In this document: positions 1 through 49,727 of the stretch, piece by piece
Position numbering within the stretch: position 1 is the first letter of the stretch
How the letters are laid out: each line of letters begins with the position of its first letter
NCBI GenBank assembly: GCA_041655595.1
Contig: JBBAFB010000003.1
Location: 1-49,727 of the forward strand
Source of the DNA: Bacillota bacterium
GTDB lineage: Bacteria > Bacillota > DULZ01
Length of the DNA stretch: 49,727 bases
Reading direction: 5' to 3'
The notes under the pieces: model-generated
Databases searched by the model: none
Told to the model about the DNA's origin: nothing
What the model saw: the letters and a program-made list of their open reading frames with translations, nothing else
Position numbers and translations under genes: made by a program

Positions 1-428
1 CCAAAAAGCAAGCCAATCAAAATTAAAGGAAAAGCTGCATTTGAACCAATATTTGCCACCGGCACCAAGCTGTTGCGTAGGGCCAAAGGGTAGTAGCCCA
101 CATCATGCTGAATGGCATGACCGGTTTCGTGAGCAGCAATACCTAAGGCCGCAAGAGAGCTGCCATGGTAAATATCTTTAGACAACCTGAGTTTTTTACT
201 GCGGGGATCGTAATGATCTGTAAGTTTTCCCTGAATTAATTCTACTTGAACATCATCTATGCCGGCTTGCTGTAGCAGTTCCTTAGCAGCCATTGCCCCG
301 CTGATTCCGCTGGCCGACTGCACCTTTACATATTTAGCATAGGAGTTCTGCACTTTAAACTGGGCATATAAAGACAAAACTATAGCCGGAATTAAAAGTA
401 ACATTGTCCAATCATAAAAAAGTGGCAT
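1..428 (-). CDS. YugP-family putative zinc metallopeptidase (N-terminal part; 3' end runs off the window)
   Basis: Own translation from ATG at 426-428 (SD AGGAGG 7 nt upstream): MPLFYDWTMLLLIPAIV...IAAHETGHAIQH... It has an N-terminal TM helix and an HExxH zinc motif. It is absent from the ORF track because there is no stop inside the window. Confidence 0.75.
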   Translation of the reverse strand, partial: MPLFYDWTMLLLIPAIVLSLYAQFKVQNSYAKYVKVQSASGISGAMAAKELLQQAGIDDVQVELIQGKLTDHYDPRSKKLRLSKDIYHGSSLAALGIAAHETGHAIQHDVGYYPLALRNSLVPVANIGSNAAFPLILIGLLF

Positions 429-453
429 TATTATTCCTCCTTTCAAAATCAAA

Positions 454-1389
454 TTAAATCAGCTTTTCACCTGCTATCATGGGGTTGCCATTTAAAAATT
501 CCTTAGCGCTAAGCCGTTTTTTACCCTGTAGTTGTAATTCTTTTACTAAAACAGCCGTATCGTTTGCTGCCGCTACCAGAATACCTTCTTGAGAAGCCGC
601 AATTATTTCCCCCGGCTGAGCCTGACTCCCGTCCAAGTAAACTATTTCCCCATTCCAAATCTTAAGGTTTTTCCCTTTCCAAAAACTAAAAGCACCGGGC
701 CAGGGATCCATACCTCTAATCAAATTAACGATATTGAATGCACTAGTTCCCCAATTAATTTTCTCATCCGTTTTTGTTAACAGAGGTGCATAGCTGGCTT
801 TATTATGATCCTGGGCAATTCTGGGGGCCACCCCGGTGGCTAATAAATTAATAGTTTTTAGAAGAAGCTCCGCTCCCTTTTCGGCCAGTATATCATGAAG
901 TTCCCCCACAGTTGAAGCTGAATCAACCTTAGTTTTTGCTTGTAGAATAATATCGCCGGCATCAAGACTCTCCGAAACGTGCATCGTGGTAACCCCTGTT
1001 TCCGTTTCCCCTGCTAAAATAGCCCTGTGTATAGGTGCCCCACCTCGGTACTTGGGGAGTAAAGAAGCATGTACATTAATACAACCTAAGGGGGCTATTC
1101 CCAACAATTCCCCAGGAAGCAATTGGCCGTAAGCAACTACAACAAGCAATTCCGGTTTTAAGGCCGTAATTTCAGCAACTGCTGCAGGCTTCTTAATGCT
1201 CTCCGGCTGCAAAATATTTAATTCAAGAGCTAAGGCGGCTTTTTTTACCGGATTGTAGTTAATTTTCTTACCCCTGCCACTAGGGCGATCAGGCTGGGTG
1301 ACTACCCCCACCACCCGATGCCCAGCTCGGCAGACGGCTTTTAAACAGGGGACAGCAAAATCGGCAGTTCCCAGAAAAACCAGATCCAT
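454..1389 (-). CDS. fmt: methionyl-tRNA formyltransferase
   Basis: 311 aa. Typical Fmt N-terminus MDLVFLGTADFAVP and formyltransferase core (HASLLPKYRGGAPI). Conserved def-fmt pairing. Confidence 0.95.
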   Translation of the reverse strand: MDLVFLGTADFAVPCLKAVCRAGHRVVGVVTQPDRPSGRGKKINYNPVKKAALALELNILQPESIKKPAAVAEITALKPELLVVVAYGQLLPGELLGIAPLGCINVHASLLPKYRGGAPIHRAILAGETETGVTTMHVSESLDAGDIILQAKTKVDSASTVGELHDILAEKGAELLLKTINLLATGVAPRIAQDHNKASYAPLLTKTDEKINWGTSAFNIVNLIRGMDPWPGAFSFWKGKNLKIWNGEIVYLDGSQAQPGEIIAASQEGILVAAANDTAVLVKELQLQGKKRLSAKEFLNGNPMIAGEKLI

Positions 1390-1391
1390 TT

Positions 1392-1850
1392 TTAATCACC
1401 ACCCTGAACTTCGGCAACCAGCTTATCAATAAATAAAATGCCCTCAAGATGATCTATTTCATGCTGCAATGCTCTTGCCAAGAGCCCTTCCGCATCTATA
1501 ACAATATTATTCCCCGCTCGATCTAAGGCGGATACCTTGACGCTTGCAGCACGTTTTACTATTCCCTGCCTGCCGGGTACGCTTAAACAACCTTCTTGGT
1601 CCTCTTCCTCACCTTCAAATTGTTCGATCACAGGGTTTATCAACTCAATCAAGCCGTCCCCCACATCTACAATTATGACCCTCTTGGAGACTCCAATTTG
1701 TGGTGCCGCCAAGCCAACCCCGTCGGCATCATACATGGTATCCTCCATATTTCTTAAAAGTCTTTTTATGCTGTCATTAAAATTAACGACTTCTTTAGCC
1801 TTCGTTCGTAGAATATCGTCCCCAACCTCTAAAATTTTATAAACTGCCAC
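1392..1850 (-). CDS. def: peptide deformylase
   Basis: 152 aa with the three PDF motifs ([22 protein letters not shown]). Confidence 0.95.
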
Positions 1851-1862
1851 TGTAATCCCCCC

Positions 1863-4112
1863 TTAAAACATTCCTAAAGGATCTATATCCAAACTAAAAT
1901 ACACATTTCTGGGCAAATTTCTTTTTTGGGCCACCTCATTTAAAGCAATAGCAATTAAATACCTAATCTTTTTAATATCCGGACCTTTTAAATAAATTTG
2001 CCAGCGATAAATGTTGTTTATCTTTGCCACGGGAGACTGAGCGGGACCTAATAAAGCGACACCGAGGCTTTTTTGTTTAGGGAAAATAACTTCGGCAACC
2101 TCATGACAAACCCTTTCTACTTGCTCTTCCTCTTTACCGCTCACCAAAATTCTAGCTAAGTGGCTGTAGGGCGGGTATTTTAAAATTTGCCTAAACCTTA
2201 GCTCCTGCTCATAAAATTTTTTATAATTATGCTCCTTTGCCGCCCCAATAGTCCAATCTTCCGGGGAGTAGGCCTGAATAATTACTTCTCCCGGTAGTTG
2301 CCCCCTACCGGCCCTTCCCGCCACTTGTGTCAAAAGTTGAAATGTTCTTTCCCTAGCTCGAAAATCTGCAAAATTAAGCATTTGATCTGCCAAAACAACA
2401 CCCACCAAAGTAATGCCCGGAAAATCTAAACCTTTGGCAATCATCTGGGTTCCAACCATCACGTCAGCTTGGCCGTCCTCAAACAGTTTAAACAACCTTT
2501 TTTGCTCGCCCTTTTTATTAATTGTATCGCTATCAATTCTAATGATTCTAGCCTCAGGAAGCAACTTTTGAAGCTCATTTTCCACCTTTTCGGTACCTGC
2601 ACCGAGATGCCTAACCCGATTCCCTCCGCAAGCGGGACAATCGGTGGGAGGCTTTTCATGGTAACCGCAATAATTGCACTTTAGCTGATCCTTATTTGCA
2701 TAGTAAACCATGGAAACATCACAGTTTTTGCATTTAATCACATGCCCACAATCCCGGCAATGGTAAAAGTTAGCATAACCTCTCCTATTTAGAAATAAAA
2801 TACTTTGCTGCCCTTTTTCCAGCCTATCTCTAAGTTTGTCTTGTAGCAAACTGCTGAATAAACCGTCATTACCGGTTCGCAACTCTTGTCTCAAATCAAC
2901 CACCGACACCTTGGGAAGCCCCTGTTGTTCTACCCGATTGACCATCCGAACTAATTGAAACTTACCGCCCTTAGCCTTGTAGTAGCTCTCCAAAGAAGGA
3001 GTAGCACTACCTAAAATTACGGTAGCTTTATTTAAAAAACCTCTCACAATAGCTACTTCCCTAGCGTGGTATTTGGGGGTCGCGTCCTGCTGGTAACTGG
3101 TTTCGTGCTCTTCATCCAAAATAATTAAACCCAACTTGGGTACAGGTGCGAAAACCGCCGATCTGGCCCCTATAATCACGGAAACCCGGCCCTGGCTTAT
3201 CTGCTTAAGGGTTTCATGCCTTTCTTTGAGCGTTAAACCACTATGAATAACAGCCACTTGAGAGCCAAATCTATTTTTAAAACGCTCAATTAAGTGAATG
3301 GTTAGAGAAATTTCCGGAAAGAGCATTATCGCCTGGTAACCTGCTTCGATAGTTTGGGCTATACTTCGAAAATAAATCTCTGTTTTCCCGCTACCTGTAA
3401 CTCCATGTAACAAAAAAGTTTGGTAATTATCCGACAACAAATTTCGTTGAATAAGTGAAAAGGCCCTTGTTTGCTCTGCTGTTAAAATATAGGGCTTTTC
3501 TAACTCCCGGGATATATTTTCATGGGGGAATTCCTCCTGAAAATCTAAATCTAGAATACCTTTTTCAACTAATGATGTTAAGCTTTTTCGGCTGGCCTTT
3601 AGCTCTTTTAATATTTGTCTAACCGGCAGAGAGCCCTTTAGTTGCAGCGCATCGACAATCTGTCCTTGTTTAGGAGCCCTTCTGCGAACTTTTACCAGTT
3701 CTTCTTCTGTAATTGACGGCACCAATGAAACCCATTCATTCATGGGGGTATGGTAGCTACCTTTTGGAAAAAAACTTTGCAAGACCGCTACTAAAGGACA
3801 CATATAGTATGTTGCCATCCAGCGTGCCAACCGCAAAAGCTCATCTGTAATTTTGACAACCCCTTCTACTACTTCCAAGATGGGTTTTATTTCGGCCACA
3901 GAGGGGTTAGCGGTTAAGCCGATCACATAACCCTCTATTTTCCTTGCCCCGAAGGGAACCAACACACGGACTCCGGGGCCGATTTTTTCAATTAAATGTT
4001 CCGGGATAGAATAGTGAAAAGGCCGATCAACCTTGCGATCAGCTATATCCACAACCACCTCGGCAAACTTTACCAACTCCTTCATCTTCTCATGATCCTC
4101 TCCAAAATTCAT
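1863..4112 (-). CDS. priA: primosomal replication protein N' (PriA helicase)
   Basis: 749 aa. Walker A GVTGSGKT, DEEH box, Cys-rich zinc-binding insert (CRDCGH...CKNC...CNYCG...CPACG). Sits upstream of def-fmt as in other Firmicutes. Confidence 0.95.
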   Translation of the reverse strand: MNFGEDHEKMKELVKFAEVVVDIADRKVDRPFHYSIPEHLIEKIGPGVRVLVPFGARKIEGYVIGLTANPSVAEIKPILEVVEGVVKITDELLRLARWMATYYMCPLVAVLQSFFPKGSYHTPMNEWVSLVPSITEEELVKVRRRAPKQGQIVDALQLKGSLPVRQILKELKASRKSLTSLVEKGILDLDFQEEFPHENISRELEKPYILTAEQTRAFSLIQRNLLSDNYQTFLLHGVTGSGKTEIYFRSIAQTIEAGYQAIMLFPEISLTIHLIERFKNRFGSQVAVIHSGLTLKERHETLKQISQGRVSVIIGARSAVFAPVPKLGLIILDEEHETSYQQDATPKYHAREVAIVRGFLNKATVILGSATPSLESYYKAKGGKFQLVRMVNRVEQQGLPKVSVVDLRQELRTGNDGLFSSLLQDKLRDRLEKGQQSILFLNRRGYANFYHCRDCGHVIKCKNCDVSMVYYANKDQLKCNYCGYHEKPPTDCPACGGNRVRHLGAGTEKVENELQKLLPEARIIRIDSDTINKKGEQKRLFKLFEDGQADVMVGTQMIAKGLDFPGITLVGVVLADQMLNFADFRARERTFQLLTQVAGRAGRGQLPGEVIIQAYSPEDWTIGAAKEHNYKKFYEQELRFRQILKYPPYSHLARILVSGKEEEQVERVCHEVAEVIFPKQKSLGVALLGPAQSPVAKINNIYRWQIYLKGPDIKKIRYLIAIALNEVAQKRNLPRNVYFSLDIDPLGMF

Positions 4113-4151
4113 TATGTGTGAAAATGCAGGAGCAAATAGTCTTTTAATAGC

Positions 4152-4793
4152 TTATGCCAATAAAGCAGCTATCAGTCCAACTAAAAAAATCCCATCAAAG
4201 ACTCCAGCTCCCCCAATGCTGATCACGGCTGCCCCAATTCTCGCAAACTTAGGTATATTTAACAGATCCGCCCCAATTAGCGTCCCCCAAACCCCGGCAA
4301 TATAGGCCACCGGTGCCGCCGCATTACCTGCTAGTATTAAAGCGGTGATGGCGGCTACTATTGGTGGTATAAAGGCCGGCAATCTAATACCAACCCCTGG
4401 AACAATCTTCGCCAGGGATTTTGCAACAATAGCGACAATAGCTACAGCTAGAAATGTCTGTTCAAGGGGAACCTTGTCCAATAGGGAAAGACTAAACAAA
4501 ATTGGTATTACAGCTCCGCCTAAATTTATAGAAATCACTTGTTCCTTTACCCTAGGAGGGTAATAAAAAATATAGTTGTTTACCGGCCTTGGATTTTCCT
4601 CATCCAACAAAAGGCGCCTCCTTGAAATGGGAATATTAACTATACTGCCCCAAAGACTTAGGCCCAATAATAAAACAGCGCCTAGTGGAGAAAGGCCCAA
4701 TTTCGTGAAAGAAAAAGCCGCCACTTGAAAAAACAATAAAGCAAGTAGGACAGGCAGAAACATGATAGCAAGAATAATCCACAAGATAGGCAT
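4152..4793 (-). CDS. polytopic membrane protein, DUF1614-like
   Basis: 213 aa, highly hydrophobic, several predicted TM helices. Family assignment is from memory of DUF1614-type sequences only. Confidence 0.5.
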   Translation of the reverse strand: MPILWIILAIMFLPVLLALLFFQVAAFSFTKLGLSPLGAVLLLGLSLWGSIVNIPISRRRLLLDEENPRPVNNYIFYYPPRVKEQVISINLGGAVIPILFSLSLLDKVPLEQTFLAVAIVAIVAKSLAKIVPGVGIRLPAFIPPIVAAITALILAGNAAAPVAYIAGVWGTLIGADLLNIPKFARIGAAVISIGGAGVFDGIFLVGLIAALLA

Positions 4794-4837
4794 TTAATCA
4801 CCTTCTTTCCGGGTGTCTAAAAGGCCCGATTCCGGCA

Positions 4838-6070
4838 CTAGTTTTCATCTTTAATTTCCATATAACGATCCCTGGCTAAATTATTGTAGTAACTAATGCC
4901 ATCGTTACGCCTGATAGCGGCATAAAAATGTTTCAATGCTTCCATTTTCTCACCTTTACGATAAAACAATTCACCTAAAACGATGCAAAGTTGTTGCTCA
5001 TGTGAGGGGGTCAAACCTGCTAAATTAGTTTTATAATAGACTTGATGATAATAATTAAATGCCTTATTCCATGCATATTCATACATTTTCTCGTCTTGAA
5101 CATCCTTGTATAACCAAGACAATGATATATATAATTTCGCCATTGTCAAAGGCGCATTATCAATTTTCTCGAAATATAAAGCTAAATAATAACCTAGGAA
5201 AACCTTATTAATACTTAAAGTTTGATCGGCCGGCAATGAAATTTTATCTACCAATTGCAATGCCTGGTCCCTATAGGGCTTCAATCCTTTATTACTTAAA
5301 TTGTGTGTTTTGTCAAAATCGGCATGATATTTGGCGAAAAAACAATGAGGACAGATGCGAACCGCATACCATAAGGGATCAAAATCCTTAAAAACCTCCC
5401 GTAAATCATTTTCTCTTTTTACCAAGCGCAGTTTAGTCATTCTGGGAATGATAGCAGTAAAGCTATTTCCACAAATGGGGCAGTCAACTTTTTTCTCATA
5501 GTAGAAATTTTTATCCGTTTCCCTCGCTATTAGCTGATAACTGCCGTGGCCCGACGGTAGGATTTCTCCCCCCTCAACTAATATTTCTTCACTTTTTATT
5601 AAAGCTTCCTTTTCTGCTTCCTCGTATTTTTCCACCCGCGTTCCTTGAGGAAAAACCGCCTTTAGTATCGCTGTTTCAATGCTTGGCTCTTTTTGGCCAA
5701 CCTTGCTCCGGTAACTTTCTAGTGTTCTGATTCTCCTGCCCATGGAAGCTAAAATTTTAGCCGCTAAGTCCGGCCTTAATTTTAAAAGCCGATCGCTATT
5801 TTCTAAGGGAATTATCAACGCAATCACAGGGCTTTCAGCTTTTGCCGTAAAATCCAAGGCCTGTTCATCTAAAATCCCCAACTCGCCGAAAAAATCTCCG
5901 GCTGTCAACAAGCTTAATTGCTCCTTGTTTGCATGCTCGTCCCAATAGATACCTGCTTGTCCCGACAAAAGAATAAACATTTGCCCCGCCGTTTCGCCCT
6001 TAATACAAATTAAATCTCCTGATTTAAATTTTTTAATTTTTCCTAATTCCGTTAGTTGCTCAATACTCAT
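4838..6070 (-). CDS. cyclic-nucleotide-binding domain protein fused to a DUF2225-like zinc-ribbon/TPR module
   Basis: 410 aa. The N-terminal ~130 aa look like a cNMP-binding beta-barrel (GDFFGELGIL). The middle has CPICG...CPHC zinc-ribbon spacing. The C-terminus is helical-repeat-like. Confidence 0.6.
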   Translation of the reverse strand: MSIEQLTELGKIKKFKSGDLICIKGETAGQMFILLSGQAGIYWDEHANKEQLSLLTAGDFFGELGILDEQALDFTAKAESPVIALIIPLENSDRLLKLRPDLAAKILASMGRRIRTLESYRSKVGQKEPSIETAILKAVFPQGTRVEKYEEAEKEALIKSEEILVEGGEILPSGHGSYQLIARETDKNFYYEKKVDCPICGNSFTAIIPRMTKLRLVKRENDLREVFKDFDPLWYAVRICPHCFFAKYHADFDKTHNLSNKGLKPYRDQALQLVDKISLPADQTLSINKVFLGYYLALYFEKIDNAPLTMAKLYISLSWLYKDVQDEKMYEYAWNKAFNYYHQVYYKTNLAGLTPSHEQQLCIVLGELFYRKGEKMEALKHFYAAIRRNDGISYYNNLARDRYMEIKDEN

Positions 6071-6114
6071 ATTTTTTGGGCTCCTCCATCTGTCCTTAGC
6101 GTTAAAAAACTCGA

Positions 6115-7425
6115 TTAAAATTTATCAACCAATAATTGTTCCAAAGTTGGTTCCCCTATTTCTTGCAACTCATAATGAACTCTAACAGAAGGCTTATCAA
6201 TCTTTATTACCCTTCTCAAGTCAATTGGTGTTCCGATAACTACCACATCTGCATCAATTTTAGCAACTGTTTCTTCCAATTCCCTCAGTTGCACTTTACC
6301 GTAACCCATTGCCGGCAGCACGTAGCTTAAATGTCCGTATTTTTGAAAGGTTTCCTTGATACTGCCTATTGCAAAGGGTCTGGGATCTACCAATTCCTTC
6401 GCACCGTATTTTTCCGCCCCGATAGCACCGGCCCCATAAACCATGTTACCGTGGGTTAAAGTCGGGCCGTCTTCTATCACTAAAACTCTGGCGTTATTGA
6501 TTATCGAGCTATTATCAATATAAATAGGCGAGGCAGCCTCAACAATGATTGCCTCGGGATTGTATTTTCTGATGTTCCTTCTCACCACTTGCACGTTTTC
6601 CGGACTGCTTGTTTCGATTTTATTTATAATTACTATATCAGCCAACATTAAATTTGTAGTGCCCGGGTGATAAGAAATCTCATCCCCCGGCCGATGAGGG
6701 TCTACTAAAGTTATCTGCAAATCAGGCTTGTAAAAAGGAATGTCATTGTTGCCGCCATCCCAAAGAATGATATCCGCTTCTTTTTCCGCTTCTTTCAATA
6801 TCAACTGATAGTCTACACCTGCGTAGACCACAAAACCATTATCGAGGTGAGGTTCATATTCCTCCCTTTCTTCTATGGTACATTGCTGCTTATCTAAATC
6901 TTCATAGGAGGCAAAACGCTGACAAGCTTGCTGAGCCAAATCCCCATAGGGCATGGGATGTCTAATAATTACAACCTTTTTACCTTTACTTTTAAGTATA
7001 TGGGCTACCTTTCTGGTAGTTTGACTTTTACCGACTCCTGTCCTGACGGCGCAAACTGCCAGAACGGGCACCTTGCTTTTCAACATGGTAGTTTTAGGGC
7101 CCATCAAATGAAAATCTGCTCCGCAAGCCATGACCCTCGCAGCTTTCTCCATAATGGCCTGGTGAGAAATATCACTGTATGCAAAAATCACCTGATCTAT
7201 TTGTAATCTCTCAATTAAACTTTCCAACTCGTTTTCCTCATAAATTGGAATACCGTCCGGATATGCCCTGCCAGCCAAACCAGCCGGGTAGTTTCGACCG
7301 TGAATATCCGGTATTTGAGTAGCAGTAAAAGCAACCACCTCATAATTATCATTATCCCTAAAATAGGTATTAAAATTATGAAAATCCCGACCTGCTGCCC
7401 CCATAATCAATACTTTCTGTTTCAT
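6115..7425 (-). CDS. COG2403-type P-loop GTPase (cyclic 2,3-diphosphoglycerate synthetase-like family)
   Basis: 436 aa. N-terminal Rossmann-like MGAAGRDFHNF and an internal P-loop GVGKSQTT. Family-level call only. Confidence 0.55.
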   Translation of the reverse strand: MKQKVLIMGAAGRDFHNFNTYFRDNDNYEVVAFTATQIPDIHGRNYPAGLAGRAYPDGIPIYEENELESLIERLQIDQVIFAYSDISHQAIMEKAARVMACGADFHLMGPKTTMLKSKVPVLAVCAVRTGVGKSQTTRKVAHILKSKGKKVVIIRHPMPYGDLAQQACQRFASYEDLDKQQCTIEEREEYEPHLDNGFVVYAGVDYQLILKEAEKEADIILWDGGNNDIPFYKPDLQITLVDPHRPGDEISYHPGTTNLMLADIVIINKIETSSPENVQVVRRNIRKYNPEAIIVEAASPIYIDNSSIINNARVLVIEDGPTLTHGNMVYGAGAIGAEKYGAKELVDPRPFAIGSIKETFQKYGHLSYVLPAMGYGKVQLRELEETVAKIDADVVVIGTPIDLRRVIKIDKPSVRVHYELQEIGEPTLEQLLVDKF

Positions 7426-7512
7426 TAATAGATTCGCCTCCGTTATTAATTCTATGATTATTCATCTTTCTTCCATTAGCTCATTTTATCATAACTGATA
7501 GGATTTAGGAAA

Positions 7513-7539
7513 TAAAAAAAGGTAGCCCCAGGCTACCTT
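7513..7539 (-). terminator. rho-independent terminator after the MetH-like gene
   Basis: Minus strand reads AAGGTAGCC-TGGG-GCTACCTT followed by TTTTTTTATTT. The stem overlaps the TAG stop (7533-7535). Confidence 0.85.
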
Positions 7540-9944
7540 AATTGATTTCTTGCAAACAAGCTTTTTACCAAATCTACCCCCCGAATGGCATCAGGGGCAT
7601 AGCCATCTGCCCCAATTTGTTCGGCATATTGCTGGTTTACGGCAGCACCGCCTACAATCACACTAAAATCCAAGTCACCTTGGGCAATCTTTTTAATCAG
7701 CTCCTCCATGTGGGGCATGGTAGTAGTCATTAAAGCGCTTAAAGCAATCACTTGTGCTTCGGCCGCTTTTGCCTCTTTAATAATTACTTCATTGTCTACA
7801 TTTCTACCCAAATCAATAACATTATAACCATGATTTTTTAATAATACAGCAAAAATGTTTTTACCTATATCGTGAATATCCCCTTTAACAGTTGCCAATA
7901 CAATTGTTCCCAGGCTTTCAACAGGGCTTTTCTCCATTTCCGGTTTTAAATATTGAAAAGCAGCTGTCATTGTATCACTGGAGGCAATTAACTGAGGCAA
8001 AAAATAAACCCCCTCGCCAAAAAGCTTGCCCACCTCTTCTATCCCGGGAATAAGGGCTTGGTTAAAAATTTCAAAAGGGGTCAACGAAGAATTAAGCGCT
8101 TCTTTTAGCAGCTGAGTAATATTTTCCGAATCACCCAGTAGAACCCCCTGCTGTAGCCTGTCAATAATTGTTAAAGCTTTTTTGTCTTCTGGTTTTTCAA
8201 TTTTGGGCTCACCTTTTTTTTGACTGTCGATATAATGGGCACCTTGGCTGTCTCTGTTTGTTAACACATTGGCCGCTGCATAAATATCCATCATTTTTTG
8301 ATCTAAAGGGTTTATAATGGCCGCATCCAATCCATAGGCTAAAGCCATGGCGTAAAAAGCTTTATTAACTAATGGCCTGTTTGGTAGGCCGAAGGAAACA
8401 TTGCTAACACCTAGGCTGGTAGGTATACCCAGCTCTTCCCTGACCATGGTTAAGGATTTCAAAGTCTCCTTACTGCCTTCGGGCTGAGCACTGGCAGTGA
8501 GCACCAAACAATCGGCTACGAGCTCATTTTTAGGAATGCCATATTCCTCAGCCTTTTTTGCAATCTGGCCGATGATAAGTAGCCTTTCTTCTGCGGTCTC
8601 GGGGAGTCCTCTTTCATCTAAGGCTAGGGCCAAAACAGCCGCCCCATATTTTTTCGCCAATGGCAAGATATTGTCGAGGCTTTCCTCCTCCCCGTTTACC
8701 GAGTTAATTATAGCCTTACCACAGTAGCTTTTAAGAGCCCTCTCTACCACCTTGGGGTTTGTACTGTCAATCATCAGCGGGACATCTACAATGCTTTGAA
8801 TAACAGGTATAATTTTTTCCATGGAGGAGCTTTCATCTGTACCCGGGACACCTAGGTTAACATCCAAAATATGGGCTCCGGCCTCCACTTGTTCAATAGC
8901 TTCCCGACGAATTATTTCGGTTTTGCCTTCTCTTATTTCTTGAGACAAAGCTTTTTTCCCGGTAGGGTTAATTCTTTCCCCGATGATAATGGGCATTTTT
9001 GTAGTGGAAATTGTTACTGTTTTAGAACGGCTAGCCACTCTCAAGCCAAAATCCTGAGCACGCAACTGAGGCCGGTGCTTACTTGCCATTTCGCTGATTA
9101 ATTTAGTGTGGGCCGGAGTGCTGCCGCAACAAGAACCAACCAATCCAACACCGGCCAAAATATATTTTTCTATATTTTCGGCCATTATCTCGGGTGTTTC
9201 TTTAAAGATCGTTTTCCCCTCATGTATTTCCGGTAACCCTGCATTCGGTGAAATTAAAATAGGCAAGTTAGTGGCATCCACCAATTTTTTGGCTATTGGC
9301 AATAGCCCTTCGGACCCTAGGGAACAATTTGCCCCGAAGGCCGTGATACCAAGCCTTTCTGCCACTACTGCTGCCGTTAATGGGTCTGTTCCTGTAAAAG
9401 TACGGCCGTTGGCCTCAAAGGTCATGGTGGCCAACACCGGACCTGAAAAGTTTTCCACTGCCGCTAAAATTGCCGCCCTTAGCTCACTTAATTCCCCTAT
9501 GGTCTCGATGATTACTAAATCTGCCCCTGCAATTTCAAAGGCGTTAGCCTGCAGGGCAAATTGCTCATAGGCCTCATCAAAGGATAACTCACCGAGGGGT
9601 TCAATAAATTTACCTAAAGGCCCCATGGAGCCTGCTACAAATTTATTCTCACCCCGAAAGGACTTCCTGGCTAATTGGATGGCTCTTAAATTGATCTCTT
9701 TTGTTTGTTTCTCTAAACCATATTCTTTTAACTTTAGCGGAATAGCCCCAAAAGTGTTGGCAGTAGCAATATCGGCTCCCGCCAACAAATAATCACGATG
9801 AATTTGAGCCACGATTTCGGGGTTGGTCAAATTATAGGACTCAGGGCAAGCACCCGCCGGCAACCCCCTTGCTTGTAGCAAGGTACCCATTGCCCCATCC
9901 ACCACTATTATTTTAGACGCCAAGAACTGCAAAAAACTGTTCAT
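7533..9944 (-). CDS. metH: cobalamin-dependent methionine synthase-like protein (Hcy-binding + pterin-binding + B12-binding modules, no C-terminal AdoMet reactivation domain)
   Basis: 803 aa. Homocysteine S-methyltransferase N-terminus (GANC...GSCCGSTP zinc Cys), pterin-binding barrel, then a B12 cap and Rossmann domain with GDIHDIGKN ... SALMTTT ... VGGAAV. Confidence 0.85.
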   Translation of the reverse strand: MNSFLQFLASKIIVVDGAMGTLLQARGLPAGACPESYNLTNPEIVAQIHRDYLLAGADIATANTFGAIPLKLKEYGLEKQTKEINLRAIQLARKSFRGENKFVAGSMGPLGKFIEPLGELSFDEAYEQFALQANAFEIAGADLVIIETIGELSELRAAILAAVENFSGPVLATMTFEANGRTFTGTDPLTAAVVAERLGITAFGANCSLGSEGLLPIAKKLVDATNLPILISPNAGLPEIHEGKTIFKETPEIMAENIEKYILAGVGLVGSCCGSTPAHTKLISEMASKHRPQLRAQDFGLRVASRSKTVTISTTKMPIIIGERINPTGKKALSQEIREGKTEIIRREAIEQVEAGAHILDVNLGVPGTDESSSMEKIIPVIQSIVDVPLMIDSTNPKVVERALKSYCGKAIINSVNGEEESLDNILPLAKKYGAAVLALALDERGLPETAEERLLIIGQIAKKAEEYGIPKNELVADCLVLTASAQPEGSKETLKSLTMVREELGIPTSLGVSNVSFGLPNRPLVNKAFYAMALAYGLDAAIINPLDQKMMDIYAAANVLTNRDSQGAHYIDSQKKGEPKIEKPEDKKALTIIDRLQQGVLLGDSENITQLLKEALNSSLTPFEIFNQALIPGIEEVGKLFGEGVYFLPQLIASSDTMTAAFQYLKPEMEKSPVESLGTIVLATVKGDIHDIGKNIFAVLLKNHGYNVIDLGRNVDNEVIIKEAKAAEAQVIALSALMTTTMPHMEELIKKIAQGDLDFSVIVGGAAVNQQYAEQIGADGYAPDAIRGVDLVKSLFARNQLR

Positions 9945-9978
9945 TTTCTCCCTGCTTTCCTTAATATTTTATATTTAG

Positions 9979-11010
9979 CTAGGGGTTTTCTAAATCTCGC
10001 CTTGCTTCCTCTAATAAACTCGTACCCCCTATAAATTCAAACTGCCGGTAAACGGGCTGCATTATTTCCTCCCACAAAACTTTTTCCGCCTCCGTTAATT
10101 CCCAAACAACGACTTGGCCCGAAGATTTAATAGCTTCCAAATCTAGAGCATTTTGTTCAACAGCAATTTCCCTTTGCCACTGGGTAACTTCAGCCAAACT
10201 TTCTTGCAGTATGAGCCGTATATCCTCCGGTAGCCCCTCCCAGAAGTCAGTATTAACCAGAACTGCATATCCAAGATAGCCGTGGTTACTCAAAACCAAA
10301 TAGGGCTGCACCTTATAAAATTTTTCGGAATAAATATTCGAAGGGGTATTTTCTGAAGCTTGCACCTGACCTTCCTTCAATGCATTATAAACCTGATTAA
10401 AGGCTAAGGGAACTGTGATGGCTTTTAGCTGCCTAAATTGTTCCTCCAATAATTTGCTTCCAGGCATAACCCTAAATTTTACACCCCGAAAATCATCAAT
10501 CTTTTTCAAAGGGACAGTAGCCGTAAACTGTTTAAAACCATTATCCCAGATTGTTAAAGCCTTGATGGAATTGCCCTCCAGTAAATCTATTAACATTTTG
10601 CCGGCTTTTCCATCCATAACCCTATGTACTTCGCTTTCATTTTTAAACAAAAATGGTAAGTCAAAAAGCTGCCATAAGGGGAATACCTCCCCTAACTTTG
10701 CTGTAGCAGGTGCAATAATCTGTACCTGATTGCGATCAAGGGCTACCATTTCTTCTCCGTCTTTATATAAAGTTGAATTCGGATAAACTTGTATTTCCAC
10801 CCTACCTCCGGTGCGCTCTTTTACCATATTAGCAAATCGCTGAGCGGCCAAGCCTTTCGGGGTGGTTTCAGCTACAACATGAGAGAATTTAATCACAATT
10901 TTCTCATCTTTACTCACTTGCTCCAAATCCTCCGCCCGCTCGGAACATCCTGATGAAAGGAGCAAAAAAACCGTTATTATACCCAAACAAATTTTTCGTA
11001 AAGTATTCAT
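9979..11010 (-). CDS. DctP-family (TRAP-type) C4-dicarboxylate-binding lipoprotein
   Basis: 343 aa. Signal peptide with lipobox LLSSGC. DctP-family hallmarks (KGLAAQRFANMVKERTGGRVEIQVYPNSTL). Confidence 0.8.
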   Translation of the reverse strand: MNTLRKICLGIITVFLLLSSGCSERAEDLEQVSKDEKIVIKFSHVVAETTPKGLAAQRFANMVKERTGGRVEIQVYPNSTLYKDGEEMVALDRNQVQIIAPATAKLGEVFPLWQLFDLPFLFKNESEVHRVMDGKAGKMLIDLLEGNSIKALTIWDNGFKQFTATVPLKKIDDFRGVKFRVMPGSKLLEEQFRQLKAITVPLAFNQVYNALKEGQVQASENTPSNIYSEKFYKVQPYLVLSNHGYLGYAVLVNTDFWEGLPEDIRLILQESLAEVTQWQREIAVEQNALDLEAIKSSGQVVVWELTEAEKVLWEEIMQPVYRQFEFIGGTSLLEEARRDLENP

Positions 11011-11030
11011 TAACCATCACCTATAATAGC

Positions 11031-11708
11031 TTATTTAACTCTATACCTGTTTATTGGTCTGCCTACGGAGCCGTATTGCATTTCCAACTCTACCTTTTCC
11101 TTACTCACCAAGTATTCCAAATACCTCCTGGCGGTAACCCTGGCTATACCTAGGTTAGCAGCAACCTCCTCAGCTGAAAAACTACCCCTGTCCTCGTGCA
11201 GCAGCAGCAGAATTTGTTTCAAAGTTGTTTCGGTTAAACCCTTAGGTAGGGGTAATTCCGAGGGTTTACTTTTGCTTAAACCCATATCATCAATTTCCAT
11301 TTGATTAAGTGCATCCTTTTGCTGCAATTGGCGATACATTTCCTGGTAGGAAATTAAGGCATTTTTTATTCTTTCAAAGCGAAAGGGCTTAACAATATAA
11401 TCTACTACCCCATGTCTAAAACCCTGCTGAATGGTTTCCACATCCCTGGCGGCCGTGACCATGATCACATCGGTGGGTAAACCAAGCCTTCTTATTTCTT
11501 TCAAAACATATAAACCCTTTTCATCCGGCAAAAATATATCTAAAAGTAAAAGCTGTGGTTCCAATTGTTTTACCATCTGCAAAGCCTCTAAAGCCTGATC
11601 GGCTACACCCAGAATCCTGAAGCCACCCACCGCTTCGATATATTGCTTATTAACCTCCAATACCATGGGATCGTCTTCGACAATTACAATGCCTAACATT
11701 TTATACAC
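11031..11708 (-). CDS. dctR: CitB/DcuR/DctR-family response regulator
   Basis: 225 aa. REC domain (VEDD...LLLLDIFLPD) plus a C-terminal HTH. Overlaps the upstream kinase gene by 8 nt. Confidence 0.8.
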   Translation of the reverse strand: MYKMLGIVIVEDDPMVLEVNKQYIEAVGGFRILGVADQALEALQMVKQLEPQLLLLDIFLPDEKGLYVLKEIRRLGLPTDVIMVTAARDVETIQQGFRHGVVDYIVKPFRFERIKNALISYQEMYRQLQQKDALNQMEIDDMGLSKSKPSELPLPKGLTETTLKQILLLLHEDRGSFSAEEVAANLGIARVTARRYLEYLVSKEKVELEMQYGSVGRPINRYRVK

Positions 11709-13302
11709 TCCCTTTTAATTTAGGCAAATTCACAATAAACTCGGTGCCTTGTCCTTCCGTGCTGTTTAAAATCAGTTCGCCGCCAAGACTTTGCACGTTC
11801 CTCCTAATTAAAGGTAATCCATAGCCGCGGTTTGATTTATTTTTAGTTGAAAAACCGGCGGTAAAAATTTGATCCCTAAACTCTTTCGGAATCCCTTGTC
11901 CATAATCCTTTACTTTAATCTGCAAGCTGTCTTCTTTTTCCTCCAAAGAAAACCAAACCTTCCTTCTTTCCGAGGGCATCGTTTGTACTGCCTCCATAGC
12001 ATTTTCTAATAAATTACCTAATATAATCACCAAAGCTGTGCTTTCCACGGGTTCCAATGTTTTCTGCAATAAGCTATTTCGATCAATGTAAAGGTCTATT
12101 TGTAATTCCTTGGCACGACCGTATTTTCCTAAAAGTAGCCCGGCAACACTATAGTCTTTAATATTTTTACCTAAAAAACCAATCAACTCCTGCTGTTCTT
12201 CCGATAATGCAAACACATAATCAATGGCCTCTGTATATCTTTTTAGTTGCAATAAACCGGCAATAGTATGAAGCTTGTTCAAATATTCGTGGCTTTGGAC
12301 CCTTAAGGCTTCAATATATTGCTTGACGCCGGTTAATTCTACCGCCAAACGATGTACCTCCGTTTTATCCCGTATTAAAGAGACCGCCCCCACAATCTCA
12401 CCCTTAACGATAATGGGAAAGCGACTGGCTAAAACTGTCGCATTACCTACTATTCTTTCCTGGTTAAAGGTTCTCTCTCCTCTAGCAATAGTTTGGGGCA
12501 ACCGAGAATCAGGAATAGCATCCAGAATTGATTTTCCTATCCAATCACCTTTCACATTTAATAGTCTTTGGGCAACTTCATTAAAAATGGTAATCTTATG
12601 TTCCTTATCAATGGCAATTATGCCATCAGCCATGGATTGCAAAATAGCTACCCTTTCTTCTAGCAGTCTCGCAATTTCTCTGGGTTCCAAATTAAATAAG
12701 ATTTTCTTTATATCCCTGGCCAAATAAATTGAACCGAAAATTCCGGCCACCATGCCCACCAAAAGAGGAAGAAAAATTTCAAAGCGAAGACCCCAAATGG
12801 TTTGATAAAAAGTTGGAGTAAGAATCCCTACCACCACCACCCCCACTTGGGTAAGTCCCTCATTCGTCTTAATGGGGACAAAGGCCCTCACCGAAGGCCC
12901 CAAAATGCCAATTGCATGAGAAACATATTCATTATCCTGGAAAGAGGCAGCCTCATCACCGCCGCCAAATTTTTGTCCAAGGAAAGACTCCGAGGGATGG
13001 GAATACCTGGTTCCCTCCATATCCAAGATAACAACATACTCGACATCCGTGGCCAGGCGGGTGTTTTCAGCAATAGGTTGAATAACCCTAACCCCGCCGG
13101 GCAGGCCTACATTATCTTGAATTTTTTCTATTTGAGCTAATGTCCTGGCTATCGCCAGGGCCCTGGAGCCTATTTCCTTTTCTAAGTTAGCAACATAATA
13201 TACTACAAAAACTGTCAGCGCCGACAGCAGGGAAATTAAAACAATCCCAAAGGCTAACCAAGTAATTTTTGTTTGAATTCCCAGCGGCTTTAAACGCACC
13301 AT
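11701..13302 (-). CDS. dctS: CitA/DcuS/DctS-family sensor histidine kinase
   Basis: 533 aa. Two TM helices flank an extracytoplasmic sensor domain, followed by a PAS domain, an SHEYLNKLH phospho-acceptor box and an ATPase domain (GNLLENA, DYGQGI, GYGLPL). Confidence 0.8.
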   Translation of the reverse strand: MVRLKPLGIQTKITWLAFGIVLISLLSALTVFVVYYVANLEKEIGSRALAIARTLAQIEKIQDNVGLPGGVRVIQPIAENTRLATDVEYVVILDMEGTRYSHPSESFLGQKFGGGDEAASFQDNEYVSHAIGILGPSVRAFVPIKTNEGLTQVGVVVVGILTPTFYQTIWGLRFEIFLPLLVGMVAGIFGSIYLARDIKKILFNLEPREIARLLEERVAILQSMADGIIAIDKEHKITIFNEVAQRLLNVKGDWIGKSILDAIPDSRLPQTIARGERTFNQERIVGNATVLASRFPIIVKGEIVGAVSLIRDKTEVHRLAVELTGVKQYIEALRVQSHEYLNKLHTIAGLLQLKRYTEAIDYVFALSEEQQELIGFLGKNIKDYSVAGLLLGKYGRAKELQIDLYIDRNSLLQKTLEPVESTALVIILGNLLENAMEAVQTMPSERRKVWFSLEEKEDSLQIKVKDYGQGIPKEFRDQIFTAGFSTKNKSNRGYGLPLIRRNVQSLGGELILNSTEGQGTEFIVNLPKLKGSV

Positions 13303-13399
13303 TTTTCCTCCAAATAGATAATAGCGAATAGTTCGACTTTTCCTCCAATTTCTCCTTTATTATTTACAAAACCGTCATTAGTAAATTAAACTAAGGTAA

Positions 13400-13427
13400 T
13401 AAAAAAGACTCCCTTAAGGGAGTCTTG
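13400..13427 (-). terminator. rho-independent terminator after the TRAP permease gene
   Basis: Minus strand reads AAGACTCCC-TTAA-GGGAGTCTT followed by TTTTATT. Confidence 0.85.
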
Positions 13428-13445
13428 AAATAGTAACTTATTGGG

Positions 13446-15425
13446 TTAACCGACAGAACTGATCTCGGGTTCCAATGCTTTTTTCGGTGCAATTAATTTT
13501 TGATAGAAATAATAAGCAACCAAGAAAGCAAAACCTAAAATATCAAACACCACACTTGGAGTAATTAAACCGAGAGCGGCGGCAAATAGCAATACCCTTG
13601 TAAAGACGTTTGTTTTTCCAAAAAACTGTCCCTGGACAGAGGCTGCGAGAGCGAAGACACCAATAGCCGCTGTAACAGTACGCACTAAAGTAATGGCCAA
13701 GCTGCCTTCCAGAAGAATCTCCGGGGCATAGAAAAACATGAAAGGTACGATGTAGGCAGCTAAACCTAGTCTAAAGGAAGTAAGACCTGTTTTCATCGGG
13801 TCACTGCCACTGATACCTGCACCTGCATAGGCTGCTAAAGCCACAGGAGGTGTGATAGCGGATAAACAGGCAAAGTAGAAAATAAACATATGAGCAATCA
13901 AAGGATCAAGACCCATTTTGATTAAACCCGGGGCCACAACAGACGCTGCTACCGCATAAGCGGCAGTAGTCGGCATACCCATTCCTAAAATGATAACAAT
14001 GCCCATTGTAAATAGCAATGCCAGCAACTGACTAGAGCCTGCAATCCCCAAAAGCATGGTGGAGAACTTTAGCCCAATGCCGGTAAGTGAAATAACACCC
14101 ATAATAATACCGGCAGATGCACACACCGCCATTAATTGAATGGAACCTTTGGCTCCTCCTTCCAGAGCTTCCATAAACTTAGAAAAGTTTACCCTAGAAT
14201 CCTTTCCAAACCAACTAACAAGAATGCTGCTGATGATCGCATAAAAACCGGCATAAACCACGGATTTCCCCGACATCAACAAGCCAAACAGGATTAACAC
14301 AGGTAAAAACAGGTACATTCTCCGCATGATGGTTTTGCCGCTTGGCAGCAAATGCTTAGGGATACCGAACAGTTTCAGTTTGATAGCTTCAAAATCCACC
14401 ATAAAATACACCGATAGAAAATAAAGAATTGCCGGCACAATTCCTGCCATCATAATCCTTTGATAGGGAATTCCTGTTAACTCAGCCATAATAAAGACAC
14501 CGGCACCCATTATAGGGGGCATGATTTGTCCCCCCGTAGAAGCTACTGCTTCTGTTGCAGCGGCAAATCGGGGCGAATAGCCTACCTTTTCCATCAAGGG
14601 AATTGTCAAGCTTCCTGTCGCCACCACATTACCGGCGGAGGTTCCATTCATGGTGCCCATTAAAGCACTGGCCAAAACAGCCACTTTAGCCGGCCCCCCC
14701 CTTTTATGTCCGCTGACAGAAAAGGCCCATTCCACAAAGAATTTTCCCACACCTGAAACCTGTAAAAAAGCGCTGAAAACAATAAACAAAATAATGTAAC
14801 GGGAAGAAATATCAATCGGTACACTAAAAACGCCATTTAAGCTAAAAGTGTAAGTTAAAAATCTGGCAGCAGAATACCCTTTATGCTGTAATATCCCCGG
14901 CAAATAAGGTCCAACAAAAACATAGACCGCAAAGACACCCACCAAAATGGGAAGGGACCAGCCCGCCGTTCTTCTAGTTAGCTCTAGCACTAGGAAAACA
15001 CCTATTAAGGCAATATAAAAATCCCACTCTACCGGGTTAACACCTGTACGGAATATCAATTTATCTAAATTATAAATAATATAAACTAAAACCACTATAC
15101 TTAAAACCGCAAACAACCAATCCGTCCAATGGATCTTATCCTTGTTTTTACCATACCCCGGATATAATAAAAAGCCAAGTACGGAAAGGGTTGATAAGTG
15201 AACAACGCGATATGTCCATGTTTCTAAAGGGAAAAACATTAAAGATAAAATATGAAACAGAGCAACCAATGCCGCATAAACAAAAATTATCTTTCCCAGT
15301 CCACCCTTAAACTGCCTGATACTGCCTAATTCAGAATCCATATCCGGTTCCAGATCTATTGGTGTAGCTTGTTCTATCTGCCCTTCCAATAGCTGCTGCT
15401 GATCATTATCTATCTCTTTTGTCAT
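13446..15425 (-). CDS. TRAP transporter fused 4TM/12TM permease (TAXI-system type)
   Basis: 659 aa, very hydrophobic, roughly 16+ TM segments. Lies immediately downstream of a TAXI-family receptor gene. Confidence 0.85.
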   Translation of the reverse strand: MTKEIDNDQQQLLEGQIEQATPIDLEPDMDSELGSIRQFKGGLGKIIFVYAALVALFHILSLMFFPLETWTYRVVHLSTLSVLGFLLYPGYGKNKDKIHWTDWLFAVLSIVVLVYIIYNLDKLIFRTGVNPVEWDFYIALIGVFLVLELTRRTAGWSLPILVGVFAVYVFVGPYLPGILQHKGYSAARFLTYTFSLNGVFSVPIDISSRYIILFIVFSAFLQVSGVGKFFVEWAFSVSGHKRGGPAKVAVLASALMGTMNGTSAGNVVATGSLTIPLMEKVGYSPRFAAATEAVASTGGQIMPPIMGAGVFIMAELTGIPYQRIMMAGIVPAILYFLSVYFMVDFEAIKLKLFGIPKHLLPSGKTIMRRMYLFLPVLILFGLLMSGKSVVYAGFYAIISSILVSWFGKDSRVNFSKFMEALEGGAKGSIQLMAVCASAGIIMGVISLTGIGLKFSTMLLGIAGSSQLLALLFTMGIVIILGMGMPTTAAYAVAASVVAPGLIKMGLDPLIAHMFIFYFACLSAITPPVALAAYAGAGISGSDPMKTGLTSFRLGLAAYIVPFMFFYAPEILLEGSLAITLVRTVTAAIGVFALAASVQGQFFGKTNVFTRVLLFAAALGLITPSVVFDILGFAFLVAYYFYQKLIAPKKALEPEISSVG

Positions 15426-15476
15426 GGCAGAACTCCTTTCTAACCTTTGAGTGCTGAAAACTTATAAACTTACGGC

Positions 15477-15500
15477 AAGGCGATTCTTTAGAATCGCCTT
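15477..15500 (-). other. intercistronic stem-loop between the TAXI receptor and permease genes
   Basis: Perfect 10-bp inverted repeat AAGGCGATTC-TTTA-GAATCGCCTT with no T-tract on the minus strand. This looks like an mRNA processing or stability hairpin rather than a full terminator. Confidence 0.5.
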
Positions 15501-15549
15501 TACCGTATTAACTGTCTACTGTTTAAATACTTAACCTAGGAGTTAGTAA

Positions 15550-16608
15550 TTATTTTTTGTATTCCGGCGGATATACATCCGGGGATAGCTTGATACCTAT
15601 TTCCTCATAGTAGCGGATGGCACCAGGATGCATCCACATCCAATTATTATTGGAGATATTTTCGGGAACAGTCTCTTCAGCAGATTTAGTAGCGATGACC
15701 AAATCAGACTGATTTTCAAAGACGGCTTTTACCATATCATAAACAAACTCATCAGATAAATCTTTGTGGGCAACGGCCATGTTCCAAATACCGATAGTTT
15801 CTACATCATCCTTAAGAAAATCATAAGTACTGGCCGGAATAACAGCCGGACTCCAGTAAGGCCACTCGGAAACAACCTTATCACGGTATTCCCCATCAAC
15901 GCCAAAAACATTGATTTTCATTTGAGCTGCCGTTTCCAAAACAGTAGGCATAGGAATTCCGGATGCAAAACTGTTTGCGGCGATTTGGCCATCAATATGC
16001 TGGGAGGCTAAATCGCTGGCACCGGCTAACCTATTAGTAGTTTTAATACCCAACAATTCAAGAATTCTGGGATGATAAGTACCGGAGGTGCCACCTGCCG
16101 GCCCAACACCAATGGTTTTGCCCTCTAGGTCTCCCAAGCTTTTAATGCCGGATTTTTCGCTTGCCCACCAAGAGGAATAGGTATTATACATGGGGAAAAT
16201 AACTCTAACATCTTTGTGTTCAACTCCACCTGTCCAATCACCCTCGCCATGCCATGCCTCCCAAGCGGGACCCATGGTAATCATCCCCAGCTCGGCATCC
16301 TTGTTTTGAATCAAAATCATGTTTTGGTTAGGACCACCGGTTACCTCTACTGCAGTTGGAACCCCTAGAGACCTTTCAATAATCTGGGCCCAAGCACCCC
16401 CATAAACATGATAAACACCGCCAATTGAAGCGGAACCAAGAGTTAATGTTTTAGGATAATCCTTTACAGCCTCCTGGACCGGAGCGGGGTCCCCCTCCGA
16501 GGGTGGTGCAGGTGCGGGTGCCGGCTCTTTACTACCACAACCAGCTACTACCAATGCAAAAGCAAGCAATATCACCAGCAACAAAGAAAGTTTACCTTTA
16601 GCAGACAT
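15550..16608 (-). CDS. TAXI-family TRAP transporter solute-binding lipoprotein
   Basis: Start moved to the second ATG (16606-16608) because GGGAGGT lies 6 nt upstream. Lipobox VVAGCGS. TAXI/NMT1-like motif GSASIGGVYHVYGGAWAQ. Confidence 0.85.
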   Translation of the reverse strand: MSAKGKLSLLLVILLAFALVVAGCGSKEPAPAPAPPSEGDPAPVQEAVKDYPKTLTLGSASIGGVYHVYGGAWAQIIERSLGVPTAVEVTGGPNQNMILIQNKDAELGMITMGPAWEAWHGEGDWTGGVEHKDVRVIFPMYNTYSSWWASEKSGIKSLGDLEGKTIGVGPAGGTSGTYHPRILELLGIKTTNRLAGASDLASQHIDGQIAANSFASGIPMPTVLETAAQMKINVFGVDGEYRDKVVSEWPYWSPAVIPASTYDFLKDDVETIGIWNMAVAHKDLSDEFVYDMVKAVFENQSDLVIATKSAEETVPENISNNNWMWMHPGAIRYYEEIGIKLSPDVYPPEYKK

Positions 16609-16693
16609 ACATTTACCTCCCTTAAAATGGTTAATGAGGCTCAAACCCTACCTCCGTAGATGAAGTAGGAAGAGTTTGAACTTACTGAATATT

Positions 16694-16722
16694 ATAATAA
16701 CATCCCTTTGAAATTACGGCAA
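16694..16722 (-). promoter_or_regulatory. candidate sigma-A promoter of the TAXI-TRAP operon
   Basis: Minus strand: TTGCCG - 17 nt - TATTAT, about 85 nt upstream of the start codon. Confidence 0.4.
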
Positions 16723-16726
16723 TATT

Positions 16727-16744
16727 TTGTTCATATTGTTCATA
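16727..16744. repeat. perfect tandem 9-mer (TTGTTCATA x2) just upstream of the TAXI -35
   Basis: 16727-16735 and 16736-16744 are identical. The pair sits between the MFS terminator and the candidate -35, so it is a possible response-regulator site. Confidence 0.6.
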
Positions 16745-16748
16745 CTAA

Positions 16749-16784
16749 AGAAAAAAAGCACTTGTCAAGGCTGACAACTGCTTT
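16749..16784 (-). terminator. rho-independent terminator after the MFS gene
   Basis: Minus strand reads AAAGCAGTTGTCA-GCCT-TGACAAGTGCTTT (one mismatch) followed by TTTTTTCTTT. Confidence 0.7.
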
Positions 16785-16804
16785 ATAAAGTACTTAGTTT
16801 TCAG

Positions 16805-18019
16805 TTAGTTGGTTTCGGTCTTCTCTTCTAAAACTCCCTTATAGTCGGGCAGGTAAAGGTAGCGATAACGCACATACAAAGCCATTAGGAAAACAATGAC
16901 AGAGCTTATTATAAAACCTATTTCCGGGGAAGCTTTTAACAAACCTACGGAAAAGGAACCTACTACCACACCTAAAGAAAAACAGGCATAGAAAATACCG
17001 AAAGCCTTACCCCTGTGAACGATGGGAACCCAATTCATAATAATTGTGGTCATAGCCGGAAACATCAAAGCAAAGCCTAAACCAAAGACCCCCATGGAAA
17101 GAAAGATCGGCAATTTATTGATGGAAACAGCCAAAAATGCTTGGGACATGGCAACTGTAAACATACCGGAGGTCAGTATTTTTTGGGGATTAAAATAATC
17201 ATACATCTTATTGGTAGGTAGTAAAAATACCAAAATCGCTACCACACCGAAGGTGCTGATCATCATACCGCCTAAAGCCCCATCCGGGGAGATCTGTGCT
17301 GCTCTGATTGGCAGTAAAACCGTAACTACTCCCAAGGTAAAAAACAAAGCAAATGAACCCCAATAAGTGTTAGTCAAGGGTCTGCAAGCCAACAAAGATT
17401 TAAATTCGCCCTTAGAGGATTCACTTTTTTCTTTTTTGAGCCGGTGCTTTGGCATTGGTGCAAAAAGCCAGACTAAAATAGCACTCAGCACCATTAGAAC
17501 CGACACGGAATAAAACACTGAGTCAAAACCAAATTTGGCGCTAATTATGCCCCCAAAGGCAGGACCGATAATAGCTGAAAAACCCACGATGGCTCCCGTA
17601 TGGGCCATTGTTCGGCCATATTGTCCTTCTTTGGCCGCTTGAGCCATTAAGGCAAAAGCACTGGGGGCTAACAATCCCGAACTGGTACCGTGGATTAATC
17701 TCACCACGATAAGCTGAACAGGTGTAGCTACAGTCGTATATAATAATAAGTTAAACGCTGTAACCAACATGCCAGTCATCAACACCCATTTTGCTCCAAA
17801 ACGATCTATTCCCATGCCCCCCACCATATTACCGAACATATTGGTAAAGGAATACATTCCTACAGCCAACCCCACTAACAGGGGAGCGGCACCGAGGCTA
17901 ATCGCCATAGGAGAAATAATAGGGAGCTGTGTAAATAGATCTAAAAAGGAAACTGTTACAAACAAAAGCAGTAAAATTCTGATTTGAATCCCCTCCAATC
18001 TTGCCAAAAAGCAATGCAA
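16805..18019 (-). CDS. MFS transporter
   Basis: 404 aa, ~12 TM helices, MFS motif GGMGIDRFGAK. The track start is a TTG with no clear SD, so the true start is uncertain. GGAGGGG lies at about 17989-17995. Confidence 0.75.
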   Translation of the reverse strand: MHCFLARLEGIQIRILLLLFVTVSFLDLFTQLPIISPMAISLGAAPLLVGLAVGMYSFTNMFGNMVGGMGIDRFGAKWVLMTGMLVTAFNLLLYTTVATPVQLIVVRLIHGTSSGLLAPSAFALMAQAAKEGQYGRTMAHTGAIVGFSAIIGPAFGGIISAKFGFDSVFYSVSVLMVLSAILVWLFAPMPKHRLKKEKSESSKGEFKSLLACRPLTNTYWGSFALFFTLGVVTVLLPIRAAQISPDGALGGMMISTFGVVAILVFLLPTNKMYDYFNPQKILTSGMFTVAMSQAFLAVSINKLPIFLSMGVFGLGFALMFPAMTTIIMNWVPIVHRGKAFGIFYACFSLGVVVGSFSVGLLKASPEIGFIISSVIVFLMALYVRYRYLYLPDYKGVLEEKTETN

Positions 18020-18140
18020 AGAAGCCCTAAAATTAGTATATCATAAAAACTTTCCAGAGGGCCTTGTTTTTTGTCAAGATTATCTAATTAATATAAATAT
18101 AGAAATAATGCGCGTACCCATTAGCTGTCTTTCAACCCGA

Positions 18141-19304
18141 CTATTCGTATCTCAAAGCATCCACCGGTTTAAATTTTGAAGCTTTATTCGCCGGGTATAA
18201 GCCAAAAAAGATTCCCACGAATAAAGAGAAGATTAAGGCTCCAAGTATCACGGGAATACCGGTTACATACCTTATTCCCATGGCCCCGGTAATTAAATAG
18301 GATGTGAGTATACCAAGTACTACCCCTATTAACCCTCCTACTCCACTCATCACGGAGGACTCAATCAGAAACTGAACTAAAATGTTCCCCCTCCCAGCCC
18401 CTATGGCCTTTCTAATGCCTATTTCCCTAGTTCTTTCGGTTACGGTAACCAGCATAATATTCATGATACCAATGCCTCCTACCAGGAGCGAAATTCCAGC
18501 TATGCCTCCCAACATAATTGTCAGCATACCTGTTACCTCTTTTAAAATACTCAGCATTTCGTCTTGGCTTAAAACCATAAAGGAATCCTTATTCCCGAAG
18601 CGGTCAAGTAAATACCCTTGGACATTTTCCTTTGCCAAAGCGGATTCCTCAGCAGAGTTTGCTTGCAACACGATACTATTAATTTGGGTCAGATTATATT
18701 GGCGCATTAAGCTGGTAACAGGAACAATCACTGTGTCATTACTGTCTCCCATAAGATTGCTTTCTTTTTCTTTCAAAATTCCTACCACCGTGTATTTGAT
18801 GCCGTCAACAGAAATTTCCTTATCAAGAGGGTTTTCTGCATCAAACAATTTATCGGCTGTAGTGCGTCCAATGATTGCTACTCTATTTCTGTAATCCACA
18901 TCAACCGGGGTAATTACCCTACCCGCATCTATTTCATAATTGTTGATCTTCATATAATTTTCGTTCCCGCCATTGATGGCAACTCTGGCTTTTTCTAAAT
19001 CATATTTAACTGTAGTTGATACAGAATACACCGGAGTTACGCTTTTTACCCCTTGCAGGCTTGCTAATTTATCCATATCTTTTAATTTCATCACTTGTTT
19101 TCTATCAAAAACATTAACATTAATAATATTGGCACCCATACTGGAGATACTCTCGGTCACCCCTTTAGTGGCACCCTGTCCAATAGAAATTAAAACAACT
19201 ACGGCAAAGACGCCTATAATGATGCCCAGCATGGTTAGAAATGTTCTTAATTTGTTGGAAAGAAAAGATTGAAAAGCCATTTTAATTATATTTCTTATAT
19301 TCAT
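18141..19304 (-). CDS. MacB/FtsX-type ABC transporter permease
   Basis: 387 aa. TM1, a large extracytoplasmic MacB_PCD-like domain, then 3 C-terminal TM helices of the FtsX fold. Confidence 0.85.
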   Translation of the reverse strand: MNIRNIIKMAFQSFLSNKLRTFLTMLGIIIGVFAVVVLISIGQGATKGVTESISSMGANIINVNVFDRKQVMKLKDMDKLASLQGVKSVTPVYSVSTTVKYDLEKARVAINGGNENYMKINNYEIDAGRVITPVDVDYRNRVAIIGRTTADKLFDAENPLDKEISVDGIKYTVVGILKEKESNLMGDSNDTVIVPVTSLMRQYNLTQINSIVLQANSAEESALAKENVQGYLLDRFGNKDSFMVLSQDEMLSILKEVTGMLTIMLGGIAGISLLVGGIGIMNIMLVTVTERTREIGIRKAIGAGRGNILVQFLIESSVMSGVGGLIGVVLGILTSYLITGAMGIRYVTGIPVILGALIFSLFVGIFFGLYPANKASKFKPVDALRYE

Positions 19305-19319
19305 CGCAATTTCCTTTCT

Positions 19320-19988
19320 TTAACCATTATCAACCAGTTGCCCATCTATTATCGCGACAGTTCTCTTTGCTTCTTTAGAAATCTCTGCATTATGGGTGAT
19401 CAGCACAATAGTTTTACCTTCCCGGCTTAACTCTTGAATTAAGGCCAATACATCCTGTCCTGATTTAGAATCTAAATTACCTGTAGGCTCATCTGCCAAA
19501 AGAACAGGGGGATTACCAGCCAATGCTCTGGCTATAGCCACACGTTGTTGCTGACCACCGGAAAGTTCTGTAGGTTTGTGGGACATTCTATCTCCCAAAC
19601 CCACCCTTTCCAAGGTTTCGATGCTTTTACGCATTCTATCCTTATAACTCATGCCTCTGTAAATCAAAGGCAGTTCCACATTTTCTAAAGCTGATAGTTT
19701 AGGCAACAAATTAAACTTTTGAAAAACAAAACCTATTTTTTGGTTTCTGATTTTGGCCAACTGTTTTTCATCATAGGTACTGATTTCCTTACCATCCAGA
19801 TAGTATTCGCCGGATGTAGGTAAATCAAGGCAGCCGATTATATTCATTAAAGTGGATTTGCCTGAACCAGAGGGCCCTATGATGGATAGAAACTCTCCCT
19901 CATCAACATGTAAGGTTACTCCTCTTAACGCCTTAACTTCTACCGCACCCATGTCGTAGGTTTTGGTGACATTTTTTAAATCTATCAT
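19320..19988 (-). CDS. ABC transporter ATP-binding protein (MacB/LolD-like)
   Basis: 222 aa. Walker A GPSGSGKST, signature LSGGQQQR, Walker B LLADEPT. Confidence 0.9.
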   Translation of the reverse strand: MIDLKNVTKTYDMGAVEVKALRGVTLHVDEGEFLSIIGPSGSGKSTLMNIIGCLDLPTSGEYYLDGKEISTYDEKQLAKIRNQKIGFVFQKFNLLPKLSALENVELPLIYRGMSYKDRMRKSIETLERVGLGDRMSHKPTELSGGQQQRVAIARALAGNPPVLLADEPTGNLDSKSGQDVLALIQELSREGKTIVLITHNAEISKEAKRTVAIIDGQLVDNG

Positions 19989-21583
19989 TACCTATTGCCC
20001 CCTACCTGTGGGTGGTTACCGCCTTCCCTTCCCGGGGGATCAAAGCCCATAATGAAACCATCATTATTATAGTCATTTAGCAATAATTTTTTATATACTA
20101 TTATATCTCCTTCATTTAAACCGGCAGTTATTTCAACCATGTTTTTTGTCACTAAACCGAGAGTAACATCCACATCCGATTTATTTCCAGTGACATCTTT
20201 AACAGTTGCCGTGTATTTACCCTCGACTTTTTTTAGGGCTTCAATGGGGACCACTAAAACATCCTCCCTGCTTTCTGCGGAAATTTCAATGTCTACACTC
20301 ATTCCGGCCATTAGCGATTTTCGATCATCCAAAGCGATTGTTACCTCGTAAGTTGTCACACCGCTTTGGCCGGCACCCTCCAAAGCCATCTTGGAAACTA
20401 TGCCACGAAACTTTTCGGTGGGATAGACTTCCGATGTGACTTCGACTTCTTGCCCTGCTTTTATTTTATTGATATCAAGCTCATCAACAGCTATTTTGAC
20501 TTCCATATTGGCTAAATCTGCCACAGTCACTAAAACTGTAGCCCTATCAACTACATCCTCCTCGGCAACGGCAACTTTTAAGACGGTCCCTTTTATTGGA
20601 GAGTAGAGGGTGTTACCTTCCTCCAATTCCTCCAATTGAGAACGAAATTTGGCAATAGCATTTTGCTTCTCTGCTATACTGAGACTTAGGTCGTCTTCGA
20701 TGGTGGCAATTAAATCACCCTTGGTCACTTTTTCTCCGTTTTTAATATGGGTGGATTTAACCTTGCCCCCAATTTTAGCAATAATTTGTTCCTCCTTTGT
20801 TGCTGCCATTTGGGCCTTATCCATACTTTGGAAGCTACCCTGGTAATTTTCTACAGTAACCTGCGCTAAATCACCAACACTATATCCGCCGGGATTATCT
20901 GTCTTAATGGTTACCAATAAACCGAAAGCACCAGCACCTTTTTGAACAGGGGTGCTATCTTTTTCAACAACAGTCCCAGTTATAGTGGTAAAAAAATCAT
21001 TGACCAACAGGGAAGCCGTATCTCCTATGGTTATTTTTTCAAAAGAAGCCTTGTTAAAATATGCTTCAAAATAGGCATTGTTAATATCTTTAATTTTTCC
21101 AACAGGGGCATTCGCTCCCAACTGATCCCCAGCCTCTAGTTTAAAGTCTGAAACAACACCGGAAATAGGAGCGTAAATAGCAAGCTGTTTTTGTTTTTCA
21201 TACAAATCGTTTAATTCCTTTTGGGATCTTTCAATACTCAGTTTTATACTGCTTAGTTCCGTTTGACCGCTACCGGTATTATTTGATTTAAGGGAGAGAA
21301 GCATTTGGTCTTTTTCTACCGGTTCGCCATCACTAACAAAAATTTCGTCAACAATACCGTTAACTTCCGACCTAATCAGCCTTCTATCAGCAGGATAAAC
21401 ATTACCACTGCCTGAAACGGAAATGGAGATATCCCCTTTAGCAACTGTGTATTCCACCTCTTGTTCCAAACCCATATTTTTTAGCGCATTAAGATTTTTA
21501 TTAACTACCGACCCAATTCCCAAACCAACTACAATTAGTGCCAAGACAATGATAATTATCCATTTCCTTTTTTTGTTTTTCAT
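19988..21583 (-). CDS. HlyD/MacA-family periplasmic adaptor (membrane-fusion) protein
   Basis: 531 aa. N-terminal TM anchor, coiled-coil hairpin and beta-barrel regions. Its stop overlaps the start of the ATPase gene. Confidence 0.8.
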   Translation of the reverse strand: MKNKKRKWIIIIVLALIVVGLGIGSVVNKNLNALKNMGLEQEVEYTVAKGDISISVSGSGNVYPADRRLIRSEVNGIVDEIFVSDGEPVEKDQMLLSLKSNNTGSGQTELSSIKLSIERSQKELNDLYEKQKQLAIYAPISGVVSDFKLEAGDQLGANAPVGKIKDINNAYFEAYFNKASFEKITIGDTASLLVNDFFTTITGTVVEKDSTPVQKGAGAFGLLVTIKTDNPGGYSVGDLAQVTVENYQGSFQSMDKAQMAATKEEQIIAKIGGKVKSTHIKNGEKVTKGDLIATIEDDLSLSIAEKQNAIAKFRSQLEELEEGNTLYSPIKGTVLKVAVAEEDVVDRATVLVTVADLANMEVKIAVDELDINKIKAGQEVEVTSEVYPTEKFRGIVSKMALEGAGQSGVTTYEVTIALDDRKSLMAGMSVDIEISAESREDVLVVPIEALKKVEGKYTATVKDVTGNKSDVDVTLGLVTKNMVEITAGLNEGDIIVYKKLLLNDYNNDGFIMGFDPPGREGGNHPQVGGNR

Positions 21584-21672
21584 GGCAAATTTCCTTTCTC
21601 TTCAATTTTAAAATGATTAGCCTATAAATAAAATTATTTTTAATTAACAAGCCTTATTATTATCTCCTTTGA

Positions 21673-21681
21673 ATTATAGCA
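21673..21681 (-). promoter_or_regulatory. extended -10 element (TGCTATAAT) upstream of the efflux operon
   Basis: Minus strand reads GTGCTATAAT about 90 nt upstream of the HlyD-like start. No good -35, which is consistent with an extended -10 promoter. Confidence 0.4.
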
Positions 21682-21796
21682 CTTTATCATGGTACAGGTA
21701 TATAAATATATCTTTGACAAATAATTTAAATAAAAGTTAAGTTTTAAGGTTTTTAAAAGGAAAACCCGTAAAATAACAAGCATTAACCCTTAAAAT

Positions 21797-21829
21797 TCAA
21801 AAAACCTGCGATTTTATTCAAATCACAGG
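21797..21829 (-). terminator. rho-independent terminator after tRNA-Thr
   Basis: Minus strand reads CCTGTGATTT-GAATA-AAATCGCAGG followed by TTTTTTGAATTTT. Confidence 0.8.
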
Positions 21830-21842
21830 CAAATTCATTCTT

Positions 21843-21918
21843 TGGAGCTGAGGAAGGGACTTGAACCCTCGACCTATTGATTACGAATCAATTGCTCTAC
21901 CGGCTGAGCTACCCCAGC
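21843..21918 (-). tRNA. tRNA-Thr (anticodon CGU), CCA encoded
   Basis: Minus strand: GCTGGGGTAGCTCAGCCGGTAGAGCAATTGATTCGTAATCAATAGGTCGAGGGTTCAAGTCCCTTCCTCAGCTCCA. It folds as a cloverleaf with 7-bp acceptor stem (one G-U), anticodon loop TTCGTAA, T-loop GGTTCAAGTCC. Confidence 0.9.
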
Positions 21919-21985
21919 ATATTTAATTAGTGGTACAAAGAAAAGGAGTTATTCAACTTTCCGCTAGGTGCTTAAATGCCTTTTT

Positions 21986-22014
21986 AGTTTAGCTAATAGA
22001 CATGCGTTTGTCAA
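21986..22014 (-). promoter_or_regulatory. candidate sigma-A promoter for tRNA-Thr
   Basis: Minus strand: TTGACA - 17 nt - TAAACT, about 60 nt upstream of the mature tRNA 5' end. Confidence 0.45.
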
Positions 22015-22056
22015 CGAATCTATTGTCTCGCAAAGAAAAAATAAATTGCAAAGGTA

Positions 22057-22086
22057 AGAATGAAGGGTTTCTAAGCCCCTCATTCT
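22057..22086 (-). terminator. hairpin downstream of nosF (possible weak terminator of the nos operon)
   Basis: AGAATGAAGGG / CCCCTCATTCT inverted repeat (one mismatch), 8-nt loop. Only a distant T-rich stretch follows on the minus strand. Confidence 0.35.
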
Positions 22087-22134
22087 CCTTTGCATTATTA
22101 AGGGGATAGGCGAAAAAGCAATTTACCAATATGT

Positions 22135-23109
22135 TTACAATGCCCCTACTAAGACGGTATCGTTTCTGGGGTTAACCTTTTCTTGATTTTTAATATTAGC
22201 TTTTTCTACTAAAACCCGATAAATTTCATCCAGGCTAGGCTCCTCAATAATTATGTCTGAAATTGTAATTCCTGCCTCCATTAAAGGCTTTAACACCTTT
22301 GCTTTCTCCTCCCTATGACAGGTTAGCAATATGGAATCCATCCTAACCTCCAGTGGCCCTATCCCTTTGGCCATAAGCAACTGCCATAATTGAGGGTAGG
22401 AGCAAGCTAGCTTAATTGTCATCTTGGTTTTTAAACTTAATTGTTCTTCTAACTGCTGTTGTGTGCCAATTGCGATCATTTCTGCCTTATTAATAATACC
22501 AATATTATCTGCCAACTCTTCCGCATCGGCTAGGTTATGGGTTGAAAATAAAATTGTAACCCCGGAATCATTCCATTGGCGAATCATTTTTTTGAGTTCA
22601 ATAATTCCGATGGGATCTAAACCTGTAGTAGGCTCATCTAAAATTAACAATTCGGGTTTGTGGATTATAGCCTGAGCAAGGCCCAGCCTCTGCTGCATGC
22701 CCTTTGAAAAAGCACCTACCCTGCGTCCCTTAAACTCAGTAAGGCCCACTTGTTTCAGAACTTCCTCACACCTGGCAAGAGATAAATTCTTTAGTTTGGC
22801 ATAAAAAACAATGGTTTCCCAAGCGGTTAAGTTATCATAGAAATACATCCTTTCCGGCAAATAACCTATTTTATATTTGATAGCCCTATTCCGGCCATCT
22901 TGTTGAATCCCACCTATCGTAACTTTTCCGCCGGAGGGATTAACCAAGCCTAAAAGCATTTTTATTAGGGTGGATTTTCCAGCACCATTATGGCCCAATA
23001 AAGCGAAAATATCGCCCTCTTCCAGTTTCAAGTTAAGGTCTTTCACCGCCTGAAAACTACCAAAAAATTTATTAAGCCCTTCAATTTCTAAAATATATTT
23101 TTTATTCAT
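22135..23109 (-). CDS. nosF: ABC ATPase of the NosDFY maturation system
   Basis: Start moved to the ATG at 23107-23109 (SD AGGAGGAG upstream). Walker A GHNGAGKST, signature FSKGMQQR, Walker B LILDEPT. Sits in a nos gene context. Confidence 0.8.
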   Translation of the reverse strand: MNKKYILEIEGLNKFFGSFQAVKDLNLKLEEGDIFALLGHNGAGKSTLIKMLLGLVNPSGGKVTIGGIQQDGRNRAIKYKIGYLPERMYFYDNLTAWETIVFYAKLKNLSLARCEEVLKQVGLTEFKGRRVGAFSKGMQQRLGLAQAIIHKPELLILDEPTTGLDPIGIIELKKMIRQWNDSGVTILFSTHNLADAEELADNIGIINKAEMIAIGTQQQLEEQLSLKTKMTIKLACSYPQLWQLLMAKGIGPLEVRMDSILLTCHREEKAKVLKPLMEAGITISDIIIEEPSLDEIYRVLVEKANIKNQEKVNPRNDTVLVGAL

Positions 23110-23119
23110 GTTGCTCCTC

Positions 23120-23959
23120 CTAATAATCCTGGCGACGCCCGAAGGCCGCAACCGCCAATATCAAAGGAATCACTACCCATAGAAATAACACTAAGATTAA
23201 AAGAAAATCTCCGGAAGTTGAACTAATGGTACGAGTCAAAGCCGCTAGAGTGGGACCGAAGGTTGTTTCTCCCCCAAGTCGTAAAATCACCAACACCCTA
23301 ACCATGTCCACCGGGTTTAATAATAGCAAAGTCAATAATAGAGGAATGACAATTTTTATCTGCTGCATGGAAGCCACACCGATTGCCAAAAAGTCATAAA
23401 CCAAAACCATCAAAAACCACGCGAATATCGCCAGACCCATGGCTTGAGCCCTTCTACTTGTGACAACTGATAACAATAGGGCTATGCTTAAAAAAGTTAA
23501 ACCCAACACCATCGATAAAATAACAAAGGTTAAATAATCTCCCATACTCATGGTACCTACCTTGAGGGCAATGACAATGCCAGCTCCACCAAAACCAGTT
23601 AAGATTGCTGCCATCAGCGCTAGCCCCAGCCCAAGGAATTTGCCCACTATTACCTCGGCTTTCGAAACCGGGTGGACAAGCAAGACGTGAAGGGATCCGG
23701 ATTCTTTTTCCCCCGCAACTGCAGCCCCCCCCATCACCAAGGCTATGAGGGGCAAAAGATAAAGCACTAAGTTTAGCAAACCGGCGGTGACTCGATTAAA
23801 GCCTTGGTAGCCACCGCCAACCCCCAAACCGGACATGCCAAAAAATGAAATCAGGAGAGCAAGCAAGGCAAAAACTATTGTAAAGGTAATCAGCCAACGG
23901 CTTCTAATAGCTTCCAGAAGCTCTTTTTCAGCTACTGTAATCATTTGAGAAATTTTCAC
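23120..23959 (-). CDS. nosY: ABC-2-type permease of the NosDFY system
   Basis: 279 aa, ~6 TM helices. GTG start preceded by GGGGAGGTGG and overlapping the nosL stop (ATGTGA). Confidence 0.8.
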   Translation of the reverse strand: MKISQMITVAEKELLEAIRSRWLITFTIVFALLALLISFFGMSGLGVGGGYQGFNRVTAGLLNLVLYLLPLIALVMGGAAVAGEKESGSLHVLLVHPVSKAEVIVGKFLGLGLALMAAILTGFGGAGIVIALKVGTMSMGDYLTFVILSMVLGLTFLSIALLLSVVTSRRAQAMGLAIFAWFLMVLVYDFLAIGVASMQQIKIVIPLLLTLLLLNPVDMVRVLVILRLGGETTFGPTLAALTRTISSTSGDFLLILVLFLWVVIPLILAVAAFGRRQDY

Positions 23960-24486
23960 ATTACCACCTCCCCTTCACTTTGCACGCCACCGGTTTCTGT
24001 TTCTGTCCCAAAGCCAATATCAAATTTGACCAACTTAACTTCTTCCCAGGAAATGATCTTTCCTTCAATTTTCTGTGCCATTTCTTCCGCCTGTTCTTGC
24101 GATTTAAAGGCCACTATTCCAAAGCTCATGGGTGTATCAATTCTACCTTGAACATAAAAGGCTTCCTTTGCCGGAGCCCACTCAGTTGTTGCAAAATCCT
24201 TCACATATATTGCACCCAGCGACCTTTCCTCCTCTAAACCTAATCTTTTCAAATAAAGTATCAAGCAACCAATATCATCAAAATTTTCGTGTTGCCCAAG
24301 ATTGTTAATTACCTGGCCTGCAAATCGTAAGTCTATAATACTCATTCTGCAAACTGGACAATCATCGAGGGTCGGATCAATAACCCTTGGTTCCAAATCA
24401 AAACTACTTCCGCATCCTGATAGCAAAAACAATAAAATCAACAAAAATGTAATTGGTAATAGCCTTTTATTTAACACTACATTCAC
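23956..24486 (-). CDS. nosL: NosL copper-chaperone lipoprotein
   Basis: 176 aa. Lipobox LLSGCGS. NosL-type CPVCRM motif close to the N-terminus. Confidence 0.8.
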   Translation of the reverse strand: MNVVLNKRLLPITFLLILLFLLSGCGSSFDLEPRVIDPTLDDCPVCRMSIIDLRFAGQVINNLGQHENFDDIGCLILYLKRLGLEEERSLGAIYVKDFATTEWAPAKEAFYVQGRIDTPMSFGIVAFKSQEQAEEMAQKIEGKIISWEEVKLVKFDIGFGTETETGGVQSEGEVVM

Positions 24487-25966
24487 CCCGTTTAAGCAAG
24501 TTCCGGAACGAGCCCACTTTTTTATCCAAGGAAAGCCCTCTCCAGTAAAGAATAATTCCAGCCAGCAACATTGCCAATGAATAAAGGGCCAGGGTTTTAT
24601 TTGTAGCTTGTTTATTTATTTGAAGGAATTCCGGGATTCTTACTGCCGCCGGATTTATTAAGGGGTATGGATCCTCTGCTTTTGGGATAGAAATAACTGG
24701 AAAAGTCTTTTCACTAAACTCTAGTGCTTTTGCGGCAGGGCTATTTAAAAATAGCCTAACCCCCGGTGCCTTACCCATTAAATAGGTAAAGACATCCCCC
24801 GTAAAATGTGGGATATCACCCACTCCATCTTGATCCAAATCAAACCCTCGGTAATCACTCCAGTAGTTTCCCCGACCGCTAGCATGAAACTCATTACCAC
24901 GGCCAACTGTAAAGGCAATTAGAGCGATTTGCTGCATATTGTCAATAAAGTTGTTATCTATAAAAACGTTATCAGTAGAGCTTGAGATTAGGTCTAGCCC
25001 AATATCATTCATGGCTATTAAATTGTTGCGAATGGTATTGTGCATAGAATGATCCAAAAAAAACCCTCTCGTATTATCAAACACAATATTTCCTTCTGCA
25101 AGGCTGTGGTCGCAATGAGCAAATAGAATCCCATAGGCACGATGTCCTCGGCTTCCTGCCAAAACATTATTTCTGAAAACAATATACTTTGAAAACATGG
25201 GTGCGGCACCTGCAACGTTATCTAACAAAATATTACCTTCAAAGTTGTTATACCATGAATACATATAGTGAATACCATAACGGACGTTAAAAATTTGGTT
25301 ATTAATTACCCTATTATGATAAGAGTAATCAAAATAGATCCCATCCCTAGTATCAGTAATTATATTACTTTCCATCAAATTTTCTGGGGAATCAAATAGG
25401 TGTATTCCATCACCGCCATCACCTGCAAATTTAATGTCATAACTTGAGGCTGCCGTGTTTTCGTCCAATGTAACTTTACCTAAATCTCTAACAACCGGTC
25501 TGCCCTTTATTAAGTTACGCCTGATCACATTTTCAGATGCTCTTTCTAAATAAACCCCAAAAAGATTATTAATAAAACGGTTATCTTCCACTAAGTTATT
25601 ATTACTTTTGATTTTAATTCCGGCGTTGGTCTCCTCTAGAATTTTTCCACTAAAGATAATTTCAAAACCTTTAACAGTTACCTCATCCGCTTCAATTGTG
25701 ATTACATCACCAAGCCCCTCCCCATCAATAATAGGCATTTCAAGCCCTAAAAGCCGTATGGATTTATTAATCACCAATCGCCCATCATACTTACCAGGGT
25801 GCACCCGTATAACATCCCCATCCTCCGCCGTTGTTAAGGCTTTTTGAATAGTAGGTATAGGGCCACCAGGCCAGACTTCGATAGTGCGTGCTTCCGCCGG
25901 GCTGGACAGGATTAAAAAGCACCCCAGAGACAATAAAATTATTGCTCTACTGCCGGCTTTTCCCAT
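24467..25966 (-). CDS. nosD: NosD periplasmic right-handed beta-helix protein
   Basis: Start moved to the ATG at 25964-25966 (GGAGG 8 nt upstream). Signal peptide, many parallel beta-helix repeats (N-I/N-N-x-I patterns), C-terminal TM anchor. Confidence 0.85.
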   Translation of the reverse strand: MGKAGSRAIILLSLGCFLILSSPAEARTIEVWPGGPIPTIQKALTTAEDGDVIRVHPGKYDGRLVINKSIRLLGLEMPIIDGEGLGDVITIEADEVTVKGFEIIFSGKILEETNAGIKIKSNNNLVEDNRFINNLFGVYLERASENVIRRNLIKGRPVVRDLGKVTLDENTAASSYDIKFAGDGGDGIHLFDSPENLMESNIITDTRDGIYFDYSYHNRVINNQIFNVRYGIHYMYSWYNNFEGNILLDNVAGAAPMFSKYIVFRNNVLAGSRGHRAYGILFAHCDHSLAEGNIVFDNTRGFFLDHSMHNTIRNNLIAMNDIGLDLISSSTDNVFIDNNFIDNMQQIALIAFTVGRGNEFHASGRGNYWSDYRGFDLDQDGVGDIPHFTGDVFTYLMGKAPGVRLFLNSPAAKALEFSEKTFPVISIPKAEDPYPLINPAAVRIPEFLQINKQATNKTLALYSLAMLLAGIILYWRGLSLDKKVGSFRNLLKRGECSVK

Positions 25967-26535
25967 CGCCGAAACCTCCAAAGGGCTATCAACATAAGAA
26001 TTATACCAGCCCCTAAAAGATAGCCCCCAAGCTGAAAACTACTATAGGTGGTGAAATTTGCTAGCTGGTTTTGCCCCATCATAGGTGGGACGAAGGGGGG
26101 AATTTTGATAGCCGCCATTGGATCCAAGTCTGTACCATACTTTCTCAGCCAAAACCACAGGTCATAAAGGCCCAACAAACCCCCGGCACCGGCGATAACA
26201 AATGCCGTACTGCCAAGCCACACCTTCCCTGAAATTGCCGTTAAAAAAGCTATGGCCACAATTGCACCCACAATGTAAACCATAAACTGCAACTCGGGAA
26301 AATCGGCCTCAGAAATTTCCTTCATTCCGATGTAATGATTCAAATTGTTTAAAATATCAATTTTCCCACCAATCTTATTAGCAAACACCTCCATCCTGAG
26401 ACCCTCGGGATAAATTGTTGCAATTAATTCCAGTCGCCACCAGGGGAAAAATAAGCACGCTACCAACAACAGCCCAGCAATCACAAATAAAATTCTACCG
26501 GTGATACTAAGTTTTCCATTTAAAAACTTACCCAT
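25939..26535 (-). CDS. nosB: NosB-like integral membrane protein (the gene that follows nosZ in clade II clusters)
   Basis: 198 aa with ~4 TM helices, directly downstream of nosZ. The assignment rests on position and topology only. Confidence 0.55.
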   Translation of the reverse strand: MGKFLNGKLSITGRILFVIAGLLLVACLFFPWWRLELIATIYPEGLRMEVFANKIGGKIDILNNLNHYIGMKEISEADFPELQFMVYIVGAIVAIAFLTAISGKVWLGSTAFVIAGAGGLLGLYDLWFWLRKYGTDLDPMAAIKIPPFVPPMMGQNQLANFTTYSSFQLGGYLLGAGIILMLIALWRFRRWEKPAVEQ

Positions 26536-26579
26536 TTGAATTCTCCTTTCATTTAAGTCATCTAAATAGAAAAGGGGGG

Positions 26580-26603
26580 AGCCTGTATTTTGACATACAG
26601 GCT
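26580..26603 (-). other. stem-loop immediately 3' of nosZ
   Basis: Perfect 9-bp inverted repeat AGCCTGTAT-N6-ATACAGGCT. On the minus strand it is followed by CCCCCCTTTTCTATTT. Possible partial terminator or mRNA-stabilising hairpin inside the operon. Confidence 0.5.
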
Positions 26604-26626
26604 AACTCCCTTTAGTCTGAGAGGAT

Positions 26627-28540
26627 TTAGGACTTTGGCTTAACCAGCAGGAACCCTTGCATTTCCTGGTGTAAGGCTGAGCAGAAATTAGTGCAGTAGA
26701 AGGGATATACCCCAGGTTTATCTGCAACAAATTTCATTGAGGTTGTCTGCCCGGGCTGTACTTCAATATTTAAATCATAGAGGCAGATACCAAAGCCATG
26801 GGTGATATCTTCGTCAAAATCGGTATTGGTTACATACCAAGTAATTTCATCTCCCTCGTCCACTTCTACAATATCCGGGTAATAACGGCTTCGGAAGCTA
26901 TTCATATAAACAGTAACTTGGTTTCCGTTTTTCTCAGTTCGTGCATCTTCCTTTGTATAAACAGCCCCCGGTTGGCTTTCATCCTTGGGATAAATCTTAA
27001 AGACATTTTTCGTAATTTTATCTGCTTTAATCATTTGTGCAAAGTGGGGCTCGGGATCAACCGGGTTATCATAAAGAATCTTCATTTTGGGGGTGGTAAG
27101 GTCAATCAACTGCATACTTTCAGGGTGGGATGGCCCAACAGGCAAAAACTTGTCTTTAGCAAGTTTGTTTAGGGAAATCAGATATTTCCCATCCGGTGAA
27201 ACAGTGTCACCTTCTGCTGCAACTAAGTGGCCTGGGCAGTAATGTACAGGAATTTTATCCACGACTTCAAAAGTATCTAAACTCCACTTGGCTATGGCAC
27301 TTTCAACAAATAAAGTTGTGTAGGCGTGGCCCGTGTTGTCGAATTGTGTATGCAAGGGCCCTAAGCCAACCTCCACTTCAGCAACCCTAACTTTCTCATA
27401 ATTTACAATTGGGAAGCCAGCCTCTTCCCCTTGAAAATCGTTGTTTTCAACACATTCCATGAACTTTTCAAAACTAAATACCGTTGTGATAGGAGCTAAT
27501 TTTCCATTACCAACAATGTATTTTCCGTCCGGTGTAACATCTACACCATGTGGGCTTTTGGCACAAGGTATTAAATATATGGCACCTGGGACATCCAAGG
27601 GGTCAATCACATTTGCACCATCAATTACGGTGTACTTGCCATCCTTCCAGGCCTGTTCCATCATTCTCCAGTTCACAGCCACTATATAATCCCTTTCACG
27701 TTGGGAAGCATTTACCTCCAGTAAAGTGTATGCTTCCTCCGTATTGTAGCTAGTCAAAAATGCCCAACCATCGCTGCCTAATTTACCCGCATCCGAAAGG
27801 TCATAGGACCAAGGAGGTAGCAGGACCTGCCATGGGTTGGACATTTCTCCATCTTCGGGATCAATGGCGATAGCAGCCAATATACATTTGTAATCTTCAC
27901 TAAAATTCTCAATCGGTGAGTAGGTACCATGGGGAACGGGCCCTGCGAATCGTGACGCCATCATATAATATTCGCTATTAGGGGTAACAAAAGCAGCTCC
28001 ATGAGGCCCATAAATATTTGGCACAGTCCCTAGAATTTGACCGGTTGTAAAGGAATCCAGATCAATTCTTGCTACCCTACTGTTGGCGTTATCATTAATA
28101 AATAGCCAGCGACCATCATATTCTCCATTGGTTTCACTTAAACCCGGGTGATGAGCATCCCCCCATCTCCACTCACCTAACATCTCTTTTGATTCTTCTG
28201 TCCAACCATAACCAACAGCCGATTCAGGTGTAAAAACGGGAATCGTTCTGATTCTTCGCATGGACGGAACACCGTAAACAAACACATGCCCTGAATGTCC
28301 ACCCGAAGAAAACATATAGTATTCATCATGTTCCCCGGGTGGCACATATGTTTTTAATGCTGCATCTACGATATCATCAGGGACGCCTGTTTTTGATGCT
28401 ATTGCCCCGGTAAAAATTCCTTCCGTGCCACTGACTTCCCCTTTTGGTGACAATTGAGAAGATAGGACCACCGCTAAAATCAAACCAAGTAATAAACCAG
28501 CCAGGGATAAGGCAATCTTTTTGAAATTTCCATTACCCAT
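26627..28540 (-). CDS. nosZ: nitrous-oxide reductase, clade II (Sec-dependent) type
   Basis: 637 aa. Hydrophobic signal peptide without a twin-arginine. CuZ region WGDAHHPG. C-terminal CuA motif H-x34-C-x3-C-x3-H-x2-M (HGFGI...CTNFCSALHQEM). Confidence 0.95.
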   Translation of the reverse strand: MGNGNFKKIALSLAGLLLGLILAVVLSSQLSPKGEVSGTEGIFTGAIASKTGVPDDIVDAALKTYVPPGEHDEYYMFSSGGHSGHVFVYGVPSMRRIRTIPVFTPESAVGYGWTEESKEMLGEWRWGDAHHPGLSETNGEYDGRWLFINDNANSRVARIDLDSFTTGQILGTVPNIYGPHGAAFVTPNSEYYMMASRFAGPVPHGTYSPIENFSEDYKCILAAIAIDPEDGEMSNPWQVLLPPWSYDLSDAGKLGSDGWAFLTSYNTEEAYTLLEVNASQRERDYIVAVNWRMMEQAWKDGKYTVIDGANVIDPLDVPGAIYLIPCAKSPHGVDVTPDGKYIVGNGKLAPITTVFSFEKFMECVENNDFQGEEAGFPIVNYEKVRVAEVEVGLGPLHTQFDNTGHAYTTLFVESAIAKWSLDTFEVVDKIPVHYCPGHLVAAEGDTVSPDGKYLISLNKLAKDKFLPVGPSHPESMQLIDLTTPKMKILYDNPVDPEPHFAQMIKADKITKNVFKIYPKDESQPGAVYTKEDARTEKNGNQVTVYMNSFRSRYYPDIVEVDEGDEITWYVTNTDFDEDITHGFGICLYDLNIEVQPGQTTSMKFVADKPGVYPFYCTNFCSALHQEMQGFLLVKPKS

Positions 28541-28645
28541 AAAAACAGTTCCTCCTTACTATGTTAAAATTTTTGATTTTCTTTTTAAATATTGGTTTTT
28601 TAACAGCTTCAAATAAACAGTCTTTAATTATCCTTCCTCCGATAC

Positions 28646-29209
28646 TTATTCTTGCCCCCCTTGCCCTAATCCAGTTTCGCCTTCATCATAGGCTGATAAC
28701 CGCCCCGCTACCCTTCCATCGTGGGCTTTTTTGATGAGATCTAAGATTATCACCTTATCCTCATCATTTAATCGGTCTGGAATGATTGCCCCCATTGTAC
28801 CCTCAGGCTCCCGAAGAAAATCTTCCAGACTTCTACCGAAGCGATCTGGGACATCAGTATAAGCTATGGATAAGTCTGGTCCCGTTTCCCCACCTTTAAG
28901 TTCATAATAAGTAATGCGATGGCATTGAACACAGGCCTTCGTTGTAAAAATCTCCTCCGGCATTCCAATATTACTAACACCTTGGCTGCCGGATGTTGCA
29001 GTGGTTACCTTTTGCTGGCCCTCAGGGGTTAAACCCAAATTATAAACCAAAGCAACCTCTTCCTCCATCAGGGGATAGTATTTCGGGGCTGAAATTACAC
29101 TGCCAGTTAGCCCCACCAAGAAACCCATCCCGATCCACATGGCAAGAAGGACTACGGTTTCCTTGCGGATTATACTCACTTTCTCACCTTCCTTTCCCAA
29201 CTTCAGCAT
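28646..29209 (-). CDS. membrane-anchored monohaem c-type cytochrome (likely electron donor to NosZ)
   Basis: One TM helix, then CVQCH. An alternative GTG start at 29179 has a better SD (GGAAGGTGA). Confidence 0.7.
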   Translation of the reverse strand: MLKLGKEGEKVSIIRKETVVLLAMWIGMGFLVGLTGSVISAPKYYPLMEEEVALVYNLGLTPEGQQKVTTATSGSQGVSNIGMPEEIFTTKACVQCHRITYYELKGGETGPDLSIAYTDVPDRFGRSLEDFLREPEGTMGAIIPDRLNDEDKVIILDLIKKAHDGRVAGRLSAYDEGETGLGQGGQE

Positions 29210-29221
29210 TTTGTTGAGTTT

Positions 29222-29611
29222 TTAATTGATTAAACCTATATAGGTCAACACAACCATTATTATCAAGGTTATTTCCGCTAAATAGATTAACCAAGCTCGA
29301 TCAGCAGCTTTTTTGGATTTTCCCCTGTCTAACCACGGGACTGCAATTAAACCAATTATCAGCAACACCGGCAAAAACACACCCAATATATCCGGCACAA
29401 TCGCCAATAGACCAAAAATCCACAGAAAATACCACTCTGGCATAATGTTTTCCGGAGTCATAATGGTATTTGCCGGCGGCCCAAGGTGGGCGGGCCAAAG
29501 ACCTGCCAAAATGAGCACAAATCCAAGAATTGCAAAAGCCACTGATACCTCAGTAATTAAGTGATGAGGGAAGAAAGGTACAGATCCTTTTCGTTTTTCG
29601 ATTGTATTCAA
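29222..29611 (-). CDS. cytochrome b6f/bc subunit IV-like protein (C-terminal half of a split cytochrome b)
   Basis: 129 aa, 3 TM helices, PEWYFLW quinol-site motif. TTG start with AGGAGGTGA upstream. Confidence 0.7.
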   Translation of the reverse strand: MNTIEKRKGSVPFFPHHLITEVSVAFAILGFVLILAGLWPAHLGPPANTIMTPENIMPEWYFLWIFGLLAIVPDILGVFLPVLLIIGLIAVPWLDRGKSKKAADRAWLIYLAEITLIIMVVLTYIGLIN

Positions 29612-29622
29612 ATTATCACCTC

Positions 29623-30261
29623 CTATAGCCCACCAGATATGCCTTGCTTACGAACTAAGTAAAAATGAACGATTAAAAGCCCAATAGTGGACACAGGTAA
29701 GACGCAGATATGCAAGATATAAAAACGCATAAGGGTATACCCTGTAACCTTGCTACCGCCTTGTACAATCGTTAATAGCTTTGACCCGATTAACGGGACT
29801 GTGCCCATGATTTTAGCTCCTATTACCGCCGCCCAATAACCGACCTGGTCCCAAGGCAGTAGGTACCCTGTAAAAGAAAATACAAAAACTAATACAAGTA
29901 ATAAGGATCCAGCCACCCAATTAAATTCCCTGGGATGTTTATAGGCACCGGTGTAGATAACTCGCAACATGTGTAGCACCACCATAATTACCATTAAATT
30001 TGCCGAAATATTATGGATGGAGCGAATTGCTGCTCCCATGGTCACCTCATTTTCTAAAAACAAAATACTTTGATAAGCCAACTCAGGTGTAGGTTTATAA
30101 TACAAAGCTAAAATAGCCCCAGTGATTCCCTGTATGAGAAACAGTAAAAATGTAATTCCTCCAAAACAATACATGAAATTCCGTACCTCTTTTGCCACCG
30201 GCTTAGAGGACATATCATGCCAAATACCCTTTAGGGTAATTTCTTTCTCCTCTACCGCCAC
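29623..30261 (-). CDS. cytochrome b6-type subunit (N-terminal four-helix di-haem half)
   Basis: Start moved to the GTG at 30259-30261, directly after the Rieske stop with GGAGGTGG upstream. 4 TM helices with conserved His pairs (SIHNISANLMV..LHMLR; FYILHICVLP). Confidence 0.85.
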   Translation of the reverse strand: MAVEEKEITLKGIWHDMSSKPVAKEVRNFMYCFGGITFLLFLIQGITGAILALYYKPTPELAYQSILFLENEVTMGAAIRSIHNISANLMVIMVVLHMLRVIYTGAYKHPREFNWVAGSLLLVLVFVFSFTGYLLPWDQVGYWAAVIGAKIMGTVPLIGSKLLTIVQGGSKVTGYTLMRFYILHICVLPVSTIGLLIVHFYLVRKQGISGGL

Positions 30262-30263
30262 CC

Positions 30264-30725
30264 TTACACCACCTCCTTTTGTACCAAAATAACCCCTTCT
30301 TCCACCCAAGCTGTTAACTCTGCTAAAGGTTTCGGTGGAGGGCCATGCAATACATTACCATCCTCGTCAAAAATACCACCATGACAGGGACATTCAAACT
30401 GACGTTTTTTATCGTCCCAGGCTACGATACATCCTAAGTGAGTACATACCCTTGAAAAGGCCCTATATTTGCCATCCTTTTTAAATAGAATAGCCGGAAA
30501 GCCATCATATACAAAATCAAAGGGCTTGCTTGAAATATTATCTTCTTTAGCAACTGCCATTCTAGGTGGTTGGGGCTTAAGAGCCCTGGGAGCATCTATG
30601 GCACCTCCTAATGCGGCCAAGGGAACTACAGCCGCGACAACTGCGGGTGCTGTTGCCACTAAACCCAAAAACTTTCTTCTTGTAACTTCATCATGATCGT
30701 ATTTTTCACTGCACATTTCCTTCAC
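30264..30725 (-). CDS. Rieske [2Fe-2S] protein with Tat signal
   Basis: 153 aa. TRRKFLG twin-arginine motif. Rieske boxes CTHLGC and CPCHGG. Exact start is ambiguous (GTG at 30725 or ATG at 30716). Confidence 0.9.
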   Translation of the reverse strand: MKEMCSEKYDHDEVTRRKFLGLVATAPAVVAAVVPLAALGGAIDAPRALKPQPPRMAVAKEDNISSKPFDFVYDGFPAILFKKDGKYRAFSRVCTHLGCIVAWDDKKRQFECPCHGGIFDEDGNVLHGPPPKPLAELTAWVEEGVILVQKEVV

Positions 30726-30930
30726 ATTCCTCCCTTAAGTAGACTGTTCGGAACGCATTAATAGCCAAAGCAGCCGCTAAACATATCAAACCGGCAAATA
30801 TGCTAACCCAACGGCTATTACCTGCGGCCCAGCTCCTGGCAATCATGAAAACTAAGGTAATTGAAGCCCATGTTCCAAGGCCCGCAATAATTATTGCTTC
30901 TTTGTAACCTGCCTTACTCCAAAAATTCAT
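30706..30930 (-). CDS. small two-TM membrane protein of unknown function
   Basis: Start set to the ATG at 30928-30930 (GGGAG 8 nt upstream). 74 aa, two hydrophobic helices. Embedded in the nos operon. Confidence 0.4.
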   Translation of the reverse strand: MNFWSKAGYKEAIIIAGLGTWASITLVFMIARSWAAGNSRWVSIFAGLICLAAALAINAFRTVYLREECEGNVQ

Positions 30931-30950
30931 TCTTTTCACTCCCTTTCAGC

Positions 30951-31265
30951 TTATCTTGGATAGGCGGTTTCTAGGTATTCAATAATTTGTTCTGTTTCGC
31001 TATCCGTGAAAAACCCACCAAAGTCAACCATTAATTCCACAATTTCTGGCCAAGTAGCGGACCCTTGGTAATTTTGAACCCGATCAACCTCATGACAGTT
31101 TGTACAAGTCGACTGAAATGTTAAATAATTAGCATCTCCTGTTGCTTTGGAATCAGGAGGTAAAGGAATTGCATAGGCCGAAACAAAGATAAAGCCTATT
31201 ACCAAGCCAACAATTAACATTTTGCTGGTTAGGGTCCAAGTCAAAACCTTTTTAGCTGTTTGCAT
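30951..31265 (-). CDS. membrane-anchored monohaem c-type cytochrome (first gene of the nos operon)
   Basis: 104 aa. N-terminal TM helix and CTNCH haem motif. SD AAGGGGGTGA 9 nt upstream. Confidence 0.75.
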   Translation of the reverse strand: MQTAKKVLTWTLTSKMLIVGLVIGFIFVSAYAIPLPPDSKATGDANYLTFQSTCTNCHEVDRVQNYQGSATWPEIVELMVDFGGFFTDSETEQIIEYLETAYPR

Positions 31266-31383
31266 TCTTTATTCTCACCCCCTTTCATTGCACTTCTCAA
31301 TTGTGATTTCTTTTTCAATCCCCCCTTGATATAACAAGGTTTCCAGATACCACTTTTAAAGGGAAACCTTTCACTAATTCTTT

Positions 31384-31400
31384 ATGCAACTTTCGTGCCA
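31384..31400 (-). promoter_or_regulatory. sigma-54 (-24/-12) promoter of the nos operon
   Basis: Minus strand reads TTGGCACGAAAGTTGCAT, which matches the consensus TGGCAC-N5-TTGCW at every fixed position. It lies ~120 nt upstream of the first cytochrome c start. Confidence 0.75.
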
Positions 31401-31443
31401 AGGTTTAGTGAGTGTGCAAAGGCAATATTAACTATTAATTAAC

Positions 31444-31470
31444 AAAAATGTGGGGAGTATATGCCCCACA
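31444..31470 (-). terminator. probable terminator of the upstream ABC/DUF4418 operon
   Basis: Minus strand reads TGTGGGG-CATATACT-CCCCACA followed by TTTTTGTT. It sits ~45 nt upstream of the nos sigma-54 promoter. It could alternatively be an activator-binding palindrome. Confidence 0.5.
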
Positions 31471-31620
31471 CCAACCCATGTGTGCCCCAACTTTATTCCA
31501 CGGGGACAGCTTTTTGCCCATTTGAATATTTCCACAAACCTTTTTCCCAAAGAAAAATTGCACCCCGCCAATGTTTCAACGGGATGCATATTCAAAGAGA
31601 GGGTGGTTTTTGAAATATTT

Positions 31621-32040
31621 TTATATTGTTATTTCATCCTTAATAGTTTGCAAATACACACCCAACAGGACAATAATCCCCCCTAAAACATAGAACACCT
31701 TTGCGGTAGTATGACATTCCATGGGCATCATGCAAACTCCAATACCTAAATTAGTCGGCAATATTATTACTATTAATCCCAGGGTTGCCATTATTATCCC
31801 AAGACGCTTTTGGACTAATAATTCTTTGCTCAAAAATATCAACAAACCGGTAACTAGTATAACTAGTCCCAGCAAAACCCCCGCCTGCCCCGTATAATGA
31901 CATTTCATATGGACCATTTTACCCGTGGTCAATTCCAAAAGTTTTGCACATACCGGAGCTAATTGAAAAGGTGTTAGGACCACGACTGCTCCAATAATTG
32001 TGCCAACAAGACCGACCGCTTTGCTTCTTTTGTTATACAC
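31621..32040 (-). CDS. DUF4418-like four-TM membrane protein with Cys/His/Met motifs
   Basis: 139 aa. GTG start with AGGAGG 7 nt upstream. Motifs HMKCH and CMMPMECH face the same side between TM helices. Confidence 0.6.
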   Translation of the reverse strand: MYNKRSKAVGLVGTIIGAVVVLTPFQLAPVCAKLLELTTGKMVHMKCHYTGQAGVLLGLVILVTGLLIFLSKELLVQKRLGIIMATLGLIVIILPTNLGIGVCMMPMECHTTAKVFYVLGGIIVLLGVYLQTIKDEITI

Positions 32041-32107
32041 TTTAAAACCTCCTTTTAACTAGTTCTATTGTTAAGCTTTTTATATTGGGTTTAAGGTATT
32101 ATTGGGT

Positions 32108-32830
32108 TTATCTCGACAGATTTACAAACTGGCTTGCCACCTCTTTAAAAAAAGTCCTATTGAGGCAGCCCTGCTTTAAGGAGTAGACGTGCTCAGCATT
32201 TTTTGCAAGCACCACATCGTGGGTGGCAACAACAACTATTTTCCCTGTTCTTCCCTGTCCCATTAACCAATCACCTAAGTGCTGCCGTAAACTCTCATCC
32301 TGTTCCGCCGTTGGTTCATCTGCTAAAATTAAGTCCGGCTCATTTGCCAAGGCTCTAGCCAAAGCAACTCTACGCCTTTGGCCACCGCTTAATTGGTGAG
32401 GTAAAAATTGTGTTCTGTCCGCTAAATCTAGATCCTTTAAAAGAGTGTCTACCCTTTGGTTGGCTTGCATTTCATTCATTTTTTTTCTTCCTTTAATCCA
32501 AAGTGGCAATAAAATATTTTCCTTTACAGTTAGGGTAGGAATTAAATAACATCGCTGAAAAACGAAACCAATTTTGTATGAACGTAAGTAGGTCTTTTCT
32601 TTCTCATCCATCATGCAGATTGAGCGCCCATCAAAAATCACCTCTCCTTGGCTGGGTTTTAGCAAAAGGCCCAAAATATGCAGCAAAGTGCTTTTACCAC
32701 TCCCCGAGGGACCTAACAAGCTAACTGTATCACCGGATTTTAAATTCAAATTAACTCCCCTGATTGGCTGCACCTGACCACCTAAGCCATCCTGGTAGAC
32801 ATGAGAAACGTCTTTTAATTCAATTTCCAT
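32108..32830 (-). CDS. ABC transporter ATP-binding protein
   Basis: 240 aa. Walker A GPSGSGKST, signature LSGGQRRR, Walker B ILADEPT. Confidence 0.9.
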   Translation of the reverse strand: MEIELKDVSHVYQDGLGGQVQPIRGVNLNLKSGDTVSLLGPSGSGKSTLLHILGLLLKPSQGEVIFDGRSICMMDEKEKTYLRSYKIGFVFQRCYLIPTLTVKENILLPLWIKGRKKMNEMQANQRVDTLLKDLDLADRTQFLPHQLSGGQRRRVALARALANEPDLILADEPTAEQDESLRQHLGDWLMGQGRTGKIVVVATHDVVLAKNAEHVYSLKQGCLNRTFFKEVASQFVNLSR

Positions 32831-32843
32831 CTTTTCACCACCC

Positions 32844-34046
32844 TTATTTTAACTCTCCTTCGGTAAGAACAACTACAGGATCAAGTTTGGCTGAGGTTCT
32901 TGCAGGCCCCAAAGCGGCCAAAGTACTAATGAAGATAACCAATAAGACTGCAAAAAATAAAATACCCAGTAGCTGTAAACCTAGTGGTAGTAAGAAAGGA
33001 AATGAACTGTGTTTTTCTATAAAATTTTTCAAAAACCAAATAAAACCAAAGCCCAAGAAAACTCCTATGCCTCCTGCAACAAAGGCAGTGGTAAAGGTTT
33101 CCGCCATAATTAAATTAAATAGACCCTTTTGCCCCATTCCCAGAGCCCTTAAAAGCCCTAACTCTTCCTGCCTTTCCATTACTAAAGACGAATAACGAGA
33201 TAACAATGAGGCTAAGGTCAATCCAATTATTAAAGCTGCCAATAACCAAGTTAAAACTTGAAATACCTTTAACTGTTCTTTTAAATCTAAAAATATTTTG
33301 GCCGATGCCATAGCCTTTACCCCAGGTATGCGCCCAATTTGTCTTGCTAGAATTGCGGGATCATAATTGCTTTCTACTTGTATTAAAACTGCTGAAACCA
33401 ACTCCAAAGGGTCACCTTGCTCCTCCCATATCTCAACCAAAAAAGGACTCCCTGATGCTAAACTTCTTGCGGTTTCGATGGGTACGAAAATAGTTTTATC
33501 AACGCTACCCCCCAAAGGTTTTAAATAATCTACTACCTGAAAGGCCTCTCCCAAAATTAATACCCTGTCTCCGAGAAAGGCCGGAACTCCGCCACCTACA
33601 ACTACTTCTTTTTCTTTTAACTCTCTTCCTAAACCTATAGATAAAAGGCGATTTACCAGAAAATCATTTTCCGGATCGTAACCGACTAAACGGTATTCCT
33701 CTGGTAGGCTACAACAACTTTGATTTAAAGTTTGACTAAAAAACTGAGCTGTGGCTGCCTTTACACCCGGTATTAGAGCTATTTCCTCTACTATTTCTTT
33801 TTTCATATAAATATTTGCGGGAGAACCAGTAAATAGCACCTGCCCTGCCTCAAACTCCGCGGAAGAAGGCAGTGCTAGTATATCGGCACCTAAGTTATCG
33901 GCCGTTCCTTTTGCACCCCTTTCCAACCCCCAAACGGTTAAAAAACAAGTTACCAGGGCAGCAGTGCAAAAGCAAACCACAAAAACAGTTAAACCTGTTT
34001 GCCATGGACGGCGCCGCAAATTTCTACTGATTAAACGCCAATACAT
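32844..34046 (-). CDS. FtsX/MacB-type ABC transporter permease
   Basis: Start moved to the ATG at 34044-34046 (GGGGGGTGG upstream). TM1, a large extracytoplasmic domain, then 3 C-terminal TM helices. Confidence 0.8.
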   Translation of the reverse strand: MYWRLISRNLRRRPWQTGLTVFVVCFCTAALVTCFLTVWGLERGAKGTADNLGADILALPSSAEFEAGQVLFTGSPANIYMKKEIVEEIALIPGVKAATAQFFSQTLNQSCCSLPEEYRLVGYDPENDFLVNRLLSIGLGRELKEKEVVVGGGVPAFLGDRVLILGEAFQVVDYLKPLGGSVDKTIFVPIETARSLASGSPFLVEIWEEQGDPLELVSAVLIQVESNYDPAILARQIGRIPGVKAMASAKIFLDLKEQLKVFQVLTWLLAALIIGLTLASLLSRYSSLVMERQEELGLLRALGMGQKGLFNLIMAETFTTAFVAGGIGVFLGFGFIWFLKNFIEKHSSFPFLLPLGLQLLGILFFAVLLVIFISTLAALGPARTSAKLDPVVVLTEGELK

Positions 34047-34088
34047 TTTTCCACCCCCCACAATTTGCGTTTACAGTAATATTAATTT

Positions 34089-34104
34089 AGCAAAAAACAT
34101 GCCA
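34089..34104 (-). promoter_or_regulatory. sigma-54 promoter of the FtsX-ABC/DUF4418 operon
   Basis: Minus strand reads TGGCATGTTTTTTGCT (GG-N10-GC spacing correct), ~45 nt upstream of the permease start. Confidence 0.65.
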
Positions 34105-34344
34105 AGATATTTGTTGCGGAATTATGCACTTACAAGTGAAACAATTATCTTATTCGCCTTTTATGCTATTTTGAGCGAGACATGTCTGACCCTACTGTCC
34201 CCTCCCTGCCCCTAATTTCTGTAACACAAAATACTTACAAGGTGGCAAGCCTTGCCCCCAAACGCTTGATTTATGGTCCTTGCCATAAACAATTAACTGG
34301 GTTTTTTCGCCTTAAATATCAGCATTTGATTACCTTTGAAAAGT

Positions 34345-34360
34345 TGGAATGTTTTTTGCT
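34345..34360 (+). promoter_or_regulatory. sigma-54 promoter of the lipoprotein gene
   Basis: Plus strand reads TGGAATGTTTTTTGCT, identical to the divergent promoter at 15 of 16 positions. It lies ~52 nt upstream of the ATG at 34412. Confidence 0.6.
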
Positions 34361-34411
34361 AGTTTTTAAATTTAGATAATCAATAACAACTTGAAAGGGG
34401 TTCATATTTAA

Positions 34412-34972
34412 ATGCAACAAAGAAAAATTAATAAAATTCTATCAGTTCTATTGTCTATTCTTATTTTAGGCTCCATCACCAGTTGCGGACAAAACACACT
34501 CCCGGGAACAAATGAAATAAAAGATGCCGATCAGACTGTCCACAACCATCAGAGTTTTAGCACTGTCTACGAGCTGGATCAAATAATAGAGTTACACCCT
34601 ATTAAAGTGAGACTGGTAAATACCGGAATAATTTCTAACCCTTTATATGAAAAAGGAAGTGATGATCAGAAGGGACATTTGGCATTAGGTCTGGAAGTAG
34701 GAAATGTATCAAGCGATCTGGCATGGTTTTTTTCCGAACAATCCGAGATAATTCTGAATTCGGGTGAAATCTTAGAAACGGATGTAAACACATCCTCTGA
34801 TTTGGGAGGAAGTTTTCCACCCCACAGATTGAAAAAAGGGTTTTTAGTTTTTCCTTTTAAAGATACGGAGCCAAATACAATCAAAGAATATGTTTTAAAA
34901 ATCAAAGCCCCCTTAAATAGCAAACAAATTTCCATTGGGGAGGATTTAGAATTAAAAATTAACCTAAAATAA
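34412..34972 (+). CDS. secreted lipoprotein, DUF4352-like beta-sandwich
   Basis: 186 aa. Lipobox GSITSCG. Family call is tentative. Confidence 0.55.
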   Translation: MQQRKINKILSVLLSILILGSITSCGQNTLPGTNEIKDADQTVHNHQSFSTVYELDQIIELHPIKVRLVNTGIISNPLYEKGSDDQKGHLALGLEVGNVSSDLAWFFSEQSEIILNSGEILETDVNTSSDLGGSFPPHRLKKGFLVFPFKDTEPNTIKEYVLKIKAPLNSKQISIGEDLELKINLK

Positions 34973-34994
34973 AAAAAGCCTTAAGGCTTTTTTT
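34971..34994. terminator. bidirectional terminator between convergent genes
   Basis: AAAAAAAGCC-TTAA-GGCTTTTTTT, a palindromic hairpin with A/T runs on both sides. Confidence 0.75.
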
Positions 34995-35009
34995 GTTTTT
35001 CTTAAGCAG

Positions 35010-36386
35010 CTAAATTAAGTTATATTTATTTAATAAACGGTGAATCGTTTTTCTGTCAATCTCTGCAGTTATAGCTGCCTGGGTTACATTTCCATCATGC
35101 TTTTCCAATAAATTTTCTATATATTTTATTTCAAAATCTTTTACCCAGTTTTGTTTTGCCACATGAAAAGGCAGATCGAAAAGCATTTGATTTGATCTAT
35201 CTTCATTATTTTTAAGAAGGTTTGGGGGTAAATCTTCAGGCAATATTGTTTCCCCTTCACAAAGTGAGATAGCTCTTTCTATCACATTTTTTAACTCCCT
35301 AACATTACCCGGCCAGTTATAACTTTGTAAAATCTCCATCGTTTCAGCTGAAACCCCGCTAATTTTCTTTTGTGCCGTCTCTGCAAATTTGCGACTAAAA
35401 AAATACACTAGTAGAGGGATATCCTGCTGCCTTTCTCTTAACGGTGGTAGTTTCAAATTAATTACATTAATTCTATAGTATAAATCGTCTCTAAATTCTT
35501 TGTGTTGAATTGCCTCTTCTAAATCGCGATTTGTTGCGGAAACTAGGCGGAAATCTACTTTAATCAACTGATTTCCCCCCACTCTTCTAAATGAGCGTTC
35601 TTCTAAAGCTCTTAACAACTTTGCCTGTAAAATCGGACTCATTTCACCTATTTCATCTAGGAAAAGAGTACCCTTATCTGCCAGTTCCATTAAACCCTTT
35701 TTAGTCATGTGGGCCCCGGTAAAGGCACCTTTTTCGTGACCAAAAAGTTCACTTTCCAGTAAATTATCCGGCAAAGAAGCGCAGTCAACTGGTATAAAAG
35801 GTCCTAGGCTCCGATTGCTGTTTTTGTGGACACTTCTGGCGATCAGTTCTTTCCCTGTACCACTTTCCCCTTTGATCAGTACTGCTGCTTCACTGCCACC
35901 TAATTTACCGATGGTTCTAAAAATTTCTTGAAGCCCACCGTTAGCGCCAATAATATTTTCTGTGTGGAGGGGCTCTTGGATTTGCATTCTTAATAATCGG
36001 TTTTCTTCCCTTAATGCTTTTTCCCGCAAGGCTTTTTCAATCACAATCTGCAATTCATCAACGGAAAAAGGTTTAGCGAGATAATCCCGTGCTCCACCTT
36101 TCATAGCCCTGACCGCAGTATCTATGCTGGCATAACCCGTAATAACAATTACACATGTGTCGGGAAAAAGCTCCTTCGCAACTTTTAAAACTTGAAATCC
36201 ATCTACCTCCGGCATTTTTAAATCAGTAATAATCAAATCCGGTTGTATTTTTTCCATTTCGGCTACCGCTTTCGCACCCTCATTAAAGTTTACCGGTTTA
36301 TAGCCCATTTTTTTAACAACACGCGAGCAAGTTTCAAGCATATCAAGTTCATCATCAACAAGCATTACAACCCTTGGTTCTTCCAT
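35010..36386 (-). CDS. sigma-54-dependent NtrC-family response regulator (REC + AAA+ + Fis-type HTH)
   Basis: 458 aa. Receiver (DDE...IITDLKMP), Walker A GESGTGKE, sigma-54 contact loop GAFTGA, C-terminal HTH (GNVTQAAITAEIDRKTIHRLL). Confidence 0.9.
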   Translation of the reverse strand: MEEPRVVMLVDDELDMLETCSRVVKKMGYKPVNFNEGAKAVAEMEKIQPDLIITDLKMPEVDGFQVLKVAKELFPDTCVIVITGYASIDTAVRAMKGGARDYLAKPFSVDELQIVIEKALREKALREENRLLRMQIQEPLHTENIIGANGGLQEIFRTIGKLGGSEAAVLIKGESGTGKELIARSVHKNSNRSLGPFIPVDCASLPDNLLESELFGHEKGAFTGAHMTKKGLMELADKGTLFLDEIGEMSPILQAKLLRALEERSFRRVGGNQLIKVDFRLVSATNRDLEEAIQHKEFRDDLYYRINVINLKLPPLRERQQDIPLLVYFFSRKFAETAQKKISGVSAETMEILQSYNWPGNVRELKNVIERAISLCEGETILPEDLPPNLLKNNEDRSNQMLFDLPFHVAKQNWVKDFEIKYIENLLEKHDGNVTQAAITAEIDRKTIHRLLNKYNLI

Positions 36387-36392
36387 CTATTA

Positions 36393-37658
36393 CTACTCCC
36401 TTATGCTAATATATGGGAAGTAAATACTAAATCTACTTCCCTTACCCAGTTCGCTGGATACATTTATGGTACCACCATGGTCGCCAATAATTTTTAAACT
36501 AACGGGTAAGCCCAAACCAGTGCCCAGGTCTCTGCTTTTAGTGCTAAAAAAAGGATCAAAAAGTTTAGCTATAGTTTCTTCTGTCATCCCCTCGCCAGTA
36601 TCTTCTATATCCAGCCTGTTCACCTTTAACTCCGGCAAGTTTCGGCAAACTATAAAAATATTTCCACCACGTGGCATGGCATCCCCGGCATTGGCGATTA
36701 GATTAACTAATACTTGTTGAAGCTGCTCCTTATTCCCTTCCACTACAATGGAATCCGGCAATTTTATTTTAAACTCAATCCCTTTTCTAAGAAATTGTCT
36801 TTTAAACCAATCAACAGTTTCATTCACTAAAGGTTTCAAATCAACCAACTCTGTTTCTGCAATGGGTGGCCTTGTAAAAGTAAGCAGTCCCCTTGTAATA
36901 TGACTGATTCTTTCTATATGTTTTTTTATAATTTCCAAATCTTTAACCAATTCGGGAGACAAACTACTACCCATCTCTAAAAATATTAACCCCAACCTTG
37001 CACTGATGACACCCACCGGGTTATTTATTTCATGCGCCAAATTTGCAGCCAGTTGTCCTGCCGCTGCTAGCCTTTCGGTTAGTATCATCTGATTTTGTGC
37101 CTTTTCTAATTCCTCAATACTTTCTCTGAGGGCCTCATTTAGCCCGCAAATTTCTTTATTGGCTTTTTCTAGGCTGTCCCTTTCTTCAGCTAAATTGTTT
37201 ATTAAACGATCCCTATGCAGGGTTGCGGCTAATTGATGTCCAATGGCCATGATAATTTCCATATTGGCTCTACTCAATTTTTCTTCCCCGGGGTTTTTTA
37301 AAGTTATTACCCCTAAAACTTCAGTTCCTGCAACTAGTGGTATGCAGACATGACAAAGGGAGTAACACTCTTTCTGAACCACACCACAACAGTGAGACCT
37401 TTTATCTGCATTAATAATAATTGGGAGCTGGTCATTATAAACCTTACATTGGTGTTTTTTATCAATGGTACTACAGACAAAATTGCCCCCATCTTGTAGC
37501 TTAATTTGGGACTTATAAGGACTAAATGCCTTATTTAATTCGTTTTTTGCTGCATCAAGCATTTCATCAATAGACAAAGGTAAAAAGCTGGTAATATTAT
37601 TAATTTTAATTAAAGCCTCCGTTTGCAAGTTCAGCTTCCTGTCAAGCAAAAACCTCAC
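36393..37658 (-). CDS. soluble sensor histidine kinase with a Cys-rich GAF-like N-terminal domain
   Basis: 421 aa with no TM helices. GAF-like region contains 7 Cys, including CC-x6-C-x3-C-x2-C. H-box LAHEINNPVG, N box NLIANAGDA, G boxes DTGEGM and GTGLGL. The start may be the TTG at 37628 (AGGAAG SD) rather than the GTG at 37658. Confidence 0.85.
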   Translation of the reverse strand: MRFLLDRKLNLQTEALIKINNITSFLPLSIDEMLDAAKNELNKAFSPYKSQIKLQDGGNFVCSTIDKKHQCKVYNDQLPIIINADKRSHCCGVVQKECYSLCHVCIPLVAGTEVLGVITLKNPGEEKLSRANMEIIMAIGHQLAATLHRDRLINNLAEERDSLEKANKEICGLNEALRESIEELEKAQNQMILTERLAAAGQLAANLAHEINNPVGVISARLGLIFLEMGSSLSPELVKDLEIIKKHIERISHITRGLLTFTRPPIAETELVDLKPLVNETVDWFKRQFLRKGIEFKIKLPDSIVVEGNKEQLQQVLVNLIANAGDAMPRGGNIFIVCRNLPELKVNRLDIEDTGEGMTEETIAKLFDPFFSTKSRDLGTGLGLPVSLKIIGDHGGTINVSSELGKGSRFSIYFPYISIRE

Positions 37659-38664
37659 CCTTTACCACTTTACCCATTATACTAATGTTTGCCGGATTTG
37701 CATTTAACGGGACTTCACACCCTGTACTTAAAATAAAACCTTTCCCTTTGCTCCCAATATCAAGCAAATCCTTACATTGTTTAGCTATATCTTCTGTCTT
37801 TAGATTAATTAGATCAAAAGGTTTAATGTTACCAGCTAAGGCGAGATCAGGTGCTAGATCCATACACTCTTTTAAAGAAACTTCATAATCAATTGTGGCC
37901 AAATCAACACCGCAATCTTTATAGTAAGGTATAATGTATTTTGTCCTACCCGTAATCATTAACCAATTTATTTTTGCACCTTCAAGACGAAAGTGAGAAA
38001 ATAGTTCCTTTAAGAGGGGGGCTACAAATTTGCGAAAAATCCGAGGAGGAATAATATTTTGCGAAGCGGTTGGTTCCATGATGATAATTATTGAAGCCCC
38101 CGACCTAATCAGGGCCTTTCCATAATCTTTGCAAACATGAAATGTTTGTCTTAACAAGCTTCGAAACTTATCTGGTTCATCTACTAATAAATACAGCAAT
38201 TGATCTAAACCCATTAGTTGTCCCGCAATGCTTGTCGGTCCAACCACACACCCAACCACCGGTATATCATCCTTCACATTTTCCTTTAAGATAGCACATG
38301 CTTTAATTACTTCCCGCATCCTGCCCGCTGTATAAGGATCGAATAACGGCAGGTCCTTGATCTTTGATAGACTAGAGAAAACAGGTCTTGTCACATAAGG
38401 GTAATCATTTTCAGGAAAATATGTTTTACAGCCCAGAACCTCCGCCTCTAGGGAGTTATCACCATAGGCAAAAACAGCATCATAGCCAAAGTGCTTTTGT
38501 GCCCTTAGTTGACAATCTGCCATTATTTCTCCGTTGTCCAAATAATCTTTGAGCCAAACCCCCTGAAAAATTGCAGCATAACCAAATACAAGCGGAATGC
38601 AAATACAATCAGTATGTTTTTTTTTGCCTTCAACCATTGCTATCATTTTTTGCAATACGGTCAT
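37642..38664 (-). CDS. UroD-superfamily MtaA/MtbA-like corrinoid methyltransferase homologue
   Basis: Start moved to the ATG at 38662-38664 (GGAGTG upstream). 340 aa. URO-D/MT2-A-like length and sequence, and it follows a corrinoid protein gene. Confidence 0.75.
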   Translation of the reverse strand: MTVLQKMIAMVEGKKKHTDCICIPLVFGYAAIFQGVWLKDYLDNGEIMADCQLRAQKHFGYDAVFAYGDNSLEAEVLGCKTYFPENDYPYVTRPVFSSLSKIKDLPLFDPYTAGRMREVIKACAILKENVKDDIPVVGCVVGPTSIAGQLMGLDQLLYLLVDEPDKFRSLLRQTFHVCKDYGKALIRSGASIIIIMEPTASQNIIPPRIFRKFVAPLLKELFSHFRLEGAKINWLMITGRTKYIIPYYKDCGVDLATIDYEVSLKECMDLAPDLALAGNIKPFDLINLKTEDIAKQCKDLLDIGSKGKGFILSTGCEVPLNANPANISIMGKVVKGEVFA

Positions 38665-38668
38665 AATG

Positions 38669-39349
38669 TTACACTCCTTCTTTCTTTCGAAGATAGTCAA
38701 TTACGTCAAAAGCAGTATTAGCAACAAAATCAACATTTAAGTCCTTAGGGTTTGATTGGCGGGTGGCACCACCCCCCGCTAAAACAAGGACACCTTCCAA
38801 ATCAATCGCACCTAATGCTGGCTTCACTTCCTTAATGTAATGCATGGTGGTAGTGATTAAACTGCTAATGCCGATATATTTTGCGCCTTCTTTTTTAGCC
38901 TCCATTGCAAAAACTTCCGGCTCGACATCCTTTCCCAAATCTACCACTCTATAGCCGGCCATTTTTAGTAAGATGGCCACTATATTTTTACCAAGGTCGT
39001 GAATATCCCCCTTAATGGTCCCTAAAACAAAAACCTCTTTACCTTTATACCAGGTATCTAAAGAAACACACTCCCCTTCACCTAAACGTGGACAAATAGA
39101 TTGTTCCATAACTTCCATAACAGCCCTGCCAGCCAATAATATTTCCAAAAGATTAAAATGGTCATTATTACATTTAACATCCAAAGAAACTAGGGCTTCA
39201 GTTAGGCCTTCCTCTACAACTTGACGCACATCAACACCTAGAGCCAGTAAGTTTTCCGCTACCCTGACCGCCTCGGTAGCCTGTCCATCTGCCACAAGGT
39301 CTGCTAGTCTTTTTATTTCATTTTTTCTTGAATCTTTTTTTGCTGCCAT
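38669..39349 (-). CDS. corrinoid (B12)-binding protein, MtaC/MtbC-like (cap + Rossmann domain)
   Basis: 226 aa. Base-off/His-on signature GDIHDLGKN ... SSLITTT ... LAGGGA. SD GGAGG 6 nt upstream. Confidence 0.85.
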   Translation of the reverse strand: MAAKKDSRKNEIKRLADLVADGQATEAVRVAENLLALGVDVRQVVEEGLTEALVSLDVKCNNDHFNLLEILLAGRAVMEVMEQSICPRLGEGECVSLDTWYKGKEVFVLGTIKGDIHDLGKNIVAILLKMAGYRVVDLGKDVEPEVFAMEAKKEGAKYIGISSLITTTMHYIKEVKPALGAIDLEGVLVLAGGGATRQSNPKDLNVDFVANTAFDVIDYLRKKEGV

Positions 39350-39453
39350 GAGGTACCTCCACGACTGACTAACGAAATTTGCGAGTGTTTCATCATTATT
39401 ATCAATATTTCTTCTTTTTTTACTTAAATCCTGCTATTCACAAACTTTGCACT

Positions 39454-39485
39454 AAAAAAACCTGCACCGCGATAGCGGTACAGGT
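39454..39485 (-). terminator. rho-independent terminator after metK
   Basis: Minus strand reads ACCTGTACCGC-TATC-GCGGTGCAGGT (11 bp, one G-U) followed by TTTTTTT. Confidence 0.85.
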
Positions 39486-39494
39486 TAAGCTGCT

Positions 39495-40679
39495 TTATTT
39501 ACCTATTGCTTGTTTTAATATCTCTACCTTATCAATTTTTTCCCAAGGAAGATCCAACTCCGGCCTTCCAAAATGACCGTAGGCTGCAACCTGTTTATAA
39601 ATGGGCCTTCTCAGGTTTAGATTTTTAATAATAGAGGCAGGTCTTAGATCAAAATATTTTTCGATCAACGTTACCAGTTCTTCATCCGACATAACACCGG
39701 TGCCGTAGGTTTCCACATCTATAGATACCGGTTTGGAAACCCCTATGGCATAAGCTAATTGTATTTCACACCTTGTAGCTAAACCTGCAGCCACAAGATT
39801 TTTTGCTACATAGCGAGCAGCATAAGAAGCGGAACGATCTACCTTTGTAGGATCCTTGCCGGAAAAGGCACCACCACCGTGGCGGCCATACCCACCGTAA
39901 CTGTCCACAATAATTTTTCTGCCGGTTAAACCAGCATCTCCTTGAGGTCCGCCCACTACAAATCGTCCAGTTGGGTTAATGTAATATTTTGTATCTTTAT
40001 CAAGCAGTTCCCCGGGGATTACCTTGTTTACTACCTCTTCGATTATATCCTGGCGAATCACTTCCAAATCAACTTCCGGGCTATGCTGAGTAGATATGAC
40101 TACAGCGTCAATCCTAACCGGTATCTCATCTTGATACTCCACTGTCACCTGGGCTTTTCCATCGGGACGCAAGTAAGGTAAAACCTGATTTTTTCTTAGT
40201 TCGGCCAACCTTTGACACAAGCGGTGGGATAAGGAAATCGCCAAAGGCATTAGCTCAGGTGTTTCATCGCTGGCGTAACCAAACATCATGCCCTGATCAC
40301 CGGCACCCAAACCTGCATCATCGCTACCTGCTTCCCCCAGCTTTACTTCTAAAGCTTGGTCCACCCCCAAAGCGATATCAGGGGATTGCTCATCAATGGC
40401 AGTTAAAACTGCACAGGTTTCTGCATCAAAACCATATTTAGCTCGGGTGTAGCCAATTTCCTTGGCCGTTTCCCTTGCTATTTTGGGAATATCAACATAA
40501 ATTTTTGTGGAGATTTCACCTGCAACCAAGATTAAACCGGTAGTTACAAAAGTTTCACAAGCAACGCGGGCCTCGGGGTCTTCAGCCAAAATTGCATCCA
40601 GAACCGCATCGGAAATCTGATCTGCTAATTTATCGGGGTGTCCCTCAGTAACTGATTCCGAGGTAAATAGCTTTTTCAT
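39495..40679 (-). CDS. metK: S-adenosylmethionine synthetase
   Basis: 394 aa. Canonical MetK motifs ([31 protein letters not shown]). Confidence 0.97.
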
Positions 40680-41912
40680 TTAGTCACTCTCCTTATTCGT
40701 GATGAGGTTGTTTAAAGATTTAAAACCAGGCAAGCCTTCAATTGTATCAAAGATGCGGTGAGCCAGTGCTTCCTTTGGCATTAATGGAATTTCCTCACAG
40801 CTCCCATCGGGAAATAGGAAAGTAACTAAATTTGTATCAACATTAAAACCGGCATCTTTACGAGTCACATCATTGGCAATTATAAAATCTAGCTTTTTGT
40901 TTTTTATTTTTTGGGCAGCGTTTTGCAATAAATCATCGGTTTCTGCGGCAAAACCTACTAAAACCTGTTGTGCCTTATTTTGGCCAAGCTCTTGGAGTAT
41001 ATCAGGGTTTCTAGTAAGGACCAACTCTAAAATGTCAGCCTGTTTTTTAATTTTTTGCCGGCTTGGATCAGCTACCCTATAATCTGCCACTGCTGCGGCC
41101 TTAATAACTATCTCAGCATCAGCAAAATGTTTTAAAACCAGGGTGCGCATTTCTTCCGCTGTACGGACACTAAAGTAATTTATTCCCGGAAAGGGAGTTA
41201 AATTGTTTGGCCCGGAAATTAAGACCACCTCCGCACCCCTAAGTTTGGCCGCCTTTGCTAGTGCAAAACCCATTTTTCCGGAACTCCTGTTGCCGATATA
41301 GCGAACAGGATCAATGGCCTCTTGGGTTCCACCCGCCGTTACCAACACCCTTTTGCCTATTAAACTCTTGGGAGCAAAAAGGGCGCTTTCGATTGCCGCC
41401 AGTAGTGTTTCTGTTTCCCCCAACCTTCCCGGCCCTACCACTCCGCAAGCAAGGCGTCCACTGTCGGGCTCAATAATCTTTACCCCTCTTAATTTTAGTA
41501 TCCTTAAGTTTTCCTGAGTAGCAGGATGAAGGTACATATTAGAATTCATAGCCGGAGCCAGCAACATTTTTTTGTTATAGGCTAAAGCTGTGGAGGTCAA
41601 TAAGTTATCAGCAAAACCAAAGGCCAATTTAGCAATTGTATTTGCGGTTGCAGGTGCTATAACTAGCAAATCAGCTTCCTCTGCTAAGGTAATATGAGAA
41701 ATAGCTGTTTTTGAGTCGCCTTTAAATTCATCGGACCAGACGGGATTACCTGTTAGGGCTTGAAAGGTTAAGGGGGTTACAAACTCCCTTGCTTTATCGG
41801 TCATAATCACATGGACACTCGCCCCAAGCTTAACCAAACGGCTGGCTAATTCGCACAATTTGTAAGCAGCTATGCCTCCGGTTATTCCTAATACAATTCT
41901 TTTTCCTTTCAC
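40680..41912 (-). CDS. coaBC: bifunctional phosphopantothenoylcysteine decarboxylase / phosphopantothenate-cysteine ligase
   Basis: 410 aa. Flavoprotein N-terminal domain (GITGGIAAYK) plus DFP/CoaB C-terminal domain (AAVADYR). Confidence 0.95.
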   Translation of the reverse strand: MKGKRIVLGITGGIAAYKLCELASRLVKLGASVHVIMTDKAREFVTPLTFQALTGNPVWSDEFKGDSKTAISHITLAEEADLLVIAPATANTIAKLAFGFADNLLTSTALAYNKKMLLAPAMNSNMYLHPATQENLRILKLRGVKIIEPDSGRLACGVVGPGRLGETETLLAAIESALFAPKSLIGKRVLVTAGGTQEAIDPVRYIGNRSSGKMGFALAKAAKLRGAEVVLISGPNNLTPFPGINYFSVRTAEEMRTLVLKHFADAEIVIKAAAVADYRVADPSRQKIKKQADILELVLTRNPDILQELGQNKAQQVLVGFAAETDDLLQNAAQKIKNKKLDFIIANDVTRKDAGFNVDTNLVTFLFPDGSCEEIPLMPKEALAHRIFDTIEGLPGFKSLNNLITNKESD

Positions 41913-41960
41913 TTTTTCGCCCCCACCCCTGCCAAATAAAATTTCCCACCGGGAATCTAG

Positions 41961-42146
41961 TTATGGTTTTTGGAATTCTATCTTGTTTTCGGCAATCTCA
42001 AATAAAGCTTGAGTAACCGGCTTAATAACTTCATCTTTATCATTATGTTCTTCCGTAATCTGCCGTGCCCTTTTGGCTGCAATTACTACTAAGCTATATT
42101 TGCTTTTCACCTTTTCCATTAAAATTTCAAGACTTGGCTGCTGCAA
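41961..42146 (-). CDS. rpoZ: DNA-directed RNA polymerase subunit omega
   Basis: 61 aa. SKYSLVVIAAKRARQI core motif. TTG start with AGGAGG upstream. Confidence 0.85.
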   Translation of the reverse strand: MQQPSLEILMEKVKSKYSLVVIAAKRARQITEEHNDKDEVIKPVTQALFEIAENKIEFQKP

Positions 42147-42192
42147 TCCTTTTAACCTCCTTTTATCGCCTGATCATTTTTATTTGCCTTTA

Positions 42193-42474
42193 TTAATCTA
42201 GATTTTCTTCGCTATTTAGTTGATTTGCCTGTTCCTTAACAACTAATCTATTGGCAACAGTTTCGGGCTGGACTGCAGATAATATCACATGACCGCTATC
42301 GGCCATGATTACAGCTCTTGTACGGCGACCGTAAGTAGCATCAATCAACATGCCCCTATCCCTTGCCTCTTGAATACTTCTTTTGATGGGGGCTGATTCG
42401 GGACTGACAATGGCAATAATTCGATTTGCGGACACAATATTACCGAAACCAATATTAATTAATTTTATTTCCAT
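42193..42474 (-). CDS. remA: RemA/DUF370-family regulator
   Basis: 93 aa. Near-identical to the RemA core ([27 protein letters not shown]...[12 protein letters not shown]). Confidence 0.85.
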
Positions 42475-42507
42475 AAAAATTCCCCTTCTCTATGTATTTA
42501 TTTCACT

Positions 42508-43374
42508 CTATTCCAAGTTCTGTACTTGTTCCCTAATCTTCTCTAATTCGCTTTTCAGTTCAACAACCTTTTGGCTAATTTCCAAGTCGTGAGATTTTGA
42601 ACCAATTGTGTTTACCTCCCGGTTTAGTTCCTGAAGCAAAAAATCTAATTTCCTGCCCACCGCCTGATCAGATACTAGGGATTGTAATAATTGGTTGAGA
42701 TGGCTGTTAAAGCGGGTAAGCTCCTCTGTAATATCGCTTTTTTCAGCCATAATGGCAATTTCCATAGCCACCCTTTGTTCATCAATAGGAATTTCCTTTA
42801 ATAAAATCTCCAGCCTTTCCTGAAGTTTTTCCCGGTAAATCTTCACTAGATCAGACGATCTTTGACCAACAGAATCCGCTATTGTTATTAATCTTTCCCT
42901 GCACTCCGCCAAGGAGCTTGCCAATTGCCTCCCCTCAACCTCTCGCATCTTGACCAGATCATCCACGGCATCCCTTGTGGCTGTTGCCGCACCTTCCCAA
43001 CAAAGTTCCGGATCAAGTTCCTGCTCCTCAATGGAAAAAACATTAGGCAGTTGAGAGATTTCAAAAAGGCTGATATCTAGTGATATTTGAAGTGTTTCGC
43101 TCAATTCCCTCAAAGAATCATAATAAGCGATTGCTAAACCTTTGTCAACTTTCACGACCTTATTACTTTCTTCAATATCCTCTACATTCAGGTAAACATC
43201 TACCCTACCTCTATCAACTTTTTCTTTAATTAATTCCTTAATTCTTTCTTCAAATAAATTAAATTGCCTTGGTAATCTAATAGAAATTTCTAGAAACCGG
43301 TGGTTAACAGATTTCATCTCCACGTTAAACTGTTTTCCCTGGGCTTGTCCTTGCCCCCTGCCATAGCCTGTCAT
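42508..43374 (-). CDS. yicC: YicC/YloC-family endoribonuclease
   Basis: 288 aa. MTGYGRG N-terminus and C-terminal DUF1732-like helices (EITEELTRFNSH, LLQELNREVNTIGSK). Confidence 0.85.
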   Translation of the reverse strand: MTGYGRGQGQAQGKQFNVEMKSVNHRFLEISIRLPRQFNLFEERIKELIKEKVDRGRVDVYLNVEDIEESNKVVKVDKGLAIAYYDSLRELSETLQISLDISLFEISQLPNVFSIEEQELDPELCWEGAATATRDAVDDLVKMREVEGRQLASSLAECRERLITIADSVGQRSSDLVKIYREKLQERLEILLKEIPIDEQRVAMEIAIMAEKSDITEELTRFNSHLNQLLQSLVSDQAVGRKLDFLLQELNREVNTIGSKSHDLEISQKVVELKSELEKIREQVQNLE

Positions 43375-43457
43375 GCTCTTTACTGCATAAATGTCCCTCC
43401 GCCTCCTTATCGTTTTAATAAATAGTATCGCTTGTTGCCTGCATATTTATTTCTGTT

Positions 43458-46202
43458 TTAACGGGAAAAAACCTTTTTCTGCGGAGTTGAGAAAAAATAT
43501 TTTAGACCCAGGAATACAGTCCTGCCCCCTGCTATCCCTAAAATTAAAAGCCAATGCAACAAATTTAAAGGTACTGTTTTAAAAATCGGCTGAAAATAGG
43601 GCAAATAAATTACTGACAACTGCATTATGGCCGATAATGTTACCGCGACTACTAAATATTTATTCCCGAAGTAGCCAATTTCGAAAGGATTAAAATACTC
43701 GGATCTGCAATCAAAAACATAAAATAGCTGGGAAAACACCAAGGTTGCAAAGGCAACGGTTCTAGATAAAAGTAAATCTCCACCAGATAAATAGTAAATT
43801 ATGCTGTAAGCAAAAAGCGTTCCAAAACTGATAATTAACCCCCTGGTTAAAATCTTTTCTCCTAACCCCTGCGAAAAAATACTTTCCTTAGGACCCCGGG
43901 GTTTTCTATTCATTAAATCCGGCGAAGCGGAATCCACTCCCAGGGCCAGGGCGGGAAAGCCATCCGTAACTAGGTTCACCCAAAGAATTTGTATAGCTAA
44001 TAGAGGCATGGGCATTCCTAAAAGAGCGGCAAAAAACATGGTCAAAACCTCGCCGGTATTACATGATAATAGATATCTGATAAATTTGCGGATATTATCA
44101 TAGATAGCCCTTCCCTCTTCAACAGCGGCAACAATAGTAGCAAAGTTATCATCTGCTAAAATCATGGCAGAGGCTTCCTTGGTTACATCAGTACCTCCTT
44201 TACCCATGGCGATACCGATATCAGCCTCTTTAACAGCCGGAGCATCATTAATTCCATCTCCGGTCATGGCCACAATATGTCCCTGGTTTTTAAGGGCTTT
44301 CACAATTCTGAGCTTATGTTTTGGCGAAACTCTGGCATAAACCGAGATTCTTTCTACTTGGTTTTGCAATTCCTTATCTGATATTTGATCTAAATCCGTG
44401 CCCGTCAGGCTCCCGGTTTGAGATAAATGAAAACCCATTTCCTTAGCTATTGCTAAAGCGGTAGCCTGGTGGTCCCCTGTTATCATAATCGGTCTAATGC
44501 CCGCCTTCTGGCAAACCTTGACAGCCTTAATAGCCTCTTTACGAGGTGGATCTATCATGCCCACTAATCCCAAAAAAACCAAATCTTTTTCTATTTGCTC
44601 ATCTTGTTTTAAATTTACTGACTCCCCTAAAGGTTTAAAAGCCAATGCCAACACCCTTAGGGCCTTATTGGCCAATTGTTCGTTTTGGCTTAATAAGTTT
44701 CTTTTTTCCTCCTCTGTTAAATTTATTACTTTTCCGTCTATCATTACACTATTACAGATTTTCAGTATCAAATCCGGGGCCCCTTTGGTATAGGCGAGGA
44801 GCTCGTTTCCCCTTTTTGTTATTACTGTCATTCTTTTTCTTTCTGAATCAAAAGGAAATTCGCTGACTCTAACTTCCTCTTTTTCTACAACCTCTCTCCA
44901 GTAACCAAGCTTGGCTCCCAAAGACAGTAAGGCACCCTCCGTGGGATCCCCGTTAATCCCCCAGTCAATTTGTTTGCTTGACCGGCGAAATAAGCCTATT
45001 AGGTTAATACCGTTTCTTGTTAAAGATGAATTGTTGCATAATACGGCCGCCTTTAGCAAGTAATCTAATACAGTACCTTTAATGATATTTTTCTTTTCGC
45101 CCTCAACTATTAGTTCCCCTCTGGGTTCATAACCCTCACCGGTCACAAAAAAGGATTTACCCCCCGCAAAAACTTCTTTAATTGTCATTTCGTTTTGTGT
45201 TAAAGTGCCTGTTTTATCTGCACAAATTACAGTGGCACAGCCTAGAGTTTCAACTGCAGGCAATTTACGTACGATGCTGTTTCTTTTGGCCATTTTTTGC
45301 ACACCAATTGCCAAGGCAACTGTTACGATGGCCGGCAAGCCTTCCGGGATTGCCGCTACTGCTAGACTGACACCAGCTAAAAACATCTGATAGGTCGGTT
45401 CTCCCCGCATAATACCTAATAGAACCACTACTGCGCAAATCAACAAACAGGAAAATACCAACCAAACACCAAGCTGTGCTAGGCGCTTTTGCAAAGGAGT
45501 TTCTTCTATTGCCACTGTTTCCATTAATTTTGCAATGTGACCCATTTCGGTTTGCATACCCGTGGCCACTACAACTCCCCTGGCCCTTCCCTTCGTTACA
45601 GCCGTGCCCAAATAGGCCATATTCCCCCTATCCCCTAGAGATAAATTGTTATTATATACTTTGTGAGCATCCTTTTCCACGGGGGTGGATTCGCCAGTTA
45701 AAAGGGACTCCTCTACTTCTAAATTAACACCATCTATAAGACGCAAATCAGCAGCTATTTTATCGCCTGTATTCAAATATAAAATGTCACCCGGCACCAC
45801 ATCTTGGGCTGGTATTTTTATTTGACCGCCGGAACGCAAAACCAAAGCCTCTGGTGCAGCCAGCTTTTTGAGGGCCTCCATTGATTTTTCCGCTTTATAT
45901 TCTTGAAAAAACCCCAGAACAGCATTGATCACTACTATAATTAAAATGGTAATGGCATCGTCATATTCACCTAGCATCCCTGAAATCAGAGTTGCTGCAA
46001 TCAGAACCAACACCATAAAATCCGTAAACTGGGCCATAAAAATTTTTACAGGAGAAATAACGGTTTGCTTTTCAATTCGGTTTGCTCCATAAATTGCAAG
46101 TCTTTGCTTGGCTTCCTTACTGGGCAAACCCTTTTCTAAATCAGTGTCGAATATGTCAACTACTTGAGAGGCATTTAATTGGTACCATAATTGATCCTTC
46201 AA
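43458..46202 (-). CDS. yloB: P-type (IIA) calcium-transporting ATPase
   Basis: 914 aa. Phosphorylation motif DKTGTLT, TGES, GDGINDAP, PEGLP in TM4. TTG start with AGGTGA upstream. Confidence 0.9.
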   Translation of the reverse strand: MKDQLWYQLNASQVVDIFDTDLEKGLPSKEAKQRLAIYGANRIEKQTVISPVKIFMAQFTDFMVLVLIAATLISGMLGEYDDAITILIIVVINAVLGFFQEYKAEKSMEALKKLAAPEALVLRSGGQIKIPAQDVVPGDILYLNTGDKIAADLRLIDGVNLEVEESLLTGESTPVEKDAHKVYNNNLSLGDRGNMAYLGTAVTKGRARGVVVATGMQTEMGHIAKLMETVAIEETPLQKRLAQLGVWLVFSCLLICAVVVLLGIMRGEPTYQMFLAGVSLAVAAIPEGLPAIVTVALAIGVQKMAKRNSIVRKLPAVETLGCATVICADKTGTLTQNEMTIKEVFAGGKSFFVTGEGYEPRGELIVEGEKKNIIKGTVLDYLLKAAVLCNNSSLTRNGINLIGLFRRSSKQIDWGINGDPTEGALLSLGAKLGYWREVVEKEEVRVSEFPFDSERKRMTVITKRGNELLAYTKGAPDLILKICNSVMIDGKVINLTEEEKRNLLSQNEQLANKALRVLALAFKPLGESVNLKQDEQIEKDLVFLGLVGMIDPPRKEAIKAVKVCQKAGIRPIMITGDHQATALAIAKEMGFHLSQTGSLTGTDLDQISDKELQNQVERISVYARVSPKHKLRIVKALKNQGHIVAMTGDGINDAPAVKEADIGIAMGKGGTDVTKEASAMILADDNFATIVAAVEEGRAIYDNIRKFIRYLLSCNTGEVLTMFFAALLGMPMPLLAIQILWVNLVTDGFPALALGVDSASPDLMNRKPRGPKESIFSQGLGEKILTRGLIISFGTLFAYSIIYYLSGGDLLLSRTVAFATLVFSQLFYVFDCRSEYFNPFEIGYFGNKYLVVAVTLSAIMQLSVIYLPYFQPIFKTVPLNLLHWLLILGIAGGRTVFLGLKYFFSTPQKKVFSR

Positions 46203-46494
46203 CTACTTCACCTCTGAAACTCGTTCTTACAGCAATTTATATTCCTTGTCCTCTTTAGAAATACCAAATTTAGGGTGAAAGACGAAAAGCTGCAAGATTA
46301 TAGCCCAAGGCTTAAAATAAGGGCCCTAATTGAAAGCCGATGACGGCAGGAAAAAGATAAATGTACTAGCATGAGTTTTGTGGCTAGGTTTGAACGAGGA
46401 GGAGGTCCATTATGGAGCTGTTACCGGCGGGATCTACCCCTCTTCTAAAAGTAGTGATATACTTAGATTAGTTTTTTATAAAGGATGGATGTAA

Positions 46495-48258
46495 GTGGCT
46501 TATGATGGTTTAACCATGGCTTCTGTGGCCCAAGAATTGCAGCAATTAATTGGCGGAAAGATTGAAAAAATCTATCAGCCTAATAAAGATACGGTTTTAT
46601 TTTACCTGCGTCAACAAGGCGGGGGAAAGCTTCGTTTGCTTATTTCCGCCAATGCCATGAGGGCTAGGGTACATTTAACCCGGAGTGTTTTTGAAAACCC
46701 CCTCTCCCCACCCATGTTTTGCATGCTGCTTCGTAAGCACCTTGAGGGTGGCAGAATTTTAAATATTAAGCAACAGGGAATGGAAAGAATCCTTATTTTA
46801 AATATCCAAAGTTATAACGAACTTAGGGAATTATGCCAATTACAGTTAATTTGCGAGGTAATGGGAAGGCATAGCAATATAATTTTAGTAAACCCCGAAA
46901 CGGGACTTATCTTGGATGGAATTAAAAAATTCAGCCACTTAATCAGCCGCCACCGGGAAGTATTGCCGGGAAAGCCCTATGTTTCACCTCCTCCCCAAGG
47001 AAAAGCCAATCCCCTTGAATTGTCTTACGAAAAGTTTGAGCAAGGTTTCTTGAAACAAATCAATCAAACCCTTCCCAAGGCAATTGTAGGACTGCTTGAT
47101 GGTTTTAGCCCCTTACTGGCTAAAGAATTGGTAGTGAGAGCAAATTTGGAACCAGACACTAGGGTGGAGAGCTGCGGAATATATGAATACAGAAATCTAT
47201 TTAATGCTTTGCAAAGCCTGCTGGAGGAATTAAAAACTGGTAACCCCTCCCCCAGTTTAAGTCGGCCTGGGGTTCAGCCTCAAGTATTTTCGGCCTTTCG
47301 TTTAACCCAGTTCCTCCCGGAGGATCTCTTACACCCTGCTTCTACCAATGAAACCATTGATCTCTTTTATAGCACCCAAGTTAAAGAAGGGGTTTTTAAC
47401 AATACACAGCAAAGGTATAAAAATACCATCCAAAAAGAAATTGCCCGCTGCGAAAAAAAGGCCTCTTTGCAAAAAGAGACCATTGACGGGGCCTTGACTC
47501 TGGAGGAGTTGAGAATCAAAGGTGAACTGCTTTTGGCCAACCTTTATCAAATTAAACAAGGTGAAAATCAAGTTCTGCTTGATAATTTTTATGACCCGGA
47601 CAATAAACCAATTTTAATAGATCTACAGCCGGAGTTAACACCCGCCCAAAACGCTGAAAAATATTTTCACCAATACAACAAAACAAAAAACGCTGCAAGA
47701 AAAGCCCAAATTTACTATGATGAAACAAAATCGGAGCTTGCCTATCTAGAAGCTGTACTTCATAATTTGGAAACCGCCGTGACAGAAGAGGATCTAGTAG
47801 ACATTTCCCAGGAGCTACAGCAGCAAGGTTATATAAAGGCCGTTTCTACCAGAAAACGAAGGGAAAAAACCGTAGCTCAAAAACCAGAACCCATGTCTTT
47901 TCATTCTTCCGATGGCTTTCCTATCTTAGTGGGCAAAAATAACCGGCAAAATGATTATTTAACTTTGAAAGTTGCCAAAGACAAAGATATTTGGTTCCAT
48001 ACAAAAGATATCCCCGGCTCCCATGTGGTAGTGGTAAATAATCAGGGAAAACCATTACCAAGAAAAACCCTGGAAGAAGCAGCAATGGTGGCGGCCCATT
48101 TCAGCAAAGGGCGCTTAGGCAGCAATATACCGGTGGATTACACGGAAAAAAAATATGTAAGAAAACCAAAAGGCGCAAAGCCGGGCATGGTTATTTATGA
48201 CCACCATAATACTCTTTTTATTACCCCTGATGAAGAACTAATCAAAAAACTAAAATGA
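46495..48258 (+). CDS. rqcH: NFACT-family ribosome quality-control protein RqcH (FbpA/YloA)
   Basis: 587 aa. N-terminal NFACT-N (MAYDGLTM...IEKIYQP), coiled-coil middle, NFACT-R (DIWFHTKDIPGSHVV). GTG start. Confidence 0.9.
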   Translation: MAYDGLTMASVAQELQQLIGGKIEKIYQPNKDTVLFYLRQQGGGKLRLLISANAMRARVHLTRSVFENPLSPPMFCMLLRKHLEGGRILNIKQQGMERILILNIQSYNELRELCQLQLICEVMGRHSNIILVNPETGLILDGIKKFSHLISRHREVLPGKPYVSPPPQGKANPLELSYEKFEQGFLKQINQTLPKAIVGLLDGFSPLLAKELVVRANLEPDTRVESCGIYEYRNLFNALQSLLEELKTGNPSPSLSRPGVQPQVFSAFRLTQFLPEDLLHPASTNETIDLFYSTQVKEGVFNNTQQRYKNTIQKEIARCEKKASLQKETIDGALTLEELRIKGELLLANLYQIKQGENQVLLDNFYDPDNKPILIDLQPELTPAQNAEKYFHQYNKTKNAARKAQIYYDETKSELAYLEAVLHNLETAVTEEDLVDISQELQQQGYIKAVSTRKRREKTVAQKPEPMSFHSSDGFPILVGKNNRQNDYLTLKVAKDKDIWFHTKDIPGSHVVVVNNQGKPLPRKTLEEAAMVAAHFSKGRLGSNIPVDYTEKKYVRKPKGAKPGMVIYDHHNTLFITPDEELIKKLK

Positions 48259-48409
48259 TACAAGGGGACGTTTTCGCTGTATCATTTCAAGAACACACGC
48301 AACATATGTGATACTCGGGAGCACTTTTCGTGTGATACAAGGGGACGTTTTTGCTGTATCATTTCAAGAACACACGCAACATATGTGATACTGGGGAGCA
48401 CTTTTCGTG
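48256..48409 (+). repeat. two tandem 77-bp direct repeats (75/77 identical), each containing a TGATACA...TGTATCA hairpin
   Basis: Unit 1 is 48256-48332 and unit 2 is 48333-48409. They differ by only two substitutions. The array starts at the rqcH stop codon. Confidence 0.9.
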
Positions 48410-48438
48410 TATCATTCCGACATATTTAGGGAACTAAA

Positions 48439-48467
48439 TGATACAGCGAAAATGTCCCCCTGTATCA
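48439..48467 (-). repeat. inverted partial copy of the 77-bp repeat hairpin
   Basis: TGATACAGCGAAAATGTCCCCCTGTATCA is close to the reverse complement of TGATACAAGGGGACGTTTTCGCTGTATCA. It overlaps the stop of a small minus-strand ORF. Confidence 0.8.
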
Positions 48468-48608
48468 TAAAGCCTTGCCATTAAGTAAATCTTCTTTCTT
48501 TAACGCAACTAATAAATTATAAACGGCATACCTTGTAATCAAATAAATTATTACTAAAGCTCCAAGCGGAATTAAGAACAAAATTGCCATCATTACTAGA
48601 TTGCTCAT
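48465..48608 (-). CDS. 47-aa single-TM small protein (untracked ORF)
   Basis: Own translation: MSNLVMMAILFLIPLGALVIIYLITRYAVYNLLVALKKEDLLNGKAL. Its ATG overlaps the stop of the upstream small ORF (TAATG). Confidence 0.4.
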   Translation of the reverse strand: MSNLVMMAILFLIPLGALVIIYLITRYAVYNLLVALKKEDLLNGKAL

Positions 48609-48766
48609 TATTTTAAGACATCTCCTTTCCTAAATTCATTTTTGAATTTTTTAACGCCATTTTTTATACCCAGCTTGATTGCAAAAAAGGATAAAATGAG
48701 CACAATTAAAGGTATTATTTGAATATAAATGTTTACCAGCTCATTGGGACCTAAATCCGAAAGCAT
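48608..48766 (-). CDS. 52-aa single-TM small protein (untracked ORF)
   Basis: Own translation: MLSDLGPNELVNIYIQIIPLIVLILSFFAIKLGIKNGVKKFKNEFRKGDVLK. SD GGGGGGTGA 7 nt upstream. Lies 37 nt after the 187-aa gene. Confidence 0.45.
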   Translation of the reverse strand: MLSDLGPNELVNIYIQIIPLIVLILSFFAIKLGIKNGVKKFKNEFRKGDVLK

Positions 48767-48803
48767 TTTATTTTCACCCCCCGTATCAATATTTTTGCCT
48801 GCT

Positions 48804-49367
48804 TCACGAGTTGCCCCTACTTAAAAAATCTAAGTATCTGTTCATGTTTTGGGAATAAAACTGGGAAACCTGATCTTGTCTTAGCAAGTTCATATCATTT
48901 ATCTCTTTTTTGAACAACTCCACAAAATTGTTTCTGTCATGAAAACCTAAGGCACCTATAGGTAAGGGAAGTGAAGTAAGTCCTCCTCCTTTTTCTACAT
49001 CTAAATAAGCCTCAAGGGCTCTCATTTCTATAATCGTTGCATTTTGTGGGTTTATTTTATTGATTTTAATGGTTTGTTTAAATTCGATGCCATTTTCATC
49101 TACGCCTTCGGCAACCATCACCGGGTTATCATCAGTTGAACCTTCTGCGTATTTGATATAAAAAGACAGTCCTGTTCCGTTTCCACCGGAAAAGAGCCTG
49201 TCTTCTGTTTTAAAATATACCCTCTTGGGTTGATTATTGACTGCTGAAGGTTGCCCCTTTTGGCTAGAATTATTACTCATTGCAGCTGCATTTTGGGTTT
49301 TTAATGTATCAAGGGATGAGGATCTTAAATTGTTATAAAGGGTCGCCATATTACTTGATATTTTCAT
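48804..49367 (-). CDS. hypothetical protein, no family recognised
   Basis: 187-aa ORF. SD AAAGGAGATG upstream. Low-complexity Ser/Asn/Gln-rich N-terminus. No signal peptide and no motif I recognise. Confidence 0.55.
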   Translation of the reverse strand: MKISSNMATLYNNLRSSSLDTLKTQNAAAMSNNSSQKGQPSAVNNQPKRVYFKTEDRLFSGGNGTGLSFYIKYAEGSTDDNPVMVAEGVDENGIEFKQTIKINKINPQNATIIEMRALEAYLDVEKGGGLTSLPLPIGALGFHDRNNFVELFKKEINDMNLLRQDQVSQFYSQNMNRYLDFLSRGNS

Positions 49368-49504
49368 TCTTACATCTCCTTTAAAAATTTTTGTACTAGT
49401 TTCGAAGCGTTGGGAACCTAATAATATTTTCCAATTCTCTCTTTTTATCTTACTATATCTATAATGTAATTTCCATCATTTCTATCTATTTAGCCACTTT
49501 TTGC

Positions 49505-49550
49505 AAAGGGACAGGGGGACAAAGGGACAGGGGGACAGGTGTTTTGTCCC
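49505..49550 (+). repeat. perfect 16-bp tandem duplication (AAAGGGACAGGGGGAC x2) followed by an inverted GGGACA/TGTCCC arm
   Basis: 49505-49520 is identical to 49521-49536. Then GGGACAGGTGTTTTGTCCC forms a hairpin. The array lies ~140 nt upstream of the 187-aa gene. Confidence 0.85.
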
Positions 49551-49727
49551 AACATACCGCCTTTAATCATTTTAGTGGTAACCAAGGTGAGAATTTTAAA
49601 TAGAAGATTCTTTACAAGTTAAAGTGAATTTCCTTGACCTGATCTTGTAATTCATAGTTACTGTTCAAAAAGCCACTCCCCTTTTTCGATTATTTATGTT
49701 ATTTTTTTAAAAAACGACTCCTTGTTA

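Follow-up and report, generated by a model that had tools for sequence, protein, structure and literature searches.

The regulators described so far for the nos genes of nitrous oxide reduction are NosR in clade I organisms, the Crp/Fnr-type factors DNR, NnrR and FixK2, and NssA, NssB and NssC of Wolinella, which are likewise of the Crp/Fnr type. A sigma-54 promoter and a bEBP serving a nitrogen-oxide reductase are known from NorR, which controls norVW in E. coli and norAB in Ralstonia (PMC1274295). In Clostridiales, 39 EBP regulons have been reconstructed, none of them for nos or for any respiratory reductase, and the sigma-54 repertoire as reconstructed consists mostly of fermentation and amino-acid catabolism (PMC6615313). 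D. hafniense DCB-2 encodes SigL (Dhaf_4719) and 17 EBPs (PMC6615313), and its Dhaf_0198, a response regulator with a GAFTGA motif and an HTH_8 domain, was listed without an assigned regulon (Nie, Dong and Yang 2019, PMC6615313). No biological sink of N2O other than N2O reductase is known (PMC11906303). Non-denitrifying N2O reducers of clade II (Desulfitobacterium, Desulfosporosinus) are candidates for the mitigation of N2O emission, and a search of the searchable literature returned no description of the switch for their nos genes.

The window, i.e. the whole 49.7-kb stretch of Bacillota DNA analysed here, carries on its minus strand 12 co-directional genes separated by gaps of at most 105 nt, with no predicted internal terminator. 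The first gene encodes a membrane-anchored c-type cytochrome of 104 aa (30951–31265; CxxCH motif, weak match to SorB-type cytochrome c), followed by genes for a small membrane protein of 74 aa (30706–30930), a Rieske [2Fe-2S] protein (30264–30716), a cytochrome b of the N-terminal/b6 type (29623–30261), a PetD-like cytochrome b C-terminal subunit (29222–29611) and a second c-type cytochrome of 187 aa (28646–29209; CxxCH). These are followed by nosZ (26627–28540), a nosB-like gene for a membrane protein of 198 aa assigned by its position directly after nosZ (25939–26535), nosD (24467–25966), nosL (23956–24396), nosY (23120–23959) and nosF (22135–23109), and by a terminator-like hairpin on the same strand (21804–21830). 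The NosZ product is similar to Sec-dependent enzymes; it is 76% identical to the ‘Sec-dependent nitrous-oxide reductase’ of D. chlororespirans, and its closest named relatives are Sec-dependent. The assignment to clade II follows from an N-terminus of NosZ without a twin-arginine (Tat) motif, a membrane protein gene after nosZ, Rieske and cytochrome b genes upstream, and the lack of nosR and nosX beside the cluster; the position of the nosB-like gene agrees with that of the clade II nosB described in PMC11096178. No NosR-type protein was found among the genes of the window by Pfam annotation of the large ORFs. Gene content and common direction thus bear out the preliminary description, which had placed a 12-gene clade II nos operon behind a sigma-54 promoter. 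The 12 genes would form one single transcript; the two gaps flanking nosZ (91–105 nt) could leave room for internal promoters.

Upstream of the first cytochrome gene, the minus strand reads cTTGGCACGAAAGTTGCATaaag from 31401 to 31384. It includes TGGCACGAAAGTTGCA (31385–31400, minus strand), the single exact match in the window to the sigma-54 (-24/-12) consensus TGGCAC-N5-TTGCW, in which every fixed position agrees and the GG at -24 and the GC at -12 are exactly 10 bp apart. The site is intergenic and in the orientation of the coding strand. The first gene has its ATG at 31265, 121 nt away from the C of the -12 GC (31386), and transcription is predicted to start near 31374. The full match to the consensus and the distance of about 120 nt from the first gene (31265) had both been given in the preliminary description and were reproduced here, the match proving unique in the window. 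With 0.05 matches expected by chance and at least one match in 5 of 100 dinucleotide shuffles of the window, the exact motif taken alone reaches only about p = 0.05 per window, and the weight therefore rests on its position and conservation. The -24 and -12 elements were found before nos in nine distinct loci (the present window and L003, L085, L088, L091, L092, L094, L097 and L100), in which the spacers have diverged and the GG and GC are retained. The motif is thus very probably a real sigma-54 promoter that places Gram-positive nos genes under a two-component activator encoded 3.6 kb upstream.

Other control elements were sought around this promoter. No FNR-type or Crp box was found in 31266–31620 with up to 2 mismatches allowed. 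A sigma-70 promoter for nos was rejected, as sigma-70-like matches in the region occurred at chance frequency (39 found, 38.8 expected); one such weak match lies at 31300–31271. A riboswitch or leader RNA in 31200–31700 was also rejected, the best Rfam hit being a miRNA family with an E-value of 0.12 and not credible, as was a structured 113-nt leader, which folded no better than shuffled sequence (z = -0.29).

The activator gene (35010–36386) and the adjacent kinase gene (36393–37649), both on the minus strand, are separated from the nos promoter by a MacB-type operon. The activator is an NtrC-family response-regulator bEBP with a REC domain containing D55, an AAA+ domain for sigma-54 interaction that carries the motifs GESGTGKE and GAFTGA, and an HTH_8 domain (PF00072, PF00158 with E = 5.8e-69, PF25601 and PF02954); D55 is invariant in 8 sequences. 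The best family scores were obtained with AtoC and NtrC for the bEBP, and with AtoS and ZraS for the kinase. All scores fell below the equivalog cut-offs; those of the bEBP, with the NCBIfam cut-off in brackets, were AtoC 489 (714), NtrC 421 (559), ZraR 377 (760) and NorR 313 bits (476), the match to the NorR model covering the AAA+ and HTH parts only. By these scores, the bEBP is classed as a member of the superfamily outside the AtoC, NtrC, ZraR and NorR orthologue groups. The segment DRKTIHRL in its HTH is invariant in 7 of 7 aligned nos-linked bEBPs and different in an unrelated bEBP (L075). The rpoN gene was not among the genes of the window (Pfam annotation of all large ORFs); as the bEBP is intact, the genome can be expected to contain rpoN.

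The kinase is a soluble histidine kinase whose N-terminal sensor domain is GAF-like and rich in Cys. In this domain C71 is invariant and C105 nearly so, and the six closest orthologues all retain C91 and H103. Its AlphaFold model has a mean pLDDT of 78, with the Cys-rich loops 59–64 and 92–97 below 50; a Foldseek search of the PDB with this model returned generic kinase cores only and no clue to the sensor ligand. A profile search with the sensor domain alone returned nothing among 5.8 billion proteins, and a single-sequence search with the whole kinase found only about 20 clusters of full-length orthologues in the same set. Upstream, an MtaA/CmuA-family methyltransferase of the URO-D fold (37642–38700, minus strand) is encoded in one operon with the kinase, the two reading frames overlapping, and a corrinoid (B12-binding) protein with a DxHxxG motif is encoded by the first gene of this regulator operon (38669–39349, minus strand). 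The corrinoid protein matches the CarH model only marginally, at 22 bits where the cut-off is 400, and no sigma-54 site was found before its gene. Our best guess for the signal is a redox, metal or N-oxide cue perceived through a Cys-ligated cofactor of the kinase, possibly together with the corrinoid protein.

The intervening operon consists of genes for a MacB-like permease (32844–34046), an ABC ATPase (32108–32830) and a DUF4418 membrane protein (31621–32040), all on the minus strand, and is preceded by a second sigma-54 promoter, TGGCATGTTTTTTGCT (34089–34104, minus strand), which is conserved in nine loci (L003, L083, L085, L090, L093, L096, L097, L099 and L100). A third, divergent sigma-54-like promoter, TGGAATGTTTTTTGCT (34345–34360, plus strand), precedes a gene for a 186-aa lipoprotein (34412–34972). 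The three genes in 31621–34046 are predicted to form a co-regulated operon, which is fused to nos in some relatives.

A 16-bp palindrome, GGGRCAT-N2-ATGYCCC, occurs upstream of these promoters. At eight of the nine nos promoters it is centred 61–63 and/or 82–84 bp upstream of the -24 GG, and in L097 96 bp upstream (individual distances 61, 61, 62, 62, 63 and 63; 82, 83, 83, 84 and 84; and 96 bp). In the window, the putative proximal activator site (UAS), GGGGCATATACTCCCC (31452–31467), is centred 61 bp upstream of the -24 GG, at the conserved spacing, and is the top match of a leave-one-locus-out matrix in the 21.9-kb locus. A putative distal, half-conserved UAS, GGGGCACACATGGGTT (31473–31488), centred 82 bp upstream, was assigned by position only; L003, L088, L092 and L100 hold full second sites there. 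Between the divergent MacB and lipoprotein promoters, a UAS-like palindrome, GGGTCAGACATGTCTC (34177–34192), has its centre 82 bp from the MacB -24 GG. No other non-seed match in the whole window scores better, and in the leave-one-out scan this palindrome ranks second. The seeds of the matrix were initially picked by eye. In the leave-one-locus-out scans, the top match of 7 of 7 loci fell inside the sigma-54 promoter region, which makes up 1.3–3.2% of the locus, and in six loci never used as seeds the top match was again in that region. The 29 site-promoter pairs are in helical phase (Rayleigh p ~1e-4), though these phasing and rank statistics overstate independence because the loci are related. 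The conserved palindrome is predicted to be the binding site of the local bEBP.

The kinase-bEBP pair was found beside nos in 12 independent loci: 11 with visible downstream DNA, namely L003, L083 (D. chlororespirans), L085, L088, L090, L093, L094, L096, L097 (Thermanaeromonas sp. C210), L099 (Desulfosporosinus) and L100, and in addition L092, which is cut just upstream of the bEBP and carries a different electron-transfer module. The recurring order is corrinoid protein, MtaA-like methyltransferase, kinase, bEBP and then nos, and the first two precede the kinase-bEBP pair in all loci with visible upstream DNA. Reciprocally, every locus retrieved with the kinase and having enough downstream DNA contains nos. 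In L088, L092 and L094, no MacB operon intervenes and nos directly adjoins the bEBP gene. In D. hafniense DCB-2, Dhaf_0198 lies 11 locus tags before nosZ (Dhaf_0209), consistent with the gene order of the window, and judged from this numbering Dhaf_0198 is likely the orthologue of the local bEBP. Sigma-54 control as a general trait of Gram-positive nos genes was rejected, as Schinkia azotoformans, Calidifontibacillus, Planifilum and Bacillus sp. DNRA2 have neither the site nor a bEBP at their nos loci.

Sequence and comparison establish the promoter elements, the activator domains and motifs, the gene linkage, and the conserved sites and their spacing, and the following working model is proposed. 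RNA polymerase with sigma-54 would bind at TGGCAC-N5-TTGCA (31400–31385) in a closed complex unable to start alone. The NtrC-family activator encoded at 35010–36386, once phosphorylated by the neighbouring soluble kinase with its Cys-rich GAF domain, would occupy as dimers the 16-bp palindromes, whose centres lie some 62 and 83 bp upstream of the -24 GG. An ATP-driven oligomer of the activator formed at these sites would contact sigma-54 through the GAFTGA loop and open the complex, allowing transcription through all 12 genes, which comprise the Rieske/cytochrome bc module for electron transfer as well as nosZ and nosBDLYF. The two further sigma-54 promoters, those of the lipoprotein gene and the MacB-ABC-DUF4418 operon, would be driven by this activator too. 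We hold it highly likely that the nos promoter is a working one opened by the kinase-phosphorylated local bEBP, and that this bEBP also drives the other two promoters. The preliminary description had gone further in calling the nos unit strictly activator-dependent through RpoN. Dependence on sigma-54 and an activator is backed by the bEBP and kinase, the conserved -24/-12 elements, the spaced palindrome and the lack of an FNR box, but the word strictly is stronger than these features carry, as read-through or a weak sigma-A promoter may also contribute.

The proximal UAS lies within a hairpin with a T-run (31447–31472, minus strand; a 9-bp stem and then TTTTGTTAATT), which the preliminary description had reported at 31444–31470 as the probable end of the preceding operon. 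The hairpin itself is real, at 31472–31447, but it is probably not the main terminator of that operon; a stronger terminator-like hairpin with a 13-bp stem followed by ATTTTTCTTT lies at 31559–31588 (minus strand), 33 nt after the stop codon of the DUF4418 gene. That the hairpin is simply a terminator, and no activator site, would account for its stem and T-run, and comparable palindromes in L003 and L094 also precede T-runs. We regard this as quite unlikely, however, given the stronger terminator directly behind DUF4418, the conservation of the palindrome in sequence beyond what a mere stem requires, and its presence at the fixed distance from -24 in L088 and L092, the L088 copy lacking a T-run and having a divergent upstream gene. 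The hairpin at 31472–31447 is thus predicted to be mainly a conserved activator site, with 31588–31559 closing the upstream operon. It may serve as a secondary terminator as well, the two roles not being mutually exclusive.

The other alternatives concern how nos is expressed. The sigma-54 promoter could be real and yet only boost transcription that comes mainly from read-through of the MacB operon, from sigma-A promoters in the leader or beside nosZ, or from both. In L083, L090, L093, L096 and L099, nos begins 43–72 bp after DUF4418 with no promoter of its own and is fused to the sigma-54-driven MacB-ABC-DUF4418 operon, so the nos-proximal promoter has been dispensable in evolution and read-through may matter here too; the gaps on both sides of nosZ and the weak match at 31300–31271 also fit this reading. 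Against it, two terminator-like hairpins separate DUF4418 from nos in the window, the sigma-70-like matches are at chance level, and the upstream start would itself be a sigma-54 promoter with the same type of UAS, so that RpoN dependence would be retained. We consider this course of events unlikely, while giving it more room than the remaining ones. Activation of the nos promoter by a bEBP encoded elsewhere, the local pair being confined to the lipoprotein and MacB genes or to those for the corrinoid methyltransferase, would suit the 3.6 kb and the other operon lying between bEBP and nos, and the 17 EBPs in D. hafniense. The sharing of one palindrome type by the nos, MacB and lipoprotein promoters, the direct abutment of bEBP and nos in three loci, the co-variation of the recognition helix with the presence of the motif, and the lack of a sigma-54 site in front of the corrinoid gene make it very unlikely. 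Least probable, and hardly to be entertained, is a functionless chance match: the shuffled windows do yield exact matches at times, but the position is conserved in eight other loci despite diverged spacers, and the site has a bEBP nearby and a UAS at fixed spacing. Activation by the local kinase-bEBP pair remains the preferred reading.

A more speculative extension of this reading concerns the corrinoid protein and the MtaA-like methyltransferase, which, being found ahead of the kinase-bEBP pair in all loci with visible upstream DNA, might belong to the sensor itself. N2O inactivates cobalamin (PMC11906303), so the state of the corrinoid protein could be read by the GAF kinase. If the Cys-rich GAF domain responded to changes in corrinoid oxidation or methylation, the module would act as a direct sensor of N2O or of N2O damage and switch on nos through sigma-54. 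The inactivation of cobalamin by N2O is an oxidation of cob(I)alamin, and we know of no dedicated N2O sensor described in any organism. We regard this role as improbable, though worth keeping in mind.

The analysis thus names a conserved candidate for the switch of clade II nos genes, made up of a sigma-54 promoter, a dedicated kinase-activator pair and a defined DNA site, and it extends the range of sigma-54 regulons in Bacillota to a candidate respiratory one. As the module is present in sequenced, named organisms (D. chlororespirans, a Desulfosporosinus, Thermanaeromonas sp. C210 and, going by its locus tags, D. hafniense DCB-2), the inducing signal of clade II nos is directly testable. In the searchable literature, no paper was found that connects the nos genes of Bacillota with sigma-54 or a bEBP, which fits the preliminary claim that this route differs from described nos regulation. 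The nos system is very probably a new sigma-54 regulon, canonical in kind and undescribed in the searchable literature.

NosR, DNR/NnrR/FixK2 and NssA/B/C likewise regulate nosZ and the accessory genes, but the promoter class and the mechanism of activation differ, and here no nosR, nosX or Crp/Fnr gene lies beside the cluster and no FNR box was found. NorR resembles the present system in that a nitrogen-oxide reductase is controlled by a sigma-54 promoter and a bEBP and that sensing involves a GAF domain. NorR, however, is a bEBP that works as a one-component system, with non-haem iron bound in its own GAF domain, and its target is nor; here, the GAF-like domain is on a separate kinase, the activator has a receiver domain, and the target is nos. 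The reconstructed Clostridiales sigma-54 regulons share the phylogenetic setting. Among corrinoid-based sensors, CarH and AerR are B12 photoreceptors, and the GAF kinases MsmS and RdmS are encoded beside corrinoid methyltransferase genes in Methanosarcina. As a lead only, the genetic coupling of a B12-binding protein to a transcription-control module is alike, while in the present system the kinase and bEBP come after a separate corrinoid protein and an MtaA-like enzyme. With NtrBC, AtoSC and ZraSR, the system shares a histidine kinase paired with a REC-AAA+-HTH_8 activator bearing GAFTGA, and tandem palindromes about 60–100 bp upstream of a GG-N10-GC promoter. It differs from them in its sub-equivalog scores, its soluble kinase with a Cys-rich GAF sensor, its UAS (GGGRCAT-N2-ATGYCCC), its host, a Bacillota anaerobe, and its target, respiratory N2O reduction.

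The window belongs to a 138-kb metagenome contig of an uncultured Bacillota organism, and contains a single match to TGGCAC-N5-TTGCW, at 31385-31400 on the minus strand (31402->31380, CTTGGCACGAAAGTTGCATAAAG). The motif by itself is only modestly unlikely by chance, because 0.05 matches are expected in the shuffled window and 5 of 100 shuffles gave at least one. The site lies between genes on the coding strand, with 121 nt separating the C of its -12 GC from the ATG at 31265, in agreement with the exact sigma-54 motif and the distance of about 120 nt given in the preliminary description. Downstream are 12 co-directional minus-strand genes encoding a c-type cytochrome (30951-31265, the first nos gene), a small membrane protein (30706-30930), a Rieske protein (30264-30716), cytochrome b (29623-30261), a PetD-like subunit (29222-29611), a second c-type cytochrome (28646-29209), NosZ (26627-28540), a NosB-like protein (25939-26535), and NosD, NosL, NosY and NosF (22135-25966), with a terminator-like hairpin 3′ of nosF (21830-21804, minus). 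NosZ lacks a twin-arginine signal, and the named proteins most similar to it are Desulfitobacterium entries called ‘Sec-dependent nitrous-oxide reductase’ (76% and 73% identical). The 12-gene clade II nos operon described earlier was confirmed. The nos leader gave no Rfam family match and no significant fold, no FNR box was found in the nos intergenic region, and sigma-70-like matches occurred there at chance level. Beyond the nos terminator, a second set of HlyD, ABC ATPase and MacB-type permease genes (18141-21583, minus) is found on this contig and is absent from the Desulfitobacterium chlororespirans and L085 loci (L numbers denote comparison loci in other genomes or metagenomes).

The genes upstream of nos were annotated with Pfam. 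A response-regulator bEBP (NtrC-family sigma-54 activator; 35010-36386, minus) contains REC, Sigma54_activat (E=5.8e-69), AAA lid and HTH_8 domains, with GESGTGKE, GAFTGA and the acceptor Asp all present; its best scores were to AtoC and NtrC, under every equivalog cut-off. It is preceded by a histidine kinase (36393-37649, minus; weak GAF matches, HisKA, HATPase), an MtaA/CmuA-type methyltransferase (37642-38700, minus) whose coding region overlaps the kinase, and a corrinoid protein with a DxHxxG motif (38669-39349, minus) whose coding region overlaps the methyltransferase. The genes for corrinoid protein and methyltransferase are always in a single operon with those for kinase and bEBP, with overlapping coding regions (36393-39349, minus, in the window; also L083, L088, L090 and L093-L100). 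The interval from bEBP to nos contains a divergent lipoprotein gene (186 aa; 34412-34972, plus) and an operon for a MacB-type permease, an ABC ATPase and a DUF4418 protein (31621-34046, minus). A relaxed motif search yielded two further -24/-12 sites, exactly at the starts of these two units: TGGCATGTTTTTTGCT (34104->34089, minus), its -12 C 28 nt before the MacB ATG at 34046, and TGGAATGTTTTTTGCT (34345-34360, plus), whose end is 52 nt from the lipoprotein ATG. The bEBP and lipoprotein genes converge on a perfect bidirectional terminator at 34971-34994 (AAAAAAAGCCTTAAGGCTTTTTTT). The DUF4418 membrane protein (31621-32040, minus), whose gene appears co-regulated with nos and is often fused to it, carries a pair of similar Cys-His motifs (HMKCHYT and PMECHTT) suggestive of metal binding.

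An alignment scan of 185,579 species genomes with NosZ produced 80 loci, and exact look-ups of close NosZ relatives supplied additional ones. A -24/-12 element directly precedes the first nos gene at nine distinct loci: the window (TGGCACGAAAGTTGCA), L003 (TGGCACATCATTTGCT), L085 (TGGCATGAATTTTGCA), L088 (TGGCACAGGTTTTGCG), L091 (TGGCATGATTCTTGCG), L092 (TGGCATAATCCTTGCG), L094 (TGGCACGGTTTTTGCT), L097 (TGGCATAGAATTTGCT) and L100 (TGGCACGGGTTTTGCT). The spacers vary, with GG, GC and the consensus around them retained, as predicted for selection on a sigma-54 promoter. In L083, L090, L093, L096 and L099, nos begins 43-72 bp after DUF4418 without its own promoter, and both units are presumably transcribed from the sigma-54 promoter of MacB; nos would lie behind a sigma-54 promoter, its own or that of MacB, in both layouts. 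Another sigma-54-type site, TGGCATAATTCTTGCT, is intergenic in L003 (20823-21382), downstream of the nos cluster and before a PCC-domain protein gene. In an Ignavibacteriales MAG (L075, 333-8603), genes for a HAMP kinase and an NtrC-type bEBP, together with an exact TGGCACGGCGCTTGCT site, are followed by hemerythrin, Fe-S flavoprotein and Rieske/cytochrome b genes leading to clade II nosZ, and bEBP genes also lie less than 10 kb from nosZ in L022, L038, L070, L005 and L006. Clade II nos may have come under sigma-54 control more than once.

A 16-bp palindrome, GGGRCAT-N2-ATGYCCC, is common to the upstream regions of the three promoter types and is a candidate activator site (UAS). When a weight matrix was built leaving out each locus being scanned, the top match over the full 12-22 kb was located in a sigma-54 promoter region for 7 of 7 loci, such regions making up 1.3-3.2% of the scanned sequence per locus; the result was repeated in six loci added later, none of which was ever a seed. 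Distances from UAS centre to the -24 GG of nos promoters were 61, 61, 62, 62, 63 and 63 bp, 82, 83, 83, 84 and 84 bp, and once 96 bp, a spacing that fits two sites two helical turns apart. Phasing at 10.5 bp over 29 site-promoter pairs gave a Rayleigh p of ~1e-4, which overstates independence as the loci are related. The window has a proximal site at 31467->31452 (GGGGCATATACTCCCC), a half-conserved distal site at the expected 82 bp (31488->31473, GGGGCACACATGGGTT), and a MacB promoter site 82 bp upstream (34177-34192, GGGTCAGACATGTCTC), the best non-seed match in the window. The HTH segment ‘DRKTIHRL’ is identical in 7 of 7 aligned nos-linked activators, including the 51%-identical L092 protein, and is not kept in an unrelated bEBP. 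In loci with nos fused to DUF4418, a UAS-like 16-mer, GAGACAAA(A/T)NTGTCCC, immediately precedes the ribosome-binding site of nos (L090, 7340-7355; L096, 16027-16042; L099, 15981-15996), with no sigma-54 promoter downstream of it in these three; this may be a remnant, or may serve some other role, e.g. as a roadblock.

The hairpin and T-run at 31472-31447, previously read as the probable terminator of the preceding operon, is real, and would rather represent the proximal candidate activator site with its flanking bases. A stronger hairpin with a 13-bp stem followed by ATTTTTCTTT (31588-31559), 33 nt past the DUF4418 stop codon, appears to be the better terminator. L088 has the same palindromes at the same spacing though its upstream gene is divergent and the T-run is absent, and in L092 they occur at that spacing directly after the bEBP gene. 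T-runs also follow the palindromes in L003 and L094, in favor of a possible dual role as activator site and terminator.

L003 (Bacillota MAG074), L083 (D. chlororespirans, GCA_900143285.1), L085 and L090 share with the window the gene order URO-D, kinase, bEBP, lipoprotein, MacB-ABC-DUF4418, nos. L088 lacks the MacB operon, leaving the divergent lipoprotein gene alone between bEBP and nos; upstream it also carries genes for a RACo-type corrinoid activator and a second URO-D protein. In L092, nos carries a different electron-transfer module (cupredoxins and a Fer4_5 protein), and the orthologous bEBP is still directly upstream. Scanning metagenomes with the sensor domain gave four loci, each with B12, URO-D, kinase and bEBP; nos was present in all three with sufficient downstream DNA, and the module directly adjoins nos in L094. 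Full-length kinase orthologues formed only ~20 clusters among 5.8 billion proteins, below which scores fall steeply to generic kinase-core matches. Three of four inspected kinase contexts contained the full array ending in nosZ (L097, Thermanaeromonas sp. C210; L099, Desulfosporosinus, GCA_030500275.1; L100). In all informative cases, then, the module is found linked to nos. The fourth and most distant context (L098, 34% identity) keeps the B12, URO-D, kinase, bEBP array (8309-14468); downstream are palindromes GTGACATTATTGTCAC and AGGACAAAATTGTCCC and a TGGAAT-N5-TTGCA site, then a receiver-only protein and a multihaem cytochrome c, and the contig stops before any possible nos. Since neither a bEBP nor a sigma-54 site was found at the nos loci of Schinkia azotoformans, Calidifontibacillus, Planifilum and Bacillus sp. 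DNRA2, sigma-54 control of nos appears lineage-specific, not general to Gram-positives. On sequence and comparative grounds, the finding is real: the in-window bEBP and kinase, with promoter and UAS conservation across loci, support and strengthen the earlier interpretation that nos is under activator-dependent sigma-54 control, with the reading of the hairpin corrected.

No rpoN is among the window's genes, the others of which include fmt, def, priA, metH, TRAP and MFS transporters, metK and coaBC. D. hafniense DCB-2 has SigL (Dhaf_4719) and 17 EBPs (Nie et al. 2019, PMC6615313, Tables S1 and S2), among them Dhaf_0198 with RR, GAFTGA and HTH_8 (PMC6615313), and its nosZDFYL is Dhaf_0209-0214 (Kim et al. 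2012, PMC3306737). The D. chlororespirans order (bEBP, lipoprotein, three transporter genes, six electron-transfer genes, nosZ), counted back from nosZ, puts the bEBP at exactly 0198; by gene numbering, not sequence comparison, we infer this to be the position of the nos-linked bEBP.

The kinase has no membrane segments. Sensor-domain C71 is invariant in 19 sequences, C105 is conserved in at least 90%, and C91 and H103 are conserved in the six closest; this weakly suggests a Cys-ligated metal or Fe-S cofactor. The Cys-bearing loops are low-confidence parts of the AlphaFold model, with which Foldseek returned kinase-core matches only. As N2O inactivates cobalamin (PMC11906303) and the kinase is preceded by the corrinoid protein and MtaA-like enzyme at every locus showing that side, a corrinoid-based sensor of N2O or N2O damage acting on nos can be imagined, but is improbable. 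A MetH-like cobalamin-dependent methionine synthase gene (7533-9944, minus; S-methyl_trans, Pterin_bind and B12-binding domains) lies ~12 kb past the downstream end of the nos operon. Enzymes of this class are the classical N2O target; the nearness to nos is probably coincidental.

The expectation of a regulatory logic unlike described nos control held, in that the full-text literature searched contained no paper linking Bacillota nos with sigma-54 or a bEBP. Among 39 EBP regulons reconstructed in Clostridiales, nos is not a target in any, and no regulon is assigned to Dhaf_0198 (PMC6615313); the Desulfosporosinus and Desulfitobacterium nos-cluster papers found make no mention of regulators or promoters. 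NtrC-type activators likewise use paired sites two helical turns apart, as at the nos promoters. The predicted mechanism is textbook sigma-54 two-component control; the regulon, its DNA site and its sensor would be the new elements.

Follow-up and report, generated by a model that had tools for sequence, protein, structure and literature searches.

A DUF4418-containing, putative type VII ABC transporter module upstream of a clade II nos operon in a Bacillota bacterium

In this study, we report a three-gene module that encodes an FtsX/MacB-type permease, an ABC ATPase and a DUF4418 membrane protein and lies close upstream of a clade II nos operon. We tentatively propose, giving it somewhat less than an even chance, that the module is a type VII ABC machine and serves the N2O reductase NosZ as an accessory by relaying a thiophilic cargo, either Cu(I) or sulfur. 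Knowledge of how NosZ is supplied with copper and, above all, with CuZ sulfide is poorest for Gram-positive and clade II/III organisms, which are important N2O sinks. A Cys-lined ABC machine in clade II (Desulfitobacterium/Desulfosporosinus type) and clade III clusters would be a candidate maturation or maintenance step, and would give a first functional handle on the orphan family DUF4418; should the module be dispensable, published nos cluster maps rightly omit it.

The window analysed is the whole stretch of 49,727 nucleotides from contig JBBAFB010000003.1, and its DNA originates from a landfill metagenome. Comparative sampling covered one phylum, as a phylum sample and an order sample, together with two plasmid-database records.

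Genes and proteins of the module

All three genes of the module were found on the minus strand at 34046..31621, directly upstream of the nos operon, as the original prediction had placed them. The permease gene (32844..34046) has a reading frame open from a GTG at 34061 (34061..32844); the likely start is the ATG at 34046, which is preceded by the Shine-Dalgarno sequence GGGGGTGG and agrees with the end coordinate predicted originally. The product matched PF02687 FtsX (E=4.8e-16) and PF12704 MacB_PCD (E=2.6e-9), each above the Pfam cut-off. It is 400-405 aa in length and has four predicted TM helices, the first two of which (TM1 and TM2) flank an extracytoplasmic domain. The AlphaFold2 model (pLDDT 87) placed helices at residues 19-57, 253-296, 311-351 and 361-391, with extended stalk helices, and its best Foldseek matches were LolCDE, MacB and HrtBA (E 1e-18 to 1e-14, probability 1.00); a profile search of the PDB returned solved type VII members at E 1e-17. 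The ATPase (32108..32830, minus strand) is of the LolD/FtsE/MacB type, matching PF00005 at E=1.5e-34 with Walker A, signature, Walker B and H-switch intact, and its top NCBIfam matches were LolD, FtsE and MacB. By domains, fold and cognate ATPase, the permease and ATPase are assigned to the type VII ABC transporters, with mechanotransmission itself a predicted property.

The module was claimed to be a second FtsX-ABC system, and the separate loci of the other transporters in the window confirmed this: NosDLYF lies at 22135..25981 (minus strand), and a MacAB-like system with its own membrane-fusion protein at 18141..21583. The module was rejected as a canonical NosDFY, since its permease is FtsX-type and it lacks NosD, the true NosD, NosY and NosF being encoded at 25981..22135. 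A tripartite MacAB-TolC-type pump was rejected because no HlyD-family adaptor gene was present within 31621-34411. A BceAB-type peptide-sensing transporter was also rejected, as the permease has 400-405 aa and 4 TM helices, not 10 TM helices and ~650 aa, and the adjoining regulator is an NtrC-type sigma-54 activator, with no BceRS-type two-component system.

The permease carries vicinal Cys-Cys codons at 33711..33716 (minus strand; residues 116-117 of the 405-aa ORF, motif NQSCCS), which the AlphaFold2 model places in a loop (residues 111-123) between two strands of the extracytoplasmic domain. Among 36 DUF4418-linked permeases C117 was invariant and C116 at least 90% conserved. The pair was present in 37 of the 45 FtsX-like ORFs from the collected loci, and missing in the window's ordinary MacB permease (18141-19304) and in the second-copy permeases. 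This conserved vicinal Cys-Cys in the predicted extracytoplasmic domain of DUF4418-partner permeases is a new observation of the present analysis.

The DUF4418 protein (31621..32040, minus strand) has 139 aa and matched PF14387 at E=3e-28 (98.7 bits against a cut-off of 27). It is predicted to span the membrane with four helices and to form a beta-hairpin in loop 1; the HMKCH and CMMPMECH motifs are present as originally described. All family-wide invariant residues are retained, including C31, C47, C103 and C109, and in the AlphaFold2 model (pLDDT 93.7) C31, M45, C47, C103, M107 and C109 lie at the predicted outer membrane face. Across 146 representatives at no more than 50% identity, the four Cys were conserved at 99-100%, M45 at 97% and M107 at 82%. 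The motifs as a whole were less well kept: H44 (14%), H48 (48%) and H110 (40%) were poorly conserved and M104/M105 rare, so that the family-wide set comprises only four Cys and two Met.

The family has at least 713 clusters at 50% identity. A full-text literature search found no function described for it, the sole mention being a paper in which the gene is listed next to an ABC permease of Bifidobacterium longum. When the model was compared with the PDB by Foldseek, nothing matched at E <= 0.001; the best hits were generic four-helix membrane bundles (CD20, claudin and VKOR), at E >=0.02 only, so that a DsbB/VKOR-type relation was not supported. An FtsX gene adjoined DUF4418 in 14 of the 17 loci of the phylum sample, and the pairing recurred in the order sample and in Treponema. 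This gene-level pairing identifies DUF4418 as a dedicated partner of CC-type FtsX permeases.

Promoters and transcriptional organisation

A pattern search located a sigma-54-type -24/-12 element (TGGCAT-N5-TTGC, 34090..34104, minus strand) ~43 nt upstream of the permease start, and a similar one (TGGCAC-N5-TTGC, 31386..31400, minus strand) as the promoter of the nos operon. A likely third promoter, the near-identical 16-mer TGGAATGTTTTTTGCT (34345..34360, plus strand), was recognised on reading the sequence and faces a 186-aa lipoprotein gene (34412..34972, plus strand) that is divergent from the module. The window contained five matches to the pattern, against 0.58 expected by chance. With -24 GG, -12 GC and the spacing in place, rpoN in the genome and an NtrC-type enhancer-binding protein close to the module, the element ahead of the permease is a predicted sigma-54-dependent promoter. 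The presumed regulators, from annotation and synteny, are the NtrC-type sigma-54 activator (35010..36386, minus strand) and a soluble histidine kinase (36393..37658, minus strand), which are syntenic in all related loci.

Promoter architecture in common with nos, as first suggested, was borne out to the extent that both promoters are sigma-54-type. Directly 3' of DUF4418, a terminator-like hairpin with a 13-bp stem and T-run (31559..31588, minus strand) was found by folding; because it lies between DUF4418 and the nos promoter, the module is predicted to be its own transcription unit in this window. A sigma-54-like element preceded the permease in all five nos-linked loci checked, and the nos-operon promoter was kept in L030, L036 and L046; reverse-facing elements were seen in L005, L032, L036 and L046. 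No separate promoter was found ahead of the nos genes in L005 and L032, where the module probably heads the nos operon for this reason. The regions upstream of the two promoters had no common words of >=9 bases; short GGGGCA blocks alone recurred, so that a common activator site is not demonstrated. The module probably shares with nos the NtrC-type activator and sigma-54 that turn on its expression.

The divergent lipoprotein gene is conserved beside the module in nos-linked loci. The 186-aa product had no Pfam or NCBIfam match, and a relation to the DUF4352-like protein that adjoins DUF4418 in L037 was rejected, as no similarity was found.

Linkage to nos clusters

The conserved gene order is histidine kinase, NtrC-type activator, lipoprotein, FtsX, ABC, DUF4418, cytochrome c, Rieske, cytochrome b, NosZ, NosB and NosDLYF. 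Among the genomes searched, the module occupied the same position in 11 of the 13 nos clusters of the window's type (G000, G096, G139, G241, G404-407, G414, G416 and G449), across several GTDB families. Its proteins are 50-63% identical between these clusters, compared with 77-79% for NosZ. In a quick IQ-TREE search the nos-linked permeases formed one long-branched clade (SH-aLRT 100), and with this single origin the 11 co-occurrences are not independent events. On the basis of position and phylogeny, the window's copy is assigned to a paralogue lineage dedicated to the clade II nos clusters of Desulfitobacterium-like Bacillota. The remaining two clusters of this type belong to G336 (a complete one-contig genome) and G492 (93% complete), genomes that had no DUF4418 or CC-type FtsX anywhere, which makes the module accessory and not required. 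The anticipated co-occurrence with nosZ holds for most clusters of the type, but DUF4418 is widespread without it: nosZ was lacking in 11 of 16 DUF4418-positive genomes of the phylum sample and 11 of 21 of the order sample. Of the findings named at the outset as refuting a NosZ-linked role, wide occurrence without nosZ and poor motif conservation therefore apply in part.

Both clade III L-NosZ clusters that were found (G409 and G430) contain a CC-type FtsX-ABC with DUF4418, beside a YtkA-like lipoprotein. The window's own cluster was rejected as this type, as its NosZ scores 129.7 bits on NF052460 (lactonase-type NosZ, cut-off 700) and nosDLYF is present. A MacB-type transporter has been noted in clade III nos clusters (He et al. 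2025, Nature 646:152, as summarised in PMC13685413), and a NosDFY-like role suggested for it (2026 review, PMC13685413). In the published work as summarised there, such a transporter beside nosZ is given for clade III clusters only.

Other genomic contexts of the module family

A DUF4418 scan of genome contigs gave only three loci. Most module copies are not near nos. A second copy in the window's own genome adjoins a molybdenum reductase operon, and copies beside a Phs/Psr/DMSO-family Mo reductase were found in five genomes, the window's included. Other contexts comprise importers of the SsuA type together with genes for cysteine synthase and cystathionine enzymes. On Treponema pTS2 the order is binding protein (SBP), permease, DUF4418, FtsX(CC), ABC, cysteine synthase, Rrf2 and cystathionine enzymes; a cysteine/sulfur-assimilation context was also seen at L033, L112 and L040, such clusters occurring in two phyla. 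One copy lies beside ArsD/ArsR/ArsA. Cupredoxins were among the family's contexts, and few copper proteins were counted among 105 neighbours of the 20 non-nos module loci taken from the sampled phylum.

Away from nos, the module very often also contains a gene for a lipoprotein beta-propeller, and some of these propellers have a Cys-Cys insert; the nos-linked modules lack such a gene. That the YVTN propellers encoded in non-nos modules are CuZ-type enzymes was considered and dropped, since the (L-)NosZ His ligands are not kept.

Proposed function and alternative explanations

In the mechanism that we propose, a permease dimer, the ATPase and the small four-helix DUF4418 protein would form a mechanotransmission complex, whose predicted outer face would present the four Cys and two Met of DUF4418 and, on a flexible loop, the Cys-Cys of the permease. 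ATP binding and hydrolysis in the cytoplasm would move the extracytoplasmic domain of the permease, and a thiophilic cargo held by DUF4418 at the membrane surface would pass to the Cys-Cys loop and then outward. The cargo may be Cu(I) or sulfide/sulfane sulfur, either fitting alike. The module would most likely assist in assembling or maintaining the NosZ copper-sulfur centres alongside NosDLYF, without being essential. The original guess of metal or sulfur handling agrees with the conserved, predicted extracytoplasmic Cys/Met and with family contexts such as the L-NosZ clusters, cupredoxins and cysteine synthase clusters.

The coupled conservation of the DUF4418 Cys/Met and the permease Cys-Cys argues for a role in helping NosZ, as do the fixed gene order, the single nos-linked permease clade with its sigma-54-like motif in 5/5 loci, the independent second link through the L-NosZ clusters and the role already suggested for the clade III transporter. 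Against it stand the two genomes without the module, a cluster already equipped with the full NosDLYF set, the many copies away from nos with few copper proteins near them, the Cu-like His of the DUF4418 motifs that are not conserved family-wide, the single clade origin of the co-occurrences and the chance that the Cys form structural disulfides. Several of these observations would suit a general role in keeping thiols and sulfur, or soft metalloids, in balance at the outer face of the membrane, in which a sulfur compound or a reducing agent (cysteine, sulfide or persulfide) is exported or relayed, or toxic thiophilic species are removed, the module being recruited to extracytoplasmic redox operons for envelope maintenance with no specific part in the NosZ centres. 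The copies in cysteine/sulfur-assimilation clusters of two phyla, with SsuA-type binding proteins, beside Mo reductases and beside the Ars genes point this way, and two nos clusters manage without the module. We nonetheless regard this explanation as somewhat unlikely: the copies linked to nos make up a clade of their own on a long branch, at a fixed place and under a nos-type promoter, and the window's genome keeps two different copies, each at a different reductase operon, which suggests operon-specific rather than general roles. A more speculative extension of the sulfur relay, which we hold to be quite improbable, is that DUF4418/CC-FtsX/ABC is the missing sulfur (not copper) route to CuZ in Gram-positive bacteria and, more generally, a hitherto unrecognised ATP-driven cysteine relay by which sulfur moves across the outer face of the membrane; if true, it would explain why the module is found in cysteine-assimilation and Mo-reductase clusters as well as in nos and L-nos clusters.

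The substrates of some type VII ABC systems, FtsEX and LolCDE among them, are proteins, and the fold matches of the permease would be in keeping with an FtsEX-like control of a partner, in which no cargo is carried and the domain grips or switches NosL, the divergent 186-aa lipoprotein, a YVTN propeller or NosZ itself, the Cys forming structural or redox-switch disulfides. The frequent propeller genes of non-nos modules, some with a Cys-Cys insert, the conserved divergent lipoprotein gene and the fact that L-NosZ is itself a lipoprotein propeller would agree with this. However, a near-invariant Met close to Cys, in an M-x-C pattern that occurs twice, speaks more for a ligand site than for a disulfide, and the nos-linked modules lack the propeller gene, making such control decidedly unlikely in our judgement. 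To an unrelated exporter for peptide, detergent or drug resistance, hitch-hiking with the nos cluster, we give very little chance. Many MacB/FtsX-type systems have such a role by default, and it would account for the absence from two otherwise equal nos clusters, but the module lacks a membrane-fusion protein and has neither a Bce-type sensor nor a 10-TM permease, the dedicated Cys-rich partner and permease Cys-Cys are conserved across phyla, position and promoter motif are kept despite sequence drift to about 50-60% identity, and there is the second, independent association with clade III nosZ.

Comparison with known systems

MerT, MerC and MerF of the mercury relay are small membrane proteins with Cys pairs at the membrane surface and serve as an analogy for DUF4418; their vicinal Cys pairs hand over a thiophilic metal, and import proceeds without an ABC motor. 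No sequence or fold relation between them and the module was found (Pfam, Foldseek against the PDB).

NosDFY-NosL is the functional analogy that we propose for the module as a NosZ accessory. There, an ABC motor moves an outer-face domain without cross-membrane pumping and Cu(I) is delivered to apo-NosZ (Mueller et al. 2022, as summarised in PMC13685413). The folds differ, as NosY belongs to the ABC-2 type permeases and NosD is a beta-helix protein. The clade III MacB-type transporter is likewise located beside an N2O reductase, with a suggested maturation role, and the same module family occurs in G409 and G430. The window's reductase, in contrast, is clade II, and since its cluster retains the full NosDLYF set the module cannot simply replace NosDLYF; the clade III permeases are only 25-27% identical to the window's permease and fall on other branches of the tree.

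The type VII ABC transporters (MacB, LolCDE, FtsEX, HrtBA, YtrEF) have the same permease fold, stalk helices and LolD/FtsE-like ATPase. The module differs from these relatives in having no membrane-fusion protein, outer-membrane partner or Bce-type sensor. It also differs in the conserved extracytoplasmic Cys-Cys of its permease and in the dedicated four-helix Cys4/Met2 partner DUF4418, neither of which is known to us from the solved members.

Organisation and promoters of the module

An FtsX/MacB-type permease, an ABC ATPase and a 139-aa DUF4418 protein beside the nos operon, as originally predicted, were confirmed as three co-oriented genes on the minus strand, spanning 34061..31621. The permease frame (PF02687, PF12704) is open from 34061, but translation probably begins at the ATG at 34046, since homologues start there; a GGGGGTGG Shine-Dalgarno sequence lies in front of it. 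The ATPase gene lies 13 bases past the permease gene; its product has intact Walker A, signature, Walker B and H-switch motifs, with LolD, FtsE and MacB as top matches. The DUF4418 gene (PF14387, 98.7 bits) follows after a 67-bp gap containing an AAGGAGG site. An NtrC-type activator and a kinase are encoded immediately upstream of the module, and the downstream nos genes are ordered cytochrome c, small membrane protein, Rieske protein, split cytochrome b, cytochrome c, NosZ, NosB-like protein, NosD, L, Y and F.

The sigma-54 elements proposed to be common to the module and nos were borne out as motifs, at 34104..34090 (TGGCAT-N5-TTGC, minus strand) 5' of the permease and at 31400..31386 (TGGCAC-N5-TTGC, minus strand) 5' of the nos operon. 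Pattern search of the window gave 5 matches against 0.58 expected, rpoN is present in the genome, and each of the five loci checked has a similar motif ahead of the permease. The window copy is probably co-regulated with nos. A terminator-like hairpin (13-bp stem and T-run, 31588..31559, minus strand) follows the DUF4418 gene, and the module therefore appears to be its own unit in this organism. In two of the five loci, L005 and L032, promoter search found no sigma-54-like motif between the DUF4418 and cytochrome genes, so the module is probably first in the nos operon there.

A 186-aa predicted lipoprotein without Pfam or NCBIfam match is encoded at 34412-34972 (plus strand), divergent from a near-identical sigma-54-like 16-mer at 34345-34360. 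Its gene is kept in every nos cluster of the window's type except that of genome G492, and is also found in G336, which lacks the ABC module.

Linkage to nos

The expected co-occurrence with nosZ held within clusters of the window's type, 11 of the 13 having the module flanked by the divergent lipoprotein gene and the first cytochrome gene, but DUF4418 is often found without NosZ. Among 401 genomes sampled across the phylum, DUF4418 was present in 16, NosZ in 8 and both in 5; the two were adjacent in 4, one of these being split by a contig end. Of 103 genomes sampled from the order of Desulfitobacterium, 21 had DUF4418 and 17 had NosZ or clade III lactonase-type NosZ (L-NosZ); ten genomes had both, in the same cluster each time, 11 had DUF4418 only and 7 had NosZ only. 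Two genomes have a window-type nos cluster without the module: G336, 99% complete in one contig, and G492, 93% complete. Neither DUF4418 nor a close permease with the Cys-Cys pair described below was found anywhere in them. The module was also absent from other kinds of clade II cluster, in which NosZ is about 44% identical.

Among window-type clusters, identity is 50-63% for the module proteins and 77-79% for NosZ. The nos-linked permeases formed one clade (SH-aLRT 100) in a tree from a quick rather than the more careful IQ-TREE search. On our reading, the module is accessory, not essential, and the window copy a nos-dedicated paralogue.

Locus L049 (G348, contig C20, about 8640-11594) holds a kinase-activator pair and, after it, two adjacent NosZ-like frames, one of about 469 aa sharing 42% identity with the window's NosZ and one of about 560 aa sharing 33%. 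Tandem nosZ paralogues or a broken gene could account for the two.

Conserved features of the DUF4418 protein and permease

The AlphaFold2 model of the DUF4418 protein (pLDDT 93.7) has transmembrane helices at 4-27, 46-70, 74-93 and 108-132 and a beta-hairpin in the first loop; Foldseek against the PDB found no structural relative (E <= 0.001). Since Lys and Arg are plentiful in the N-terminus and in the 2-3 loop, loops 1 and 3 would face outward by the positive-inside rule. A search of 1.84 billion representatives gave at least 713 clusters, and conservation was scored in 146. The Cys/His/Met motifs first noticed proved conserved in part: C31, C47, C103 and C109 at 99-100%, M45 at 97% and M107 at 82%, but H44 (14%), H48 (48%) and H110 (40%) are not, and M104/M105 are uncommon. 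This leaves a core signature of two C...M-x-C units. Many nos-linked copies have the HMxCH / CMxPMECH form, which is also found outside them. A half-size DUF4418 protein (67 aa, two helices, one C...M-x-C unit) is encoded on Treponema saccharophilum pTS2 (L131).

The permease model (AlphaFold2, pLDDT 87) has type VII ABC architecture and matches LolCDE, MacB, HrtBA, YtrEF and BceAB by Foldseek, in agreement with a profile search of PDB sequences. In the permeases encoded beside DUF4418, one loop of the extracytoplasmic domain contains two vicinal cysteines within the motif N-[QED]-S-C-C-[ST] (residues 116-117 in the window copy). Within the fetched loci, the pair was found in 37 of 45 FtsX-like ORFs, and was absent from the window's ordinary MacB permease and from second-copy permeases. 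Assembled, the complex would show six conserved Cys and two Met on its predicted outer face.

Other genomic contexts

A second copy in the window's own genome (L128, contig C93, 62-8810) comprises DUF4418, a permease with the Cys-Cys pair (CC-type), ATPase, a lipoprotein with a YVTN beta-propeller, into which a further vicinal Cys-Cys is inserted (PMDCCLDP), and a Mo-bisPGD reductase of the DMSO/selenate/thiosulfate family, exported by Tat, with FeS, NrfD-type and TorD-type partners. This arrangement recurs in four other genomes. Copies in L033, L040 and L112 accompany SsuA-type importers, cysteine synthase and cystathionine enzymes; in L131 (4600-14013), the half-size DUF4418 gene precedes a CC-type FtsX-ABC pair, in a cluster shared with cysteine synthase, an Rrf2 regulator and cystathionine enzymes, adjoining an SBP-dependent importer. 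One copy adjoins ArsD/ArsR/ArsA.

In L041 (4633-9938; G004, of the window genome's family, where no NosZ was found), the module lies beside three cupredoxin-domain proteins, one fused to a NapH/NosR-like Fer4_5 membrane domain, with a di-haem cytochrome c peroxidase and a YncE-like propeller. In L043 (8084-13798; G253, without nosZ), the module is immediately preceded by genes for a corrinoid protein, a UroD/MtaA-like protein and RACo. They resemble the window's corrinoid cassette upstream of the kinase (37642-39349), a likeness that may be chance, such cassettes being plentiful in these genomes. In L117 (G440), a gene at 2947-4002 for an ApbE-family flavin transferase, the family to which NosX belongs, lies beside a module with two more FtsX-type permeases.

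Proposed function

We infer a family of Cys-lined type VII ABC modules tied to extracytoplasmic redox-enzyme operons and to sulfur assimilation. Most economically, DUF4418 would hand a thiophilic cargo to the permease loop, which would pass it to an acceptor, the relay being driven by ATP. Copper as cargo would fit the nos and L-nos clusters, the YtkA-like protein and the cupredoxins; sulfur would fit the cysteine and sulfonate contexts and the unexplained source of CuZ sulfide. Of the 105 neighbours counted at 20 non-nos loci, few were copper proteins; the commonest families were propellers, importer permeases, nitrogenase-like proteins and Mo enzymes. The conserved cysteines on which such a relay would depend may instead be structural disulfides.

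Comparison with known nos clusters

DUF4418 appeared in a single paper of the searchable literature, as a gene name only, and no report there combined nosZ, FtsX and clade II. A comparative nos map of Desulfosporosinus and Desulfitobacterium does not mention the module genes (PMC11096178). The MacB-type link to nos is published for clade III only: a 2026 review describes clade III clusters as having no nosDFYL genes and as coding for a MacB-type transporter with a possible NosDFY-like role (PMC13685413). Two Desulfitobacteriaceae genomes, G409 (L080 with L107) and G430 (L081 with L108), encode L-NosZ (NF052460, 915 bits against a cut-off of 700), in the order RACo, kinase, sigma-54 activator, L-NosZ, cytochrome b, YtkA/FixH-like lipoprotein, CC-type FtsX-ABC, BNR/sortilin-type propeller, second FtsX and DUF4418-FtsX-ABC. 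Like the clade II cluster of the window, these clade III clusters have a CC-type FtsX-ABC system and DUF4418.

Follow-up and report, generated by a model that had tools for sequence, protein, structure and literature searches.

A predicted bidirectional sigma-54 control region at the head of a nos gene cluster of clade II in Bacillota

Genes and sigma-54 boxes at the locus

The DNA considered here, called the window, is a 49.7-kb stretch from a Bacillota bacterium. Two 16-nt boxes, read directly from its sequence, face outward across a 240-bp spacer (34105–34344): TGGCATGTTTTTTGCT on the minus strand at 34089–34104, designated P_abc, and TGGAATGTTTTTTGCT on the plus strand at 34345–34360, designated P_lipo. 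The two boxes differ at one base, and a repeat finder picks them up as an inverted repeat of 18 nt that is 94% complementary. The original prediction had described twin 16-mers with a one-base difference on either side of a 240-bp outward spacer, and its coordinates are borne out by the sequence. If these are −24/−12 boxes, transcription would start at ~34078 on the P_abc side, giving a 5′ UTR of ~32 nt, and at ~34371 on the P_lipo side, giving a 5′ UTR of ~41 nt. The first gene on the P_abc side has its ATG 42 nt beyond the box, and that on the P_lipo side 51 nt beyond it; a ribosome-binding site lies in each of these intervals.

P_abc faces a minus-strand operon (31621–34046) whose genes, assigned by Pfam, encode a MacB/FtsX-type permease (32844–34046), an ABC ATPase (32108–32830), and a DUF4418 membrane protein (31621–32040). 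The permease-ATPase-DUF4418 order is the same in all relatives. P_lipo faces a plus-strand gene (34412–34972) for a 186-residue lipoprotein with its lipobox cysteine at residue 25, a member of a family found in 11 loci. These were the targets originally proposed, and the outward orientation of the boxes towards both genes supports the assignment; the accompanying label of “DUF4352-like” for the lipoprotein could be upheld only weakly. Specifically, the lipoprotein of the window has no Pfam match, DUF4352 (PF11611) is matched by 4 of 11 orthologues with a best E value of 0.002, and the structural model (pLDDT 63) finds its best fold matches among uncharacterised beta-sandwich proteins (E 0.007–0.07).

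Judged by the genes around it, the two-promoter region heads a nos cluster of clade II. A terminator-like hairpin with a T-run lies 3′ of the DUF4418 gene (31559–31588, minus strand), and similar hairpins occur in three related loci (L003, L016, and L017). Beyond it come a predicted activator site, GGGGAGTATATGCCCC (31452–31467), and a third sigma-54 box, TGGCACGAAAGTTGCA (31385–31400, minus strand), designated P_nos, which matches the strict promoter pattern given below and lies upstream of a cytochrome c gene; the centre of the site is ~73 bp upstream of the −12 element. The trio of hairpin, activator site, and box is also present in L004, L016, and L017. The nos operon itself (22135–31265, minus strand; Pfam) encodes cytochrome c, a small membrane protein, a Rieske protein, cytochrome b in N- and C-terminal parts, a CxxCH protein, NosZ (26627–28540), a protein at the NosB position, NosD, NosL, NosY, and NosF. 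The N-terminus of NosZ, MGNGNFKKIALSL, has KK and no RR, i.e., it is not of the twin-arginine type. Hence, the hallmarks of clade II are present: a Sec-type NosZ signal, a NosB-position protein (assigned by position alone, with no family match), a Rieske/cytochrome b module, and nosDFYL. The interval from the DUF4418 gene to the cytochrome c gene is short in Desulfitobacterium and Desulfosporosinus and contains no sigma-54 box, so the nos genes there are probably read from P_abc. The nos context and the third promoter were both absent from the original prediction. A structured RNA leader downstream of P_nos was considered and rejected; the only constant feature is an invariant GTGAA...TTCAC pair, with no covariation. 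As a separate observation, a TTCACAA motif is enriched in the spacers of Desulfitobacterium and Thermanaeromonas and is absent from the two control regions of the window.

Sigma-54 promoters need a GG and a GC 10 bases apart, and the gap is exactly 10 bases in both P_abc and P_lipo. Compared with the Clostridiales sigma-54 consensus, TTGGCATNNNNNTTGCT (PMC6615313), and with the preceding T included, P_abc matches 12 of 12 specified positions and P_lipo 11 of 12, the missing one being the consensus C after TGG. Allowing up to two mismatches, the 16-mer has three matches in the window against 0.45 expected, a number reached in 0 of 100 shuffles. The strict pattern TGGHAYN5TTGCD has four matches against 0.65 expected (1 of 100 shuffles reaches four), and three of these four fall in the nos gene cluster. 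A fourth sigma-54-like box (43809–43824) lies inside a P-type ATPase gene with no site upstream and is taken to be a chance match. The loose pattern TGG-N9-TGCW is not enriched in the window (20 against 14.6 expected), so the significance of the promoters rests on the full consensus together with conservation. The gene for sigma-54 itself, rpoN, is absent from the 49.7-kb window; in the related D. hafniense, sigma-54 (SigL) is Dhaf_4719 (supplement of PMC6615313).

Conservation was assessed in 10 related loci (permease 54%–83% identical) that span Desulfitobacterium, Desulfosporosinus, Thermanaeromonas, and uncultured Bacillota, the groups to which the permease leads; with the window, there are 11 loci. 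Only two homologues of the lipoprotein are detectable in the protein collection. Contigs from four other public runs carry the region with zero differences, which excludes an assembly artefact and, for the same reason, says nothing about selection. A search of RNA runs for the sequence gave no match. The divergent box pair is present in 11 of 11 loci, including that of D. youngiae (L020). The permease-side box is invariably TGGCA[CT]-N5-TTGC at the same place in all of them. In 10 of 11, the lipoprotein-side box carries A or T where the consensus has C after TGG, which is, across these sequences, a systematic departure. In the closest relative, L003 (permease 83% identical), 14–15 of 16 positions of the boxes are identical and the spacer is ~41% identical. 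The T-rich filler between −24 and −12 is the same in both boxes in the window and L003 only, with differing fillers elsewhere; the near-identity of the two boxes is thus not a property of the system. The proposal that the 16-mers are sigma-54 promoters is supported by their exact spacing, their fit to the consensus, their enrichment over shuffles, and their conservation in all 10 related loci. Nine of the 10 relatives share a common gene order: corrinoid protein, MtaA-like protein, kinase, activator, lipoprotein (on the opposite strand), permease, ATPase, DUF4418 protein, cytochrome c, Rieske protein, cytochrome b, and NosZ.

Activator sites in the spacer

What could activate two promoters that face away from each other? 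The spacers of the loci share GGGACA/TGTCCC half-sites. Mostly these pair up into the palindrome GRGRCA-N4-TGYCYC of 16 bp, which reads, for example, GGGACATTAATGTCCC in D. meridiei and GGGACATATATGTCCC in L004. A symmetrised matrix was built from 15 sites of other loci, all of them N4-spaced, with the window excluded. Its top match in the whole 49.7-kb window is GAGACATGTCTGACCC at 34177–34192 (14.6 bits), inside the 240-bp spacer, and its second-ranked match is the site upstream of P_nos (13.7 bits). The top score in the window is below that of every training site (16–26 bits), and the TGACCC half of the predicted core site, GAGACA-TGTC-TGACCC, is imperfect. Two further half-sites, TGTCCC (34196–34201) and TGCCCC (34207–34212), follow the core site at a spacing of 9–11 bp, and half-sites number five in the spacer against 0.7 expected (Poisson P ~8e-4). 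The same layout of a palindrome plus two half-sites recurs in L014, L017, L019, L020, and L022. Boxes and sites are almost confined to these intergenic regions, with ~11 kb scanned per locus; both are absent from the loci of distant homologues in Actinomycetota and Spirochaetota.

Other elements of the spacer had been singled out originally. The palindrome AGACATGTCT does lie at 34178–34187 but does not stand as a functional unit, being only an overlapping part of the 16-bp site. The palindrome GGCAAGCCTTGCC is likewise where it was placed (34244–34256); the importance given to it did not hold up, since it is not conserved in L003 and amounts at most to a degenerate N5 site. It was also considered as a terminator and set aside as a weak, unconserved match. 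The repeat ACTTACAAG occurs in two copies as claimed, at 34128–34136 (given as near 34124) and 34233–34241, but it carries no significance: it is unconserved and at chance level, with an estimated ~0.3 two-copy 9-mers expected in a region of this size.

An enhancer of this kind would be an inverted repeat ~70–250 bp upstream of its promoter. Measured to the −12 elements, the centre of the core site lies 94 bp from P_abc and 174 bp from P_lipo, and the distance at P_nos is, as noted, ~73 bp. In six relatives (L005, L016, L017, L019, L020, and L022), there is one palindrome whose centre is 86–108 bp from both −12 elements, and nothing else speaks as strongly for an enhancer that the two promoters share. 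The window site is placed asymmetrically, making sharing less certain here than in the relatives. On balance, the evidence leans towards one site serving both promoters in this organism. Comparative evidence thus supports the original suggestion of a shared upstream activating region for one neighbouring NtrC-type regulator.

It is also conceivable, if somewhat unlikely, that the same regulator uses separate sites, with the array at 34177–34212 acting on P_abc and a possible, degenerate second site acting on P_lipo. This second element, GTGGCA-N5-TGCCCC (34242–34258), holds GGCAAGCCTTGCC and is uncertain as a site. Its centre is ~108 bp from the −12 element of P_lipo, as are the sites of the relatives, and it is made of two recognisable half-sites. 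Related spacers offer some precedent for more than one site, since L004 has many sites along its spacer and L021 has a second palindrome, AGACA-N1-TGTCT, near P_abc. However, the N5 spacing of the element departs from the N4 of all 15 reference sites, its score falls under the listed matrix matches, it is unconserved in L003, and a single central site suffices in the six relatives above. A single shared site is the preferred arrangement. A point against the activator site as such is that L003 retains only half-sites, with a best score of 5.4, and that its site region aligns with that of the window at 42%.

The adjacent regulator and its sensor

Beyond the lipoprotein gene, on the minus strand, lies a gene for an enhancer-binding protein (35010–36386) with a receiver domain, an AAA+ domain with GAFTGA, and a helix-turn-helix of the Fis type with the recognition helix DRKTIHRL (PF00072, PF00158, and PF02954). 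Its translation has the features of the NtrC family, with GAFTGA, Walker A, and Walker B intact. It scores below the cut-off of every named NCBIfam equivalog examined (AtoC, NtrC, ZraR, NorR, and GlrR); AtoC is best with 489 against a cut-off of 714 bits, and the values are 377 against 760 for ZraR and 313 against 476 for NorR. The recognition helix is invariant across the nine regulators compared. In D. hafniense, the counterpart is Dhaf_0198, by gene-number arithmetic from nosZ = Dhaf_0209; a survey of Clostridiales sigma-54 regulators merely catalogues it as a response-regulator-type activator (PMC6615313).

Two further loci, L023 (kinase 35% identical) and L025 (kinase 40% identical), were retrieved via kinase homology alone, with the motif unused. 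In L025, the palindrome occurs upstream of sigma-54 boxes that precede hcp and a nos-like cluster; in L023, it occurs upstream of a sigma-54 box that precedes an oxidoreductase gene. In both cases, the distance to the box is ~115–160 bp. This ties the motif to the regulator family independently of the training of the matrix. The sequence elements, their conservation and geometry, and the domains of the regulators are thus observed directly, and from them we infer binding of the palindrome by the adjacent regulator, use of one site by both promoters, and the signal discussed below.

Could the palindrome instead be bound by a different N-oxide regulator encoded elsewhere, either another sigma-54 activator or a repressor? 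A metagenome scan for the palindrome together with a sigma-54 box yielded 81 loci, and 80 of them went into the analysis. The palindrome type precedes sigma-54 boxes there beside regulators whose recognition helices and targets differ from those at the present locus (e.g., HlyD plus ABC genes, and an ammonium transporter), so the motif alone is not diagnostic of the protein that binds it. Corrinoid, MtaA-like, NosZ, and Hcp genes were absent from the 80 loci, and the scan did not enlarge the regulon. D. youngiae could be read in the same direction: its locus keeps the boxes and the activator site and lacks the regulator and lipoprotein genes. D. youngiae encodes a kinase orthologue elsewhere, however, and the regulator genes and the motif occur together in 12 loci whose kinases are as little as 35% identical, the recognition helix being invariant. 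A site 73–110 bp upstream of −12 is also typical for such activators. A different binding protein is thus highly unlikely, and the adjacent regulator is preferred.

A reading of the 16-mers as chance matches or inverted-duplication remnants beside genes transcribed from sigma-A promoters is extremely improbable: P_abc does overlap with a weak sigma-70-like sequence (TTGGCA-16-AATATT, 9 of 12), and the identical T-rich filler is specific to the clade of the window, but sigma-70-like matches are at shuffle level (2 against 1.8), the boxes are kept in 11 loci despite diverged spacers, a GAFTGA regulator adjoins, and upstream of the nos operon there is a third box that has a site to itself.

Upstream of the activator gene, in the same predicted minus-strand operon, lie genes for a histidine kinase with a cysteine-rich, GAF-like N-terminus (36393–37658; Pfam), an MtaA-like protein (37642–38700; Pfam and NCBIfam), and a corrinoid (B12-binding) protein (38669–39349), in whose translation the motif D-x-H-x-x-G can be read. 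The reading frames of the kinase, MtaA-like, and corrinoid genes overlap one another, and the corrinoid and MtaA-like genes are upstream of the kinase gene in all 12 kinase-bearing loci. A Pfam scan of the kinase detected no transmembrane or signal domain, and the cysteines of its GAF-like domain are conserved. The LHICG segment of MtaA contains residues (H-x-C) that we take to be the zinc ligands of MtaA/CmuA; it aligns with WLMITG in the MtaA-like protein, which accordingly lacks the H-x-C zinc motif and scores below the NCBIfam cut-offs. The pattern W-L-x-I-x-G is kept in nine of nine orthologues. In L023, genes for a DUF1638 protein and a RACo-type reductive activase lie between the corrinoid/MtaA-like genes and the kinase gene.

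Together with the N-oxide targets, the corrinoid and MtaA-like proteins suggest, purely as a hypothesis, a corrinoid-based N-oxide sensor. The oxidation of cob(I)amide by N2O is known chemistry. In a more specific version, which is speculative and unlikely as it stands, a protein-bound cob(I)amide would be oxidised by N2O or NO and would relay this via the GAF kinase to the sigma-54 activator.

The preferred reading, to which we assign a probability of roughly 0.8, is that the 240-bp spacer acts as a bidirectional sigma-54 control region of the nos cluster, and both boxes, with good confidence, function as sigma-54 promoters that the adjacent regulator activates. Sigma-54 RNA polymerase would form closed complexes on the minus strand at P_abc (34104 to 34089) and on the plus strand at P_lipo (34345 to 34360). 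The activator would come from the neighbouring two-component system, whose GAF-like histidine kinase would phosphorylate the NtrC-type response regulator. The regulator would then oligomerise on GAGACATGTCTGACCC and the two phased half-sites (34177–34212), contact both promoters by DNA looping, and open them by ATP hydrolysis via its GAFTGA loop. The cytochrome c/Rieske/cytochrome b/nosZBDLYF operon would be turned on through the second site (31452–31467) and P_nos (31385–31400). In this way, a single regulon of three promoters would combine nitrous-oxide respiration with the MacB-type ABC transporter, the DUF4418 protein, and the lipoprotein.

Related systems and biological meaning

Divergent sigma-54 promoters with an enhancer between them are a textbook architecture, and the present region is of this known kind. 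In E. coli, zraP and zraSR reportedly have divergent sigma-54 promoters with ZraR sites between them, a system that Leonhartsberger and colleagues are said to have described in 2001. As in the window, the sigma-54 pair there faces outward, the intergenic sites are for an NtrC-type regulator, and a small protein that is exported or periplasmic is the product of one arm. Unlike in the window, the other arm is the regulator operon itself, and the recognition sequence differs; in the window, the regulator genes are found past the lipoprotein gene, apparently with a promoter of their own. The E. coli hyc/hyp operons, controlled by FhlA, and the Caulobacter flaN/flbG operons, controlled by FlbD through ftr elements, are also divergent sigma-54 operons. 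They share with the present locus the back-to-back sigma-54 promoters, the enhancers between them, and DNA looping, and they differ in activator family, signal (formate and a flagellar checkpoint, respectively), and site sequence. They also use IHF-assisted bending, which is not known from Bacillota.

The sigma-54 regulons of Clostridiales resemble the present case in promoter consensus and in having the regulator gene beside its target (Nie et al. 2019, PMC6615313). Activator sites in those regulons are mostly 100–250 bp upstream, and many have the form TGT-N10-12-ACA, compared with GGGACA-N4-TGTCCC here; none of the 39 reconstructed regulons includes nos genes or the ABC/lipoprotein pair seen here (PMC6615313). 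The reported regulators of nosZ are of another kind. For example, Crp/Fnr-type NssR-like factors act in clade II Campylobacterota (PMC11539149), and FixK2, NnrR, and DNR act on clade I nosZ (PMC5582078, PMC1274295). These are one-component Crp/Fnr proteins at sigma-70 promoters, whereas the control proposed here is by a two-component system and its sigma-54 activator. NorR is closer in some respects, being a sigma-54 activator for N-oxide metabolism (NO detoxification) with a GAF-type sensory domain in the pathway. However, NorR lacks a receiver domain and senses NO directly with a GAF domain of its own, whereas the GAF-like domain at the present locus belongs to a separate kinase.

Regulators go unmentioned in papers on these nos clusters (PMC11096178, PMC3306737), and a literature search of incomplete coverage found no publication that ties nos genes to sigma-54, two-component, or corrinoid control. 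A regulon in which three promoters and a corrinoid-linked two-component system govern a Gram-positive nos cluster appears to be undescribed.

What would such a regulon mean for the biology of these organisms? The control of clade II nitrous-oxide reductase genes is poorly known, especially in the Gram-positive non-denitrifiers that are counted on as N2O sinks. The locus offers a concrete, testable circuit of one kinase/regulator pair, one 16-bp site, and three predicted sigma-54 promoters, and this circuit is conserved in cultured Desulfitobacterium, Desulfosporosinus, and Thermanaeromonas. The MacB-type ABC transporter, the DUF4418 protein, and the lipoprotein are predicted to be co-regulated accessory genes of these nos clusters. 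Finally, the tight linkage to a corrinoid protein leads to a hypothesis for the sensing of N2O or a related signal. If this is true, the system would be a biological sensor of N2O or N-oxides that controls nos and hcp genes.

Sigma-54 boxes with and without an activator site

A third sigma-54 box, TGGCACGAAAGTTGCA, lies together with its own predicted activator palindrome, GGGGAGTATATGCCCC, at 31385–31467 of the window, upstream of the operon that encodes cytochrome c, a Rieske protein, cytochrome b and NosZ, and this arrangement is also kept in three related loci (L004, L016 and L017). The leaders of this promoter, P_nos (window 31266–31384), share an invariant GTGAA...TTCAC pair with ~65 nt between the partners, for which covariation was absent. 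TTCACAA motifs recur in Desulfitobacterium and Thermanaeromonas between the activator site and P_abc, the permease-side sigma-54 promoter (L019 4840–4885; L022 4830–4860; L017 4811 and 4931). Given these motifs and the leader pair, a second regulator is possible.

The arrangement of site and sigma-54 box extends to L025, a locus found through kinase homology alone. There it heads a nos-like cluster (L025 7840–14957) that comprises two nos_propeller proteins, one of which has no cupredoxin domain, two small cupredoxins and a Fer4_5 membrane protein; another copy heads hcp. At the Desulfosporosinus youngiae locus (L020 4700–4900), the palindrome and both sigma-54 boxes are kept, and zinc-ribbon genes stand in place of the lipoprotein and regulator genes; the lipoprotein-side box there looks like a relic. 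A fourth consensus-like box in the window, TGGAACGCTTTTTGCT (43809–43824, minus strand), falls within a P-type ATPase gene, in its 3' part, with a YicC-like gene downstream; it is probably a chance match because there is no activator site upstream of it.

Palindromes and half-sites in other settings

Some activator palindromes sit inside longer hairpins followed by T-runs, and these hairpins score as terminator-like (window 31447–31472; L021 4720–4770; L005 4815–4865). At two loci, a good palindrome, GAGACAAAAATGTCCC, is found immediately 5' of the cytochrome c ribosome-binding site (L021 7385–7400; L005 7407–7422), with no sigma-54 box after it. The densest cluster of half-sites in the whole window is at 49506–49555 and consists of four GGGACA direct repeats, spaced at 8 bp, and then TGTCCC (AAGGGACAGGGGGACAAAGGGACAGGGGGACAGGTGTTTTGTCCC). 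An unknown 187-aa gene (48804–49367, minus strand) lies downstream, and there is no sigma-54 box in the vicinity of the cluster.

Putative sensor-side genes and the ABC systems

The corrinoid-protein and MtaA-like genes (37642–39349) overlap the histidine kinase gene (36393–37658), and all related loci have them upstream of the kinase. In the MtaA-like protein, WLMITG takes the place of the LHICG of MtaA, and the zinc site is therefore probably lacking. The GAF-like domain of the kinase has 4 to 5 conserved cysteines (e.g., in C-K, CC and H-I-C-V-P-L), a pattern that suggests a metal or iron-sulfur cofactor.

A second MacB-type system (18141–21583), consisting of an HlyD-like protein, an ABC ATPase and a MacB_PCD/FtsX permease, is found downstream of the nos genes. 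The DUF4418 protein (31621–32040) contains Cys/His/Met-rich motifs, MKCH and CMMPMECH, that resemble metal ligands. Hence, we speculate that the ABC system under the same control may serve NosZ by handling copper or another metal.

Follow-up and report, generated by a model that had tools for sequence, protein, structure and literature searches.

Our analysis points to a cytoplasmic two-component system that would take its input from a corrinoid protein and deliver a sigma-54-dependent output to a lipoprotein gene, a MacB-type ABC operon and a nos cluster, a reading that we hold with about even confidence. The system is encoded on the minus strand at 35,010-39,349 of the window (the whole 49,727-nt stretch of Bacillota DNA that was analysed) by genes for a corrinoid protein, a UroD/MtaA-like protein, a soluble GAF-type histidine kinase and a sigma-54 response regulator. 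Both the binding of a corrinoid by the first of these proteins and its interaction with the kinase are predicted from context, as are the regulon and the stimulus. N2O is the most attractive candidate for the stimulus, one that we regard as possible rather than probable. The four-gene module is offered as a testable candidate for switching on N2O respiration in these bacteria.

Operon structure and encoded proteins

The open reading frames and their spacings agree with the tight packing described in the original prediction. The corrinoid and UroD-like genes are separated by 4 nt (38,665-38,668) and the kinase and activator genes by 6 nt, and the kinase gene starts at 37,649, with alternative starts at 37,658 (overlapping the UroD-like gene) and 37,628 (leaving a 13-nt gap). 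The terminators that had been proposed to bound the operon were recovered as terminator-like hairpins at both ends. The upstream boundary is a minus-strand hairpin 3' of metK (39,459-39,486; a 12-bp stem with seven GC pairs, followed by a T-run), and a bidirectional hairpin (AAAAAAAGCCTTAAGGCTTTTTTT, 34,971-34,994) lies where the activator and lipoprotein genes converge. No riboswitch was found in the window.

The first gene (38,669-39,349, minus strand) encodes a 226-aa protein with a B12-binding_2 cap and a B12-binding Rossmann domain (Pfam PF02310 at 2.8e-18, plus PF02607), whose nearest solved structure is the Moorella corrinoid protein 1y80 (7.7e-23). The His-on motif DxHxxG is present as GDIHDLG and is kept in 82 of 84 family members. 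Since the DxHxxG, SxL and GG motifs are intact, we infer that this protein would bind a cobamide. The adjoining 340-aa UroD/MtaA-like protein (37,642-38,664, minus strand; PF01208, URO-D, E 1.2e-62) is presumed to be its methyltransferase partner. Its nearest solved structure is MtaA (4ay7, E 2.6e-38), and its scores against the MtaA/CmuA subfamily models lie far under the cut-offs. The LHICG of MtaA aligns with WLMITG in this protein and with WLHIAG in the family consensus. Of the MtaA zinc site, the His-x-Cys part is missing, which weighs against our preferred explanation, and the Cys of GCE is alone invariant.

The third gene (36,393-37,649, minus strand) encodes the 418-aa soluble kinase, in which Pfam detects a weak GAF match, HisKA and HATPase_c. 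A Cys-rich GAF-like sensor domain (approximately residues 1-125) is followed by a helix of about 100 residues, HisKA (His206) and HATPase_c. By sequence, the input domain matched no solved structure; the AF2 model (pLDDT 80) has a GAF-like topology. The last gene (35,010-36,386, minus strand) encodes a 458-aa NtrC/AtoC-type response regulator and sigma-54 enhancer-binding protein (Pfam, NCBIfam) with REC, Sigma54_activat (AAA+, GAFTGA) and HTH_8 domains. As had been claimed, no second enhancer-binding protein is encoded in the window.

The original prediction also held that the operon lacks a substrate-specific methyltransferase and a reductive activase. The former stands, since no MT1 or pterin-binding methyltransferase gene was found beside the operon; the sole pterin-binding domain among the window ORFs scanned is that of MetH (7,533-9,944). 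The latter is true of this window, where no RACo is encoded, a point that weighs against our preferred explanation, and is not true of relatives, which carry RACo in cis (loci L007 and L013 and the wide family described below).

The module is linked to nos in relatives

Between the module and a clade II nos cluster (22,135-31,265; Pfam, NCBIfam) lies a three-gene unit (31,621-34,061) that encodes, by Pfam, a MacB/FtsX-type permease (32,844-34,061), an ABC ATPase (32,108-32,830) and a DUF4418 membrane protein (31,621-32,040), all on the minus strand and syntenic in L005-L012 and L172. The nos cluster, on the same strand, encodes a cytochrome c (30,951-31,265), a Rieske protein (30,264-30,725), cytochrome b (29,623-30,309 and 29,222-29,611), a Sec-dependent clade II NosZ (26,627-28,540; TIGR04246, 915 bits against a cut-off of 625) and the nosB-position gene (25,939-26,535), together with a 187-aa protein, nosD, nosL, nosY and nosF. 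A Pfam scan of the ORFs from nosF to metK turned up no gene of the Crp/Fnr or NosR kind next to either the module or the nos cluster, and all of these ORFs are otherwise accounted for.

The whole arrangement is syntenic in Bacillota from 100% to approximately 45% identity. The order corrinoid-UroD-kinase-activator, lipoprotein (-), MacB-ABC-DUF4418 and cytochrome c-Rieske-cytochrome b-nosZ is kept at 66%, 53%, 48% and 45% UroD identity, while the upstream contexts differ (metK; ccm genes; cob genes with RACo; a GntR regulator). It is found both in Bacillota MAG074 (L012) and in the cultured Desulfitobacterium chlororespirans (L172). When linkage was scored over orthologous loci with enough downstream sequence, nosZ was present at L006, L007, L009, L012, L172 and the Nitrospirota locus L013. 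The sole exception was L020, where the fetched sequence stops after a Rieske/cytochrome b/cytochrome c respiratory cluster and holds no nosZ. In the Nitrospirota MAG the order is corrinoid-UroD-DUF1638-RACo-kinase-activator with nosZ directly after it; the ABC unit is absent, and a -24/-12-like element (AGGCACGCAAATTGCA) lies approximately 150 nt upstream of the nosZ ATG.

The corrinoid, UroD and kinase genes are kept together in every nos-type locus whose sequence is complete enough, and the nos-type corrinoid and UroD proteins each fall into one clade in neighbour-joining trees. The module was not found in the clade II nos cluster of Schinkia, and a PAS-sigma-54 activator takes its place in that of an Armatimonadota MAG. 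Such clusters without the module weigh against our preferred explanation.

A wider corrinoid cassette precedes signalling proteins

Homologous corrinoid and UroD genes belong to a wider cassette, spread over many bacterial and archaeal phyla, in which they are followed by a RACo activase and then a signalling protein (this order in 64 of 90 UroD loci). The signalling protein always begins with one conserved GAF-like domain of approximately 165 aa, unannotated in Pfam, and its outputs comprise kinase, GGDEF, HD-GYP and SpoIIE domains. Response regulators and other signalling proteins neighbour the cassette, with no enrichment of MT1, pterin methyltransferases or transporters. Because the outputs vary and catabolic neighbours are not enriched, the corrinoid proteins are most likely sensory input, not cargo, and the sensory rather than catabolic role first proposed for the corrinoid and UroD genes is strongly supported. 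A literature search found no publication on the system, and this widespread B12-based cassette has apparently not been described previously. Most members are not adjacent to nosZ. As such, the claim that the module neighbours clade II nosZ applies to the nos-linked sub-family and not to most of the wider cassette, whose generic stimulus could be something other than N2O.

The sensor domain of our kinase aligns with the wide-family N-terminal domain (hhalign probability 85.6%, E 5.6e-6, 148 columns). Three cysteine positions (C68, C87/88 and C102) are invariant across nine orthologues and across 13 representatives that share ≤50% identity, and further cysteines are conserved within Bacillota. 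Since these three are absent from the wide family, the kinase of the nos sub-family could be, as in the alternative given with the original prediction, a self-sufficient sensor, reading O2 or redox state through an Fe-S cluster or metal in its GAF domain, with the corrinoid and UroD proteins as co-transcribed enzymes. NreB and AirS are Fe-S kinases that report O2 or redox state, and anoxia is generally needed for nos expression. The AF2 model, confident elsewhere, is also low in confidence at the Cys loops, as would be expected of a site missing its cofactor. We nevertheless consider this account unlikely: the homologous wide-family domain has no conserved cysteine, yet is always encoded after corrinoid-UroD-RACo; catabolic partners for the two proteins were not found at any locus; and nos-type loci complete enough to judge all co-retain them with the kinase. 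Within the corrinoid-input reading, the three cysteines may provide a further input (Fe-S, redox or O2) or relay electrons.

A distinctly unlikely reading is that a methyl donor or alkylating compound, and not N2O, is what the cassette detects; the UroD-like enzyme would then methylate the corrinoid protein in its Co(I) state, and methyl-Co(III) would serve as the signal. Examples of such donors would be a methoxylated aromatic, a methyl halide, or a methylated sulfur or amine compound. In its favour, members of the UroD family act as corrinoid methyltransferases, and the nearest structure is that of MtaA. In addition, the wide family encodes RACo in cis, which implies that Co(I) and methyl-Co(III) are actively cycled, and a methylated state could persist as a signal where a second methyltransferase is lacking. 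However, the MtaA-type zinc site is degenerate, no transporter or substrate-specific gene was found with the cassette, and a methyl donor offers no evident reason to control N2O reductase, whose link to the module is conserved in two phyla.

Sigma-54 promoters suggest a link between the activator and nos

The three sigma-54 promoters originally placed downstream of the operon, one of them before the nosZ operon, were all read as -24/-12 boxes. The box of the lipoprotein gene (34,412-34,972) lies on the plus strand at 34,345-34,359 (TGGAATGTTTTTTGC), with equivalents in L005/6, L007, L009 and L172. On the minus strand, that of the ABC operon (34,090-34,104, TGGCATGTTTTTTGC) is conserved in all Bacillota orthologous loci, and that of the cytochrome c-Rieske-cytochrome b-nosZ operon (31,386-31,400, TGGCACGAAAGTTGC) is kept in L005/6, L007 and L012 and absent in L009 and L172. 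Across the window, TGGC-N8-TGC as a loose pattern is found 14 times where 5.6 are expected, a count reached by no shuffle. In L009 and L172 only 49 bp without a promoter separate DUF4418 from cytochrome c, so that nos is fused to the ABC operon and appears to depend on, and to be transcribed only from, the promoter beside the activator gene.

The regions upstream of both promoter sets share a GGGRCA motif. Half-sites lie at 34,196, 34,207 and 34,253 in the divergent control region (34,105-34,344), a candidate enhancer (UAS), and at 31,462, 31,483 and 31,503 in the region upstream of the nos promoter (31,401-31,620), which also contains the palindrome TGGGGCATATACTCCCCA. Of all hexamers in the control regions, GGGACA shows the strongest enrichment (six of seven genomes against 1.0 expected), which was spotted post hoc and alone would fail multiple-test correction; GGGRCA(T) is a suggestive candidate for the activator half-site.

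These promoters also bear on whether the two-component system controls only the lipoprotein and ABC genes (for example, in an envelope or export function), with nos adjacent by accident and served by another activator. The divergent promoter pair directly adjoins the activator gene, and Bacillota commonly have two-component systems beside FtsX-type ABC transporters. Such a restricted regulon is nonetheless highly unlikely, given the promoterless nos genes of L009 and L172, the Nitrospirota module that abuts nosZ with its own -24/-12-like box and no ABC unit, nos synteny that persists to 45% identity across varied contexts, and GGGRCA sites upstream of both promoter sets.

Proposed mechanism and comparison with known systems

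In our preferred reading, the UroD/MtaA-like protein would methylate or demethylate the bound cobamide, or hold it in a defined state, and a RACo-type activase (in cis in relatives, presumably in trans here) would return Co(II) to Co(I). The GAF-like domain of the kinase would read the corrinoid state, whether Co(I), Co(II) or methyl-Co(III), and the kinase would phosphorylate the activator, which would bind upstream of the three promoters, possibly at GGGRCA(T). Because N2O oxidises Co(I)-corrinoids at micromolar levels, such a sensor would report N2O through the chemistry of its toxicity; processes that rely on Co(I) are inhibited at micromolar N2O (PMC11131594; PMC11096178; PMC11906303). 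Work cited within PMC11906303 also ties N2O to B12 status in Paracoccus, where a B12 riboswitch controls metE during N2O stress.

Known nos regulators (NosR, NirI, FNR/NNR/DNR and the Crp-Fnr proteins NssA/B/C of Campylobacterota) share the inferred target, controlling nosZ and the accessory genes in response to anoxia or N-oxides (PMC11539149). The module differs from them in its protein families and its predicted sigma-54 dependence, and the literature on nos regulation still calls the N2O-sensing mechanism unidentified (PMC11539149).

The corrinoid half resembles methyl-transfer systems (MtaABC of methanogens; O-demethylases of Acetobacterium and Desulfitobacterium) in its small DxHxxG B12-binding protein, its UroD-family partner nearest MtaA and the RACo-type activase of its relatives. 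Known O-demethylases comprise MT I, a corrinoid protein, MT II and a RACo/RamA-type activating enzyme, whereas the module has one methyltransferase-like gene, without MT1 or a pterin or MtrH-type MT2, has lost the zinc-site His-x-Cys, and always has a signalling protein, not catabolic genes, after it. The regulatory half resembles NtrB/NtrC, AtoS/AtoC and ZraS/ZraR: the HisKA/HATPase kinase has the ZraS cytoplasmic domain as best fold and AtoS as best NCBIfam match, and the REC-AAA+(GAFTGA)-HTH_8 activator matches AtoC best and has -24/-12 promoters close by. However, all equivalog models score under their cut-offs, and the module is set apart by its soluble kinase, Cys-rich GAF-like input, co-encoded corrinoid proteins and predicted nos target.

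Functionally, the cassette may work like the NO sensors H-NOX and NosP, stand-alone cofactor proteins encoded beside kinases or c-di-GMP enzymes, in pairing a separate cofactor protein with a histidine kinase, GGDEF or HD-GYP output, and it could likewise report a small reactive nitrogen oxide. Its cofactor would be a cobamide, not haem, and Pfam found no H-NOX or NosP domain in the module. Unlike these reversible-binding proteins, a cassette with a UroD-like enzyme and the ATP-dependent reductase RACo would form a chemically reset sensor.

B12-based photoreceptors exist (CarH, AerR), the CarH model gives a weak hit (6e-5), and some wide-family carriers are phototrophic Chloroflexales. A light sensor, with methyl-cobamide photolysed on the corrinoid protein and regenerated by RACo and the methyltransferase, is nonetheless extremely improbable: the CarH score is far under its cut-off (22 bits against 400), most carriers, methanogens and Asgard archaea among them, are strict anaerobes of sediments, the subsurface and digesters, and light has no known link to N2O respiration. 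The cobamide-binding domain is likewise regulatory in CarH/LitR photoreceptors and AerR/PpaA antirepressors; the corrinoid protein of the module has no DNA-binding domain, and its signal would instead pass through a kinase or c-di-GMP enzyme.

The module forms a compact operon with a single sigma-54 activator

The best-supported reading of this locus is that a corrinoid-dependent two-component system would drive sigma-54 transcription of the N2O reductase (nos) genes and their neighbors. Its four genes (hereafter, the module) lie on the minus strand and encode a 226-aa corrinoid protein with a B12-binding and a cap domain (Corr; ORF at 38669-39349), a 340-aa UroD/MtaA-like partner (37642-38664; URO-D match at 1e-62) that starts 4 nt downstream of the Corr gene, a 418-aa kinase (36393-37649) whose gene, as called publicly, shares 8 nt with the UroD-like gene (alternative starts at 37658 and 37628), and, 6 nt farther downstream, a 458-aa activator (35010-36386). 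Terminator-like hairpins are located at 39486-39459 and 34994-34971, and sigma-54 boxes at 34090-34104 (minus strand), 34345-34359 (plus strand), and 31386-31400 (minus strand). Downstream of the module lie, in order, a lipoprotein gene in divergent orientation, a MacB-type ABC unit that includes a DUF4418 protein, and a complete clade II nos cluster.

ORF calling and Pfam/NCBIfam searches showed that the original prediction was accurate in its account of four same-strand genes, their spacing, the hairpins, and the three sigma-54 boxes; it was also right that the activator is the only one of its kind, as no second sigma-54 activator is encoded in the window. The proposed absence of a reductive activase of corrinoid proteins (RACo) holds for the window but does not extend to its relatives, since RACo is encoded in cis in two related loci from other genomes (L007 and L013) and in at least 64 loci of a wider family. 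No riboswitch was detected in the window with Rfam.

The module belongs to a widespread, probably sensory cassette

A scan of species-representative genomes with the UroD alignment returned at least 80 loci. The matches listed include Nitrospirota, Desulfobacterota, Chloroflexota, Acidobacteriota, Actinomycetota, and Armatimonadota, as well as Betaproteobacteria (Sulfuricella, Azonexus, and Dechloromonas), Acetobacterium tundrae, and archaea (Methanocellaceae, Methanoregulaceae, and Promethearchaeota). When all ORFs of these loci were scored with the window proteins and RACo, the order Corr-UroD-RACo followed by a signaling protein was found in 64 of the 90 UroD loci among the matches listed, with a spacing of usually 0-4 nt. 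The signaling proteins (386-988 aa) have varied outputs: HisKA/HATPase in 30 of 43 cassette sensors, GGDEF in Acetobacterium, Oscillochloris, and Chloroploca, HD-GYP in Sulfuricella, Azonexus, and Hydrogenophilales, SpoIIE in Actinomycetota and Anaerolineae, and HisKA_2 in two. All of them open with one conserved domain of ~165 aa (consensus AFIKxAQYLAxLTxQQDxW...SGFLA...AFLPI...VMLVGH...PLxKELLNxYLAxAGLxGTT), which no Pfam model covers and which gave only a sub-threshold GAF_3 match.

To characterize the surroundings of the cassettes, we considered the two nearest ORFs on each side (109 downstream and 113 upstream, 222 in all). Only response regulators, kinases, and GGDEF proteins were enriched among these neighbors; MT1-type, pterin, and MtrH methyltransferases and transporters were not. 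Since one input domain is combined with many outputs and always adjoins the same three genes, we interpret this arrangement as a sensory cassette. The same pattern opposes the alternative raised with the original prediction, namely that the corrinoid genes are merely co-regulated methyl-transfer genes. The window shows the tightly spaced order Corr-UroD-sensor, without RACo, and its Corr and UroD proteins group with those of the cassettes; judged by these features, the module is a member of the Corr-UroD-RACo-sensor family as defined here.

The kinase carries a diverged sensor domain with invariant cysteines

The window kinase combines a weak GAF match with HisKA (PF00512) and HATPase_c (PF02518) domains, and its His206, within AHEINNP, is invariant. 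Its N-terminal domain aligns over the full length with the domain of the wide family (hhalign 85.6%, E 5.6e-6, 148 columns). When 1.84 billion representatives were searched exhaustively with phmmer, only ~13 clusters matched the whole of this N terminus, which by these alignments belongs to a diverged, small sub-family. The remaining phmmer matches are giant multi-GAF proteins aligned to residues ~100-165, and this confirms the GAF fold of the kinase N terminus. A word-index homologue search with the N terminus returned HisKA-region matches only. Likewise, the kinase alignment recovered nothing but generic kinase cores from metagenome contigs (query residues ~176-412), which are uninformative on the link to nos.

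An AlphaFold2 model of the kinase built on the 13-sequence alignment reached a pLDDT of 80, as opposed to 43 (unusable) from the single sequence. The predicted order is a GAF-like alpha/beta domain, a ~100-residue helix, and the kinase core, with the cysteine-bearing loops as the sole low-confidence parts. A Foldseek search of this model against the PDB returned mostly kinase cores (ZraS and HK853) and was uninformative on the sensor domain.

These cysteines bear on the rival explanation that survives best, in which the kinase is a self-sufficient Fe-S sensor. Three positions, C68, C87/88, and C102, are invariant in nine orthologues and 13 phmmer representatives (motif C...C...[HQ]xC[IVL]P), and the Bacillota kinases carry up to three further, lineage-specific cysteines, which might ligate an Fe-S center as in sensor kinases of the NreB/AirS type. 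A sequence search of the PDB with the kinase sensor domain gave no match at all, and hence no similarity to any solved Fe-S sensor; the N-terminal domain of the wide family contains zero conserved cysteines. If the corrinoid-dependent reading is adopted, O2 or redox state might act as a further input through the invariant cysteines, or these residues could pass electrons on.

The corrinoid protein is canonical and its UroD-like partner has lost the MtaA zinc site

Corr matches PF02310 and PF02607, its translation contains the motif GDIHDLG, and the DxHxxG lower-ligand motif is present in 82 of 84 Corr relatives among the matches listed. By its domains and ligand motif, Corr is a canonical corrinoid protein, with the Moorella protein 1y80 as its nearest solved relative. 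The UroD-like protein is nearest to MtaA (4ay7, 2.6e-38) and scores 154 bits with the MtaA/CmuA NCBIfam models, whose cut-off is 235. The His-x-Cys zinc ligands of MtaA (LHICG) are replaced by WLMITG in the window protein and by WLHIAG in the family consensus, and of the MtaA zinc-site residues only the GCE cysteine is kept and invariant in the family. Therefore, the UroD-like protein is not expected to act as a CoM-type thiol methyltransferase.

In some lineages, the two partners occur as one long protein. In P0083, a 550-aa homologue from Thermodesulfovibrionales, URO-D and B12-binding domains are fused in one protein, and the length of the UroD ORFs (570-610 aa) in three Actinomycetes MAGs (L035, L049, and L079) suggests that these are likewise Corr-UroD fusions. 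The existence of such fusion proteins supports a functional coupling of Corr and UroD. Separately, a short contig from a Brocadiaceae MAG (L089) carries a long ORF resembling UroD and, after it, one resembling RACo (294-3154), and its UroD-like sequence falls with the nos-linked clade in the UroD tree.

A second rival explanation is that the module senses a methyl donor. The corrinoid methyltransferase systems (MtaABC and the O-demethylases) have a DxHxxG-bearing corrinoid protein in common with the module. The input half of the module differs from these systems in its degenerate zinc site and the absence of an MT1/MT2 pair. In agreement with the original prediction, no substrate-specific methyltransferase (MT1), nor any pterin- or MtrH-type second methyltransferase, was found next to the operon or elsewhere in the loci retrieved. 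Among the scanned ORFs of the window, the sole pterin-binding domain belongs to a methionine synthase (MetH).

This cobalamin-dependent enzyme of 803 aa (7533-9944, minus strand) comprises S-methyl_trans, Pterin_bind, and B12-binding domains and has no activation domain. Methionine synthase is the classic enzyme target of N2O.

The module is linked to clade II nos clusters across genomes

The nos cluster of the window is of clade II and contains genes for cytochrome c, a Rieske protein, cytochrome b, nosZ, a gene at the nosB position, nosD, nosL, nosY, and nosF. The Sec-type NosZ scores 915 bits with TIGR04246 (cut-off 625), and the cluster further matches NosD, NosL, ABC-2 permease, ABC ATPase, Rieske, and cytochrome b models in Pfam/NCBIfam. 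For the 198-aa ORF at the nosB position, Pfam gave no match, and its name reflects position and size alone. A tRNA gene (21846-21918, minus strand) separates nosF from a second HlyD/ABC/MacB efflux operon (18141-21583) and by this position marks the downstream end of the nos cluster.

The exact Corr protein recurs on metagenome contigs with the same layout, and UroD-like homologues at 66, 53, 48, and 45% identity could be traced to contigs. All four traced contigs show Corr-UroD-kinase-activator followed by the divergent lipoprotein gene and, wherever the sequence continues, MacB-ABC-DUF4418 and then cytochrome c-Rieske-cytochrome b-nosZ. Their upstream contexts are metK, cytochrome c maturation genes, cobamide biosynthesis genes with RACo (L007), and a GntR regulator. 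Because the upstream context differs in each, the conserved unit is the module plus nos and not a larger syntenic block.

Two features of these upstream regions may be recorded. At L007 (1-9117), the cobamide biosynthesis genes (CobD, CobS, and others) and RACo are directly upstream of the Corr gene, and this RACo is unusually long (812 aa) with a Fer2 domain. The metK gene directly precedes the module in the window and in one other locus (L004), and in no other orthologous locus.

A reverse search from NosZ identified Desulfitobacterium chlororespirans as the closest named NosZ (76%), and in the isolate genome of this species (L172) nosZ has the same arrangement with the module. The full arrangement is also found in Bacillota MAG074 (L012), from the species-representative genome scan. 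In a Nitrospirota MAG (L013), the order is Corr-UroD-DUF1638-RACo-kinase-activator with nosZ directly after, and AGGCACGCAAATTGCA lies ~150 nt ahead of the nosZ start codon; the DUF1638 gene occupies 11017-11571, between UroD and RACo. In a second Nitrospirota locus (L020), the module is followed, within the sequence fetched, by a Crp/Fnr gene and then a cluster of Rieske, cytochrome b, and multihaem cytochrome genes. Neighbor-joining trees place the nos-type Corr proteins of six Bacillota and three Nitrospirota loci in one clade, and the nos-type UroD proteins in one clade too, with one extra sequence.

Altogether, the expected proximity of module and nosZ was recovered in the Bacillota loci, including D. 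chlororespirans, and in L013, but it does not hold everywhere. In Schinkia sp. CFF1, nos is present and the module is not, and in an Armatimonadota MAG (L175, GCA_031432505.1, ~5400-7400) a LuxR-type response regulator and a PAS-sigma-54 activator take the place of the module ahead of the clade II nos genes. Given the latter, it seems that clade II nos is repeatedly under sigma-54 control, with differing sensor inputs.

Sigma-54 promoters suggest control of nos by the activator

The activator consists of REC (PF00072), Sigma54_activat (PF00158, with GAFTGA in the translation), and a Fis-type HTH_8 (PF02954). Between the lipoprotein and MacB genes, two divergent -24/-12 boxes are kept in L005/6, L007, and L009, three of the related loci, and in D. 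chlororespirans; in Bacillota MAG074 the MacB-side box is present. A separate -24/-12 box precedes the cytochrome c gene in the window, L005/6, L007, and Bacillota MAG074. No sigma-54 box was found ahead of the corrinoid gene.

The boxes at the lipoprotein-MacB junction would also fit a third rival, in which the activator controls the ABC unit only. In L009 and D. chlororespirans, the gap between the DUF4418 and cytochrome c genes is just 49 bp and contains no box, and nos is therefore most simply read as part of the activator-adjacent sigma-54 operon. This boxless gap is the strongest argument from sequence that the activator would control nos.

The ABC unit itself (31621-34972 in the window) comprises a lipoprotein (lipobox ITSC, no family match), a MacB/FtsX permease, an ABC ATPase, and a DUF4418 membrane protein. 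It is conserved in Bacillota between the sensor module and nos, under sigma-54 promoters, and may be connected with the maturation or export of NosZ.

Upstream of both promoter sets, we found GGGRCA(T) half-sites, often palindromic, e.g., GGGACATATATGTCCC in Bacillota MAG074. Across six loci, 30 half-sites were observed versus ~4.8 expected, and GGGACA ranked first in an unbiased hexamer scan (six of seven genomes versus 1.0 expected). These counts are suggestive of a candidate activator site, although the motif came to attention post hoc and alone fails correction across all hexamers. For the looser palindrome GGGRCAY-N8-CCC, the count in the window (9) does not exceed expectation (9.5), so the proposed upstream activator-binding region draws only on the hexamer and half-site counts. 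A near-perfect palindrome, GGGGCATGATTTGTCCCC at 14516-14533, resembles the candidate site; it sits within a DctM-type TRAP transporter gene (13446-15425) and may be a coincidence.

N2O is the most economical candidate stimulus for the nos-type sub-family

The corrinoid-dependent reading implies that the state of the corrinoid is what is sensed, and for the nos-type sub-family we infer N2O as the most economical candidate. N2O is favored because it is the substrate of the regulated enzyme, because it oxidizes the Co(I) supernucleophile, the reaction that makes N2O toxic (PMC11131594), and at micromolar levels inhibits processes that depend on Co(I) (PMC11131594; PMC11096178; PMC11906303), and because the cassette includes RACo, the enzyme needed to reset an oxidized corrinoid. 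In the proposed mechanism, a protein-bound Co(I)-cobamide would be kept reduced by the RACo activase and conditioned by the UroD-like partner; N2O would oxidize it, and the GAF-like domain would read the change and switch on the sigma-54-dependent N2O reductase genes.

Taken jointly, the module would be the first dedicated biological N2O sensor acting via Co(I)-cobamide oxidation, and the cassette a previously unrecognized family of cobamide-based chemical sensors (in Nitrospirota, Desulfobacterota, Chloroflexota, Acidobacteriota, Betaproteobacteria, Bacillota, and archaea) that feeds kinase, c-di-GMP, and PP2C outputs on oxidants or electrophiles attacking Co(I). We advance this combined proposal tentatively and consider it rather unlikely to be correct as a whole.

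DISCUSSION

How N2O respirers detect N2O is an open question, especially for non-denitrifying clade II organisms, and in the searchable literature the sensing mechanism is still called unidentified (PMC11539149). The locus makes this question concrete and testable; the module precedes nos in D. chlororespirans, whose genus is in culture and tractable under anaerobic conditions. Independently of N2O, a widespread four-gene cassette combines corrinoid methyl-transfer machinery with a conserved input domain that Pfam does not annotate. If this cassette is real, the redox or methylation state of cobamides would join haem, flavin, Fe-S, and B12 photolysis in bacterial and archaeal signaling, and the module would offer handles for predicting or engineering N2O-sink activity. 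The openly searchable full-text literature, which excludes subscription-only papers, contains no description of the module as a nos regulator or of the wider cassette, and papers on Desulfitobacteriaceae nos clusters do not mention the module.

The module appears to be a two-component system with an accessory cofactor-protein sensor, whose input part appears to be undescribed. With NtrB/NtrC-type systems, it shares the HisKA/HATPase_c kinase, the REC-AAA+(GAFTGA)-HTH activator, and the -24/-12 promoters; this NtrC/AtoC-like output half is ordinary, with all equivalog scores under cut-off. The likeness to H-NOX/NosP gas-sensor operons is confined to operon logic, as none of the four module proteins matches an H-NOX or NosP domain in Pfam/NCBIfam. 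The weakest rival, a light sensor akin to the CarH/LitR photoreceptors, could appeal to the B12-binding domain of Corr, but Corr scores 22.4 bits with the CarH model NF052513 (cut-off 400) and has no DNA-binding domain, which in CarH is of the MerR type. A corrinoid protein, RACo, and a histidine kinase also occur together in the dichloromethane mec cassette; we rejected it as the same system, since mec encodes a complete catabolic route that has several methyltransferases, and its kinase is of the PocR type.

The wide-family cassettes of Sulfuricella, Azonexus, and Dechloromonas MAGs (L034, L046, L048, L060, and L073) have an HD-GYP (c-di-GMP phosphodiesterase) output, and these are betaproteobacterial denitrifier or N2O-reducer genera. 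For Azonexus, a dominant place among clade II N2O respirers and an ability to cope when N2O inactivates cobalamin have been described (PMC11906303).

Follow-up and report, generated by a model that had tools for sequence, protein, structure and literature searches.

A conserved cysteine triad in the predicted GAF pocket of a sensor histidine kinase associated with nos and corrinoid genes

NreB of Bacillus licheniformis, a histidine kinase, binds a [2Fe-2S] cluster with three cysteines; the Staphylococcus carnosus protein has a [4Fe-4S] cluster (PMC13478379). A redox-active [3Fe-4S] cluster is reported in the GAF domain of CSK/Hik2, the chloroplast and cyanobacterial sensor kinase (PMC6949291), and the GAF domain of VnfA has a probable [3Fe-4S] cluster (PMC9542535). 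MsmS and RdmS have a core of the MA_type 2 kind, devoid of H-box, and, according to PMC11784639, do not act as autokinases; the same paper cites a reference whose title terms RdmS a thiol-based sensor. In the searchable literature we found neither an N2O sensor protein nor the regulator presented below; searching by phrase for a biological sensor of N2O yielded instrument papers and unrelated matches only. N2O reductase is the only known biological sink for N2O, a greenhouse gas, and the control of its expression is poorly understood, especially in clade II and Gram-positive N2O reducers.

The window (the whole stretch of DNA analysed, 49,727 nt from a Bacillota bacterium) contains a kinase gene and associated elements, as follows.

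36393-37658, minus strand: sensor histidine kinase gene (translation, homologues and database record P0002)
37275-37658, minus strand: N-terminal sensor domain of GAF fold, residues 1-128 (Pfam and model)
37062-37271, minus strand: long helix, predicted uninterrupted, residues 130-199, from the GAF domain to the phospho-acceptor domain (model)
36870-37058, minus strand: HisKA domain, with H-box AHEINNP and the H209 codon at 37032-37034 (Pfam)
36411-36734, minus strand: HATPase_c catalytic domain (Pfam)
35010-36386, minus strand: cognate sigma-54-dependent response regulator with REC, AAA+ sigma-54 interaction and HTH_8 domains (Pfam; conserved adjacency)
37642-38664, minus strand: URO-D/MtaA-like protein gene, whose 3' end overlaps the kinase start
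38669-39349, minus strand: corrinoid protein, B12-binding_2 plus B12-binding (Pfam)
31385-31400, minus strand: predicted sigma-54 promoter, perfect consensus, upstream of the nos cluster
34089-34104, minus strand: predicted sigma-54 promoter-like site, one mismatch, upstream of FtsX/ABC/DUF4418 genes

Translation of 36393-37658 gives a 421-aa ORF with a GTG start at 37658. The database record P0002 begins the same gene three codons downstream, at TTG 37649 (418 aa), which is likely the true start since it matches both the homologues and that record. The protein is a classical HisKA-type kinase with an intact core: HisKA (42 bits) and HATPase_c (82.6 bits) follow the sensor region, and H209 of the AHEINNP H-box is invariant among close homologues. 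The sensor region is a GAF domain both by the Pfam threshold (PF01590 on residues 69-147, 25.3 bits against a cut-off of 22.4) and by its predicted fold, and a family-specific motif, LIKINNxxGFLP, is located in its helix 1. Only residues 101-119 exceed the usual hydropathy threshold (19-aa Kyte-Doolittle mean of 1.76) and, because the model makes them a GAF beta-hairpin, the kinase is taken to be soluble and free of transmembrane segments. The first-pass annotation had described a soluble GAF kinase connected to the sigma-54 activator, and on these points the analysis agrees with it. The kinase also has an H-box and, in the contexts read, a sigma-54 response regulator invariably accompanies it. 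Existing records call members of the family only 'ATP-binding protein' or 'histidine kinase', and against NCBIfam the kinase, the URO-D-type protein and the corrinoid protein all fall below the cut-off of every curated family.

The kinase has cysteines at positions 62, 71, 90, 91, 98, 102 and 105, with further ones at 171 and 338. As the earlier annotation had it, the first seven are confined to 37344-37475: the codons from C105 to C62 occupy exactly this interval, and the stretch as printed, SHCCGVVQKECYSLCHVCIPLVAG, is correct. Its features, with the conservation of each residue in the core family (22 sequences of 26-72% identity), are these.

37344-37475, minus strand: cysteine-rich segment C62-C105, seven cysteines and H103 in 44 residues (translation)
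37446-37448, minus strand: C71 codon, invariant (22/22)
37386-37388, minus strand: C91 codon, invariant (22/22), at the chromophore cysteine column of phytochromes and CBCRs
37344-37346, minus strand: C105 codon, invariant (22/22); in the model, part of strand 102-110 and facing the same way as H103
37473-37475, minus strand: C62 codon, cysteine in 10/22, cysteine or histidine at 62/63 in 17/22; candidate fourth ligand
37389-37391, minus strand: C90 codon, first of the CC doublet, cysteine in 11/22, chiefly the nearer relatives
37350-37352, minus strand: H103 codon, column composed of H (12), Y (6), R (3) and C (1)
37353-37367, minus strand: C98 (37365-37367) and C102 (37353-37355) codons, outside the conserved site

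Since cysteine accounts for only 0.94% of residues in this genome (ORFs of at least 150 aa), the density of the segment is far above chance: the probability of at least seven cysteines in 44 residues is 1.8e-7, i.e. about 0.1 such windows expected per proteome. The same density is reached by 41 ORFs of the genome, most of which have eight cysteines per 44 aa and are ferredoxin-like by cysteine count alone.

Searching 60 relatives with one sensor-domain sequence gave nothing beyond the window's own genome; family members were recovered by profile search. The conservation among orthologues on which the first-pass annotation had made its proposal depend holds for part of the cluster: C71, C91 and C105 are the only invariant cysteines, and C62, C90, C98 and C102 are variable. 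Across 17 sequences, just 9 columns of the sensor domain (165 residues, mean column identity 43%) are invariant, and the triad accounts for 3 of them. The three cysteines are also intact in P0157 and P0158 and kept in two outlying, distant multi-domain kinases, P0016 and P0111, whereas the generic GAF domains compared do not have them. The triad belongs to a distinct GAF subfamily, in which the conserved spacing is C-x19-C-x13-C and the sensor region is short, with no insert before C71. Around the triad the composition is fluid. C62 is kept mainly in close relatives; the candidate fourth ligand may be a cysteine or histidine at 62/63, C50, or a histidine or tyrosine at 103; some lineages have extra cysteines (in the window's kinase these include C90, C98 and C102). 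Reference positions 45 to 110 (65-83 residues) hold 3-10 of the 6-13 cysteines of each member, down to L023, where the triad provides the only ones.

The first-pass annotation had read C98, C102 and C105 as the C-x3-C-x2-C pattern classical for [4Fe-4S] ligation. That reading did not survive: the pattern is not conserved, because C98 and C102 are limited to 2 of the 22 sequences, the window's kinase and P0003, its closest relative (70% identity). A radical-SAM- or ferredoxin-like motif was discarded on the same ground, on the lack of radical SAM or Fer4 match in Pfam and because C102 and C105 are at i and i+3 of a strand; being three residues apart on one beta-strand, they should point to opposite sides of the sheet. 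Three other assignments were considered and rejected. A CCG domain (HdrB-like, C-Xn-C-C-G-Xm-C-x2-C) would fit the window's own C71...C90-C91-G92...C102-x2-C105, but neither G92 nor C102 is conserved, and Pfam returned no CCG match. An active site of the fRMsr type calls for a catalytic cysteine immediately ahead of the E-I-V-L-P strand and for two resolving cysteines; here Cys100 of MsrC faces Lys96 of the kinase, the family has a cysteine there in 7/22 members and the triad is in other columns. An Fe-S PAS kinase of the NreB type is at odds with the lack of PAS match in Pfam and with a spacing of C-x19-C-x13-C instead of C-x2-C-x11-C(-x2-C).

The AF2 model of the kinase (pLDDT 86.9) has a GAF fold which Foldseek matched to solved GAF domains (E-values of 4e-6 and weaker, TM 0.5-0.7), the top matches including the fRMsr structures 3rfb, 3ksf, 3mmh, 1f5m and 1vhm. 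In GAF domains the lid of the pocket is formed between strand 1 and the floor strand. The model puts C62, C71 and C90/91 in the stretches that connect strand 1 to strand 102-110, where its confidence is low (pLDDT of the cysteine loops only 60-73), and has H103 and C105 on the same side of the floor strand. In the phytochrome/CBCR GAF structures 8w26, 6bhn and 6xhg, the canonical 'CH' chromophore cysteine falls opposite C91. In an hhalign comparison with E. coli fRMsr, H103 is opposite Glu107 and C105 opposite Val109 of the corresponding strand. The triad thus appears, in the model, to sit approximately in the region of the GAF ligand pocket.

In 13 distinct contexts out of 13, the genes ahead of the kinase encode a corrinoid protein together with a methyltransferase-like protein of the URO-D type; the core kinases there are about 415-450 aa long, plus one hybrid of 598 aa. 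A nos cluster lies alongside in 12 of the 13, and RACo-type corrinoid activators are frequent near the loci. Among 401 genomes sampled from the phylum, 8 are nosZ-positive and 6 of these have the kinase, against none of the other 393. The link of the family with nos genes and with the corrinoid module is nearly perfect. Its hosts include Desulfitobacterium, Desulfosporosinus, Sporomusa and Thermanaeromonas, along with many uncultured anaerobes. The sigma-54 promoter of the nos cluster is likely a target of the kinase/regulator system. The corrinoid protein has the D-x-H-x-x-G signature (GDIHDLGK) and an invariant Cys60 in its cap. The URO-D-type protein retains G-C-E-x-P and reads W-L-M-I-T-G at what we take to be the position of the H-x-C zinc ligands of MtaA, which are absent here. 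Complex prediction of the URO-D-type and corrinoid proteins with the kinase sensor domain gave an ipSAE of 0.00 (two runs, without controls), a result that weighs neither way on binding. An Rfam scan of the window revealed no riboswitch, just one tRNA. One outlier, P0111, has a GAF domain with the triad and no corrinoid, nos or copper genes nearby; because of it, the triad site looks self-contained.

From sequence comparison, the cysteine pocket of the kinase probably holds a metal or an iron-sulfur cofactor. Our preferred reading, which we put forward tentatively, is that the three thiolates of the triad bind an inorganic cofactor (most likely Fe-S) that serves as redox or gas input to the kinase; the presence of the cofactor, its Fe-S identity and the sensed signal are what we infer. 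The cysteine-rich stretch would then be the ligand pocket of the subfamily, with C71, C91 and C105 as its core, and the cluster would have three cysteine ligands and one exchangeable or non-cysteine ligand. A change in the redox, ligand or occupancy state of the cofactor may be passed via helix 130-199 to the H-box kinase core; the state of the kinase would set the phosphorylation of the sigma-54 activator, which would in turn drive the nos and FtsX/ABC/DUF4418 promoters. The signal could be NO, O2, cellular redox or, once the partner corrinoid has reacted with N2O, the oxidation state of that corrinoid. A compact cluster would suit the short sensor region, in which nothing is inserted ahead of C71, better than a large tetrapyrrole would. 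Counting against Fe-S, C-x19-C-x13-C is no classical Fe-S motif, and the fourth ligand is not fixed, one member having three cysteines only in the region. A bolder version, in which the triad cofactor trades electrons with the corrinoid protein encoded alongside, or in some other way senses the state of that protein, so turning the oxidation of Co(I) by N2O into kinase activity, strikes us as quite doubtful.

Cu(I), Zn, As and Hg are likewise compatible with three-cysteine sites, and cysteine-rich GAF pockets may act metal-free, as in the disulfide relay of fRMsr, or bind tetrapyrroles, as in phytochromes and MsmS. Binding of another soft metal, either Cu(I) in a copper-supply sensor for NosZ or Zn in a structural or redox-labile Zn-thiolate, is rather unlikely in our estimation. 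Trigonal Cu(I) and Cys3His Zn sites are established coordination chemistry which three invariant cysteines and an optional histidine would fit, many family members have CC doublets and extra cysteines, and the kinase is linked to nos, whose product requires copper, and to the FtsX/ABC/DUF4418 operon with its sigma-54 promoter. But cytoplasmic Cu(I) inducing a periplasmic copper enzyme would be an unusual logic for a copper sensor, and P0111 has the triad away from nos and copper genes; a purely structural Zn would leave unexplained both the location in a ligand pocket and the constant co-encoding of the corrinoid and URO-D-type proteins. We consider unlikely, too, a metal-free switch operating by thiol/disulfide exchange or another thiol modification, akin to the fRMsr relay or to the thiol sensing reported for RdmS, a methyltransferase-associated kinase. 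The fRMsr structures are among the best Foldseek matches and have three cysteines around the same pocket, and 7 of the 22 members have a cysteine at reference position 96, the column of Cys100 of E. coli fRMsr (MsrC/YebR), presumably its catalytic cysteine; moreover, N2O and cob(I)alamin reportedly yield an oxidising radical (a finding attributed to Drummond and Matthews, 1994), which could oxidise adjacent thiols. Against this, the triad is off the fRMsr cysteine positions and the window's kinase has a lysine in the Cys100 column; three invariant cysteines with frequent additional cysteines or histidines exceed the needs of a disulfide pair; and some of the hosts (Desulfitobacterium, Desulfosporosinus, Sporomusa) are strict anaerobes with a strongly reducing cytoplasm.

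That the pocket would bind a tetrapyrrole, heme or corrinoid, through C91, by a covalent thioether or an axial thiolate, seems to us distinctly improbable. The earlier annotation had raised an analogy with MsmS, in which heme is bound through a cysteine of the GAF domain, and position lends it some backing, C91 falling in the chromophore cysteine column of three solved phytochrome/CBCR GAF domains. Also in favour, GAF is a known tetrapyrrole-binding fold, the corrinoid protein is always co-encoded and RACo-type activators are often close by. Against it, the H-box is intact here, whereas MsmS and RdmS are devoid of it and reportedly are not autokinases (PMC11784639). In addition, C91 is not followed by a histidine, 10 of the 22 sequences have Y, R or C in place of H103, the best candidate for an axial ligand, bilin-binding GAF domains are presumably bigger than this one with its short lid, and a single thioether has no need for three invariant cysteines. 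Hardly credible, finally, is a cysteine cluster devoid of function, arising by chance or as a compositional feature of the lineage. It is true that four of the seven named cysteines are not family-wide (C98 and C102 in 2/22, C62 and C90 in about half), but this reading is contradicted by the conservation of the triad, invariant at 26-72% identity against a mean column identity of 43%, and the density has a chance probability of 1.8e-7 per window.

To come back to the preferred reading, a cysteine-held inorganic cofactor would add a new cysteine-ligated site to the known range of GAF domains. The kinase and the corrinoid module are probably an undescribed control system for N2O respiration, and the three invariant cysteines offer a precise and cheap experimental handle on the signal controlling nos in the four host genera named above and in the many uncultured hosts. 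Were the corrinoid-reading version true, the cysteine pocket would do the transducing in what would be the first dedicated biological sensor of N2O, and its input would be a signal mechanism without described counterpart.

How the kinase stands among known systems can be set out as follows. Like NreB, it is a soluble cytoplasmic histidine kinase with clustered cysteines in an N-terminal sensor and control over anaerobic respiration genes (likely, in its case), the Fe-S cluster being known in NreB, where, in the B. licheniformis protein, three cysteines and a labile fourth ligand suffice. The domains differ, however (PAS with C-x2-C-x11-C(-x2-C) in NreB, GAF with C-x19-C-x13-C here), as do the partners: NreC for NreB, a sigma-54 activator plus co-encoded corrinoid and URO-D-type proteins for this kinase. 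With CSK/Hik2 it shares a soluble kinase architecture and an N-terminal GAF domain, reported in their case to carry an incompletely cysteine-ligated Fe-S cluster; as described, Hik2 has one established ligand, C19 near the N-terminus, and no evident cysteine motif, whereas three cysteines are predicted in the pocket here. The VnfA/AnfA proteins also have conserved GAF cysteines, needed for activity in a sigma-54-dependent metalloenzyme circuit. In VnfA the motif is at the extreme N-terminus, and GAF domain and activator form one polypeptide, while here the domain belongs to a separate kinase and its cysteines appear to line the pocket. fRMsr, one of the best structural matches, has the GAF fold and three cysteines around the pocket, but at different positions and in a stand-alone enzyme, not in the input domain of a kinase. 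MsmS and RdmS of Methanosarcina acetivorans are alike in having a GAF sensor with a key cysteine (functionally important in theirs) and an association with corrinoid methyltransferase genes. Unlike them, the present kinase has an H-box and a cognate response regulator, the corrinoid genes are inside the regulator's own operon, and the nearby genes with a sigma-54 promoter are nos.

The ORF at 36393-37658 on the minus strand encodes a 421-aa kinase with cysteines at positions 62, 71, 90, 91, 98, 102, 105, 171 and 338 (numbered from the GTG start); the codons from C105 to C62 occupy exactly 37344-37475, where the first-pass annotation had placed a seven-cysteine cluster. In Pfam the GAF match (residues 69-147) is weak yet over the threshold, at 25.3 bits against a cut-off of 22.4, and is followed by HisKA (201-263) and HATPase_c (309-416). 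Hydropathy peaks only at residues 101-119, which form the GAF beta-hairpin; the kinase is accordingly soluble, as had been proposed. The cluster is not due to chance: with Cys making up 0.94% of residues in the long ORFs of this genome (2.09 Mb, 169 contigs), seven Cys per 44 residues has a probability of 1.8e-7 per 44-residue segment, i.e. about 0.1 expected per proteome. Forty-one ORFs of the genome reach such a density; most have 8 Cys per segment and 16 or so in total and, judged by these counts, are like ferredoxin-type proteins. The same genome also encodes a paralogous set of at least 15 ORFs, each about 190 aa long and containing 16 Cys, on many contigs (e.g. 4329-4907, 10111-10689 and 14722-15300 of contig C40); they resemble ferredoxin-type subunits with four clusters, a hint of an extensive repertoire of respiratory oxidoreductases.

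When the sensor region was queried against 5.8 billion proteins by word index, three relatives only were returned. Exhaustive HMMER searching, over 1.84 billion representatives, gave about a dozen full-length relatives, the numerous remaining matches being generic multi-GAF proteins aligned over residues 100-160 only. Among GTDB genomes, further members were found in Desulfosporosinus nitroreducens P130, a Desulfitobacterium MAG, five genomes of the window's phylum, Sporomusa acidovorans and Thermanaeromonas sp. C210. The family is discrete: its members score 168-210 bits with the family HMM, whereas the next protein reaches only 72 and all others at most 52. Conservation was assessed on 22 aligned sequences (26-72% identity to the window's kinase):

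Cysteine-related columns of the sensor domain
C71, C91 and C105: invariant (22/22)
Position 50: Cys in 14/22; Ser in the window's kinase
C62: Cys in 10/22; Cys or His at 62/63 in 17/22
C90: Cys in 11/22
Position 103: His in 12, Tyr in 6, Arg in 3, Cys in 1
C98 and C102: confined to the window's kinase and its 70% relative

The triad C71, C91 and C105 accounts for three of the nine invariant columns of the sensor domain, and is the sole Cys content of the region in one family member. Conservation among orthologues thus holds for this three-Cys core; the C-x3-C-x2-C spacing, from which a [4Fe-4S]-type site had been argued, is not kept, C98 and C102 being found in two proteins.

Residues 1-200 were modelled with AlphaFold2 from 15 sequences (pLDDT 86.9). 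The model comprises two N-terminal helices, a strand (49-54), a short helix (72-76), a second strand (80-82), a loop of low confidence (83-101), a hairpin (102-110/113-122) and a single long helix (130-199) leading into the phospho-acceptor domain. Its Foldseek matches are GAF domains throughout: PtsP, Nlh1/Nlh2, NifA, cNMP-binding GAFs and, more than once, fRMsr. In the model C62, C71, C90, C91 and C98 lie within segments equivalent to the lid of the GAF pocket; on the floor strand H103 and C105, two residues apart, share one face, and C102, three residues from C105, should face away from it. In profile alignments with solved structures, C91 stands opposite the canonical 'CH' chromophore Cys of three phytochrome/CBCR GAF domains (8w26, 6bhn and 6xhg). 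In an alignment with E. coli fRMsr, H103 and C105 stand opposite Glu107, a residue lining the fRMsr active site, and Val109 of the E-I-V-L-P strand, and Cys100 of fRMsr (record numbering), presumably the catalytic one, falls opposite Lys96. Taken together, the model and the alignments put the conserved residues in the canonical ligand pocket of GAF domains, where their thiols may converge.

Two larger multi-domain kinases also begin with this three-Cys GAF domain: P0016 (1214 aa, five GAF matches) and P0111 (835 aa, GAF-GAF-PAS-HK, at 1518-4025 of contig L032). The P0111 gene follows a MiaB-like radical SAM gene on a 6.5-kb contig where no corrinoid or nos genes were found, which suggests that the triad site is self-contained rather than a cluster in which the corrinoid protein takes part. 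The sequences would allow such a '3+1' site: the corrinoid protein (38669-39349, minus strand) retains D-x-H-x-x-G (GDIHDLGK) and has a helical-cap Cys60 (codon 39170-39172, minus strand) invariant in the 13 aligned orthologues (motif K-C-x-x-[DE]-x-F-N-L-L-E-I). The URO-D/MtaA-like protein (37642-38664, minus strand) reads W-L-x-I-T-G in 13/13 orthologues around residue 234 (37963-37965), at what we take to be the site of the MtaA H-x-C zinc ligands; it keeps only G-C-E-x-P, with its Cys in 12/13, and probably does not act as a thiol methyltransferase of the zinc-dependent type. No component of the module reaches an NCBIfam cut-off. Translational coupling is suggested by the overlap of the URO-D stop (37642) with the start of the kinase gene, be it TTG 37649 or GTG 37658; overlap or near-abutment recurs in related loci.

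In each of the 13 distinct contexts examined for core members of the family, the corrinoid (B12-binding) and URO-D/MtaA-like genes directly precede the kinase, sometimes with a RACo corrinoid activator and DUF1638 inserted ahead of the kinase; in two versions DUF1638 lies between the URO-D gene and the RACo-type activator (L012:1960-2604 and L017:1813-2499). A sigma-54 response regulator follows in 11 contexts, and in a further one (contig L006) the contig end cuts an ORF matching its receiver domain. A nos cluster lies alongside in 12 of 13; in one context the kinase is a hybrid carrying a fused receiver, and nos genes are absent from its vicinity. In a sample of 401 genomes of the window's GTDB phylum (true family match at E <= 1e-47), the kinase was found in six genomes from six families, i.e. 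in 6/8 nosZ-positive versus 0/393 nosZ-negative genomes, at 7-11 kb from nosZ in five of the six. The other two nosZ carriers are a genome of 78% completeness and a complete one, G262 (C1:112955-113167); the family is absent from G262, so nos must be controlled otherwise there. In the window, a perfect sigma-54 promoter consensus precedes the nos cluster and a site with one mismatch the FtsX/ABC/DUF4418 genes. No description of the kinase regulator was found in the searchable literature, including the Desulfitobacterium genome paper and the acidophilic Desulfosporosinus N2O-reducer preprint, and the module appears undescribed.

A divergent 186-aa ORF (34412-34972, plus strand), matching nothing in Pfam or NCBIfam, is kept between the regulator and FtsX genes in seven related loci (33-57% identity). 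Two metagenome contigs (L009:7840-13287 and L015:5199-9222) carry unusual nos sets beside the module, with separate small cupredoxin/COX2-like genes and a Fer4_5 membrane protein; L009 also has two tandem nos_propeller genes and, upstream, a hybrid-cluster (Prismane) protein gene.

The best-supported reading is that the GAF-pocket triad is a functional thiolate-based cofactor site; that it functions in some way is highly probable. What it binds can be said less firmly. A soft metal such as Cu(I) or Zn on the triad is unlikely, and a metal-free thiol switch, like fRMsr or RdmS, about equally so. A tetrapyrrole attached through Cys, on the pattern of phytochromes or of MsmS (an analogue cited at first), is quite improbable.

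An Fe-S cluster is the favoured occupant, tentatively, because three invariant Cys are accompanied by a variable fourth position, the lid is short and Cys-rich, such Cys density is otherwise typical of Fe-S proteins in this genome (judged by Cys counts), and there are precedents. Whatever it binds, the site may be a second input, independent of the corrinoid module (redox, NO or O2), or may read out the oxidation of the corrinoid by N2O. Of the sensor first proposed, the location and general idea stand; the argument from the spacing motif does not. The precedents for an Fe-S cluster are NreB, with a [2Fe-2S] cluster on three Cys (PMC13478379), and the GAF domains of CSK/Hik2, with a [3Fe-4S] cluster (PMC6949291), and of VnfA, with a probable [3Fe-4S] cluster (PMC9542535); the evidence partly supports a Cys-ligated cofactor site of this known kind in the sensor domain of a kinase, set within a seemingly undescribed regulatory module.
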